Shown one piece after another: positions 1-38,940 of a stretch of DNA of 38,940 bases (positions are counted from its first letter, which is position 1; every line of letters begins with the position of its first letter). Below the pieces are notes generated by a model, which saw nothing but the letters and a program-made list of their open reading frames with translations, made no database searches and was not told the DNA's origin. This DNA comes from Methanobacteriota archaeon (lineage in GTDB: Archaea > Thermoplasmatota > Thermoplasmata > SG8-5 > DAIRED01). Made by a program: the position numbers and the translations under genes. The DNA is taken from assembly GCA_043799545.1 (NCBI GenBank), contig JAZDNO010000003.1:1-38940 (forward strand), written 5' to 3'.

Positions 1-16
1 CGCTTCCCGGGTATGC

Positions 17-1237
17 TTGACTTCTTCACCGATAAAACAGCTACCCCTCGTAAATCAGGAAGAAAAAGAGCGTTTGTCCAGGCTTGCCCGCAGGATCATG
101 GCGCTTTATCATAAGTATTATCTTGATCATGGATACAGCCCGGTGAGCCTCTTTTGCACTGATAAAGGCCGTTTTGTCGCTTCGATGCTTGAATATCTGG
201 TGCCGTTGGTTGATCTGAAGCAGGGATATGATTTTACCGGAAGAAAGTTGTTAGACCTCGGCCACGGTGATGGCCGCGTTGCGTATTTCCTGCAACAGGC
301 TTTTCCCGAAGCAAAGGTCACCGGGGTTGAGTTTGACAAGCGCCTTTTCGATATGAGTGTCGATATTAATCTTGAATTAGCGCAATTGCTTTCGCCCGGC
401 TCTGTTGATCTTCTGCGCGATGATTTCTTGCAAGAAAAGCATTTCACCGGGCATGATATATTTTATTATTACGCTGCCGGGACTTTTCATGAGGAAGCGA
501 TCCTGGAGCATCTTTGCCGGTATGCGCCTTTGAGGGCATTGTTTATAAACTATATGTTTTCTGATCAGGAATGGTCTTTTCTTGAGTCCCTTGGCATGGC
601 GTATCAAGAGCAATTTAACCGGTGTTTCGGGCCGGTATTCAAAGCTCAGTTTTTTACGGTCTATGAAAAAATAGCTTTGTCCTCATCTCCTGTTGTTGCC
701 CCTGGGGAGCACCTATTCGTGATGCGCGATGAATCTCTATCCGTCGAAACGACCTATGCTCGATACCACGCAGGTTATCGCCGATTTGTCATACAGCAGG
801 TTGGCAGGAATAAGCTTGTGCTTTCGGCCAGCATTATTAAAACCAGAGGAGCTCTGATGACAACACGCGGCGCGCAATGGGCTGCCCGGAATTTGTCGAG
901 TTCTCCGATGCAAGAACAAGGATCCCTTTCGCGCGTAACGGTCAATAACGCGTTCGATCGTTTGTTAAGCAGGGATATCAACGGGCAGCGGATCATCTAC
1001 GCTGTTCCTGATTATTTGATGGCTTCGCCTTTTGAAAAGCCTGTTTTGATAGCTTTTGATATTTTGCACGCGCAGGAGAGCGATGCAGAGGGCAATTACT
1101 CGGTAGGTATTGAAGGATTTTGTTTGAACCCCGGTGATGAAAAGCGTTTGCTTGAAAAGACGGCAAACGGGCGTCGTCCTTTGATCGTACTGGCCTTTCT
1201 GAATTTCAAGGTCGGCAGGATAATTCAAGGATTGTGA
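17..1237 (+). CDS. Multi-domain protein with N-terminal class I SAM-dependent methyltransferase domain; probably 5'-partial and of foreign origin
   Basis: Motif I LLDLGHGDGR, acidic motif II VTGVEFD, then DLLRDDFL. The frame is open back to base 2. SSP[I/V/M] linkers occur three times. Visibly more AT-rich than the next gene. Confidence 0.7.
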   Translation: MTSSPIKQLPLVNQEEKERLSRLARRIMALYHKYYLDHGYSPVSLFCTDKGRFVASMLEYLVPLVDLKQGYDFTGRKLLDLGHGDGRVAYFLQQAFPEAKVTGVEFDKRLFDMSVDINLELAQLLSPGSVDLLRDDFLQEKHFTGHDIFYYYAAGTFHEEAILEHLCRYAPLRALFINYMFSDQEWSFLESLGMAYQEQFNRCFGPVFKAQFFTVYEKIALSSSPVVAPGEHLFVMRDESLSVETTYARYHAGYRRFVIQQVGRNKLVLSASIIKTRGALMTTRGAQWAARNLSSSPMQEQGSLSRVTVNNAFDRLLSRDINGQRIIYAVPDYLMASPFEKPVLIAFDILHAQESDAEGNYSVGIEGFCLNPGDEKRLLEKTANGRRPLIVLAFLNFKVGRIIQGL

Positions 1238-1238
1238 T

Positions 1239-4181
1239 TTACTTTCCCATCTTCTCCAGCATCGCCCTAGCCTTCTGCGCTTGGGGCTTGGCCCCGGCCC
1301 GCTCCAGCATCTCCAGGGCGAGCTCGATGTGCTTCCGGGCGTCCGGGTCTCCGTTCCTCGCTCCCTCCTCGCCGTATTCCAGATGCGTCATCCCCAGAGT
1401 CCGTGGCTCGCCGAGCGCCGCGCTGAGTTGCACGGCTTGATCAAACGTCTCCTTCGATTTGGCCCAGTCTCCCTTTCTGGACCGGACGTGCGCCTTCGTC
1501 ACGAGAGCTATTTTTTCCTGCTCTAGGAGCTTCTTCTGCTGCGCGATTGAGAGGGCCAGGTCCGCGTGGCGTTCCGCGTCCGAGTAGAGTTCCATCGCGC
1601 AGTATGTCTCGCTGAGGTTCGCGTGCGCCTGGGCAGTGCCCGCCGTGTCGCCGTGGCGCATCATGATGCTCAGTTCCTTCGAGTAGCTGGCTACGGCCTC
1701 GCCGTGCCTTCCCATCTGGCCATACGCCACTCCGAGGGCGTTGTGGGACTTGGCCATGCCCAGCGCGTCACCGATGCGCAGCCTGATTTCCAAGCACCTG
1801 CGATGGGTCTCTATCGCTCGCTCCGTGTCCCCTCTCCTGGAATACGCTATCCCGAGGTTGTTCAGGGCTGCCGAAAGGCGCCTGAAGTCTCCAATCCGCT
1901 CCTTGATTTGCACGGCCTTCTCCAAAGCCTCCTCCGACCTCGCCGCGTCTGCTTTGACACTGTATGCCGCGCCGAGGTTCAGCATAGTGTCGGACAAACC
2001 GAAATCGTCGTTCAGAGAGGCGAATATTTCAGCAGCTCGGCTCCACGATACGACGGCATCGTCCGCCTTCTTCAGGTAGAAGTACGCCCCGCCTATCGCA
2101 AGGCAAGCCTGCGCGATGTCTCCCTGGGAGCCAAGCGATTCCGCCGCGCGGAGGTAATCTTCGTCGAGCGCGAGAGCCTCTGCCGGCGCCTCCTTGAGCT
2201 TCAGCTTGGCGATATCCTTCTTGATGCGCCCCTTTTCGAGGTCTTTCGGCGAATCCCCAAGCAGGGCGAGCGCCTCTTCGAAATATCTATTGGCCTCCTT
2301 AGCACTTCCCTGAGATAAGTGTGCGACGCCGAGCCTTCTCGCCGCCTCGGCTCTGGACCCGTTTTCAAGGCCCTCGATGCCCATCAATTTATCCAGGCAG
2401 GAAATCTCCCCCGCGAAGTCGCCATTCGTGTCAAGAACCCTGGTCAGGTGCTCCAGGGTCCCAAGGAGCCTCGGGTCGTCCCCCCGCCGCTCGATGAGCT
2501 CCACGGCCCACTCCAGGTACTTCACGGCTTCGGGGAATGCGTACTCGGCCTCCGCCAGCTCGCCGGCTCTGATGCAGTAATCGATCCCCGGTTCCGGCAC
2601 GTGGCCCAGAGCCAGATGCTCTGCAACCGCGAAAACGGGCACGGCTCCTGCGTTCTCGCCCAGCAGGACGCGCGCCGAGGTCCTGTGCCAGAGCGCAAGC
2701 CTGAGGGGGCCCATGCCGTCCCTCAGCACCCGCTCGAAATGGGCGTTCTTGAACACGACCCTTCCGCCAGACTCTAAGACGAGACCCTGTTCTTTGGCAA
2801 GCCCCAGTCGCCCATCGAGCTTCGCAAGGGGCCAGTCCAGGCCCTTCGCGAGCAGGGGCTTCTCGGCCCTCGCCGATATGACGGAGCACATCTCAAGCAG
2901 GGCCAAGGTGTCAGGGTCCAGGTCCTCCAGCATTTTGGAAGCGGTGTCTGATTTGCGCGCCCACCAGTCCGACCTCCGCCCCTTGACGGCCCAAATCCCC
3001 CCGACCGAAACGATGCGCCCGGTCTTGACCAGCAATGATGTCAGTCCGACAATCTCCGAGGGCACGCCTTGCACTGCGGTATGTATCTCCGCGGCGAGCC
3101 CATCCGGCACCTCGGCTCCCTTGAGTATCTGGCCCATGATTGTTTTTGTGTTGGCCGCGGAGACAGGGCCCAGAACCCACCGCTCGGCGAAGCCTTCTTC
3201 CGCAAGCTTGCCAATCGCTTCCTCGCCCGTCTTGTCACCGGTCCCTGGTCTCCTGGCCATCAGCAGCAGCAGCGGGCCATTGCCGAGCCCACGGAGCAGG
3301 TAGCCTATCGCCCTTATCGATGTGGGGTCCGCTTCCTGCAGGTCGTCCAGGAAGACCACGTGCGGTTCGGTCATTGCGGCTTCGACGGCCCTCCTCAGCC
3401 ATTCAAACCTCAAGTTCTGGTGCGCCAGCGCTTCCTCTCCGGTCAGCCCAACCCTCGGGAACTTCGCCCGCAATAGGTTGTCAATTATTTCCGGCACGCC
3501 CACCAACGAGGAGATGTCTCCATCCCAGGGCGCGAGCCTCTGACCGTGCTCCGCCTCTATCTTGGAGAGAGCTCTCCGAACGTCGTCTCGCATCGATGGA
3601 TGCGCGCCCTTAGAGACCACGCAGGCCATGAAGACGCTCTTGCCGTGCTCGATGAGTATATGGAGACCCTTGTAGGCCAGCTCGTTCAGCCCGCCGCTTC
3701 GGTCTCCGTCTCCGAACGAGTCGCGGACGAAGTCCTGAACTGCCGAGAGCATGGAACCGAGGACATCCTCGTCCACGGCTCCCCCCGCCCCTCCGTGGTG
3801 AATCAGGAGGCCGTCCCTGGAAAGCAGGAACACCTCGTCGAGCCGCGTCCATTCGGCAGGCGCCTCCCCCGCGCCAAGATCGCCTGCCAGCCGCACGAGC
3901 TCCGACATCGGGCTCCCGCGCTGGGAACCCCCGAAGCTGTGCCGATGGACCCTCCAGCCCTCGCACTCAGATTCGAGGAACCTCTCCACGAGGGCAGTCT
4001 TGCCTATTCCCACGTCCCCTTCGAGGATGATGGCCCGCTTTTGCCCCCGCGACGCCAGGGCAAGCTCATCCCGCAGTCGCGTGAGTTCAGTCTCCCTCCC
4101 GACGAGGTTCAAATTCGCCGCCTCTCTGGCTGTATAGCCTTGCCAGAATAAATCCTTGCGGGTCACCAATCGACGGTCCAT
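1239..4181 (-). CDS. STAND-class (AAA_16/MalT-like) ATPase with inserted longin/roadblock-like domain and C-terminal TPR array
   Basis: LVGRETEL, Walker A GDVGIGKT, Walker B VVFLDDLQEAD, and many TPR-like helices (ALNNLGIAYSRRG, SHNALGVAYGQMG, AHANLSETY). The start may instead be the GTG at 4166 overlapping the upstream TGA, or a later TTG. Confidence 0.85.
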   Translation of the reverse strand: MDRRLVTRKDLFWQGYTAREAANLNLVGRETELTRLRDELALASRGQKRAIILEGDVGIGKTALVERFLESECEGWRVHRHSFGGSQRGSPMSELVRLAGDLGAGEAPAEWTRLDEVFLLSRDGLLIHHGGAGGAVDEDVLGSMLSAVQDFVRDSFGDGDRSGGLNELAYKGLHILIEHGKSVFMACVVSKGAHPSMRDDVRRALSKIEAEHGQRLAPWDGDISSLVGVPEIIDNLLRAKFPRVGLTGEEALAHQNLRFEWLRRAVEAAMTEPHVVFLDDLQEADPTSIRAIGYLLRGLGNGPLLLLMARRPGTGDKTGEEAIGKLAEEGFAERWVLGPVSAANTKTIMGQILKGAEVPDGLAAEIHTAVQGVPSEIVGLTSLLVKTGRIVSVGGIWAVKGRRSDWWARKSDTASKMLEDLDPDTLALLEMCSVISARAEKPLLAKGLDWPLAKLDGRLGLAKEQGLVLESGGRVVFKNAHFERVLRDGMGPLRLALWHRTSARVLLGENAGAVPVFAVAEHLALGHVPEPGIDYCIRAGELAEAEYAFPEAVKYLEWAVELIERRGDDPRLLGTLEHLTRVLDTNGDFAGEISCLDKLMGIEGLENGSRAEAARRLGVAHLSQGSAKEANRYFEEALALLGDSPKDLEKGRIKKDIAKLKLKEAPAEALALDEDYLRAAESLGSQGDIAQACLAIGGAYFYLKKADDAVVSWSRAAEIFASLNDDFGLSDTMLNLGAAYSVKADAARSEEALEKAVQIKERIGDFRRLSAALNNLGIAYSRRGDTERAIETHRRCLEIRLRIGDALGMAKSHNALGVAYGQMGRHGEAVASYSKELSIMMRHGDTAGTAQAHANLSETYCAMELYSDAERHADLALSIAQQKKLLEQEKIALVTKAHVRSRKGDWAKSKETFDQAVQLSAALGEPRTLGMTHLEYGEEGARNGDPDARKHIELALEMLERAGAKPQAQKARAMLEKMGK

Positions 4182-6283
4182 GACGTGTCCGAGGGCACGT
4201 AAACCCAGTAGCCATTGCCCCTGCCCAGCACGATGGCGTTGCCCAGCACTTCAGTCTTATATGTGGCCGATGACTTGAACCCCTCCACTATCGTTGCGCC
4301 GGTCGCAGCCTTCAGCGACGCCACGGTGTACGAGCTGTCATCTGCCGCAGGGTAGCCGACCATGTTCCAGCCCGCCCTGAGGCTTATTGTCGTCGACGTC
4401 GGTTTGTTGCCCGTTACCGTGAGGTAGCCGTCACCAACGTTCGTTATGCGTATCCAGAGCGACACTGTGTGGTCCGTGGTCTTCAGGTCGTTCATCGAGC
4501 TTGTCCAGTTTGCATTGTACTGCTTCCATCGGTTGGCCCCGCCCCAGGGGTCGTACCACATGAGCCTGTCCCAGCCGATCGTGCCGTCCCCGGCCTCATC
4601 GTTGAACACCGTGAGAATATCCTCGTTTTCCTGGATGACTGGCACTGATATAAGGTTCCAGCCTGGGGCGATTGGTATCGAGTAGTCCTCCGGAGAATTA
4701 GTGACTATCTCCCAGTCGTCCATCACAATGCGGTCGTCCTTGCCCGAAGTCGTGTAGTTCACCTCGTCCCAGAACGCGCGGTAGTGCCATCCGCCGTCAA
4801 CGAAGGCGAAACCGGCCGAGACGTTCGCGGCGTTGGCTGGATTGCCGTACTTGTCGCCGTCCGGATTTGAGATGATGCTGTCCTCCTTCAGACCAGTCCA
4901 CGCTCTGGGGTCTGTGATGTCGTTGGTTGAGGATATGTGTATCTCCTCAGATTTCAGGTAGTTCTGGTCCACCTCGGTCCAGGACGCGCTCGCCACGCCG
5001 TCGGGGGACAGGGCCACGGAAGGAGCCTTCGCCCTCTCGTTCTCGCCGTTCTCGAAGCAACTCACGGGGAAGTCACGCTCCGTTCCGAGCCACCAGTCGC
5101 CAAAATTGCCAGAATAGGAATAAAGTATCTCTTCGGTCGGCTCTGCCTTTCCAGCGTACATCTGCGGCCACGTCACGATGATTTCCCGGGTGTTTGCAGA
5201 AGCGGACGGAGGGCCGGCGTCGAAGCCGTCGTCCGTGACGCGGCTCACCTGATTCTCGCGGGACCAACCGTCGCCGAAACTCTTGGAAACCGTTGCGAAA
5301 ATCTCCCTGACCCCGGTCCCCTCGAATATCTGCGACCACATGACGCTGACGACCTCCCCGTCATCGCCGGACACGGCCATCGTGGGGTAAGTCGCGAAAG
5401 GCCTGCTCTCCGGGTCGCTGACCATCTCGTTTGTCTCCCAACCGGTCCACGAGTCTCCGCCGTTGAACGACCTGGACATGAACACGTCCATGGTTTCCCC
5501 TTTGGGGTCCATCTCGGCCCAGACCGCGTAAACAATCACGTTGCCCCTGTTGTTGCTGACACCCACCACGGGAGCGAACGGTATGTTGCCATCCTGCTGC
5601 CCCCTGTTGCTCACGCGTATGTCCCCGCCCGTGATTTCGAAGGACCAGTGCCTGCCATTGTCCGGAGACCTGGAGTAGTGGATTTCCCACGTGCCATCGG
5701 AATACATCTCGCGCCAGACGACGTGGACGAAACCGTACATGTCCACGGCCACTGCCGGGTCGACAGCGTCTCCCACGATGTACGCGCGGGTGGTTTCCGT
5801 ATCTGCCAACAGCGCCTCTGAATCATCAATGGATGACCTCTTCTCCCTCGGGTCGCTGATTACCCTGTCGTCCTCCCATGGGTCGTCGTTGCTCCAATCT
5901 CGACCGCCAGAATCCCCGGGGGACTGCGAATAGTGTATCTCGCGCCACGGGTATCCGTCGTTCTTCTCGTCCCATACGACGTGCATGGTGCCGTCCCACT
6001 CCTTCTGGAGGGAGCCGGGGGGCGTTGCTGCGAAGGATGGATGCATGGCGCTGTTGTCGTCGTCGTAGCTAATCAGGAAGTCCACGCCTGAGTAGCTCAT
6101 CGGGACCGGTTCCACCGGGGCAGCGCTCGGGGATGCCGGAGGAAGCTCTTGCGATGTCGGTGAAGCGGTTGAGTCATCTGCCGCGCGCGAGCCATGCGTC
6201 TGAAGCCCGCAAAGGGGGGCGGCGGTAGCGCACATTGCGACAGCCAGGAAAAACGATACCGCTCGTATTGTGAAATATCTCAT
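4163..6283 (-). CDS. Secreted BNR/Asp-box beta-propeller protein with Thermoplasmata-type C-terminal GWNLIS domain
   Basis: Hydrophobic N-terminal signal-like segment. About 7 repeats of P-x-x-A-V...VHVVW-E...EIHYS. Asp-box-like SRSPDNGRHW and SRSFNGGDSW. C-terminal GWNLISVP / GWNMVGYP / GYWVYV. Confidence 0.75.
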   Translation of the reverse strand: MRYFTIRAVSFFLAVAMCATAAPLCGLQTHGSRAADDSTASPTSQELPPASPSAAPVEPVPMSYSGVDFLISYDDDNSAMHPSFAATPPGSLQKEWDGTMHVVWDEKNDGYPWREIHYSQSPGDSGGRDWSNDDPWEDDRVISDPREKRSSIDDSEALLADTETTRAYIVGDAVDPAVAVDMYGFVHVVWREMYSDGTWEIHYSRSPDNGRHWSFEITGGDIRVSNRGQQDGNIPFAPVVGVSNNRGNVIVYAVWAEMDPKGETMDVFMSRSFNGGDSWTGWETNEMVSDPESRPFATYPTMAVSGDDGEVVSVMWSQIFEGTGVREIFATVSKSFGDGWSRENQVSRVTDDGFDAGPPSASANTREIIVTWPQMYAGKAEPTEEILYSYSGNFGDWWLGTERDFPVSCFENGENERAKAPSVALSPDGVASASWTEVDQNYLKSEEIHISSTNDITDPRAWTGLKEDSIISNPDGDKYGNPANAANVSAGFAFVDGGWHYRAFWDEVNYTTSGKDDRIVMDDWEIVTNSPEDYSIPIAPGWNLISVPVIQENEDILTVFNDEAGDGTIGWDRLMWYDPWGGANRWKQYNANWTSSMNDLKTTDHTVSLWIRITNVGDGYLTVTGNKPTSTTISLRAGWNMVGYPAADDSSYTVASLKAATGATIVEGFKSSATYKTEVLGNAIVLGRGNGYWVYVPSDTSWTVDW

Positions 6284-6335
6284 GGGACGTACTAGTACAT
6301 AATGTCATAAATACCTTGCCTTTCACGAGGCCAAC

Positions 6336-6345
6336 TTATTTATAT
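6336..6345 (+). promoter_or_regulatory. Archaeal TATA box for rps8e-srp19
   Basis: TTATTTATAT about 35 bp upstream of the rps8e ATG. Confidence 0.55.
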
Positions 6346-6380
6346 GGATTGTATAATCGGGAGAACCCCGAGGTATCAAG

Positions 6381-6761
6381 ATGGCAATATGGCAGGGGCG
6401 CTCGAAGCGCAAGGACACTGGCGGCATGTACAGGCCGCTGCGCAACAAGAAGGCGTTCGAAATAGGCCCCGAGAGGCAGCTGGCTGTCGTCGGAGAGAAC
6501 TCAGTGAAGCACTACCGCACGCGCGGCCACAACAGCAAGCTCAGGCTCATGAAGGCGGATGTCGCGAACGTTCTGGACCCCAAGACAGAGAAGTGCGCCA
6601 GGTCCAAGATAGTCACTGTCAAGAGCAACCCGGCCGACCCGAACTACGTCCAGCGCAACATCCTGAACAAGGGCGCGGTCATCCAGACCGAGGCAGGGCT
6701 TGCCAAGGTGACGTCCCGCCCGGGCCAGAACGGCATAGTGAACGCCACCCTGATAGAATGA
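6381..6761 (+). CDS. rps8e: 30S ribosomal protein S8e
   Basis: MAIWQGRSKRKDTGG, RTRGHNSK, NPADPNYVQRNILNKGAVI, VTSRPGQNGIVNA are S8e hallmarks. Confidence 0.97.
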   Translation: MAIWQGRSKRKDTGGMYRPLRNKKAFEIGPERQLAVVGENSVKHYRTRGHNSKLRLMKADVANVLDPKTEKCARSKIVTVKSNPADPNYVQRNILNKGAVIQTEAGLAKVTSRPGQNGIVNATLIE

Positions 6762-6762
6762 G

Positions 6763-7074
6763 GTGATTCTTTTGAGAAGCCGGAGCGAGAACCACGTCCT
6801 CTGGCCGGTCTACTTCGACATCCACAGGTCCCGTGCTGACGGCCGGATGGTTTCCAAGAAAACCGCTGTGGAAGAACCTACTTGCGAGGACATATTTACG
6901 GCCGCGAAGGCATGCGGATTCACGGGCGAAATCGATGCCGACAGCGCCTTCCCGGGCGAGTGGCACAAGGCACGCGGCCGCGTGCACGTCGTGCGCACCT
7001 GCGCAAAATCTGAGCTTCTGAAGAAGGTGTCGGCCGAGATGAGGCGGATGAAGCAGAAGCCTGCAACGCAGTAA
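6763..7074 (+). CDS. srp19: Signal recognition particle 19 kDa protein
   Basis: LWPVYFD..RSRADGRMV, FPGEWHKARGRVHV, KSELLKKVS. The likely true start is TTG 6772, 5 nt after the SD GAGGTGA. Confidence 0.93.
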   Translation: MILLRSRSENHVLWPVYFDIHRSRADGRMVSKKTAVEEPTCEDIFTAAKACGFTGEIDADSAFPGEWHKARGRVHVVRTCAKSELLKKVSAEMRRMKQKPATQ

Positions 7075-7117
7075 AACAGACGAGTCCAGGAAACGTCAGA
7101 AAATTCTACAGACCAGC

Positions 7118-7408
7118 CTACCTGTCCTGCGGCGTTTCCACTTCGTCTACCAGGGTCTTTCCCGAAGAGACGCTGTCGACTGAATGGATGACAGCCCCGC
7201 AGGCGCGGATGGTCTTCTCGACCGCCTCGTAACTGATATTCTGGCCTACGACCGTTATCTTGATGCTCTCCGTCTCCTGGTCGACCTCGGCGAGGGTGCA
7301 GTTCACGCCCATGACGCCTTCGGCCTTGCCCAGGCGCTTGGCGAGCTCTATTATGCTCGGCGTGTGAGGTTTGAGAACGTCCAGAACGAGCCTCTTGATC
7401 TCGGTCAA
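7118..7408 (-). CDS. DUF211 family protein
   Basis: IKRLVLDVLKPH, EVDQETESIKITVVG, GAVIHSVDSV. Start placed at TTG 7408; the ORF track extends to 7435 through a duplicated motif. Confidence 0.85.
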   Translation of the reverse strand: MTEIKRLVLDVLKPHTPSIIELAKRLGKAEGVMGVNCTLAEVDQETESIKITVVGQNISYEAVEKTIRACGAVIHSVDSVSSGKTLVDEVETPQDR

Positions 7409-7448
7409 TTCCTTACCTGCCTTCGCGTCAATCAATTCCTTGCCTGCC
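7405..7448. repeat. 17-bp direct repeat (1 mismatch, 27-bp period) duplicating the DUF211 translation start region
   Basis: TCAATTCCTTACCTGCC at 7405-7421 versus TCAATTCCTTGCCTGCC at 7432-7448. Confidence 0.85.
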
Positions 7449-7461
7449 GTGATTCTCTAAA

Positions 7462-7593
7462 CTAATACTTGTATAAGAACCTTGCGCGCTTGGCGGGCTG
7501 GGTTGACGTTTCCCAGCGCTCCAGCAGCTCGCAGCCGAACCGGCAGTCGCCCAGTCTCGGGCAGAGCCGGCAGTGTTTGTGTCTGGCTGACAT
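7462..7593 (-). CDS. Putative 43-aa Cys-rich small protein (below the ORF-track cutoff)
   Basis: MSARHKHCRLCPRLGDCRFGCELLERWETSTQPAKRARFLYKY*, preceded by the perfect SD GGAGGTGA 5 nt before ATG. Confidence 0.55.
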   Translation of the reverse strand: MSARHKHCRLCPRLGDCRFGCELLERWETSTQPAKRARFLYKY

Positions 7594-7650
7594 GACGTTC
7601 ACCTCCGATGGAGGGACTGAGGGGACACCATATCAACGGGAGAGGCTACA

Positions 7651-7889
7651 TGTAGCAAACTATTTATCCGCACCTGGATTCCCCTGCCTTGCCTCTTTGA
7701 AATTAAAATGGGCCAGAGTTCTACCCGTAAGCCCTTTCTTTGTGCCTCGCTGCGCTGGCAGAGCCCTCGCAAAGAAAGCCCTTGGGTTTAAGAAACTCGG
7801 GCTCCGCCTTCTCGCTCGGCCGTTGTAGCAAACTATTTATCCGCACCTGGATTCCCCTGCCTTGCCTCTTTGAAATTAAAATGGGCCAG
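7651..7889 (+). repeat. Perfect 66-bp direct repeat (7651-7716 and 7824-7889) containing the tRNA promoter region and the first 7 nt of tRNA-Ala
   Basis: TGTAGCAAACTATTTATCCGCACCTGGATTCCCCTGCCTTGCCTCTTTGAAATTAAAATGGGCCAG occurs twice, 173 bp apart. Confidence 0.95.
7710..7804 (+). ncRNA. Candidate long-hairpin RNA or miniature inverted-repeat element
   Basis: Nested pairings GGGCC/GGCTC, GAGTT/AACTC, ACCC/GGGT, CTTTCTTTG/CAAAGAAAG, TGCC/GGCA. It lies directly behind the first promoter copy. Confidence 0.45.
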
Positions 7890-7956
7890 TAGATCAGCCC
7901 GGAAGATCGCTTCATTGGCATTGAAGAGGCCGCGAGTTCGAATCTCGCCTGGTCCA
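7883..7956 (+). tRNA. tRNA-Ala(GGC)
   Basis: Acceptor stem GGGCCAG/CTGGTCC with G3:U70, D stem GATC/GATC, anticodon arm CTTCA-TTGGCAT-TGAAG, T arm GCGAG-TTCGAAT-CTCGC, discriminator A, no encoded CCA, no intron. Confidence 0.97.
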
Positions 7957-7957
7957 C

Positions 7958-7967
7958 TTTTTATTTT
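7958..7967 (+). terminator. Oligo-T terminator after tRNA-Ala
   Basis: TTTTTATTTT immediately after the tRNA. Confidence 0.6.
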
Positions 7968-8097
7968 ACATCGATTGCAGCCAGTGGACTTAAAATCCTA
8001 ATGTTCATATCAGGCTTACCTCGGGCAAGGCTGGGTATATGGCTTCCTTGCCCTCGGTCTCGCCTGGTCAGGCTTTCCTTTAATGGCTGAAATGGAT

Positions 8098-8362
8098 TCA
8101 ACTTTCGGACAGAATTTCGTCGCGTATCCTCTCCAGTTGTGCATGCGCCTTCTTCACGTTGATGGCAAGGTTCTTCGCCGGTTCGGTAGTAGCTCATGTG
8201 CGCCTTGATGAGGCAGGTGCCGCCCTTGAAGACGAGATTGTCCCGCAAGTATGGATCGTTCGAGACCGCATGCAAGAGCCTGTGGAGGTGGAAGTCCTTC
8301 TCGATGATGTCCGGGCGCTTTGGCTTCCCGAGGGCGTTCAGGCGCTCGAAGAACTCCTTCAC
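8098..8362 (-). pseudogene. AbiEii-family nucleotidyltransferase toxin with internal deletion and frameshift
   Basis: The N-terminus DIIEKDFHL..LVFKGGTCLIKAHMSYYR stops where the family FSED motif is expected (~8184). A different frame then gives EPAKNLAINVKKAHAQLERIRDEILSES*, ending at 8098. Confidence 0.8.
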
Positions 8363-8994
8363 GGAAGGTCCCCCAGGGCGTCCTGGAACCTCACTGGGTA
8401 GCGCTTCAGGTACTTCGAGAGTTTCTCGCGGTCGAGCTTGGAGATGTGCTCATCGATGATTGCTTTCGATGAGCCTTTGCCGCTACGGTGCGCCCTGTAA
8501 GCCAGGTCCAGAACGGTCTTCTCCGGGTCTGAGTAGGCCAGGCGCCCCTTGTGAATGACGCCAAAGTTCAGGCGGTCAGGGCTCCATCTGTGGAACTGGA
8601 ACTTCGAACCGAGGATGCCGATGACCTTGGTGGTCCTGAACGAGCCCGTCGCGACGGAGTCGACCGCGAAGTACTCGTGGGTCATTCCGTTGAGCTTGAG
8701 GGCGGTCTCCAGGCCGAAGTGCCATCGCTTCACGCCTTTCATCTCCAGAGCCTCCGCCACCAGCTCGTAGGTCGACCGTTCGGAGAAGCTGCGCTCGCGC
8801 TCGTCCGCGCTCCGGACGTAGAAAACGCCCCTGAGGATCCGAGCGATGTAGCCATGCTCCATCAGGTATCGGAGGCTCCGGGTCTCGTCCTTGTCGAGGC
8901 GCTTTGCCAGCGCCTTTATCTCGCCGGATGTGACTATTCTGCGCCCGTCGACGAGCAGCTTTCTCCATATCGTGGGTGTGTTCATCTCGGTCAT
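8359..8994 (-). CDS. AbiEi-family (type IV TA) antitoxin / wHTH regulator
   Basis: GYIARILRGVFYV, HFGLETALKLNGMTH, SDPEKTVLD. GTGA overlap with the downstream AbiEii-like gene. Confidence 0.8.
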   Translation of the reverse strand: MTEMNTPTIWRKLLVDGRRIVTSGEIKALAKRLDKDETRSLRYLMEHGYIARILRGVFYVRSADERERSFSERSTYELVAEALEMKGVKRWHFGLETALKLNGMTHEYFAVDSVATGSFRTTKVIGILGSKFQFHRWSPDRLNFGVIHKGRLAYSDPEKTVLDLAYRAHRSGKGSSKAIIDEHISKLDREKLSKYLKRYPVRFQDALGDLP

Positions 8995-9049
8995 AATGTC
9001 CCCATTATTGGGATGTTATGACTCAAACGATTTATGTTTTTCGGGGGCG

Positions 9050-9077
9050 ATTCGTTAGATTCTCGAACGTAACGAAT
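9050..9077. promoter_or_regulatory. Inverted repeat, candidate AbiEi operator in the divergent promoter
   Basis: ATTCGTTA-N12-TAACGAAT, plus GATTCT(9058-9063)/AGAATC(9082-9087). Confidence 0.4.
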
Positions 9078-9177
9078 GGTTAGAATCAACAATTTCCACT
9101 GTCCGGTGGAAATGCGGAAAACTCTAGAAATGAATCGACAAGGAACGATTATATCCCTAGAAAGAGATGTGATTAGG

Positions 9178-9996
9178 ATGGCTGACAAAGCAATCGCATG
9201 GGCGACGGACATCCACTTGAACTTCGTGGGCGAGGCCGGATTCCGGAAATTCATCGACGAGCTACTGCTCAAATCGCCCGAGACGCTGCTTATCGCCGGC
9301 GACATATCGGATGGGCCCGGCGTCATGCCCTGCCTGCGGAAGCTGGAAGCATCTGTAAAATCCAAGATATGCTTCGTACTCGGGAACCACGATTCTTACC
9401 ACGGCTCGATATCCAAAACCAGGAGCCTCGCTGAGCAGCTTTCGAAGGAGTTCGAGAGGCTGGTATTCCTCGACGGGCATGCCCCGGTCGAGATGGCGGA
9501 GGGCGTGGCTCTCGTGGGGCACAGCGGCTGGGCGGACGGACGGTATGGCGATTACGGGCGGTCGGACGTGATGCTCAACGACTACGTCCTCATCGACGAT
9601 TTCAAGGGCTTGAGTAAAATGCAGAGGCTGGATAAGCTGAACGAGTTGGGAGATGAGGCGGCAGGACACCTAAGAAGGAGCTTGTCAGATGCGTTACAGG
9701 AGTACGAGAAAGTGATTTGCCTGACTCATGTCCCCCCGTTCCAAGAGGCTTGCCTGTACGAAGGGCGGCGCACCGATGAAAACCATCTGCCACACTTCGC
9801 CAACAAGGCGGCGGGCGATGCCATGTTGGACGTGATGGAAGGGCGGCCAAACGCCCGGCTGAGCGTCCTGTGCGGCCACACGCACAGCCACAGCCACGTC
9901 AAAATCCGCGAGAACCTCGTCGTGACTGCCGGGGGCGCCCAGTACGGCCAGCCCAAGCTACAGGATGACGCGGCATTACTCGAATTTCTACGTTAG
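9178..9996 (+). CDS. Calcineurin-like metallophosphoesterase (Icc/CpdA-like)
   Basis: All five motifs: TDIH, IAGD, GNHD, LTHVPP, GHTH. Start taken at ATG 9178 (the ORF track begins at 9076). Confidence 0.88.
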   Translation: MADKAIAWATDIHLNFVGEAGFRKFIDELLLKSPETLLIAGDISDGPGVMPCLRKLEASVKSKICFVLGNHDSYHGSISKTRSLAEQLSKEFERLVFLDGHAPVEMAEGVALVGHSGWADGRYGDYGRSDVMLNDYVLIDDFKGLSKMQRLDKLNELGDEAAGHLRRSLSDALQEYEKVICLTHVPPFQEACLYEGRRTDENHLPHFANKAAGDAMLDVMEGRPNARLSVLCGHTHSHSHVKIRENLVVTAGGAQYGQPKLQDDAALLEFLR

Positions 9997-10195
9997 TCGC
10001 AGAAATAAGCGTCTTTCGACGGTTTTTGAGTAGTAGTGCAATGATTGTATACTTAATTTCTTACATTGTGATTTTTGTATACGCCCATGTATGCAATTTT
10101 AAATATTAAAGAAATGTAGCCGCCCATACATTTTTACCTTTTGGTATAAATGTGCAAAATAGTAAAAATTCGAAGGCGCAGGAGTTCTTAAGTCC

Positions 10196-10251
10196 AATGC
10201 ACAATGCAAATTTACCGAATTACTTAAATAGTATTTCGGCATTATTGCATT
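10196..10251 (+). promoter_or_regulatory. Leaderless promoter with dyad-symmetric operator centred on the TATA box
   Basis: AATGC-AC-AATGC...CCGAA-T-TACT-TAAAT-AGTA-T-TTCGG-CATT-ATT-GCATT. TTAAATA lies ~25 nt before ATG 10255. Confidence 0.6.
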
Positions 10252-10254
10252 CAT

Positions 10255-11103
10255 ATGGGTCGCCGAGAATCGCTGAACGATACCGAGATTGAAATCATGC
10301 GCCGGCTTCAGGACGGCAAGATGTCCGTGTCTGGCTTAGCGGCAGCGCTCTCCATCTCTCCGGCATGGGCCTCGGAATGCGTTTCGCACCTGTCGGAAAC
10401 GGGGTTCGTAGACCGCGAAAAGAAGGGAACTGGAGTCACCGTGGGCATGAGTCAGTCACCCATAGGGACGGCGGCATCCTTCTTGATTCGGGAGAATGCC
10501 ATGCTTAAGCTCGAGGCAGTTCTCACTGGGTCGGGGTTGAAAATCCTCATGCTTGTTCAAAAACCGGGTTGCGACTCGAGAAGCATAGCCGCCAGGGCAT
10601 CCATATCGCTGAGGACGGCCAGGGGTGTGCTGGCAAGGTGGAGAGGCATGGGGATATTGACCTTGAAGGACGGGGTGTACGCCATCAATCCGGCGCACAC
10701 AACTCTGTCCGCGTTCGCGCGTAGTTGGGCCGAGCATATAAACTCCGCGATATTAAAAGAAAAATATCCGAACGCGGTCATCGTCTGGCAGTGGCGCGAC
10801 GAGTTCATATTCACGAGCGATGGTCGGGTGTCGGACGATTCGTTCAAGCCAGCTGGACCCACGCGTCTGGAGGAACTGAATTACGACATCATCGGCAGAA
10901 CCTTCTATTATCAATACAGGCCAGACGGGGAGGAAGTCTCGGAGGCCGAAGCCCTCGTCCAGACGGTCATGATAGATCCTTTGAATCCTAGACCGCTCAG
11001 GCACCTCAGAAACGCGAAGGTAAGCAAGGCCGAACTTGCCAAATTCGCTGAAAAATATGGTTTGAAGCTTGATTTGAAAAATGGAGGGATGCAGCTTGGC
11101 TGA
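10255..11103 (+). CDS. Double winged-helix protein, probable antitoxin/regulator
   Basis: Two wHTH-like segments (MSVSGLAAALSISPAWASECVSHLSETGFV; SRSIAARASISLRTARGVLARWRGMGIL). It overlaps the downstream NTase gene. Confidence 0.7.
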   Translation: MGRRESLNDTEIEIMRRLQDGKMSVSGLAAALSISPAWASECVSHLSETGFVDREKKGTGVTVGMSQSPIGTAASFLIRENAMLKLEAVLTGSGLKILMLVQKPGCDSRSIAARASISLRTARGVLARWRGMGILTLKDGVYAINPAHTTLSAFARSWAEHINSAILKEKYPNAVIVWQWRDEFIFTSDGRVSDDSFKPAGPTRLEELNYDIIGRTFYYQYRPDGEEVSEAEALVQTVMIDPLNPRPLRHLRNAKVSKAELAKFAEKYGLKLDLKNGGMQLG

Positions 11104-11899
11104 GAGAAAGAGGTTCGAAAGGAAAGAGCTTGTCAAAGTCCTGGAGCAGACCGGCGAGAACGTCAACAAGGAAACGTCCGCATATCTGATTGGCGGCCTG
11201 AACATGATATTGGACGGATTCAAGACCACCACAAAGGACGTGGACCTGGTGTTCTCCGACGAGGCTTCGGTGAAAAAGTTCGTCAGCGCTTCGGAGAAAG
11301 CGGGTTTCACCAGGGTCAAGAAGCTGGAGACCGATTACCGGGATCTGAACGCTTGGATTGTATTAGAGACCGCCAGCGGCATGAGATTTGACATCTTCTG
11401 CCGGCAAGTTTGCGGCGGGTTGGTGTTGTCACCCGGAATGATGGCCCGGTCAGATGAGAGGCTTCGCTTCGGCAACCTGATAATAAAGTCCTGTTCGTCC
11501 GAAGACATCTTCCTGTTCAAATCGATAACCTCCCGGCCGGACGACCTGACGGACATGAGGGCCTTGCTGGGCCGTGTCATAGACTGGAAAATCATCGAAA
11601 ACGAGGTGCGCTCCCAGCCAGATTCGTGGAGATGGATAGGCCGCCTTTACGGAAGGCTTCTGGAGCTCCGTGATGTGTATGACGTTAAATCTCCCCTCCT
11701 TGAGACATTGGAGCCGGATGCCGAGCTATCCCAGGCTATGGGTATCCTGCTTTCGCACATCGAAAAAGAACCGCTCTCGAAATCGGAAGCTGTTTCGGTT
11801 TTGGAAAAAGACGGGGCACTGGCAACGGCATCTTTGAAAAAATTGGAGAGGCTTGGATTGGTGGCTTCCGACAAGGGGAAATATCGTCTGGCAAAGTAG
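11096..11899 (+). CDS. DUF6036/AbiEii-like nucleotidyltransferase with C-terminal wHTH, probable toxin
   Basis: AYLIGGLNMILDGFKTTTKDVDLV (GG..TxDxD) and FLFKSITSRPDDLTD. TTG start 8 nt after GGAGG (the ORF track starts at 11081). Confidence 0.75.
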   Translation: MAERKRFERKELVKVLEQTGENVNKETSAYLIGGLNMILDGFKTTTKDVDLVFSDEASVKKFVSASEKAGFTRVKKLETDYRDLNAWIVLETASGMRFDIFCRQVCGGLVLSPGMMARSDERLRFGNLIIKSCSSEDIFLFKSITSRPDDLTDMRALLGRVIDWKIIENEVRSQPDSWRWIGRLYGRLLELRDVYDVKSPLLETLEPDAELSQAMGILLSHIEKEPLSKSEAVSVLEKDGALATASLKKLERLGLVASDKGKYRLAK

Positions 11900-11911
11900 G
11901 CATACCCATTC

Positions 11912-12040
11912 TCAGCATGGCAGTTCCCCAAGGGCGCTCTGGAACCGCTGCGGGTAGCGTTTCAGGTACTTCGAGAGCTTCTTATGGTCGAGTTTAGAAA
12001 GGTACTCGTCGATGATTGCCCTCGGTCTCGCCCGGTCCAT
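11912..12040 (-). pseudogene. Remnant 3' end of a second AbiEi-like antitoxin gene
   Basis: MDRARPRAIIDEYLSKLDHKKLSKYLKRYPQRFQSALGELPC* aligns with the C-terminus KAIIDEHISKLDREKLSKYLKRYPVRFQDALGDLP* of 8359-8994. The DNA is clearly homologous. Confidence 0.85.
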
Positions 12041-12189
12041 TGTGCAACGACGTTTTCCCTCGGCACAGTTCGCATAGCCCGGTGACTATCAATAATTTTT
12101 CTTCCGATTTTATTGGGGTTCAGGCTCCAAAGAGAGACCAAAATCGTTTGTCTTTTCCACCCAAAATCCGTCATACCCAGGGATTGGTC

Positions 12190-12197
12190 TTATATAC
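12190..12197 (+). promoter_or_regulatory. Archaeal TATA box for cphB-cphA
   Basis: TTATATAC ~25-30 bp upstream of ATG 12221. Confidence 0.5.
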
Positions 12198-12220
12198 TCA
12201 ATGTACGTTACAGGGAGTTG

Positions 12221-13108
12221 ATGAATAAGGCGGTCGATGGCGCTCAGGGGAACCGGAACGACCCCGAAGCCCCGGAAGGGATTCTGGTCGCTGTCGGGGG
12301 AAACGAGGACAAGGAGAACGACCTCGACGTCCTCAGGAGAATAGCCGGGCTGATAGACCACCCCAACCCGGTAATAGAGATCATCACGACAGCGAGCAGC
12401 ACGCCGAAGAAGATGGGGGAAGTGTACCTCGGCGTTTTTACCAAAATCGGCATAACGAATGCGAACGTCATCCACATTGGCAAGAGAGAAGAGGCGAACA
12501 ACGCCGAATACATCGACAGAATCAAGAAGGCCGACATAATATTTTTCACCGGCGGCGACCAGCTAAAAATAACCAGCATACTAGGAGGGTCCCATTTCCT
12601 TCAGGAAATCAAGAGGAGGTACTTCAATGAAAAGTGCGTCGTCGCGGGAACCAGCGCCGGGGCAACGGCCATGCCTGACACGATGATTTACGGCGGCGAG
12701 AGCGGGGAGGCGCTGTGCAAGGGCGCCGTCAACATGACCTGCGGCATCGGGCTAATCAAGCACATCATAATCGACAGCCATTTCATCAAAAGGGGCAGGT
12801 TCAGCAGGCTGATGGAGGTTGTCTCATCAAATCCCGGATACATCGGCCTGGGCCTGGGCGAGGACACCGGTGTGATAATACGGAACGGTCACATACTAGA
12901 GGCCATCGGGAACGGACTGGTTGTGATATTTGATGGTCACGGGATAAAATATACCAACATCACTTCGTTGAAAGACGGGGAAGCCATATCCGTCGAAGGG
13001 GTTCTTGTGCACACGATAGCCAAGGGCCACGGATACAACATCAAGACCCGGGAGTATCTCAACCCAGCATACCAAAGAAAGGTGATGAGGGCCATCAATG
13101 ATTATTAG
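12221..13108 (+). CDS. cphB: Cyanophycinase (S51 serine peptidase), intracellular type
   Basis: AVGGNEDK, FFTGGDQLKI, catalytic GTSAG, IIDSHFIKRGRFSRL, GLGEDTG. No signal peptide. Overlaps cphA by 11 bp. Confidence 0.92.
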   Translation: MNKAVDGAQGNRNDPEAPEGILVAVGGNEDKENDLDVLRRIAGLIDHPNPVIEIITTASSTPKKMGEVYLGVFTKIGITNANVIHIGKREEANNAEYIDRIKKADIIFFTGGDQLKITSILGGSHFLQEIKRRYFNEKCVVAGTSAGATAMPDTMIYGGESGEALCKGAVNMTCGIGLIKHIIIDSHFIKRGRFSRLMEVVSSNPGYIGLGLGEDTGVIIRNGHILEAIGNGLVVIFDGHGIKYTNITSLKDGEAISVEGVLVHTIAKGHGYNIKTREYLNPAYQRKVMRAINDY

Positions 13109-15731
13109 GGAAATCAGAGCCCTGGGCGGTCCGAACTATTACAGCCGTTATCCAGTAATCTTCATGCTTTTGGACATCGGCAAATTGGAGGGAAGGTCAT
13201 CGAACATGGTTCCCGGCTTGAAAAGCCGTCTCAGCAGGCTGATACCCACGATGTGGGACCACCGTTGCTCCCTCGGCTACCCGGGCGGTTTTTTGGAAAG
13301 GGTCGAGACCGGGACGTGGGCCGGCCACATAGTCGAGCACGTCGCGATTGAGCTTCAGTGCCTCGCGAATATGAACGTCGGTTTCGGCAAGACGCGCGAG
13401 ACCTCTGAGGAGGGCGTTTACACGGTCGTCTTCAGATACCGAAGCCCCGAAGCCGGCATCGAGGCCGGAAAGGCGGCCGTGAAGATTGTGGACGCGCTGT
13501 TCAAGAAACAGCCCATCCGGATAGCGCCCATCATATCCCATTTGAAGGAAGTGCGCGAGGAGAACCTGTTCGGGCCCTCGACATTCTCCATAATAAAGGA
13601 AGCTGGCAGCCGCGGGATTCCATACATCCGCCTCAACAACCAAAGCTACGTCCAATTGGGCCACGGAAGATACCAGCGGAGGATTCAGGCCACGATGATG
13701 GACAACACCTCCGCCATCGGCGTGGAGATTGCGGACGACAAGGAGCAGACCAAGGACATCCTCTCGGACGCAGGGGTTCCTGTCCCTAGAGGGGAATCCG
13801 TCCGCGATTTGGGGGGCGCAATCGATGTGGCCAACGATGTGGGATATCCTGTCGCGGTAAAACCTCTGGTGGGCCATCACGGGAACGGCATCACGGCCCG
13901 CGTCAACAGCGAGAAGGAGCTCAGGATGGCTTTCGCCAGCGCGAGGAAATTCCATGACTACGTCGTTGTGGAGAAGCATCTGGAAGGTTTCGACCACAGG
14001 CTGCTGGTCATCGGCGGCGAGCTCGTCGCGGCCGCGAGAAGGGACCCGGCCAGCGTGATGGGCAACGGAAAATCGACTATACGCGAGCTGATAGTCATGG
14101 TCAACAAGGACCCGAGGCGCGGCATCGGGCACGAGAAGGTACTCACCAGGATAAAAATCGACGGCATGACCAAGCGGCTGCTCAAACAGCACGGCCTGCA
14201 GCTCACCGATGTCCTGCCCGAGGGGAGGCTCCTCCGCCTAAAGTCCACGGCCAACCTGAGCACGGGCGGCTGCTCGATAGACGTGACGGACGAGGTGCAC
14301 CATCAAATCAAGAAGATGGCGGAGCGGGTGTCGAAATTGATTAACATCAACGTCATGGGAATTGATGTCGTTGCGCCCAACCTCAGGCAGCCTCTCAGGG
14401 AAACGGGAGGCGGGATTGTCGAGGTCAACGCGGCTCCGGGATTCAGGATGCATCTGGACCCCTACTTCGGAACAAGCAGAAACGTCGCCAAGCCCGTCGT
14501 CGACATGCTCTTTCCACCCGGCAGCAACAGCACGATACCAATAATAGCGGTGACAGGCACGAACGGAAAGACGACCACCGTCCGGTTCATAGCCCACATC
14601 CTGAAATATGCCGGAAAGAACGTGGGAATGTGCTGCACCAACGGCGTCGAGATAGGAAACCAGTTGGTTCTGGAGGGCGACTACAGCGGTCCGGACGGGG
14701 CAAAGCACATACTGAAAGACCCGACGGTGGACCACGCGGTCCTGGAAGTTGCCAGAGGCGGCATACTGAGGAGGGGGCTGGGTTACGACGAGAGCGACGT
14801 GGGGGTCGTTTTGAACGTCTCCACCGACCATCTGGGCCTGGACGGAATCAACACCCTGGAGGAGCTGGCAGAGCTCAAGAGAATCGTCGTCGAGACGGTC
14901 AAGCCAGATGGGCTCGCGGTGATAAACGCCGACAACGAATGGACCTTGGGCTACAAGGACCTCATCAAGGCGAAGTCCATACTCTTCTCCATCCACGACG
15001 ACAATCCCGCGCTTGCCGCACACGTTGCCAACGGCGGAACCGCCGTGACCGTCAAAGACGGGGAGATAATCCTGAGGAAGGGCACGTCCGACGTGACCAT
15101 CGCGAAGATAAACAACATCCCGATTACCTTCGGCGGAAAGGCGACGTTCAACGTCGCCAACACCCTGGCGGCCGTCGCAGCCACATATGCGATAGGCATA
15201 GACATCAAGACCATACAAATCAGCCTGGTCACATTCAACCCGTCCACCGGCCAATTGCCAGGCAGGGCGAACCTGATAGACGTGGACACGTTCAAGGTCT
15301 TGATAGACTACGGGCACAACCCCTCGGCCCTTGAGGCGCTGGCAGAGCTGATTCCCCATCTCGCGAGGGGAAAGAAGATTAACGTCGGCAGCGGGACGGG
15401 CAACAGGAGGGACGTGGACATTTTGGATTTCGGAAAGAACATCGCCAAGATGTACGATTACATCATCCTGAACGATTCGGACCCCAGGAAGCGCAAGCTT
15501 GGGGAGACCGCTGAAATGGTGCGCAAGGGGGTGCTGTCTACCGGTTTTCCCAAAAAGAACATCCGCGTCGTGCTTGAGGAAGCCGCGGCCATCCAGGTGG
15601 CTCTCAGGATGGCGGAGGCCGGTGACCTGATTGTCATCCAGGCCAACGACGTGAACAAGGCAATCCACGACGTTTTGGAGTACAAGGAGAAACTGACGCA
15701 CGGGGGCAAGGTGAAGAAAAAGCGTGGCTGA
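13098..15731 (+). CDS. cphA: Cyanophycin synthetase CphA1
   Basis: N-domain GPNYYS and HRCSLGYPGGF..GTWAGHIVEHVAIELQ. ATP-grasp domain VAVKP..GHHGNG, TANLSTGG, EVNAAPGFRMH. Mur-ligase domain AVTGTNGKTT, EVARGGILRRGL, DYGHNP. Confidence 0.95.
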   Translation: MIIREIRALGGPNYYSRYPVIFMLLDIGKLEGRSSNMVPGLKSRLSRLIPTMWDHRCSLGYPGGFLERVETGTWAGHIVEHVAIELQCLANMNVGFGKTRETSEEGVYTVVFRYRSPEAGIEAGKAAVKIVDALFKKQPIRIAPIISHLKEVREENLFGPSTFSIIKEAGSRGIPYIRLNNQSYVQLGHGRYQRRIQATMMDNTSAIGVEIADDKEQTKDILSDAGVPVPRGESVRDLGGAIDVANDVGYPVAVKPLVGHHGNGITARVNSEKELRMAFASARKFHDYVVVEKHLEGFDHRLLVIGGELVAAARRDPASVMGNGKSTIRELIVMVNKDPRRGIGHEKVLTRIKIDGMTKRLLKQHGLQLTDVLPEGRLLRLKSTANLSTGGCSIDVTDEVHHQIKKMAERVSKLININVMGIDVVAPNLRQPLRETGGGIVEVNAAPGFRMHLDPYFGTSRNVAKPVVDMLFPPGSNSTIPIIAVTGTNGKTTTVRFIAHILKYAGKNVGMCCTNGVEIGNQLVLEGDYSGPDGAKHILKDPTVDHAVLEVARGGILRRGLGYDESDVGVVLNVSTDHLGLDGINTLEELAELKRIVVETVKPDGLAVINADNEWTLGYKDLIKAKSILFSIHDDNPALAAHVANGGTAVTVKDGEIILRKGTSDVTIAKINNIPITFGGKATFNVANTLAAVAATYAIGIDIKTIQISLVTFNPSTGQLPGRANLIDVDTFKVLIDYGHNPSALEALAELIPHLARGKKINVGSGTGNRRDVDILDFGKNIAKMYDYIILNDSDPRKRKLGETAEMVRKGVLSTGFPKKNIRVVLEEAAAIQVALRMAEAGDLIVIQANDVNKAIHDVLEYKEKLTHGGKVKKKRG

Positions 15732-15782
15732 GCCCTCGATTTTTTGATTTACTAAATGTGCGTCTCCAGAACAATTTATTCT

Positions 15783-17408
15783 TCACGCGGTTATCGGTTT
15801 CCCGTACTCCGGCACCTCCACCCTGATTTTGGGTCCGCCCGAGTCGGCTATCTCCCGTGCCAGCTCCGCGAACATCTCGGGGTGGTTTGTGTGAATCGGC
15901 ACTAGGACTTTCGGCGCCACCTTCGCAATCAGCTCCTTCAGTTCCGGGCGTGAGGCGTGCCCGGAGACGTGCGAGCGGTCTATTCGCTCCCGAAGCTTCT
16001 CGCAGGAAGGATTGGCGCAATCGGGGGGAACTGGCGTACCGCCAGCGTCGAAGCCGATGCCGAACTTCTTCAGCCACTCGATGAGGCGCTCCTCGTCGAT
16101 TTCCATCTCGTCCGAGAACGGTTCGCATTGCGCCTTGATGAACCAGGAGCCTGGCAGTTTTCCATCGTCGTCTATAATGTCGAAGAGCTGGCCCAGGTCG
16201 TAGTACGAGAACATCATGACGTATTCGCCTGGGTTCGCGCGAATCTCGTCCGCGAGCGCGCCGTTCTCGTAGTGGCAGTTCGGCGAGTCCGGCAGCCCCA
16301 GCTCGTAACCGTCGTAATCCTTCGGCGAGTACAGGGCCGAGGTGTGCCTCTTAAGGAAGACCCGGACTAGCTCGTCCTCCGCGGGGTACGTGCCCAGCCT
16401 GTAAAGAAGGCGGGCGAGCCGCGCGTTGATTACCAATGTCCTACTAGCCTTCTTCGCAGCGTCACGCACGGTCTCGTATCTGGTCGTATCCTTCCATCCG
16501 AAATCCACGAGAACGAGCCCGCTGGCCGTTGATACTTTTTCAGCGATGCGGAGCTCTATCTCCTTCTCCGTGAGCTTCTTGTCCGAATCGATTCGAGTGC
16601 CCTCGCAAATCATCAAGTCGACGTGGCCGATCCTGGCGGCAAACGCGTCGACAGTCATCGGCTTGGTGCCGTGGAACCTGATGTCGCCCGTGTAGAGTAT
16701 CCTTTTATTCTCTGTTTCGATGATGTAGCTGGCCGCGCCCGGGACGGAGTGGTCCACCTCGACGAGCGTTACGCGCATGCCGCCTATGTTCCGCGTCTCC
16801 CCGTCCGCCATCGTGAAGCAATTCCTCGCCGTGCCCTCCTTGGCGATTTTCGGAATCCCCTCCAGCCCCTCCTTCTTGTAAAAGGCCACGTAAGGGACCT
16901 TCGATTCCAGCGCCTCGGTCTTGAACATGAGTATTTCGTCGATGGTCTCGATGACCGTTTTTGTGTCCTTTGTGCAATACAGCGGGATGGCCGTGTCGAG
17001 GTAGCCTATCGCGCCGACGTGGTCCAGGTGGGCGTGCGAGACGAACAATGCCTCGGCGAACGGCTTTCCCTCCATCGCCAGCCACTCGCCGTAAGTCTGA
17101 ACGCTGTGACCGAAGTGTCTGGAACCCTTAGTCAGGATGTGCCTGTGCCTGTCGTTCGAAAGCAGCTCCGCGCCCGCAGGCTCGAACAGGCGTTGGTTGT
17201 AGATTCCGGGGATTACCGGCAGCGCCCCCAGAGTCAACCTGTCCCGCAGCTCCGTATTCGTTCTGGGATTGAGGAAATTCGAGAAGTATGTGGAGTCGAA
17301 ACTCATGCGGGAGCCGAAGTCCAAGAGGATGCGGGAGCATCCCCCCTCGACGAGTATCTGGTTGCCCCCGACCTCGCCCGAACTGCCGAAGACCGTGATG
17401 GATACCAA
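15783..17408 (-). CDS. MBL-fold beta-CASP metallo-hydrolase, RNase J-like
   Basis: GEVGGNQILV, LDFG, SHAHLDHVG, DHSVPGA, YTGDIRFHG, HVSGHA, PIH. TTG start at 17408 inferred (the ORF track starts at 17453). Confidence 0.85.
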   Translation of the reverse strand: MVSITVFGSSGEVGGNQILVEGGCSRILLDFGSRMSFDSTYFSNFLNPRTNTELRDRLTLGALPVIPGIYNQRLFEPAGAELLSNDRHRHILTKGSRHFGHSVQTYGEWLAMEGKPFAEALFVSHAHLDHVGAIGYLDTAIPLYCTKDTKTVIETIDEILMFKTEALESKVPYVAFYKKEGLEGIPKIAKEGTARNCFTMADGETRNIGGMRVTLVEVDHSVPGAASYIIETENKRILYTGDIRFHGTKPMTVDAFAARIGHVDLMICEGTRIDSDKKLTEKEIELRIAEKVSTASGLVLVDFGWKDTTRYETVRDAAKKASRTLVINARLARLLYRLGTYPAEDELVRVFLKRHTSALYSPKDYDGYELGLPDSPNCHYENGALADEIRANPGEYVMMFSYYDLGQLFDIIDDDGKLPGSWFIKAQCEPFSDEMEIDEERLIEWLKKFGIGFDAGGTPVPPDCANPSCEKLRERIDRSHVSGHASRPELKELIAKVAPKVLVPIHTNHPEMFAELAREIADSGGPKIRVEVPEYGKPITA

Positions 17409-17521
17409 AGCGGCACTCTCCCTATCTCGCAGCCCGATGGAAGAGCGGGGCATTAAGGTTTACACACGCAATCCCCCATTTTAAGTACTCTCCGCCCCAT
17501 TCTCCTTCGGAGGGAACGGAA

Positions 17522-18034
17522 ATGGACTTGGCCGCGCTGCTCGAGACGACGCTGGACCAGACACAGCTCTACGCGCTGGCCTTCCTCCTCGGCTCGTTCG
17601 CCGTGGCCTCGCTCAGCGACGTGAGGCGCATGAGCGCCCAGCGCGAGTTTCTCGAAGTGTGGCTGCTGGTGATATTTGCGCTGCTCGCATACGACATTTA
17701 CAACATTTACCAGGGCGCGGACTGGCAGCTCGCAGCCGTCAGGTGGATTCTCATCCTGGTCTTATCCATCGCATCGCACGAGTGGACGGGGCTGCTGTTC
17801 AGCCTGGCGAGGGCGGACGTGGCCGCGTGCGCGTCCGTGGCGGTTCTGCTCTCTCCGGTTCTCATCATAGTCTTCTACGTCGTACTGAAGCTACTGGATT
17901 TCATCATGCGGCCCTTCCTGAAGGTCGTGGGCAGCGGGGACGCGTACCCGTTCATGCCCGTGGTGCTTGTGGGGACCGGGGCGACCGCAGCCTTCGTCAT
18001 CTGGGCGATGCCGTGGCTGCTGGCGCTGTTCTGA
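17522..18034 (+). CDS. Minimal A24-like (prepilin peptidase-type) membrane aspartic peptidase
   Basis: 5-6 hydrophobic helices, first Asp in SLSDVRR, second Asp in ARAD (in place of GxGD), and a C-terminal PFMP motif. Confidence 0.6.
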   Translation: MDLAALLETTLDQTQLYALAFLLGSFAVASLSDVRRMSAQREFLEVWLLVIFALLAYDIYNIYQGADWQLAAVRWILILVLSIASHEWTGLLFSLARADVAACASVAVLLSPVLIIVFYVVLKLLDFIMRPFLKVVGSGDAYPFMPVVLVGTGATAAFVIWAMPWLLALF

Positions 18035-18093
18035 GATTGCTTTCGCCGGAGAACCCACAGGTTCTCCAAGCTAAACGAATAGCCGCATCATAG

Positions 18094-18105
18094 ATTTTCA
18101 GTTTC
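18094..18105 (+). promoter_or_regulatory. Candidate DNA-damage-responsive element
   Basis: Tandem ANTTTC hexamers ATTTTC-AGTTTC, with a third ATTTTC at 18159-18164, upstream of the polB2 operon. Confidence 0.4.
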
Positions 18106-18184
18106 GCCACTTTTGCGTACCTCCCCCCCGATAGTCGGTTGAATACCCCGGAGCGCCTATTTTCCACTCCGCGCGAGGTTTCCC

Positions 18185-18934
18185 ATGAGAGCAGACGTCC
18201 ACGGTTTCGAGGGGGGGGCAGTGCCGCAGCCCGCGGCCTTCCAGCCGTGCGAGACCGCGCCCCTGCGCACCGCCACGCGCCTCGACGCACTGGCGGGCGG
18301 ATTCGAGCCGGGCCGCGTCGCCTTCATCGAGAGCACCAGCCCGTACCTCTTCCCTCTCACCACTTCGCTCTGCGTCGCTGCGGCGATGGATGGGGAGGTC
18401 GTTTTCGTGGACGGCGGGAACTCCATCCAGCCCTACGCTATCGCGAGGCTGTGCAAGGCCAGGCATATCGACGCCCGCTCCGTCCTGTCTAGAATCCGGG
18501 TCGCGAGGGCCTTCACCGCACACCAGCTCGCCACGCTCGTGGACGAGCGCCTGGACGCGGAGGTCGGTCGCAGCGGCGCCCGCACGGTCATCGTGTCGTG
18601 CATGCTTGGCATGTTCTTCGACGACGGCGTTCCGTGGAACGAGTCTTTCCAGCTCGTCAGGCGCTGCCTGGAGGAGGTCCGCGCCGTCGCCCGCGAGCGG
18701 AACTGCCGCACGGTAGTCACCCACTTCTCCCCCAAGCCCATGAGCCGCAGGTTCGGCGCGATGGTCTCCGGCCTGGTCGATTCCAGGCTCCGCCTGAGGG
18801 ACGAGGGCGAGGCGCTGGTGACGGAATCCGCGTGCGGCTCGGAGGCATTCCACGTCGGCCAGAGGCGCGCGCAGCGCACGCTCGACCAGTTTTCGGGGGG
18901 GTGGCCGGTTGGGCCGCACGCTGCCCACGTATAG
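18185..18934 (+). CDS. Inactivated RadA/RecA-fold protein of the polB2 operon
   Basis: TGFE-like LAGGFEPGRVAFI without GKT, VVFVDGGNS, IRVARAFTAHQL. Walker B is degenerate (VIVSC). C-terminal QRTLDQF. Confidence 0.8.
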   Translation: MRADVHGFEGGAVPQPAAFQPCETAPLRTATRLDALAGGFEPGRVAFIESTSPYLFPLTTSLCVAAAMDGEVVFVDGGNSIQPYAIARLCKARHIDARSVLSRIRVARAFTAHQLATLVDERLDAEVGRSGARTVIVSCMLGMFFDDGVPWNESFQLVRRCLEEVRAVARERNCRTVVTHFSPKPMSRRFGAMVSGLVDSRLRLRDEGEALVTESACGSEAFHVGQRRAQRTLDQFSGGWPVGPHAAHV

Positions 18935-19148
18935 GAACGTCGTTGAGGAGCTGGTCGCCGACTGGGACGGCTTCCGCAGGGCGCTGCGGGCTGAAGACCG
19001 CGTGCGCTTCGACGAGATGATGGCCCGCGCCAGGGAGCTCGCGTCAGCCGGCGGGCACGACGTGCGTTTGGACCCGTCCGAATCCATCTTCATGTCCATC
19101 CTGCTCGGCCACGAGAAGGAGCTGGCGGAGCTGAGGGAGCGCAGATGA
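18909..19148 (+). CDS. Small helical protein typical of archaeal polB2 operons (arCOG07300-like)
   Basis: MGRTLPTYR..W..FRRALRAEDR..FDEM...ESIFMSILL. It overlaps both neighbours (ATGA overlap with polB2). Confidence 0.8.
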   Translation: MGRTLPTYRNVVEELVADWDGFRRALRAEDRVRFDEMMARARELASAGGHDVRLDPSESIFMSILLGHEKELAELRERR

Positions 19149-21385
19149 GCGCGTGGCTCTTCGACGCGCAGGCAGACATCGCCCGCGACGAGATGCAGCT
19201 TTGGCTCTGGAGCGAGCGCGGAATCGAGAAGCGCACCGACGCAGAGTTCAGGCCTGAATTGATAGTCTGGCACGGCTCCAGGGAGGAACTACGCTCCCTT
19301 GCCGGGGACATGGAAATCATGGACTCCGTGGATTCCACGAGGCTCGTCAGGCGAAAGCTGCGGCTGGGCTCGGACAAATTATACGCGGCGCTGGCCGTGC
19401 GGCCTCGGCGGTACTCCGATTTGAGGGTGTGCGCCCGCGTCGTGGACTCGCGCGGCGGCTACCGCGACTACCAGCTCTTCAACGCTGACCTGAGGCCCGA
19501 GCAGTCGTACCTCGTTTCCAGGGGGCTCTTTCCCATGGCCAGGGTCAGGGCGAATGGGGGGATATCGCTCGACGACGAGCAGTTCGCGCTCGATTACGAA
19601 ATGCCGCATCTGCGCGAGGCCAGCCTGAGCGTCTCCACAATCGGGCGCCTGCCGTCGATGGCGTCGAAGCTCGTGTGCGTCGGGCTCGGGGACGCGAAGC
19701 TCACGGGCTCTGAGGAGGAAATCCTGCGTGCGCTGGGCGACGAGCTGCGCAAGCAAGACCCGGACGTGCTCTACACCGACGGAGGCGATTCGTTCGCGGT
19801 GCCGTACCTCCTCAAGAGAGCGGAGGCGAACGGCGTGCGCCTGGTCCTCGGGAGGGAGCCCCAGACAGTCGATTCCAGGGCGGGCCGCTCCTACTTCACA
19901 TACGGCACGATTGTCTACAAGCCGAGGGCCCAGTTGCTAAGAGGCCGCTTCCACATGGACAGGGAATCTTTCATGCTCTCGGAGGGGGGCTTCGACGGAC
20001 TCATAGACATGGCGAGGCTCTCGGGCTTGCCGATGCAGGCCGCGGCGAGGCTCACCCCAGGCAGCGCGATAAGCGCCATGCAGGTCCAGCTGGCTATGCG
20101 GGACGGCTACGCCATCGCTTGGAAGAAGAACGCGCCGGAGGACTTCAAGGGGGCGGACGAGCTGCTGATGGCCGACCGCGGAGGGATGATTTACGACCCG
20201 CGGGTGGGGCTATACGAGAACGTGGTCGAGGTGGACTTCACCTCGCTCTACCCGAACATCATGGCTCGCCACAACATCTCTCCCGAGACGCTGCTGTGCC
20301 AGTGCTGCCCCGATTCTCGCGCGCGAGTGCCAGGGCTGCTCTACAACATCTGCGAGCGTAGGCGCGGGCTGATTCCCCGCGTCGTGGAGCCGCTCGTCGA
20401 GCGCAGGATGCGCTTCAAGCGATTGATAAGGGAGGACCCAAGGAATGAAAAGATATACCTCCAGCGCGCGTCGCTCCTGAAGTGGGTGCTGGTGACGTGC
20501 TTCGGCTACACTGGCTACAGGAACTCGCGCTTCGGGCGCATAGAGTGCCACGAGGCAATCAACGCGTATGCCAGAGAGATTTTAGTTCGCACCAAGGAGC
20601 TGGCAGAATCGCACGGCTACAATGTGCTGCACGGAATCATCGACAGCATGTGGTTAAGTCAGGAGAAGAGCGACCGGCGCATGCGTCAGCGCGAACCCCG
20701 GTCAATCTCCGGCGTTCGCGAAGACGAACCGCAAGGCCGCGCAAAGGTTTCGTCAGACCATGAGTGGTTCTGCGAGCGCGTCTCCGCGGAGATAGGAATC
20801 CCCCTCGCCCTCGAGGGCGTCTACAAGTGGATTGTGTTCCTGCCGACGAGGAACACCGGGGCTGGAGCGCTCAACAAGTACTATGGGTGCTTCGAAAACG
20901 GTGAGCTTAAGGTGCGCGGAATCGAGCTGCGGAAGCACGACGCCCCTCCGGTGGTCAAAGATGCGCAGAAGGAGATGCTTGACATCCTGTCGAAGGCCGC
21001 GGATGCGGAAGGGTTCAGGGCGCTCGTCCCCGAAGCGCTCGCCGCCCTTGAGAGACGGGCGAAGGATGTCGCGGGCGGCCGCGCCGGCTTGGACCGCTTG
21101 GTGATTGCCAAGCGCATATCCAGGGGAGCCGACAGCTACGGGCAGCGCAACGACCAGGCGGCGGCTCTGCGCCTTCTCAAGGCTGCGGGCCAGGCAGTCC
21201 ACCCAGGGGAACTTGTGCGCTTCGTCCTGACGACGGACGGGGCTGTCCCGGCCGAGCTGCTACGGGGCGACGAAATCTACGACGGCGGGCGATACATTGA
21301 CCTGCTGGCCAGGGCGGGCGAATCGCTCTTCTGCTTCACAGGCCTCGGCAGGGACGCGATACAGTCTGGTTGGGGGGAGGGATGA
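19145..21385 (+). CDS. polB2: Family B DNA polymerase, PolB2 group
   Basis: Motif A VDFTSLYPNIM, motif B LKWVLVTCFGYTG, FGRIECHEAINAYAR. Motif C is altered to HGIIDS (first Asp missing), with LNKYYG and KVRGIELR downstream. The exonuclease region is degenerate. Confidence 0.9.
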   Translation: MSAWLFDAQADIARDEMQLWLWSERGIEKRTDAEFRPELIVWHGSREELRSLAGDMEIMDSVDSTRLVRRKLRLGSDKLYAALAVRPRRYSDLRVCARVVDSRGGYRDYQLFNADLRPEQSYLVSRGLFPMARVRANGGISLDDEQFALDYEMPHLREASLSVSTIGRLPSMASKLVCVGLGDAKLTGSEEEILRALGDELRKQDPDVLYTDGGDSFAVPYLLKRAEANGVRLVLGREPQTVDSRAGRSYFTYGTIVYKPRAQLLRGRFHMDRESFMLSEGGFDGLIDMARLSGLPMQAAARLTPGSAISAMQVQLAMRDGYAIAWKKNAPEDFKGADELLMADRGGMIYDPRVGLYENVVEVDFTSLYPNIMARHNISPETLLCQCCPDSRARVPGLLYNICERRRGLIPRVVEPLVERRMRFKRLIREDPRNEKIYLQRASLLKWVLVTCFGYTGYRNSRFGRIECHEAINAYAREILVRTKELAESHGYNVLHGIIDSMWLSQEKSDRRMRQREPRSISGVREDEPQGRAKVSSDHEWFCERVSAEIGIPLALEGVYKWIVFLPTRNTGAGALNKYYGCFENGELKVRGIELRKHDAPPVVKDAQKEMLDILSKAADAEGFRALVPEALAALERRAKDVAGGRAGLDRLVIAKRISRGADSYGQRNDQAAALRLLKAAGQAVHPGELVRFVLTTDGAVPAELLRGDEIYDGGRYIDLLARAGESLFCFTGLGRDAIQSGWGEG

Positions 21386-21469
21386 AAATCCTTTTGCCGG
21401 AGCTTTTTCAAAAATCTTTTTCATTGTTAAGTATAATATATTTGTGTTCATATTCTAAGCTGTCATTTC

Positions 21470-24400
21470 ATGGGTAACGAAGGTGCGAACTGGGACGAGT
21501 TTATTAAATATCTGGACCAGGTCAAGAAGCGCGAGCAGGAGCTTGACCAGAAGGACAGCGCTCTCAAGGAAGACATCCGAGTTTTTGAAGCCAGGAGCGC
21601 AGAGGTAGATTCGAAGCTGAGGGGGCTTGAAGATAAGGCGTCGGAATTGGCTGAGAAGGAAAGGCTGATTGCCGAGAGGGAGAAGTCTTTTGCAGCCCGC
21701 GAGGAGGAGATCGCCCGCAGGGGCGACGAGCTGGCGGCGGGCGAATCCGAGATGAAGAAGAAGGAAGCCGCGCTCGAGAGGGAAAACGAGGCGGCCAGGG
21801 CCAGGGAGGAGTCAATCTCCGAGAAGGAGATGCTCGCGGCCGAAATGGAGAAGGAAGCGGCGTCGAAGTTGTCCGAGGCCGCGGCCAGGAGCGACGAACT
21901 GGCTTCAAAGGAAAAATCGCTCTCGCACAGGGAGGAGGAGCTGGCGAGCAGGGATTCCACAATCAAGGAGAGGGAGGAATTCATCTCAAAGGAGGCCGAG
22001 GTCGTCAAGGCAGGGATGGAGAACCTGTCCTCCAAACAGGCCGAGGCCGCGCAGAAGGAAAGCGCCCTTGCGGAGAGGGAGGCAGGAGTTTCCGCGAGGG
22101 AAGAGGAATTGGGCGCTGCGGAGAAGTCGCTTGCCGAAAAGGACACGAACCTCGTCCCGAGGGAGAACGCCTTGGCCGAAGGCGAGAGGCGGCTCGCCGC
22201 GAAGTCGGATGACATCGGAGAAAGGGAAAAGTCGCTTGCCGAGAGGGAGGGCGCGCTGGAGCGCAGCAGAGCCGAGGTCGCCGAGAAGGAGACATCCCTG
22301 AAGGCCGATGTGGAGAGATTCGCTGCGATGCGCGACGAGTTGGAAGCCAGGGAGGCTGAACTGGCTGGAAAGGGGGACGTGCTCAAGGGGGCAGAGGCGA
22401 CCCTGAGGCAGGTCGAGGCATCGCTGTCCGCGAGAGAAACTGCCGTTGTGGAACGGGAGGGCGCGCTGGCTGGCGGGGAGGCCAAGCTGGCCGAAGATGC
22501 GAAGACATTGGAGAATCAGATGGCGGAGTTCGCCTCAAGCGAATCGTCGGTCCGGGAGAGGGAGGCCGGACTGGAAGCGCGGGAGGCGGCCATTGCGGAG
22601 AAGGAGAGCGCCTTCTCGGGCGAAGTAGATAAATTCAAAGGCGAGGCGGAACGGCTGGAACGTAGAGCAACGGAGCTGTCCGCCCTTGAAACGGAACTCA
22701 AGCAGAGGGAGGGTGCGCTGGCGGAAAAAGAATCGGATCTGGCGGGACGGGAGCAGACATTCGCTGGGGAGGCTGGCAGAATCCAGGAAGAGGCTGAAAA
22801 GCAGGAGCAGAGGGCCGCCGACCTGAAGGAGATGGAATCTTCTCTTCTCGAGAAGGAGGCGCAGCTCGCCGAGAGGGAAGCTGCCCTGAAGACAAAGGAA
22901 AAGGATTTCGAGGGCGGGCGCCAGGAGTTCGAGGCGGCCGAGGCGGAAGTCAGGGAGTTCCAGGCGACCCTGACGAAAAGAAAGGCCGAGCTGGACGAAA
23001 GGGAGGCGGCTCTGCGCGTCCGCGAGGAGGGGCTGGACAAAGGGCTGGCCGAGAGGGAGAGCCTCGTGGCCGTCAAAGAAAATGGAATTGTCGAGCGCGA
23101 GAACCTCATCGCCACGAAGGAGAAGGATGTGGCCGAGCGCGAGGCGGATTTGAAGGCGCTGGAAGAGAGGCTTGCGGGAAGCGAGGTCGCATTCGCGGCG
23201 AGGCAGAAGGAGTTGGATTCCCAATCGCAGGAGTTTGCGGCCGCCAACGATGACGTGAAATCTCTCCAGGCGACCCTGAACTCGAGGATGGCCGAGCTTG
23301 ATGCGAGGGAGGCGTCGGTTCGCGCCCGCGAGGAGGGGCTGGACAAAGGGCTGGCCGAGAGGGAGAGCCTCGTGGCCGCCAAAGAGGGGGGAATGGCGGA
23401 GCGCGAGAATCTCATGAATGCAAAGGATGCGGAGCTTGCTGCAAAGGTGAACGCCTTGGCAGAGAGGGATGCGCAGCTGGCCGAGCGCGAGAGGAAGCTG
23501 GCCTCTGACGAGTCTGGCATTTCAGAGAAGGAGAGGAACCTGCAGGAGTCGGAGGCCCGCATCCGGGAGTCCGAGCAGAGGGCCGCCGCCGAGAGGGACA
23601 ATTTGGCCGCGAGCCAGACCGGGCTTGCGAGCGCGGAGGCCCTGCAAAGGCAGCTCGACGAGCGGGGAGCGGAGCTCGAGAGGCTAAGGGCGGAGCTGGA
23701 TTCGGCGAAGGCGCAGGTCGATGGTGAAAAGGCGTCGGCGGCGGAAATGGGCGGAACGCTGGCCAGGCGCGAAACTGCGCTCGTGGAGAAAGAGACAGGG
23801 CTAGCCGCACGCGAGAGCGCGCTCGCGGAAAAGGAGGCCGCGGCGAGCCAGACCAGGGAAAAGCTCGAGACCCAGAGGCGCAACATAGAGAGAATCAAGG
23901 AAGAGATGGAGGCGAAGCTCGCCGAAGTCGAAGCGAAGAGGAAGGAGCTCGCCGCGAAGGACGCCGTCCGCGAAGCGCAACTGATGACTGAGGAAAAGGC
24001 GGAGATTGAGGCGTCGGAAGTTCCGGACACATCTCAACCGCCTGGAATCCAGGCGCCAGTCGAGCCGGAGCAGATAGAATCGGCCATAATCGTCAAGGGC
24101 CCTGAAGCGCCCGAAGAGGAAGTCCAACTTGCCGAATCGCAGGGCGATTCATCCAGTCTGGCGGAGCAAACGGTCGATGCGGAGGCGCTCGCGACGGTCC
24201 CGCCGGAGGAGATTGTAATCGCCGCAACCGACACACAGGCACTGGCGGCGGAGCAATTGCCCGACGGGCAGATCGAGTGCCCGGGCTGCAAGACTCTGCT
24301 GGACGGCGACACCGCGATGTGCTACAACTGCGGAGAGGTCATAACGAACAACATCAAGCCCGGGAACGCGGAGCCGGAGAAGCCGGCGGAGGAAACTGTG

Positions 24401-24538
24401 CCGTGCCCTGGCTGCCAGACCCTGTTGCCGAAGGGAACCGCAATGTGCTACATCTGCGGCCAGAAAATCGAAATCGAACCGGCGGACAAGGGACAGGAAC
24501 CGCCGAAGAAAGCCGTCAAAAGGATACGGGTCATCTAA
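21470..24538 (+). CDS. Giant coiled-coil protein with two C-terminal C4 zinc ribbons
   Basis: About 800 aa of near-continuous LAERE-type heptads, a Pro/Glu-rich linker, CPGCK..CYNC and CPGCQ..CYIC, and the basic tail KKAVKRIRVI. Confidence 0.85.
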   Translation: MGNEGANWDEFIKYLDQVKKREQELDQKDSALKEDIRVFEARSAEVDSKLRGLEDKASELAEKERLIAEREKSFAAREEEIARRGDELAAGESEMKKKEAALERENEAARAREESISEKEMLAAEMEKEAASKLSEAAARSDELASKEKSLSHREEELASRDSTIKEREEFISKEAEVVKAGMENLSSKQAEAAQKESALAEREAGVSAREEELGAAEKSLAEKDTNLVPRENALAEGERRLAAKSDDIGEREKSLAEREGALERSRAEVAEKETSLKADVERFAAMRDELEAREAELAGKGDVLKGAEATLRQVEASLSARETAVVEREGALAGGEAKLAEDAKTLENQMAEFASSESSVREREAGLEAREAAIAEKESAFSGEVDKFKGEAERLERRATELSALETELKQREGALAEKESDLAGREQTFAGEAGRIQEEAEKQEQRAADLKEMESSLLEKEAQLAEREAALKTKEKDFEGGRQEFEAAEAEVREFQATLTKRKAELDEREAALRVREEGLDKGLAERESLVAVKENGIVERENLIATKEKDVAEREADLKALEERLAGSEVAFAARQKELDSQSQEFAAANDDVKSLQATLNSRMAELDAREASVRAREEGLDKGLAERESLVAAKEGGMAERENLMNAKDAELAAKVNALAERDAQLAERERKLASDESGISEKERNLQESEARIRESEQRAAAERDNLAASQTGLASAEALQRQLDERGAELERLRAELDSAKAQVDGEKASAAEMGGTLARRETALVEKETGLAARESALAEKEAAASQTREKLETQRRNIERIKEEMEAKLAEVEAKRKELAAKDAVREAQLMTEEKAEIEASEVPDTSQPPGIQAPVEPEQIESAIIVKGPEAPEEEVQLAESQGDSSSLAEQTVDAEALATVPPEEIVIAATDTQALAAEQLPDGQIECPGCKTLLDGDTAMCYNCGEVITNNIKPGNAEPEKPAEETVPCPGCQTLLPKGTAMCYICGQKIEIEPADKGQEPPKKAVKRIRVI
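23020..23378 (+). repeat. Perfect 53-bp intragenic repeat (23020-23072, 23326-23378) within a 306-bp (102-codon) duplication
   Basis: CCGCGAGGAGGGGCTGGACAAAGGGCTGGCCGAGAGGGAGAGCCTCGTGGCCG occurs twice; the protein repeats REEGLDKGLAERESLVA. Confidence 0.92.
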
Positions 24539-24596
24539 CGTCGCACATTTGTCAAAGCTGGTCCAACGGCTTTACAAAATTGCATCAGGAATTTTC

Positions 24597-25373
24597 TCAG
24601 CAGACGGTATCTTCAGGTATCTGGAGCCTGTTCCTGAGCGCCCGCAGCATCTGCTTCGCGGCCTCGGGAGGCTCGCCGTTGGCGTATGCTATGGCCCGCA
24701 GCTCGTCGTACAGCTCGCGCCTGTCGGGCGAACGGCTGTCCACGTCGCGGATTACTTCGGCCTCTATCCTGTCGTGGTCCTCGTGCGAGAGGCCGAGGTG
24801 CTCGCGCAGAACCTCGACGAGATGCTGCTCGGACTGGGTCAGAATGCCGCCGCGCCAGGCCGCGTGCAGGGCTTTCTTGTAGACGACCTCCCGGTTCGTC
24901 TCCTTGTCTGCCGCGCGGCGCTTCTCCTCCTCCACGCGCTCCAGCTCCGCCATGTCTAGCGAGTCGCTCTCCAGCGCGTGCCTCACGATGTCAGATAGGG
25001 TCAGGTGTGCGGACGTAGCCTGGTCTATTTCTGAGATGGGGATGTCCTTACGCTCGCCTCCATGCATTATGATTGGGACAACCTTCGAGCCAACGAACGA
25101 CTGGAGTTCGTGCGCCCGCAGCAGGCCGTCGTAGGTGAGCTTGTAAATTTTCATGCGCTGCTTCATCCCCACGACGCGCGCCGTCGCCTCCTCGGCGAGG
25201 CCGCTGGCGACGAGCTTCTGGATGTGGCGGGAGAGGTGCTTCTGCTGAACACCGACGCTGTCGGCGATTCCGCGCTGGGTCATGCCGACCGGCATCTCGT
25301 ACTTGCCGTCCGTTGACTTGTAGTCCCCTAAGTGCAGGACTATTCTCTCTTCAACTGTGAGCGAGAGGAGCAC
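24597..25373 (-). CDS. MarR-like wHTH protein with C-terminal TerB-like helical repeat
   Basis: MTQRGIADSVGVQQKHLSRHIQKLVASGLA..KIYKLTYDG, then YKKALHAAWRGGILTQSEQHLVEVLREHLGLSHEDH. Confidence 0.7.
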   Translation of the reverse strand: MLLSLTVEERIVLHLGDYKSTDGKYEMPVGMTQRGIADSVGVQQKHLSRHIQKLVASGLAEEATARVVGMKQRMKIYKLTYDGLLRAHELQSFVGSKVVPIIMHGGERKDIPISEIDQATSAHLTLSDIVRHALESDSLDMAELERVEEEKRRAADKETNREVVYKKALHAAWRGGILTQSEQHLVEVLREHLGLSHEDHDRIEAEVIRDVDSRSPDRRELYDELRAIAYANGEPPEAAKQMLRALRNRLQIPEDTVC

Positions 25374-25541
25374 GCCCCTTTATTCGCCATCATGAATATA
25401 CACTTTTCGAAAACACGTAATCATGAGATCCTACCGTTCCTCGAAGCATCACTGTCTTTAAATAATAATAATATTGGGTCGATAACCAACGATAAGCATA
25501 ATATAGTGATTTAAGCATAATGTTGTTCTAGGTGAATCTAG

Positions 25542-28500
25542 ATGAAAGAAGCGCTTTCCATCGCACTTGTCGTGGGAATGATACTCTCTACGGTTTGCGT
25601 TTCTTCTGGATTGATAGGTGCGAGCGCAATAGGAGTGGAGAAAGAAAAAATAAAGCCGATTGGAGCTACAGCTTCCGGTCTCGCCAATGATATGGTACAA
25701 TCTTATACGATTCATGCGCCACTCCGGATAAATAACAACGCAGGTTTTGCGGCATATGCGAATGGTGGTGGGGACGGGAGCGTCAGTAGCCCGTGGGTAA
25801 TCGAGGGATTGGATATCAATGGGACGGGAGTTGGATATTGTGTTTATATTGGAAACACAACAGAATATTTTATTGTGAGAGATTGTTATTTGCATAATGC
25901 TAACGGTTTATGGAATTACTCATATTACACTGGTTCAGGTATAACGTTTCGTAATGTAACAAATGGTAAGATATTAGACAGCACGACCACCTTGAATAAC
26001 AACAATGGAATATTATTCTTTTCTTCCAGTAACAACTCCATTGTTAATAGTTATGCTACATCGAACAATCAGTTTGGAATCTATTTACAAACCGATTGTT
26101 ACTATAACACAATCACCAATAATATTGCGACAAACAACCAATATGGCATCATCCTCACATATTCCTCTGATAACAATGTCATCGATCATAACAGGGTTAC
26201 CTCAAATAGTGGGAACGGCATTTTCTTAGGCGGTGATTCTGTTATTGCGGGGCCTTCCAATAACGTTATCTCGAATAATACTGTATCTTACAATGGTTAT
26301 GGTTTTGTTATCCAGTTCTCCTCTACTAACAATATTATTACTGGTAATACCGTTGCAGGTAATACGGGAAGAGGTATTCACATAATTACTTCCAGCAATA
26401 ATAATAGAATATATCACAACAATTTAATCAATAACGCTATTCAAGCCTACGATTTTTGTATCAACTATTGGGATAGCGGCTACCCGTCAGGTGGTAATTA
26501 CTGGAGCGATTATATCGGCAGTGATATCTTGATGGGCTCTGGCCAGGATGTACCAGGCTCTGACGACATCGGTGACACCCCGTACACTAGTATATTGGGC
26601 GGGATGGGCGCGAAGGACAACTATCCTTTTATTTCTTCAAATACTTGGTTATCAATGAATGGCTGGCATTACTACGACAATGATATACAAAGCAACTGTT
26701 ATTATCCGTTTCCAAGCGACACTCCCACGTCATTGTCCTCATTCGAATTACTTTGGGATATTCCGCTTTCCGGAAGTGCTAGGACGGGCGACATCGATAA
26801 TGATGGCGACATCGAAATCGTTATCATCGATACAACGAATAAAAAGCTCATCGCATATTCAGAGGGAACAGAACTCTGGAGTGCAGATCTGGGTGCGGAT
26901 GCTGGCATCGTACCAACGTGGATGGACTTCACATCTAGGAATTGCGAGCTAGCCGACTACGATATGGATGGAACTCTTGAAATTGGTATAGCCGTCAGCG
27001 AAGGCGGCACATCATCCAACGGTAAAGCGATGATGCTCTTCTATGATGGTGAAGGGAACCTTATCAAGTCTATACCGGTTCGCGATTGCTGGACCGTAGA
27101 GACAATGAAGTGTGTGGATCTCGATAACGATGGCGACATGGAGGTCCTTGCGGGATTATTAGCTGGTTACACTTTGACGCCTCGTGGCATATATGCGTTT
27201 GATTATAATACTGGGATAGAAATATGGCATTACGATGTCGCGCCGTTCATCAGAATTGGAGCCGTCGCGGACATAAACCAAGATGGGTTCAAGGAGCTGT
27301 TGCTGGAGGCATCCTCTCCATCAAATGGATATTCAGTTAATGGCACTAGTGATTCTAATACTTACATCATAGCTTTAAATTCGAATGGCAGTAAATTATG
27401 GGCACGTTTAATTGGAAACGATCATTCGAAAGTATGTGTCGCCGACCTTGAAAACGATGGCAATCTCGATATTATTGCGACACAAAACCATTGGGGGTCT
27501 TATCCTGGTCAAGCCTATGTTTATATTCTAAATCCAGATGATGGTACTAATCTAAAAATGCATCCCGGTCCAATTAATCAAGGTTACGGTTGTCCAGCCA
27601 TATGCGATATTAATGATGATGATGTGAAAGAAATAATGATATTGTCAAATGACGGTTATTTATCAGTCTTTGACAGTAATTTAAGTTTAATTAACAGCAT
27701 TGCTGCGAACTACGGTTATCTCGCAGCAAACGACATCAATGGCGATGGAAATATTGAGATAATTGTTACATCTGATGCATCTAATCAGGCAACGATATAT
27801 AATGGAGAACTAACCAAGTTGTGGAATTATACTACAAGGGGAAAAATCATAATCTCTGATCTAACGGGTGATGGAATTAATGAAATTATTACCGCGGAAG
27901 TTTCTAGAATAGCAATAATTGGCTATAAAGAAATTATAAAGATCTCCCCGTCTCCACCCATCAATCTTCTTACAACCCCATATTATTCGTTCATATCGCT
28001 AAGTTGGAATCCTCCTGCGTCTAACGGTGGTGCTCCTATCACAGCTTATAACATTTATCGCGGAACAGCTAGCAATGCTGAATCGTTCCTTGCTTCTGTA
28101 AGTATCCTCTCTTATTATGATTACTCGCTGTCTGTAGGCCAAACATATTTCTATAAAATAACCGCTGTTAATTCCATCGGAGAAGGTGCTTTCTCCAATG
28201 AAGCTAACGCTTCCTTCAGAATGTCTACGCCGGAAGTCCCACAGAACGTTATCGCCTCCAGTGGGAGTAAATATGTAAACCTCTCGTGGAACGCCCCGAC
28301 ATTCGATGGAGGATATCCTGTCACTAACTACAAGATTTATCGTGGGACTTACACCGGTGGCGAGAGTCATTTCGTTACGGTCGGTGATATTCGTTATTGC
28401 AATGACACTCCTCTCACAAATGGCCAGCAATATTTCTATCGGGTTAGCGCGGTGAATTCCAAAGGTGAGGGACCGAGATCTGATGAAGTACATTCAATAC

Positions 28501-31500
28501 CTAACGGAATCCTATCCGCGACGGTTCTGGTCGCCCCGACATCTGTGAAATCGGGACAATCCAGCGTTGTTCTAATTACTGTCGTTGAAAAAACCGAGCC
28601 TATTATTGGCGCACAGGTCATCTTTTCGGGGGGAACCTTCTCGGTCAAGAATGGATTGACAGACAGTAAAGGCCAGCTTACTACAACGTTTTATGCCCCG
28701 CAAGTAACAAAAATAACCACAATGTCTTTCACAGCGATTGTAACGAAATTAGGTTACAACCAGATTGTGAGGTCGTCAACGATTACAGTCATTCCATTCA
28801 CGGTGACCGATTGGCCCTCATATCATGGGGGGGCGACACGCCAGGGTTATTCCCCCGACGGCGGCCCGACAAAGGGTACGCAGATATGGTCGTATACGGC
28901 TGGTGCCGAGATTCGTAGCTCTCCTTCACTTGTTGGCAACAAAGTGTATTTTGGATCATTGGACAAATACGTCTATTGCCTAAATGCATCAAACGCTGCA
29001 TTGATATGGAAGTATAACGCCGGCGGTGTCATATATGCATCGCCCGTGGTCTCGGATGGTAAGTTATTCTCCGGGACGTATGATGCATACCCAGCGATAA
29101 ACAAAGTATTCGCTTTGGATGCAAAAACTGGCACACTATCTTGGTCGAAATCGTTATTGGCTGGAGATGACCTCATTGCATCGCCAGTCGTTGGAAACGG
29201 CAAAGTGTTCTTTGCCACACGAAATAAGGTTATTGCGTATACCACTACCGGCATTCTGGTATGGGAGTTGAGCATCGGCAGTTCGCCTGGTGGTTCTCCA
29301 TCTTATGACAATGGTGTAGTGTACGTACCTCGTGGGTCATCATTGGTGGCCATTAAGGAATCCAATGGCCAGACAATATGGGCATCATACAGCGGTATGG
29401 GAATTGTTGGTGCGCCAGTCATATTCGATAATACCATTATCGCGTCTTCAGCAGATGGTAAAATGGCTTCCTTGAATAAATTGACGGGTCAACAGAATTG
29501 GAAAATTCAATTCAGCAACAATAAAATAAGCGTCACGCCAGCATTCGTTAACAATCGCATCTATGTAGGGAGTATCGATGGAAAATTCGCAAGTATTTAT
29601 GCTAATAACGGCACGTTGGAATGGAAGTATCAAGTACCGAGCGGTAACGGATTCATGCGTTCGCCAGTAATCACAGATACGCATGTGTACACTGCCGTGC
29701 CGCCGGATAAAATTTACGCGTTCCACCGTAATAACGGCACCGTCGCTTGGACGCAATCGATGCAAGGCCTGTATGTTCCAGAGTACCTTTATCTGTCAAG
29801 CGCTTTAAGCGGCGGGCGTCTTTTCATTCAGTCTGATAAATCAATATCATGCTATCAGGACGCGCAACCATTACCGTATCTCCTAGCGCACGTGAAAATA
29901 CAGGAGAAAGCTGCTTCAGGAGAAACCGTCCCTGTAACAATAAATGTGACATCAACCGAAGGTTTGAACATTGGTATTTCTGGCGTCTCGTTCACGTTGT
30001 CTACAACTGGAGGCATATTGGGAGTAAGTTCAGGTACGACCAACAGCAAAGGCGAATATGCAACAACATTGAAATTGCCCGAGTTTTCGCAAGAAACATA
30101 CGTCTATGTAAGCATCGCCGCGAATAAGGTCGGCTACACTTCTGGGACTGGGTCTGGTGGAGTACTGGTCACTCCCGCCCCGGATTTCGCATTCAATCCA
30201 TCTCCCTCGCCCGAAACACGCATTGTGGTAGCGGGCGAGGTAGCGATTTACTCCATCGACCTGGAGGCGCGCAACGGTTTGAAGTCCGGTGTGACGTTGA
30301 AGGTCTCCGGTGTGCCGTCCGGTTGCACGGTTTCATTCACACCGAATCCGATAACTCCGACTGGGACAAGCTACCTGAACGTGGCAACAAAGGGAACGAC
30401 GCCCAAGGGAACTTACACTCTCATTATTACCGGTACAATGGGCACGAGAAGCCATTCGGTGACAGTATGGATGGTCGTCAATCCGCCCGCGAGTCTAGAT
30501 TTCGCATTCAATCCGCTACCGTCACCCTCGACGCAAACGATTACCCAAGGCAGCGGTGCGACTTACACGATTTCTATCACTGCTATAGGTGGATTCTCGG
30601 ACATTGTTGGGCTATCTGCTAGTGGTGTTCCGACCGATGCGGCGGCGAATATAATCCCCAGCTCGATAGCACCAGGCGGGACAAGCAAGATGACCGTTTA
30701 CACGTCAAGAATAACGCCGCTTGGGGAATATACAATCACAATCAGCGCCATGGGCGGGGGAAAAGCGCATACCGCGACCGTTACTATGGTTGTAGTTCCA
30801 GAAGCCGCCAAAACCGTGCCCGTGCATTTCGACGTTTACAATTTTGAGACAATGGTGCGTATTCTAGGAGCAAAAGTCACGGATGAGACCGGCAACTCTG
30901 CAAAGACAGACTCGAACGGAATGGCAACGTTGTACTACTTGCCAGGTAGCTATAAGACAGTAATTACTGCGGACAAGTATCGCACGAAGGACGTGACGAT
31001 AACAGTATCGAGTGTCGGTTTCACGCAACCGTGCCCGATGGAATTATTAAAACCATATGCTGGGCTGGATGCTTCGCCTTATTCTGGGGCGGTGCCTCTA
31101 ATGACAACGTTCACAGCTTCTTTGTTTAACAACAACGGAGGAAGCCCGATAAGGGATTACACATGGGTAGTGAATGGTGTTACGAAAATATCTACAGCAT
31201 CGACATATCAACAAACGTTTGTGGAAGTTGGGATTTTTACGGGAAAGGTAGGAATCACGACGATGGATGGGGCGATATATTGGAGCAACGAAATAACGGT
31301 TTATGCGACTGAATTGGGCGGACCTGTCGGAGCGATGCAATTAGATGTGCATCTCCATGATATAGGGTCGATGCTACAAGTAAAAAATAACCGAGCGATT
31401 GGTTATTATAATGCTGGGATTGGCAAAGTAGAGACCAGTATGACCTTAGAAAACCTACAATTGAGTTCTGGTGTGGCCAACTTCATTGGTTCTTTGTTAC

Positions 31501-32852
31501 CTATTGAAGTTTGGTATGAGGTTTGTTATAAGGATTATAATGCCAATCAGGATATTGCTTACTCGGGTTACTTGATTCCAACCGATGGAGAAATTACGGT
31601 AACTTTAAATTTACAACAACAAATCGGTAGCATACCAACGCTTACCACAATTGAATATCGGGCGATAACATTGAAGGCCATAATCGCAGATATTGTCAAT
31701 ATAATATTAAGTCTCGCGTTTGACAAACTATCGGAACGATTAGGAATTGAATCGGGCACACTCACCCAATTATTCTTTACTTTTGTAACGGAATCATACC
31801 GAGCGCTAATTAACAACGGTTTTTCAGAATCCAACATATATTCTCGTATCAATGACGCAGGTAATTTAATATGGGATACAATATCGAACACTCTATTCAA
31901 TCCTGAATTCTGGATTGATGCAGGTGTCAGTGTCGCTATAGATGCAATAAAAGATGCACTTGGCGGGATAATTCTAGATCTAACTGCACAACTAACAATC
32001 CTGACGATATCATTCGCGAGCGCAAATACAATCTCTAATATTGCGACTTTTTTGAAAAGAGATACTGCTCAAAAAAGTGGGAAGCCATCCATTGAACGAG
32101 ACGTGGAGGATTCCTTTAACGATGTGTCCGCAGCATTGACACATGCGTTTCTAGATGGAAAAAGTGCGGCAATATTATGGGTTAATAATTCGAATTACGA
32201 ATATGTTTATATTGGTGAATACGCGCTTCCGATAGTAACGAACAACATCAAGCTTAGTAGCCAAGTTGAATGTATTAATTCGATGAAATCGGTTTCTATC
32301 GTGATTAGCTCCAATTATTACCAATTAATAAAAACGTATTCTAACACAGCCACAATCGAAATGCTTCTAGCATCGTTAAATGTTCGAGGGAACATTACCG
32401 GCACCTTAACAAATACCTCAACCGGTTTCCAATTCCGCGGCAGCGCACCGATGGATAAAAATGAAAAACCTTACAACCTGAGTTATTCAATAGTCAATGG
32501 CACGACCTACATCGCTTACAAAGTCTCTGGCGTTGGAAAATACGATGAATCTAATTGCGAATACACGATCGACATGCCTACATTAAATGCGATTAAAAAC
32601 ACGTCCCTTGAGATCCGATTGGGCAAGCGTATGCATCTTAATAACGCGTCTTCCCTGTTAATGGTCAACAGTGATGGTAATTTAAATTACATTCAACCGG
32701 ACTACATCCACATCACTTATTCCGATGGATCCATTATCGAAATTCGGCCACATATTGTCGTAATGCCGCTATCAGTAATTGCTCTGGCAATGATATTCGT
32801 ATTTACAAGAAAGATAAGACGGAAAGAAGACCCGCCAATGTTGAGTTCGTAA
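25542..32852 (+). CDS. 2436-aa membrane-anchored surface protein: NosD/CASH beta-helix, FG-GAP/VCBS propeller, 2x FN3, PQQ-type propeller, Ig-like/PKD domains, C-terminal TM helix
   Basis: Signal-like N-terminus. NNxxGIxL repeats. DIDNDGDIE, DLDNDGDME and DINGDGNIE repeats. Two W..P..GG..IT.Y.IYRG..Y.V.AVN..GEG domains. SSP/ASP WxY repeats, two DFAFNP repeats, and a hydrophobic helix followed by RKIRRK. Visibly AT-rich. Confidence 0.88.
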   Translation: MKEALSIALVVGMILSTVCVSSGLIGASAIGVEKEKIKPIGATASGLANDMVQSYTIHAPLRINNNAGFAAYANGGGDGSVSSPWVIEGLDINGTGVGYCVYIGNTTEYFIVRDCYLHNANGLWNYSYYTGSGITFRNVTNGKILDSTTTLNNNNGILFFSSSNNSIVNSYATSNNQFGIYLQTDCYYNTITNNIATNNQYGIILTYSSDNNVIDHNRVTSNSGNGIFLGGDSVIAGPSNNVISNNTVSYNGYGFVIQFSSTNNIITGNTVAGNTGRGIHIITSSNNNRIYHNNLINNAIQAYDFCINYWDSGYPSGGNYWSDYIGSDILMGSGQDVPGSDDIGDTPYTSILGGMGAKDNYPFISSNTWLSMNGWHYYDNDIQSNCYYPFPSDTPTSLSSFELLWDIPLSGSARTGDIDNDGDIEIVIIDTTNKKLIAYSEGTELWSADLGADAGIVPTWMDFTSRNCELADYDMDGTLEIGIAVSEGGTSSNGKAMMLFYDGEGNLIKSIPVRDCWTVETMKCVDLDNDGDMEVLAGLLAGYTLTPRGIYAFDYNTGIEIWHYDVAPFIRIGAVADINQDGFKELLLEASSPSNGYSVNGTSDSNTYIIALNSNGSKLWARLIGNDHSKVCVADLENDGNLDIIATQNHWGSYPGQAYVYILNPDDGTNLKMHPGPINQGYGCPAICDINDDDVKEIMILSNDGYLSVFDSNLSLINSIAANYGYLAANDINGDGNIEIIVTSDASNQATIYNGELTKLWNYTTRGKIIISDLTGDGINEIITAEVSRIAIIGYKEIIKISPSPPINLLTTPYYSFISLSWNPPASNGGAPITAYNIYRGTASNAESFLASVSILSYYDYSLSVGQTYFYKITAVNSIGEGAFSNEANASFRMSTPEVPQNVIASSGSKYVNLSWNAPTFDGGYPVTNYKIYRGTYTGGESHFVTVGDIRYCNDTPLTNGQQYFYRVSAVNSKGEGPRSDEVHSIPNGILSATVLVAPTSVKSGQSSVVLITVVEKTEPIIGAQVIFSGGTFSVKNGLTDSKGQLTTTFYAPQVTKITTMSFTAIVTKLGYNQIVRSSTITVIPFTVTDWPSYHGGATRQGYSPDGGPTKGTQIWSYTAGAEIRSSPSLVGNKVYFGSLDKYVYCLNASNAALIWKYNAGGVIYASPVVSDGKLFSGTYDAYPAINKVFALDAKTGTLSWSKSLLAGDDLIASPVVGNGKVFFATRNKVIAYTTTGILVWELSIGSSPGGSPSYDNGVVYVPRGSSLVAIKESNGQTIWASYSGMGIVGAPVIFDNTIIASSADGKMASLNKLTGQQNWKIQFSNNKISVTPAFVNNRIYVGSIDGKFASIYANNGTLEWKYQVPSGNGFMRSPVITDTHVYTAVPPDKIYAFHRNNGTVAWTQSMQGLYVPEYLYLSSALSGGRLFIQSDKSISCYQDAQPLPYLLAHVKIQEKAASGETVPVTINVTSTEGLNIGISGVSFTLSTTGGILGVSSGTTNSKGEYATTLKLPEFSQETYVYVSIAANKVGYTSGTGSGGVLVTPAPDFAFNPSPSPETRIVVAGEVAIYSIDLEARNGLKSGVTLKVSGVPSGCTVSFTPNPITPTGTSYLNVATKGTTPKGTYTLIITGTMGTRSHSVTVWMVVNPPASLDFAFNPLPSPSTQTITQGSGATYTISITAIGGFSDIVGLSASGVPTDAAANIIPSSIAPGGTSKMTVYTSRITPLGEYTITISAMGGGKAHTATVTMVVVPEAAKTVPVHFDVYNFETMVRILGAKVTDETGNSAKTDSNGMATLYYLPGSYKTVITADKYRTKDVTITVSSVGFTQPCPMELLKPYAGLDASPYSGAVPLMTTFTASLFNNNGGSPIRDYTWVVNGVTKISTASTYQQTFVEVGIFTGKVGITTMDGAIYWSNEITVYATELGGPVGAMQLDVHLHDIGSMLQVKNNRAIGYYNAGIGKVETSMTLENLQLSSGVANFIGSLLPIEVWYEVCYKDYNANQDIAYSGYLIPTDGEITVTLNLQQQIGSIPTLTTIEYRAITLKAIIADIVNIILSLAFDKLSERLGIESGTLTQLFFTFVTESYRALINNGFSESNIYSRINDAGNLIWDTISNTLFNPEFWIDAGVSVAIDAIKDALGGIILDLTAQLTILTISFASANTISNIATFLKRDTAQKSGKPSIERDVEDSFNDVSAALTHAFLDGKSAAILWVNNSNYEYVYIGEYALPIVTNNIKLSSQVECINSMKSVSIVISSNYYQLIKTYSNTATIEMLLASLNVRGNITGTLTNTSTGFQFRGSAPMDKNEKPYNLSYSIVNGTTYIAYKVSGVGKYDESNCEYTIDMPTLNAIKNTSLEIRLGKRMHLNNASSLLMVNSDGNLNYIQPDYIHITYSDGSIIEIRPHIVVMPLSVIALAMIFVFTRKIRRKEDPPMLSS

Positions 32853-32879
32853 TCAGGGTGTCGATCACGTTTCAATCAT

Positions 32880-34607
32880 CTAACCGACCCGCCCGAACAT
32901 CCTCTCCAAGTCCCGTTTCGACAGCGCTATGGCGACCGGCCGCCCGTGCGGGCATGTGTACGGCACCTTGAGCCTCCGCATCTCGGATATCAGGCGCTCC
33001 ATGCGCTCCAACGTGAGGCGCTCCCCCGCCCGTATGGCGGCGTGGCATGCGACCCTGTGCAGCAGCTCGTCGCGCCGCGCCTCCATCGCCTTGGCTTTCC
33101 CCACGCGCTCCAGGTCGTCGACCAGATCGTGCAGGCGTTCGGCGCTCTCCAGCTCTCCGGCCACGACCGGCACGGCCCTGACCAGGACCGCCCTTGAGCC
33201 GAAAGGCTCCATCTCGAAGCCCAGCTCCGAGAGCATCGGCGCGAACTCCCTGACGCGGGCAAGCTGGCCCGGCTGCACGTCGATGGATATGGGCGAAAGG
33301 AGGCTCTGCCTCGCGTGCGAAACGTCGTGCGATTTCAGCGCCTCGAAGACGACGCGTTCGTGCGCCGCATGCTGGTCGAGGAGGAAGAGCCCGTCCGAGT
33401 GCTCGACGACGACGTACGTGTCGAGAACTTGGCCAATGGCGCGCGAGTCGCGCGGCAGGGGAAGTTCCCCGTCTGCGGCTTCTGCCCTGCGTCGTTTTGC
33501 GGCAGCACCGTCTCCGGAAACGGCCAGCTTTGCCTGCTTGAGCGCGGCAGGGGCGAGCGGCTCGACCCCAGCGGGGCGCTCGGTCGGCTCCCTGCGCTTC
33601 ACAGGCTCGGGTATGAGCCTCGCCTTCGACAGGGCTTCGCGCACGCCTTCCTTGACGAAATCGTAAACGGCCAGCTCGTCACCGAACCGCACCTCGCGCT
33701 TCGTCGGATGGACGTTAACATCTACGGCGACCGGCGGAACCGCGAGGCTCAGCACGACGACGGGGCGGCGCTCCTTCATGACCAGCCCCCGGTAGCCGTC
33801 TTCCACGCCCTCGGCCAGGATTGCGGACGACACCGGCCTCCCGTTGACGAAGAAGAGCTGGTGCTGCGCCGACGAGCGCGTGACGGAAGGCCGCGCGACG
33901 AATCCGCCGAGTCGCATCTGGCCTCTCGCGCTCTCGACCGGAAGCATCTCAGACGCCCTGTCCTTGCCTATGACGTCCGCGATGGCGCGCAGCAAGTCGC
34001 CGTCGCCGCGCGTCCTGAAAAGCTCCTTTGCGTCAGAGATGAATGTGAACGAAACGCCTGGGTGGGCGAGCGCCGTCTTTGCGACGATGTCGCTGACGTT
34101 GGCCAGCTCCGCCCTCGCGCCGCGCATGAACTTGCGCCTGACCGGCACGTTCTCGAAAAGGTCGCGGACGTAGACGGACGTTCCAGGCTCGCGCGCCGCC
34201 TGCTTGACCGAAGCGAGCTTGCCGAAGTCTATTGAAACCATCGTTCCAACGTCGAGCTCGACGCTCCTGGTGAGCAGCTCGACCCGCGCCACCGCGCCGA
34301 TGCTGGACAGCGCCTCGCCGCGGAAGCCGAGCGTGCGGAGCGAGTCCAAATCCTCTATCCGGGCGAGCTTGCTGGTCGCATGGCGCTCGAAAGCCAGCTC
34401 CGCGTCGTCGGGGGCCATCCCGCAGCCGTCGTCGGAGACGCGGATGAGCGCCTTCCCGGCGTCCTTCAGCTCGACGGTCACAGCCTTGGCGCCGGCGTCG
34501 AGCGCGTTCTCCACCAGCTCCTTGACGACGGAGGCCGGGCGCTCGACCACTTCGCCGGCTGCGATTTTGTCGATTGTGCGCGGGTCGAGGAGCTTAATTA
34601 TCGGCAT
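32880..34607 (-). CDS. mutL: DNA mismatch repair endonuclease MutL
   Basis: KIAAGEVVERPASVVKELVENALDAGA, LGFRGEAL, DVNVHPTKREV, DQHAAHERVVFE, ACHAAI, CPHGRP. ATG 34607 follows the SD GGTGAGG. Confidence 0.96.
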   Translation of the reverse strand: MPIIKLLDPRTIDKIAAGEVVERPASVVKELVENALDAGAKAVTVELKDAGKALIRVSDDGCGMAPDDAELAFERHATSKLARIEDLDSLRTLGFRGEALSSIGAVARVELLTRSVELDVGTMVSIDFGKLASVKQAAREPGTSVYVRDLFENVPVRRKFMRGARAELANVSDIVAKTALAHPGVSFTFISDAKELFRTRGDGDLLRAIADVIGKDRASEMLPVESARGQMRLGGFVARPSVTRSSAQHQLFFVNGRPVSSAILAEGVEDGYRGLVMKERRPVVVLSLAVPPVAVDVNVHPTKREVRFGDELAVYDFVKEGVREALSKARLIPEPVKRREPTERPAGVEPLAPAALKQAKLAVSGDGAAAKRRRAEAADGELPLPRDSRAIGQVLDTYVVVEHSDGLFLLDQHAAHERVVFEALKSHDVSHARQSLLSPISIDVQPGQLARVREFAPMLSELGFEMEPFGSRAVLVRAVPVVAGELESAERLHDLVDDLERVGKAKAMEARRDELLHRVACHAAIRAGERLTLERMERLISEMRRLKVPYTCPHGRPVAIALSKRDLERMFGRVG

Positions 34608-37242
34608 CCGCCTCACCCCCATCTCTTCCGACCTTACCAGACTTGCCGTCGCACACCTTCCTCTTCAGCTCGTCCAGCTTCTGCAGCGCCTGGACGGGGG
34701 TCATGTTGTGGATGTCGAGCCCGCGCAGCTCCTCGACGACTGGATGGGCGGCGTGATGCCCCGGCCCGTCGAACAGCACGAGCTGTGTGTAAGTTCGCCC
34801 TTTTCCCGGCTCGCCGCCGCGCTGCGGGGCCGTGGACTCCATCTCGCGCAGCAGCTCCCGCGCCCTCGCCACGACCTCGGGCGGCATGCCAGCCAGCTTC
34901 GCCACCTGGACACCGTAGCTGCGATTCGTCCCGCCCGGTATGACCTTGCGCATGAATACAATATCGTCCGCATCCTCGCGCACCGCGATGTTGTAGTTGA
35001 CCACGCCTGGCAGTAGCCCTTCCAGCCCCGTGAGGTCGTGGTAGTGCGTCGCGAACATCGTCTTGGCGCCGACCTTCTTGCCGTGGACGTACTCGGCCAC
35101 CGCCCAGGCTATGCAGAGGCCGTCGAAGGTCGAGGTTCCCCGGCCAATCTCGTCGAGCAGGATGAGGCTCTTTTTGGTCGCCGAGTGGAGGATGTTCGCC
35201 ACCTCAGTCATCTCGACCATGAAGCTGCTCTGGCCCCTGGCCAGGTCGTCGTACGCCCCGACTCTGGTGAAGATGCGGTCCACGATTCCGACGCTCGCCG
35301 CGCGGGCTGGCACGAAGCTGCCAACCTGAGCCATGTAGCAAACCAGGGCGACCTGGCGCATGAACGTGGACTTGCCGGCCATGTTCGGGCCTGTAATCAT
35401 CATCAGGCGGTTCTTCGTGCAGTCCAGGAGCGCGTCGTTCGGCACGAACTTCTCGCTCAGGGCGAGCTCAACGACTGGATGGCGTCCATCGACAATCTTG
35501 ATGGTCTCTGAGGAATCTACCCTCGGACGGACGTAGCCGTTTCGGTCCGCGACGTGCGCCAGGGAGCACAAGGCGTCGAGCTCGCCCAGCGCGCGAGAGG
35601 TCGCCTGAACTCGCGCGGCCTCCGCGCCCACGGCTTTCCTCAGTTCCGAAAATATCTTTCTCTCCAGCGCGAGGGCGTCCTCCTCCGCCGTCAGCACCTT
35701 TTGCTCGGCCTCCTTCAGCTCCCTCGTCGTGAACCTCTCGCCGTTGGCGATGGTCTGCTTGCGCTCGTAATCCTCCGGAACGCTTTTGAGATTCGGCTTC
35801 GAGACCTCGATGTAGTAGCCGAAGATCCTGGTGAAACCCACCTTGAGGGATTTGACGCCGGTGCGCTCCCTCTCCTTGGCCTCGAACGAGACAATCCATT
35901 CCCGCCCGCCCCGGCTCGCCCTTCGCAGACCGTCCAGCTCGGCGCTGAAGCCAGGTCGCACATAACCGCCGTCGTCCATCGTCGCAGGCGGCTCTTCGCA
36001 CACGGTTCGAGCGATGCGAGCGTCCAGCTCTTCGCAGGGATCTATTCGCCCCGCCAGCTCTCCCACGGCGCCGGTTTTTTCCGCGAGCGCAGAAAGCCCA
36101 TTTCTCAGTTTCTTCGCAGCGCGGAGAGAACTGGCGAGCCCGACCAGCTCACTTGGGCTCGCAGTTCCGAAGCAGGCTCTGCTGACCAATCTGTCCATGT
36201 CTCGCACGTTCGCCAGCGTAGCCCGAAGCTCGTCCCGAGCCGCGAAGCCGGACTTCAACGCTTCCACGGAATCCAGCCTGCGATTGACCTCAACGGGGTC
36301 CAAAAGCGGCTCCTGCAGCCAAGCGCGTAGCGTTCTCGCGCCCGGCGGGCTCTTCGTGTGGTCCAGCGTTTCGAGCAGCGTGCCGTCCCGCCCGCGCTCG
36401 CGGATGTTCTCCAGGATTTCCAGGTTGCGGAGCGTGACCGGGTCGAGGGACATCTTGCCCGAGAGGTCGGAGAACCTGAGCTTCGCGAAGTAGCCTAGCG
36501 CCCCGCGCTGCATCTCCGCGACGTAGGCCAGCGCCGCACCTGCCGCCGCAGCCGCCAAAGGCTTTCCTTCGAGCCCCAGCGCCTCCATACTATCGGCTTT
36601 GAAATGCTCCAGCAGCAGCCATTCGGCCTTCTCGAGCTCGAAGCGCTCCCTGTCGAAGGCATTGATCTTTGCACTGGCCAAGTCCAGCCAGGCCGGGGCC
36701 TTGCCGTCGGGCGTGACGATTTCCGAGGGCCGCCGGAGCGATATCTCCGAGCAGAGCCTCTTCTCCCATCCTGCGCCGCTGGCCTCGGTCACAACCATCT
36801 CTCCTGTCGACGAATCTGCGAAGGCAACGCCCATCCCGCCCTTGCCCGGCGCGAGCGCCAGCAGGTAGTTCGTCACCTTCCCGTCCAGAAGCGAGTCCTC
36901 GATGAGCGTGCCCGGCGTCACGACGCGAACCACCTCACGGCGCACGATTCCCTTGGCGGCGGACGCTTCCTCCATCTGCTCGCAAATCGCCACCTTGTGG
37001 CCCGCGCGGATGAGCTTTCCCAGATAGCTGTCCAGCGCGTGATGGGGAATGCCTGCGAGCGGGACCTTCTCCTTCGCCCCCTTGTCCCTCGAGGTCAGGA
37101 CGATGCCCAAGACCTTGGACGCGACCTTCGCGTCCTCGCCGAACGTCTCGTAGAAGTCGCCGAGGCGGAAGAGCAGCAGGGCGTCTGGATGCTGCGCCTT
37201 TATCGATTCGTACTGTTGGACAAGCGGCGTCTTGGTCGCCAA
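34594..37242 (-). CDS. mutS: DNA mismatch repair protein MutS1
   Basis: TPLVQQY, LFRLGDFYETF, VVRVVTPGT, TGPNMAGKST, DEIGRGTST, FATHYH, SYGVQVA. TTG start at 37242 inferred (the ORF track starts at 37272). Confidence 0.97.
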   Translation of the reverse strand: MATKTPLVQQYESIKAQHPDALLLFRLGDFYETFGEDAKVASKVLGIVLTSRDKGAKEKVPLAGIPHHALDSYLGKLIRAGHKVAICEQMEEASAAKGIVRREVVRVVTPGTLIEDSLLDGKVTNYLLALAPGKGGMGVAFADSSTGEMVVTEASGAGWEKRLCSEISLRRPSEIVTPDGKAPAWLDLASAKINAFDRERFELEKAEWLLLEHFKADSMEALGLEGKPLAAAAAGAALAYVAEMQRGALGYFAKLRFSDLSGKMSLDPVTLRNLEILENIRERGRDGTLLETLDHTKSPPGARTLRAWLQEPLLDPVEVNRRLDSVEALKSGFAARDELRATLANVRDMDRLVSRACFGTASPSELVGLASSLRAAKKLRNGLSALAEKTGAVGELAGRIDPCEELDARIARTVCEEPPATMDDGGYVRPGFSAELDGLRRASRGGREWIVSFEAKERERTGVKSLKVGFTRIFGYYIEVSKPNLKSVPEDYERKQTIANGERFTTRELKEAEQKVLTAEEDALALERKIFSELRKAVGAEAARVQATSRALGELDALCSLAHVADRNGYVRPRVDSSETIKIVDGRHPVVELALSEKFVPNDALLDCTKNRLMMITGPNMAGKSTFMRQVALVCYMAQVGSFVPARAASVGIVDRIFTRVGAYDDLARGQSSFMVEMTEVANILHSATKKSLILLDEIGRGTSTFDGLCIAWAVAEYVHGKKVGAKTMFATHYHDLTGLEGLLPGVVNYNIAVREDADDIVFMRKVIPGGTNRSYGVQVAKLAGMPPEVVARARELLREMESTAPQRGGEPGKGRTYTQLVLFDGPGHHAAHPVVEELRGLDIHNMTPVQALQKLDELKRKVCDGKSGKVGRDGGEADADN

Positions 37243-37341
37243 GCGTCGGGCCCCCCTCTGATGCTGCTCCACCTGAAAAGCACGGCGCTTATAAGGGCTT
37301 TCTCTCGGTGATAAAACAAAAAGGCGCCCGCGCGTGAATAT

Positions 37342-38631
37342 CTATCTCGTTGTTCTGCACCATGCGAGAAAGTCCAAGGCTTCGCGGTAAATCCTGGCAA
37401 CTTCTACGGATTTGTTTCTCCACTCCGACCAGTTCCTGCGATAATCGTGCACTTCCCTTACAATCGTGTGTCCTTCGGGATATCGATGGTAAAACGCCGA
37501 TACGATTTCGCCGTATTTCTTGAGATAGATGCCGTTCTTCAACAATGTATTTCTTGCGCCGCACAACGTGAACCCTATAGAATTCCGCAGCTGCCAGAAA
37601 GGGCTCGCATCCTTATCGCGTTTTAGAAAATCCAGCATCCATGCGGTATTTTCATCGGGCCATGATTTATCCAATTCCGGCAGCTTGATTTCATCTTTGA
37701 AATCCTCCCCTCGAATGAACCTGCCGTAATGCCTGACATCCCAGAGGTTCAAAGGATTGGTCATTTCAACCGGATTGACGAAATTGCTCTTCGTTGTCGT
37801 CATCGGGCAGAACCAGGGGCCCCTGTCCGTTTGATAATATGGATATTTAATGACAATTGTTTTTATCATGGAATCTATTTGTTGAGCGAGGTCAGATGAT
37901 GCTTCCTTGACGATGAGAAATGCATCCACATCGCTCCACCCTGGGATGAAATCGTTTGCCCCCACGCTACCTATGACGATGAAGGAAACGAATTGGTCAT
38001 GGATGTTTTCCTCGCACAAATCGCAGAAATCCTCGATCGATTGCCAGTAGTCTTCTGAGCTCATGCTGCCCCTCGCCTTCTTCAATACCTCGGCAACGTA
38101 TGGAGTTTTTAATTCGGTGTATATCCCTGTCTCAAGATTGGCCTCCATCGCCCATTTCTTCTTTAGCGCAAAGTACCTATCAGCTTCATCCTGGTGTTTC
38201 CGCAGGTAATCGCGAAATTGCACGTGGTCGATATGTTCGCCGCTGCCATGGAACGTTATGTGATAGTGCACGTGCAAGCTTTCTCCTTTGTATTGAAATG
38301 GCCCCGAGATGAAATACCTTTCCGGAAACACACCGAATCCGGGCTTCGGGTTGAATTGGTATCCGTTGGTTTCCAAAGCCTCCACGATGCTCATCATGGA
38401 CTCCTTTTTGGCAATTATCAGGAGGTCAATGACGCCCTTTCCACCCAAACCAACTACTGACGTGCTGCCGATGTGTTCCACTTCGATTGGAAACGGAATG
38501 ATGCTGCAAAGAAAACTCTTGATGTCATTGAATTTGCCAGGTGCAGTCGGGTCGTAGTCCAGCAGTTTGACTTCTTTCACGCGCCTTGTTAGGTTCGCTT
38601 TTTGGTCCGCGCAATCAGTCTTCGCATCCAA
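37342..38631 (-). CDS. GrpB-like domain fused to a second pol-beta-type nucleotidyltransferase domain
   Basis: LLDYDP, EHIGSTSVVGLGGKGVIDLL, HVHYH, FRDYLR, then VIGSVGANDFIPGWSDVDAFLIV and a helical C-terminus. The start could be GTG 38580. Confidence 0.75.
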   Translation of the reverse strand: MDAKTDCADQKANLTRRVKEVKLLDYDPTAPGKFNDIKSFLCSIIPFPIEVEHIGSTSVVGLGGKGVIDLLIIAKKESMMSIVEALETNGYQFNPKPGFGVFPERYFISGPFQYKGESLHVHYHITFHGSGEHIDHVQFRDYLRKHQDEADRYFALKKKWAMEANLETGIYTELKTPYVAEVLKKARGSMSSEDYWQSIEDFCDLCEENIHDQFVSFIVIGSVGANDFIPGWSDVDAFLIVKEASSDLAQQIDSMIKTIVIKYPYYQTDRGPWFCPMTTTKSNFVNPVEMTNPLNLWDVRHYGRFIRGEDFKDEIKLPELDKSWPDENTAWMLDFLKRDKDASPFWQLRNSIGFTLCGARNTLLKNGIYLKKYGEIVSAFYHRYPEGHTIVREVHDYRRNWSEWRNKSVEVARIYREALDFLAWCRTTR

Positions 38632-38701
38632 TCAGTAGCCTCCCGGGTTTCTGTTCAATAGCCTCGATTTCCTCATTTGATGGCTTGCATTCAACAATCA
38701 T
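38615..38701 (-). CDS. Possible 3' end of an upstream gene cut off by the terminal artefact
   Basis: MIVECKPSNEEIEAIEQKPGRLLIGCED* overlaps the GrpB gene start; too short to assign. Confidence 0.25.
   Translation of the reverse strand: MIVECKPSNEEIEAIEQKPGRLLIGCED

Positions 38702-38940
<239 letters not shown>

Follow-up and report, generated by a model that had tools for sequence, protein, structure and literature searches.

A tRNA-Ala locus with an additional 107 bp

The window, which is the whole 38,940-nt stretch analysed here, is contig 8 of a 31-contig metagenome-assembled genome (2.06 Mb, 94% complete) of a Thermoplasmatota archaeon, and we compared it with G001, a Thermoplasmatota MAG (DAIRED01) that is the sole congener in the genome collection. 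The locus under study carries a tRNA-Ala(GGC) gene, the assembly's only gene found with that anticodon by ARAGORN, and its sequence is identical in G001. A repeat search revealed a 66-nt direct repeat at 7651–7716 and 7824–7889, 100% identical and with starts 173 nt apart; the perfect recurrence of a 66-mer within 173 nt cannot be due to chance. Both the repeat and the continuation of its second copy as tRNA-Ala had been noticed in a first-pass annotation made from the sequence alone, and both were borne out. Beyond GGGCCAG, copy 1 leads into an unrelated 107 nt (7717–7823). The features of the locus are as follows.

7645–7656, unstranded: 12-bp palindrome GCTACA/TGTAGC, the centre of which is the outer edge of the duplication; ancestral, also in the G001 empty site
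7651–7716, plus strand: copy 1 (A′), the spare copy of the duplicated target, with the ancestral upstream context kept and the upstream junction as in G001
Within copy 1: promoter-like AAACTATTTATCC at 7657–7669, leader, and tRNA nt 1–7 (GGGCCAG)
7717–7823 (107 bp), plus strand: inserted module copy, absent from G001; covariance model score 110 bits
7717–7726: less conserved module leader, resembling tRNA nt 9–19
From about 7727: start of the conserved module core (GTAAGCCC)
7729–7731 and 7734–7742, pairing with 7770–7778 and 7781–7783: helix A
7744–7766 with 7799–7820, unstranded: helix B, which includes GGCAGAGCCC/GGGCTCCGCC and is interleaved with helix A
7790–7796: second purine tract
7824–7889, plus strand: copy 2 (A) of the duplicated target, the promoter and leader serving the intact tRNA; continues into the gene
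7883–7957, plus strand: tRNA-Ala(GGC), intact (ARAGORN; Rfam RF00005, 63.2 bits)

In G001 (G001:C169), the same neighbourhood contains a single 66-bp segment and no 107-bp spacer. This empty site reads GGCTACA/TGTAGCAAACTATTTATCC ... GGGCCAG/TAGATCAGCC, with TAGATC following GGGCCAG, and because it holds the palindrome together with both outer junctions, all of these are ancestral. The window has gained 173 bp, that is, 107 bp plus a second 66-bp copy. Since the sister species is single-copy and spacer-free at this position, the window represents an insertion with a 66-bp target duplication. The first-pass annotation had placed the left edge of copy 1 at the centre of the palindrome, where it indeed lies; no comparable palindrome was found at the edges of other insertion events. 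GGGCCAG is part of the duplicated target and not of the repeated element. BLAST placed the 66-bp segment nowhere else in the genome, so both junctions must derive from the window locus. The inserted 107 bp contains no mobility gene, and its open reading frames are chance frames that cross the repeat.

The tRNA gene is unaffected by the insertion because the downstream copy gives it a complete promoter, leader and 5′ end. In that copy the first 21–26 nt, TATA-like box included, are conserved in G001 and the remaining leader diverges, a pattern of conserved box versus diverged leader that fits a putative promoter now present twice. Between the promoter-like box of copy 1 and the tRNA there is no run of five or more T, and a long leader containing the module is therefore probably transcribed from copy 1. 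Copy 1 probably still fires, in which case RNase P would remove this long leader with its plus-strand module, and a read-through transcript from the duplicated promoter is possible.

The window locus is one of three repeat-bearing loci of the present genome that are empty in G001; at one of the three, a module is present in a different family of the order. Conversely, none of the seven module loci of G001 is occupied in the present genome. Module loci thus turn over between congeneric species.

Structure and distribution of the module

BLAST and nhmmer searches of the genome identified about 20 full-length copies of the module, 70–87% identical to the window copy, and several partial or divergent ones. 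All are intergenic, squeezed between genes and in either orientation to their neighbours, and the window copy is the only one of the roughly 20 that is adjacent to a tRNA gene. No two copies in the genome are more than 94% identical (median pairwise identity 78%), yet several of the repeats that flank them are perfect. With a covariance model, 20 of the order's 22 genomes proved to have the module, at 3–32 copies each, and weaker BLAST matches occurred in two genomes belonging to other orders of the class. When 185,579 species genomes were scanned for the exact pattern, the CTTTCTTTG variant turned up in the sister species alone and no new events came to light; a scan of viral contigs gave no match. 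In metagenomes, 46 loci were recovered, three of which were GC-rich coding false positives, and independent metagenome contigs displayed the same repeat–module–repeat architecture. Judged from these sequence comparisons, the module is a mobile, gene-less, structured family found across one order of uncultured Thermoplasmatota archaea. We found no description of the family in the literature searched, a coverage that leaves out most subscription journals.

The module measures 95–110 nt and has two conserved boxes, CTCGCTGYGCTGG and CTGCTCGCTCGG, and two purine tracts. Its inverted repeats are internal only: there are no terminal inverted repeats, the ends (GTAAGCCC.../...CTCGGCCGT) are non-complementary, and no longer element with the module's ends was found in the genome. 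Helix A pairs the pyrimidine tract CTTTCTTTG (7734–7742) with the purine tract CAAAGAAAG (7770–7778), a perfect 9-bp stem already seen in the first pass. It is paired in 98% of alignment cells, with the compensatory variants AAA/TTT, AAG/CTT and CAG/CTG and, at the level of the family, CCTTTTTCC/GGAAAAAGG. Helix B consists, in the 19-copy alignment, of a long 5′ arm and a 3′ arm that enclose a rapidly varying central stem; RNAalifold reported compensatory changes in 7 of its pairs, and its single mismatch in the window, A7760–C7805, would be a G–U pair on the minus strand. Over the whole 19-copy alignment, 13 pairs showed double-sided changes, with 51 cells against 15.5 expected and none of 500 shuffles reaching the observed value, a count that is not a probability, as the copies are related by descent and the counts non-independent. 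The interleaving of helices A and B would correspond to either a pseudoknot or alternative folds.

Across 102 aligned copies, helix B comprises 1444 Watson–Crick, 10 G–T and 50 A–C pairs, and the complementary strand folds more stably in 81 of 99 copies. The excess of A–C over G–T mismatches and the stabler minus-strand fold therefore indicate that the folding strand, whether RNA or single-stranded DNA, is probably the one opposite the tRNA's, on evidence that is weak and with strand base composition also differing.

These results bear on the structural claims of the first-pass annotation in different ways. The fold-back hairpin that it described over this region is no thermodynamic outlier, with single-sequence folding z-scores of −1.1 (plus strand) and −0.5 (minus strand), neither significant; a structure nonetheless finds support in the covariation between copies. 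Pairing of GGCTC with GGGCC in the manner of an acceptor stem is not supported, since GGCTC (7801–7805) lies in the 3′ arm of helix B and has its partner at 7757–7766. Among the checks that had been suggested, those for further genomic copies (about 20 full-length), for covariation (13 pairs changed on both sides, 0/500 shuffles) and for an empty site in a relative (single-copy and without the spacer in G001) all turned out positive, and Rfam matched nothing over 7717–7823 at E ≤ 10, the tRNA alone being matched in the region.

Gene-end duplications flank module copies

We aligned both flanks of every copy with each other, using 1500 random genome positions as the null (95th percentile 11.5, 99th percentile 16). 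Flanking repeats above the 99th percentile were present at 4 of the 20 high-scoring full-length nhmmer copies of the present genome:

C8 (window): 66 bp
C12: 43 bp perfect within 59
C23: 30 bp, one mismatch
C22: 41 bp, diverged

The divergent copies C31 and C28 added exact repeats of 38 and 43 bp. Among 61 copies from nine other genomes, 23 had abutting repeats of 17–126 bp (scores of at least 16), and one further copy had a repeat of 170 bp that is separated from the module by 30 nt. Overall, flanking repeats are 13–170 bp long and variable between events, and at least one third of the copies sit between a spare and an intact copy of the neighbouring gene end. This variable duplication, together with the empty site in G001 and the multi-copy family, upholds one of two readings offered by the first-pass annotation, that of a 107-bp miniature element inserted with a 66-bp duplication. 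Clean inserts are 89–111 nt long with ends ragged by 0–10 nt, and 16 clean events shared no fixed motif at either junction and had ragged tails. In relatives, the targets include a tRNA 5′ end (where the repeat is AT plus nt 1–14), a tRNA 3′ end broken in the T-loop, and both 5′ and 3′ ends of protein genes. Two ideas about the repeat edges were discarded. A fixed ruler of 66 bp had been suggested by two independent perfect 66-bp repeats, and the wider sample spans 17–170 bp; an RNA-templated model, with edges set by transcript ends, conflicts with the window repeat, which begins upstream of the promoter box.

The arrangement has a constant polarity. With the module in the orientation of the window's plus strand, the spare copy lies 5′ and the intact gene 3′, whether the gene is co-directed or convergent, and it is much more frequently from the module-3′ copy than from the opposite one that open reading frames run on into the flank. 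Of about 20 events with an identifiable open reading frame, 9 have a start or stop codon no more than 3 nt from the outer repeat edge. Differences between spare and intact gene ends fall mostly at third codon positions (41 of 60), with a synonymous to non-synonymous ratio of 41:19. Since both the module copies and the genomes are related to one another, such counts are less independent than they look.

The most extreme recoding was seen at the alaX C terminus (contig 9), where 13 of 13 codons differ between the copies and 12 residues are kept, the two copies differing from each other at 16 of 39 positions. The G001 orthologue, an empty site, differs from the distal spare at 9 of 39 positions and from the functional copy at 11 of 39. 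The functional copy is no closer to G001 than the spare, and the functional end therefore looks imported, on small numbers. At the C28 locus, a related metagenome contig retains two synonymously diverged copies; in the present genome, spare-copy sequence has replaced 43 bp in the middle of the functional copy, forming a conversion tract. Given such gene conversion, perfect identity of a repeat is no proof of a recent event. Units of module plus repeat also form arrays with non-identical modules at one boundary, and in one species a second unit was added at the same boundary after divergence from a sister at about 94% identity.

Models for the origin of the duplications

We favour, at about an even chance of being right, a model in which a unit made of the module and a gene-end copy recombines with the resident gene end. 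The module would travel with a copy of the adjoining gene end, which would act as an att-like homology arm, and a small circular or permuted linear unit of this kind would recombine with the resident end in a Campbell or ends-in fashion. Either host homologous recombination or a putative structure-specific recombinase acting on the folded minus strand could be the catalyst, and the product would be spare copy, module and intact gene in that order. Later, gene conversion could act between the copies, unequal exchange could give rise to arrays, and deletion could lead to loss. Under this model, the repeat edges at start and stop codons, the excess of synonymous differences, the conversion tract, the existence of arrays and the disappearance of copies would all be explained. 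Compared with a simple staggered cut, we infer that it is preferred by the start- and stop-codon edges, the third-position bias and the recoding of alaX, and likewise by the C28 conversion tract, the arrays of non-identical modules and the diverged extension that follows perfect identity in the window.

That extension can be read in two ways. After the perfect 66 bp, copy 1 continues as AGTTCTACCCG, which resembles the tRNA continuation TAGATCAGCCCG and, on alignment, also the leaders of other module copies. An identity core with a diverged margin is the outcome expected from a crossover between the resident target and a unit of module and target-homologous arm. It is just as conceivable that the 5′ end of the module itself forms the margin and resembles the D-arm by chance; this would be microhomology and would favour template switching. 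A margin-identity permutation test was positive (0 of 2000 permutations), as it would be for microhomology and for decayed repeat margins alike. A donor tRNA flank as the source of the leader is unsupported, as no tRNA in the genome has a D-arm matching AGTTCTACCCG.

Several considerations weigh against the recombination-arm model. A 173-bp double-stranded circle is physically strained, and homologous recombination fails both for fully recoded pairs such as alaX and for arrival at new targets, so that the model still requires an illegitimate first step of some kind. Another possible source of the synonymous bias is flanking homologous recombination that later transfers an ordinary target duplication from one diverged strain to another. 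In the present genome, no recombinase, transposase or reverse transcriptase is linked to any module copy, and a search extending 2.5 kb from each of the three Y1 transposase genes and the four tyrosine recombinase genes uncovered no module-like sequence. Neither the RVT_1 reverse transcriptase (PF00078) nor the IS1634 transposase (NF033559) was found in this 94%-complete genome. The Y1 transposase is conserved and single-copy in most genomes of the order; its presence does not track that of the module, and G005, at 92% completeness, has the Y1 gene and lacks the module. It is a less probable, indeed unlikely, variant that the modules are recombination sites of an undescribed archaeal system akin to a miniature integron or att system. 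Here, a folded single-stranded site of about 100 nt would be recognised by a putative trans-acting recombinase, and gene ends (promoter plus 5′ end, or last codons plus stop) would be captured and swapped as tiny cassettes. Such a system would explain the fixed polarity, the start and stop edges, the recoded spare ends and the non-identical arrays.

Classical transposition in trans is a doubtful alternative, though one with real points in its favour. A candidate transposase would join the module ends to the target at a wide, variable stagger, gap repair would produce the 13–170-bp duplication, and only those insertions whose duplication rebuilds a complete gene end would survive. The empty site corresponds to one repeat copy, the repeats abut the module and vary in length, and loci turn over between species, all as transposition would have it; long variable repeats of 8–514 bp whose mechanism is unmodelled have been published (PMC2266710), and reaching new loci requires some such mechanism in any case. 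The module, however, has no terminal inverted repeats and its insert ends are ragged by 0–10 nt, an IS1634-family transposase was not found in the 94%-complete genome, and the constant orientation to the gene, the repeat edges at start and stop codons and the mostly synonymous differences between copies speak for something else. Nor does the genome contain a near-identical pair of copies, despite several perfect repeats. Ragged ends with short filler-like tails speak for replication template switching, in which a nascent strand would leave the gene end, copy a module elsewhere, re-anneal upstream and recopy the segment, with hairpins promoting the switch. Homology at the junctions of certain events (L111, for instance, with the 11 nt CGGCACTTTTT), the resemblance of the window tRNA D-arm to the module leader at 8 of 12 positions, and repeat lengths of tens to about 170 nt also agree with it. 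We regard template switching as decidedly unlikely all the same: many junctions lack microhomology, the margin-identity test does not separate microhomology from decayed repeat margins, and the start and stop edges, the synonymous-biased divergence and the repeated independent additions at the same boundary are left unexplained.

The two remaining explanations concern the window itself. According to the other reading of the first-pass annotation, the locus encodes a promoter-driven structured RNA with a tRNA-like 5′ end (an RNase P substrate, decoy or antitoxin), and the duplication serves its expression. In its favour, the promoter-like box of copy 1 is intact and matches the working box exactly, the tRNA is not preceded by five or more consecutive T, and the module structure is conserved. 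This reading is nevertheless very improbable and was not supported by the family-wide comparison, in which just one of about 20 copies has a tRNA nearby and neighbouring genes are found in both orientations. The tRNA-like bases are the target duplication, the acceptor-like pairing competes with the covarying helix B, and the mismatch types point to the opposite strand (A–C versus G–T at 50:10 on the plus strand, with the minus strand folding better in 81 of 99 copies); there is also no Rfam family match. That misjoined reads of a multi-copy repeat created the structure is scarcely credible, even in a 31-contig metagenome assembly, because the 66-bp segment is unique in the genome, making both junctions local, and because the same architecture recurs with other repeats and lengths in the present genome, in nine others and in independent metagenome contigs. 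A SINE-like retroelement was rejected as well, PF00078 not having been found and the duplicated 66 bp including untranscribed promoter DNA.

If the recombination-arm model or a relative of it is true, an entire order of uncultured archaea harbours, per genome, dozens of gene-less elements of 100 nt, all placed at gene ends and each either bringing along or generating a duplicate of the end beside it. With a gene-less insert, the sequence requirements would lie within about 100 nt plus the repeat, which would make the mechanism easier to study. For genome annotation, the spare promoters, start codons and C termini would be easily misread as uORFs, attenuators, split genes or pseudo-tRNAs, and the recoded spare ends would provide a sensitive marker of recombination between lineages.

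Relation to known elements

The closest published class is the bacterial 'insertion with long target duplication', reportedly described by Nobusato et al. in 2000, and the window locus is an archaeal miniature version of it. The bacterial cases are kilobase-sized restriction-modification units, no archaeal case passed the published screen (Furuta, Abe and Kobayashi 2010, PMC2853133), and their repeats often span translation start or stop sites (PMC2853133). Like these insertions, the module has no transposase or integrase of its own and faces a single-copy empty site in a related genome; the repeats are tens to hundreds of base pairs long and variable, genes survive, the repeats allow amplification, and the mechanism is unexplained (PMC2853133). 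The insert described here differs in being a structured repeat of 100 nt, free of genes and present dozens of times per genome, rather than restriction-modification cargo, in its constant orientation to the gene, and in repeats that include recoded, synonymous-only versions.

A second parallel is with the attL/attR sites of elements that target tRNA genes or gene ends, and with CIMEs, the gene-less remnants of such elements. Both duplicate a gene end while restoring the gene, and both show a core of identity bordered by diverged margins, coding selection on the replacement end, tandem accretion at one site and the possibility of precise loss. In contrast to these, neither the 107-bp insert nor its immediate surroundings contain an integrase, none of the genome's four tyrosine recombinase genes is linked to a copy, and the window target is a promoter plus tRNA 5′ end, not the usual 3′ half. 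One module family also occupies many unrelated targets, which disfavours a sequence-specific integrase, as this would not allow such spread.

IS1549/IS1634 elements are 1.5–2 kb long, with a DDE transposase and inverted ends, and the IS1634 family is common in Euryarchaeota. Their insertion makes direct repeats of 8–514 bp, for which there is no mechanistic model (PMC2266710). Long variable direct repeats are thus shared with the module, which is without inverted ends and in whose genome that transposase family was not found.

The module resembles REP/BIME sequences, IS200/IS605-derived PATEs and MITEs in being small, intergenic, multi-copy and gene-less, with compensatory structure, strand-asymmetric folding, clusters and partial tandem copies, and in the presence of Y1 in most genomes of the order. 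Target duplications do not arise with REP and PATE elements, and those of MITEs are short and of fixed length. Unlike REP and PATE elements, the module is accompanied by duplications, has no Y1 gene beside any copy and is not tracked by Y1; unlike a MITE, it has no terminal inverted repeats matching an IS, and its duplications of 13–170 bp are variable. Membership among the MITEs, REP/PATE elements, integrase–att elements or IS1634 was rejected, the module failing at least one defining feature of each.

The tRNA-linked repeats (TLRs) of E. coli comprise 22 units with neither a known function nor a known mechanism (PMC8144298). They are functional look-alikes of the module: units of about 100–180 nt, next to stable-RNA genes, that finish in a perfect duplicate of the end of the adjacent gene. 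TLRs copy 18–19 nt of the 3′ end, occur in tRNA and rRNA operons only and are conserved in position, whereas the module mostly flanks protein genes, is accompanied by 13–170 nt of either end and turns over between congeners. If the reading given above is true, puzzling copies of tRNA, rRNA and gene ends, such as these E. coli repeats, may have a common origin.

Repeated module gain at one boundary

Comparison of two individual module loci from other genomes of the same order, L095 in G004 and L112 in G007, revealed that these two species, approximately 94% identical to each other, have in common a module adjoining a tRNA 3′ end. A further, non-matching module unit has since been added in G004 at the identical T-loop boundary. 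Within module clusters of the genome under study (G000), partial tandem re-duplications were found on contig 11 (3312–3540) and contig 25 (21976–22149), as perfect repeats of 74 bp and 63 bp, each with the module 3′ half.

The end of a protein-coding gene carries a module at locus L021 (G000 contig 9, 8113–8311), where two copies of the alaX C-terminus flank one module copy. These two copies differ in 13/13 codons and are identical in 12 residues. The distal copy ends in a stop codon that overlaps the ATG of the next gene, and the same overlap is present in the uninterrupted orthologue of the sister species, G001.

Other hairpin modules at tRNA ends

G000 also has other hairpin-module families at tRNA ends, unrelated to the window module, which are flanked by exact 19–24-bp duplicates of the 5′ or 3′ end of tRNA-Thr, -Asn and -Arg. 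At the following four loci the spacers measure 83–117 nt, and a promoter-like AAAATCC box terminates some spacers of these families.

Unrelated hairpin-module loci in G000
contig 6, 45447–45735
contig 26, 2936–3072
contig 10, 121591–121890
contig 5, 40234–40684

In the window, the final 12 nt of tRNA-Ala, TCTCGCCTGGTC (7943–7954), recur at 8058–8069, preceded by an approximately 100-nt trailer containing an imperfect hairpin with arms CCTCGGGCAAGG and CCTTGCCCTCGG; thus the 3′ side of tRNA-Ala, too, has a hairpin plus a gene-end copy. The trailer is common to the window and G001 over its first approximately 30 nt only.

Neighbouring genes and other repeats

Immediately downstream of tRNA-Ala lies an AbiEi-like/AbiEii-like pair (7961–8994, minus strand), judged from translation:

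8359–8994, minus, AbiEi-like antitoxin ORF
7961–8362, minus, AbiEii-like nucleotidyltransferase, following the AbiEi-like ORF

The nucleotidyltransferase looks truncated or frameshifted. Elsewhere in the window, a perfect 53-bp direct repeat with a 253-bp spacer (23020–23378) lies within an apparently repetitive coding region. At the extreme contig end (38751–38876), briefly interrupted runs of 23–30 A could represent either low-complexity sequence or an artefact of the assembly end.

Follow-up and report, generated by a model that had tools for sequence, protein, structure and literature searches.

Two genes of cyanophycin metabolism lie side by side on the plus strand of the DNA analysed here (the window, 38,940 nt), which makes up the whole of contig C8; the bin to which this contig belongs totals 2.06 Mb, with an estimated completeness of 94% and a contamination of 0.85%. 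The upstream gene, cphB (12221-13108, +), is predicted to encode a 295-residue intracellular cyanophycinase of peptidase family S51. The downstream gene, cphA (13098-15731, +), is predicted to encode an 877-residue cyanophycin synthetase of the CphA1 type composed of N, ATP-grasp (G) and Mur-ligase-like (M) domains. The open reading frame of cphB extends from 12113 to 13108 (+) with the in-frame ATG at 12221 as the likely start. The start of cphA at 13098 precedes the end of the cphB stop codon at 13108, verifying the 11-bp overlap in the original prediction. Inspection of the sequence revealed a TATA box (TTATATA, 12190-12196, +) as promoter of cphB-cphA, located 24 nt 5' of the cphB ATG, a spacing which implies that the transcript would be leaderless or nearly so. 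A Shine-Dalgarno-like GGTGA within the end of cphB (13081-13085, +) sits 12 nt 5' of the cphA ATG and, together with the overlap, suggests that translation of cphA may be coupled to that of cphB. Also read from the sequence was a T6 run (15740-15745, +), 9 nt 3' of the cphA stop codon, that is likely an archaeal oligo-T terminator. In six genomes of the order, a box of the form TTA(T/A)ATA precedes the start codon at a near-constant distance (alignment A4), the distance being identical (24 nt) in the window and the sister species G001, the two closest copies, while the other upstream DNA of the six genomes is unalignable. The pair thus sits behind an archaeal-type promoter, as originally proposed, and all six copies in the order share it.

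Cyanophycin synthetases of the CphA1 type contain a full Mur-ligase M domain that is reduced in CphA2. The deduced sequence of CphA scored 1146.7 bits against the cyanophycin synthetase model TIGR02068, for which the curated equivalog cut-off is 850, and revealed the Pfam domains PF18921 (residues 23-135), ATP-grasp (approximately 210-316), PF08245 (485-695) and PF02875 (722-848). Residues 6-859 aligned with CphA1 of Synechocystis sp. UTEX2470 (SuCphA1; PDB 7LG5, 798.9 bits; also 7TXV), and the three-domain synthetase, end to end, and the gene order are the same as in cyanobacterial cphB-cphA units. The residues of all three sites known from SuCphA1 are kept, aligned and invariant in alignment A1: H261 of the G site (H267 in SuCphA1), D577 and H578 of the M site (D585 and H586) with the P-loop TGTNGKTTT (486-494), and C57, H77, E80 and H81 of the N-domain Cx19HxxEH site. 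The roles of the catalytic residues are taken from PMC9262961, in which the primer-generating Cx19HxxEH motif marks a primer-independent subgroup. The position of Trp672, which holds the SuCphA1 tetramer together, is occupied by Ser. By score, architecture and catalytic residues, the protein is assigned to the CphA1 type.

CphB scored 234.5 bits against the cyanophycinase model TIGR02069 (curated equivalog cut-off 126.6). Among structures, it matched PDB 7UQV (200.4 bits) and CphB of Synechocystis PCC 6803 (3EN0, 147.2 bits), and the alignments include the GTSAG, DxHF and GEDT motifs. The predicted catalytic Ser145, His187 and Glu214 aligned with both structures, and motifs and triad alike are retained across six genomes of the order. 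The S51 fold family, the Ser-His-Glu triad, an Arg-rich pocket (RxRxxR) and the lack of an export signal are common to the window's protein and these two enzymes. The N-termini of all six copies, judged by eye, are hydrophilic and charged without a hydrophobic stretch, and no signal peptide was recognized in them. Absence of a secretion signal separates CphB from the extracellular CphE. The pocket of the Synechocystis cyanophycinase, reportedly described by Law and co-workers in 2009, comprises Gln, Asp, Gln and three Arg, and five of these six residues are kept. The sixth is position 186, the equivalent of Gln173 of the Synechocystis enzyme; it precedes the catalytic His and is Ser in all six genomes, whereas the solved cyanophycinases have Gln. 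All checked catalytic residues of CphA and CphB are present, in agreement with the earlier statement that the catalytic motifs are intact.

The contig also encodes rps8e (6381-6761; PF01201, 126.7 bits), SRP19 (6763-7074), a family-B polymerase (19145-21385) and a DUF211 gene, markers which identify the contig, and hence the host of cphA and cphB, as archaeal, as had been suggested from the first three. A tRNA-Ala gene is located at 7883-7957. Plus-strand repeats of its 3' end were found at 7943-7956, 8058-8071 and 12026-12039 and a minus-strand match at 37356-37369, four matches in the window where chance alone would give 0.38. The copy at 12026-12039 (+), which belongs to repeat family D3, matched the pattern in 13 of 14 bases and forms the right-hand boundary of a decayed island spanning 7943-12039. 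It ends 150 bp before the TATA box, placing the pair just outside the island boundary, the location given in the original prediction. Carriage of the pair as cargo of the island was considered and rejected, since the right flank is without an att-like repeat; a pattern search of the whole window detected no plus-strand copy of the tRNA 3' end beyond cphA on that side. GC content per kb is mosaic across the contig, ranging from 0.40 to 0.68. The GC3 of cphA is 0.78 and that of cphB 0.72, compared with a host median of 0.795, and the GC3 of cphA ranks at the 42nd percentile among the ORFs of the host; the overall GC of cphB is somewhat low (8th percentile). The base composition of the pair fits that of the host genome.

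Five further genomes of the order (G001, G006, G007, G018 and G021) also have the cphB-cphA arrangement, each in a different archaeal chromosomal setting. Neighbours of the relatives' pairs are archaeal housekeeping genes, including SRP54 and DUF531 in G001, aEF-1alpha in G007, and Hef and TBP in G021, and one pair lies within a contig of 956 kb. None of the six relatives examined has gene order around the pair in common with the window. The flanks of the pair in the sister species G001 are adjacent to one another, without the pair, on contig C22 of the genome studied here, which shows that the pair relocated between sister species, within the genus. The dN/dS ratios versus the sister species were 0.092 for cphA and 0.097 for cphB, and comparisons within the order gave 0.10-0.30, values which show that both genes are under purifying selection. 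The closest metagenome relatives are 84-86% identical. Three genomes of the same class (G022, G046 and G056) contain a different lineage, 37-39% identical, in which cphB is convergent to cphA.

We consider it probable that cphB and cphA are native to the archaeal chromosome and form a self-contained unit of two genes that provides for an internal cyanophycin reserve; polymer synthesis in vivo and a storage role are what we infer from the sequences. One TATA-box promoter would give rise to a leaderless bicistronic message, with translation of cphA probably coupled to that of cphB through the overlap. Based on homology, the G domain would add aspartate at the C-terminus of the growing chain and the M domain would attach arginine to the aspartate side chain. 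The N domain may cut polymer into primers, as the Cx19HxxEH zinc site does in Synechocystis and, since this site is kept, CphA should start without added primer. CphB is predicted to be a Ser-His-Glu peptidase of the cytoplasm and to liberate beta-Asp-Arg dipeptides. Co-transcription of the maker and breaker of the polymer raises the question of how futile cycling is prevented; this point, the pocket Ser of CphB, the Ser in place of Trp672 and the incomplete recycling route weigh against the reading. The description of the pair as a complete synthesis and degradation operon is supported as regards an intact synthetase and cyanophycinase and fails for the remainder of the pathway. Searches of the 94%-complete genome with TIGR01975, PF01112 and PF24827 revealed no IadA, IaaA or CphZ, and the same searches matched in control genomes. 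Arginine deiminase and McrA are also absent from the genome, and genes for M20 peptidases and the arginase family are present and unlinked to the pair, so that they favour neither side. Thus, the third step, hydrolysis of beta-Asp-Arg, is without a recognizable enzyme and the known recycling route is incomplete; since no known dipeptidase was found, a general or unrecognized peptidase would have to split the dipeptide.

The original prediction interpreted the pair as horizontally acquired, taken here to mean from bacteria, and placed under archaeal promoter control. Most of the known diversity of CphA is bacterial, the pair is patchily present among relatives (11 of 61, this genome included), its surroundings are variable and adjoin a tRNA-linked island, its site differs in the sister species, and the GC of cphB is somewhat low for the host, all of which would fit a recent import. 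The CphA phylogeny suggested as a check argues against it. Its closest neighbours are archaea, and the order of branching follows kinship, with the genus (support of 100), order (99) and class (100) nested inside an archaea-rich clade. In the trees, bacteria are sampled only in part, mostly by Bacteroidota and Acidobacteriota, and 101 of the 238 rows of the large tree are without label. The surrounding clade of 41 rows contains 27 archaeal, 7 bacterial and 7 unlabelled rows; all of its bacterial rows fall in a single subclade of 14 rows and the subclade that splits first is entirely archaeal. Furthermore, the promoter is of an archaeal type common to the order, and the relatives' copies, with GC3 of 0.42-0.53, match their own hosts as the window's copies do, across a GC3 span of 0.43-0.80. 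The nested position speaks against recent import from bacteria, which we regard as unlikely, and the nesting together with the fit of GC3 to each host suggests that the pair has long resided in Thermoplasmatota and has relocated locally. It is highly improbable that a bacterial fragment was joined to, or binned with, archaeal DNA. The source is a metagenome bin, and the contig, at only 38.9 kb, is short and mosaic in GC, features that could accompany such an artefact; however, archaeal markers flank the pair on both sides of the same contig, its composition fits the host, its promoter is archaeal in type, and five other genomes of the order have the same pair in archaeal context, including that on the 956-kb contig.

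An alternative explanation is that the pair is active without serving as an Asp-Arg reserve, for example by producing a polymer of other composition (containing lysine or another variant) or by mainly processing cyanophycin fragments that are taken up from cyanobacterial debris. The Gln-to-Ser replacement in the CphB pocket, conserved in the order, and the failure to find a dedicated dipeptidase or arginine deiminase are compatible with this explanation, as is the acceptance of lysine instead of arginine by CphA1 enzymes. On the other hand, CphB lacks a signal peptide, CphA is complete in length, has all three sites intact and is under strong constraint, and scavenging alone has no need of a synthetase, rendering the explanation quite unlikely. 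A more far-reaching proposal is that the CphA clade of Thermoplasmatota is an ancient lineage of archaea from which some bacteria (Acidobacteriota, Aminicenantes, Bacteroidales and Tissierella) later received the gene, that the minimal unit moves between sites without a recombinase of its own, and that beta-Asp-Arg is split by an unrecognized dipeptidase family; this larger scenario we view as conceivable and rather doubtful.

Reviews still call cyanophycin a bacterial polymer. In line with the original prediction, no paper was found that shows cyanophycin in any archaeon, and a 2025 survey found CphA in bacteria only within its sample (PMC11915815). The genes are nevertheless less rare in archaea than had been supposed: cphA was present in 42 of the 401 Thermoplasmatota genomes sampled, cyanophycin proteins are annotated by PGAP in public bins of Thermoplasmatota, Ca. 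Saliniplasma and Ca. Natronoplasma, the Heimdallarchaeia bins LC_2 and LC_3 were noted in 2018 to contain cyanophycin genes (bioRxiv 10.1101/385732), and a cyanophycinase is reported for Culexarchaeia (PMC9723716). The other archaeal genes are likewise known from genome bins only, with function predicted from sequence; the copy described here differs in belonging to an order-level clade with a minimal two-gene unit. In comparison with the cyanobacterial units, the pair is distinguished by the archaeal host, the TATA box with a predicted leaderless start, Ser in place of Trp672 and the lack of IadA and IaaA in the genome. The pair is intact and selectively maintained, appears functional, and is an extension of a known system rather than a new one. 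That roughly one in ten of the Thermoplasmatota genomes sampled possess intact, constrained pairs behind archaeal promoters suggests that archaea also bank nitrogen as cyanophycin, which would bear on nitrogen cycling in the sediments and soils that these uncultured archaea inhabit. The lack of a recognized dipeptidase indicates that the pathway as known has a gap, and the clade offers a compact two-gene unit suited to a first biochemical test. The window's own addition beyond other archaeal pairs is small, namely the comparison of a filled with an empty site that shows relocation of the pair.

Two overlapping open reading frames on the plus strand, at 12113-13108 (cphB) and 13098-15731 (cphA), scored above the cut-offs of the curated models for cyanophycinase (TIGR02069, 234.5 bits; cut-off 126.6) and cyanophycin synthetase (TIGR02068, 1146.7 bits; cut-off 850) respectively. 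The Pfam domains of CphA, a cyanophycin-synthase N domain, ATP-grasp and Mur-ligase middle and C-terminal domains, are the architecture expected of the synthetase. The cphA start at 13098 precedes the cphB end at 13108, giving the 11-bp overlap noted in the original prediction. The archaeal-type TATA box it also reported, TTATATA at 12190-12196 of the plus strand, lies 24 nt upstream of 12221, the earliest in-frame ATG of the cphB frame. Alignment of the 100 nt upstream of cphB from six genomes revealed TTA(T/A)ATA ahead of (G)ATG as the sole conserved block, 24 nt from the start codon in the window and the sister species (G001) and within about 1 nt of this distance in the other genomes. This near-constant distance supports 12221 as the true cphB start. 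The spacing is that expected where an archaeal TATA promoter yields a leaderless message, and the block travels with the pair. The sequence also contains GGTGA 12 nt upstream of the cphA ATG and a run of six T 9 nt past the cphA stop codon.

CphA residues 6-859 aligned with CphA1 of Synechocystis sp. UTEX2470 (PDB 7LG5, 798.9 bits), with residue roles taken from PMC9262961. The N-domain zinc site Cx19HxxEH (C57, H77, E80 and H81), the G-site H261, the M-site D577 and H578 and the P-loop (486-494) were aligned to 7LG5 with none missing, and were invariant across a 14-sequence alignment. Since the N-, G- and M-site residues are present and invariant, CphA is predicted to be a primer-independent CphA1; unlike the Synechocystis enzyme, it has Ser in place of the Trp that holds the tetramer together. 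CphB aligned with PDB 7UQV (200.4 bits) and 3EN0 (147.2 bits), including the triad Ser145, His187 and Glu214. The catalytic residues checked in both proteins are all intact, in line with the original claim. In contrast to solved cyanophycinases, where Gln precedes the catalytic His, CphB has Ser at this position, as do all 6 genomes of the order. The hydrophilic N-terminus suggests that CphB is cytoplasmic. Purifying selection acts on both genes, with pairwise dN/dS between the window and the sister species of 0.092 for cphA and 0.097 for cphB, and values of 0.10-0.30 among lower-GC relatives.

Complete cyanophycin recycling requires a beta-Asp-Arg dipeptidase. Model searches of the whole genome gave no match to IadA, IaaA or CphZ; control genomes were matched. 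Thus, the two genes fall short of the full pathway in its known form, and of the complete synthesis and degradation operon first proposed, the synthesis and depolymerisation genes stand but the completeness does not. The lack of the dipeptidase is not exceptional, since IadA and IaaA are both missing from 27% of bacterial cphA genomes by the authors' count (PMC9974463). The genome has one arginase-family gene and several M20 peptidases unlinked to the pair, and arginine deiminase and McrA are absent from it.

The window comprises the entire 38,940-nt contig C8, on which the pair is accompanied by genes for ribosomal protein S8e (6381-6761; PF01201, 126.7 bits), SRP19, archaeal DUF211, family-B polymerase and MutS/MutL, bearing out the predicted linkage to rps8e, srp19 and the polymerase in a bin of 2.06 Mb (31 contigs, 94% complete, 0.85% contamination). 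An assembly chimera near 12-16 kb would offer another explanation for the presence of the pair on an archaeal contig, and a bacterial host would be a further one. Both are made unlikely by these markers and by the relatives of CphA, of which the closest named in databases (75-77% identity) come from Thermoplasmatota or Thermoplasmata bins and are annotated "cyanophycin synthetase"; unnamed metagenome relatives reach 86%. Composition offers no hint of foreign DNA, the GC3 of cphA (0.78) and cphB (0.72) falling at the 42nd and 20th percentiles of the 770 long ORFs of the host (median 0.795). Furthermore, an adjacent, overlapping cphB-cphA pair occurs in five other genomes of the order, including the sister species, and the flanks are archaeal housekeeping genes in G001 (SRP54, M50 protease, DUF531), G007 (aEF-1alpha and methylmalonyl-CoA mutase, on a 956-kb contig) and G021 (Hef and TATA-binding protein). 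Taken together, these results make a chimera very unlikely.

Among 61 relatives, the window's genome counted, 10 had cphA above the cut-off, and of 401 sampled genomes of Thermoplasmatota, 42 gave a match (36 above the cut-off), distributed over 24 of 162 genera and reaching 17 of 24 in one family; the rarity had therefore been overstated. Unrooted CphA trees, containing many metagenome rows without an organism label, were computed with FastTree (238 sequences) and IQ-TREE (LG+G4, short search, 64 sequences) and agreed. The window's copy joined that of the sister species (100); this grouping widened first to the order (99) and next to a family from the same class (100). All of them belong to a clade of 41 rows (100), of which 27 are archaeal, 7 bacterial and 7 without a label. 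The nested bacterial rows (P0060, P0064, P0067, P0091, P0097, P0112 and L028) include Acidobacteriota, Aminicenantes, Bacteroidales and Tissierella, and outside the clade are Bacteroidota, Acidobacteriota, Chloroflexota and one cyanobacterium. Transfer from archaea to bacteria is suggested only, because the tree is unrooted and many rows are unlabelled. No bacterial donor near the window's CphA was found in the trees, and each host's cphA has that host's composition, with GC3 ranging from 0.43 to 0.80. Thus, the pair is not a recent import, and the original interpretation overstated how recent the horizontal acquisition was. Other Thermoplasmatota copies fall outside this grouping, among them two sequences of family f44 and a different lineage from same-class genomes, so the phylum gained cphA more than once. 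In the latter lineage (G022:C2, 7758-11333; G046:C6, 8235-11725), CphA and CphB are each 37-39% identical to the window's, and the genes are convergent whereas those of the window are co-directional. In Thermoplasmatota family f51 a second gene stands in tandem with full-length cphA (G193:C15, 10545-11933 adjoining 12824-15418; likewise G389:C77, G386:C98 and G296:C8), possibly a truncated or repurposed paralogue; in most cases its match is confined to the M-domain half of the model (roughly positions 393-860), and that of G296 matches positions 72-859.

No paper on cyanophycin synthetase in Thermoplasmatota was found in the literature searched, and CphA was bacteria-specific within the sample of a 2025 pangenomic study (PMC11915815). 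Two Heimdallarchaeia bins were noted in a 2018 preprint (10.1101/385732) to carry genes for making and degrading cyanophycin, and a 2022 paper reported cyanophycinase in Culexarchaeia and called archaeal cyanophycin degradation untested (PMC9723716). In agreement with the original prediction, none of the literature searched was found to demonstrate the polymer in any archaeon. The earlier observation is confirmed and its interpretation right in outline; the pair is a moderately interesting, clean test case.

In the sister species the pair is flanked by an M50 protease gene on one side and, on the other, by a convergent gene of 273 codons; the window's genome has these two genes side by side on contig C22, separated by just a short spacer and with no pair, indicating that the pair moves between chromosomal sites. 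The window's flanks are common to none of the relatives compared, and no recombinase gene accompanies the pair. As originally placed, the pair lies beyond the tRNA-Ala island, starting 150 bp past a copy of the tRNA 3' end (12026-12039, 13/14 bases). This copy forms the right-hand boundary of the island (7943-12039), a decayed 4-kb stretch with toxin-antitoxin-like genes and further copies at 7943-7956 and 8058-8071. No plus-strand copy was found in the window to the right of cphA; thus, the pair adjoins the island and is not within it. The island contains an AbiEi-like gene, a metallophosphoesterase, a pair formed by a wHTH gene and a DUF6036 nucleotidyltransferase, and a 109-nt repeat, 79% identical (8360-8468 and 11916-12024), that resembles part of a gene. 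The promoter region of tRNA-Ala, along with the first 7 nt of the tRNA itself, occurs twice as a perfect 66-nt direct repeat (7651-7716 and 7824-7889), and the extra copy lies 173 bp upstream of the genuine gene. A 1022-aa protein encoded at 21470-24538, immediately downstream of the family-B polymerase gene, combines an RNase-Y-N-like helical stretch with double zinc ribbons at its C-terminus. Of all the contig's DNA, the 25-33 kb stretch looks most clearly foreign; there, a single 2436-codon ORF (25542-32852) has a GC of 0.44 and GC3 of 0.435; the host's long ORFs average a GC of 0.594.
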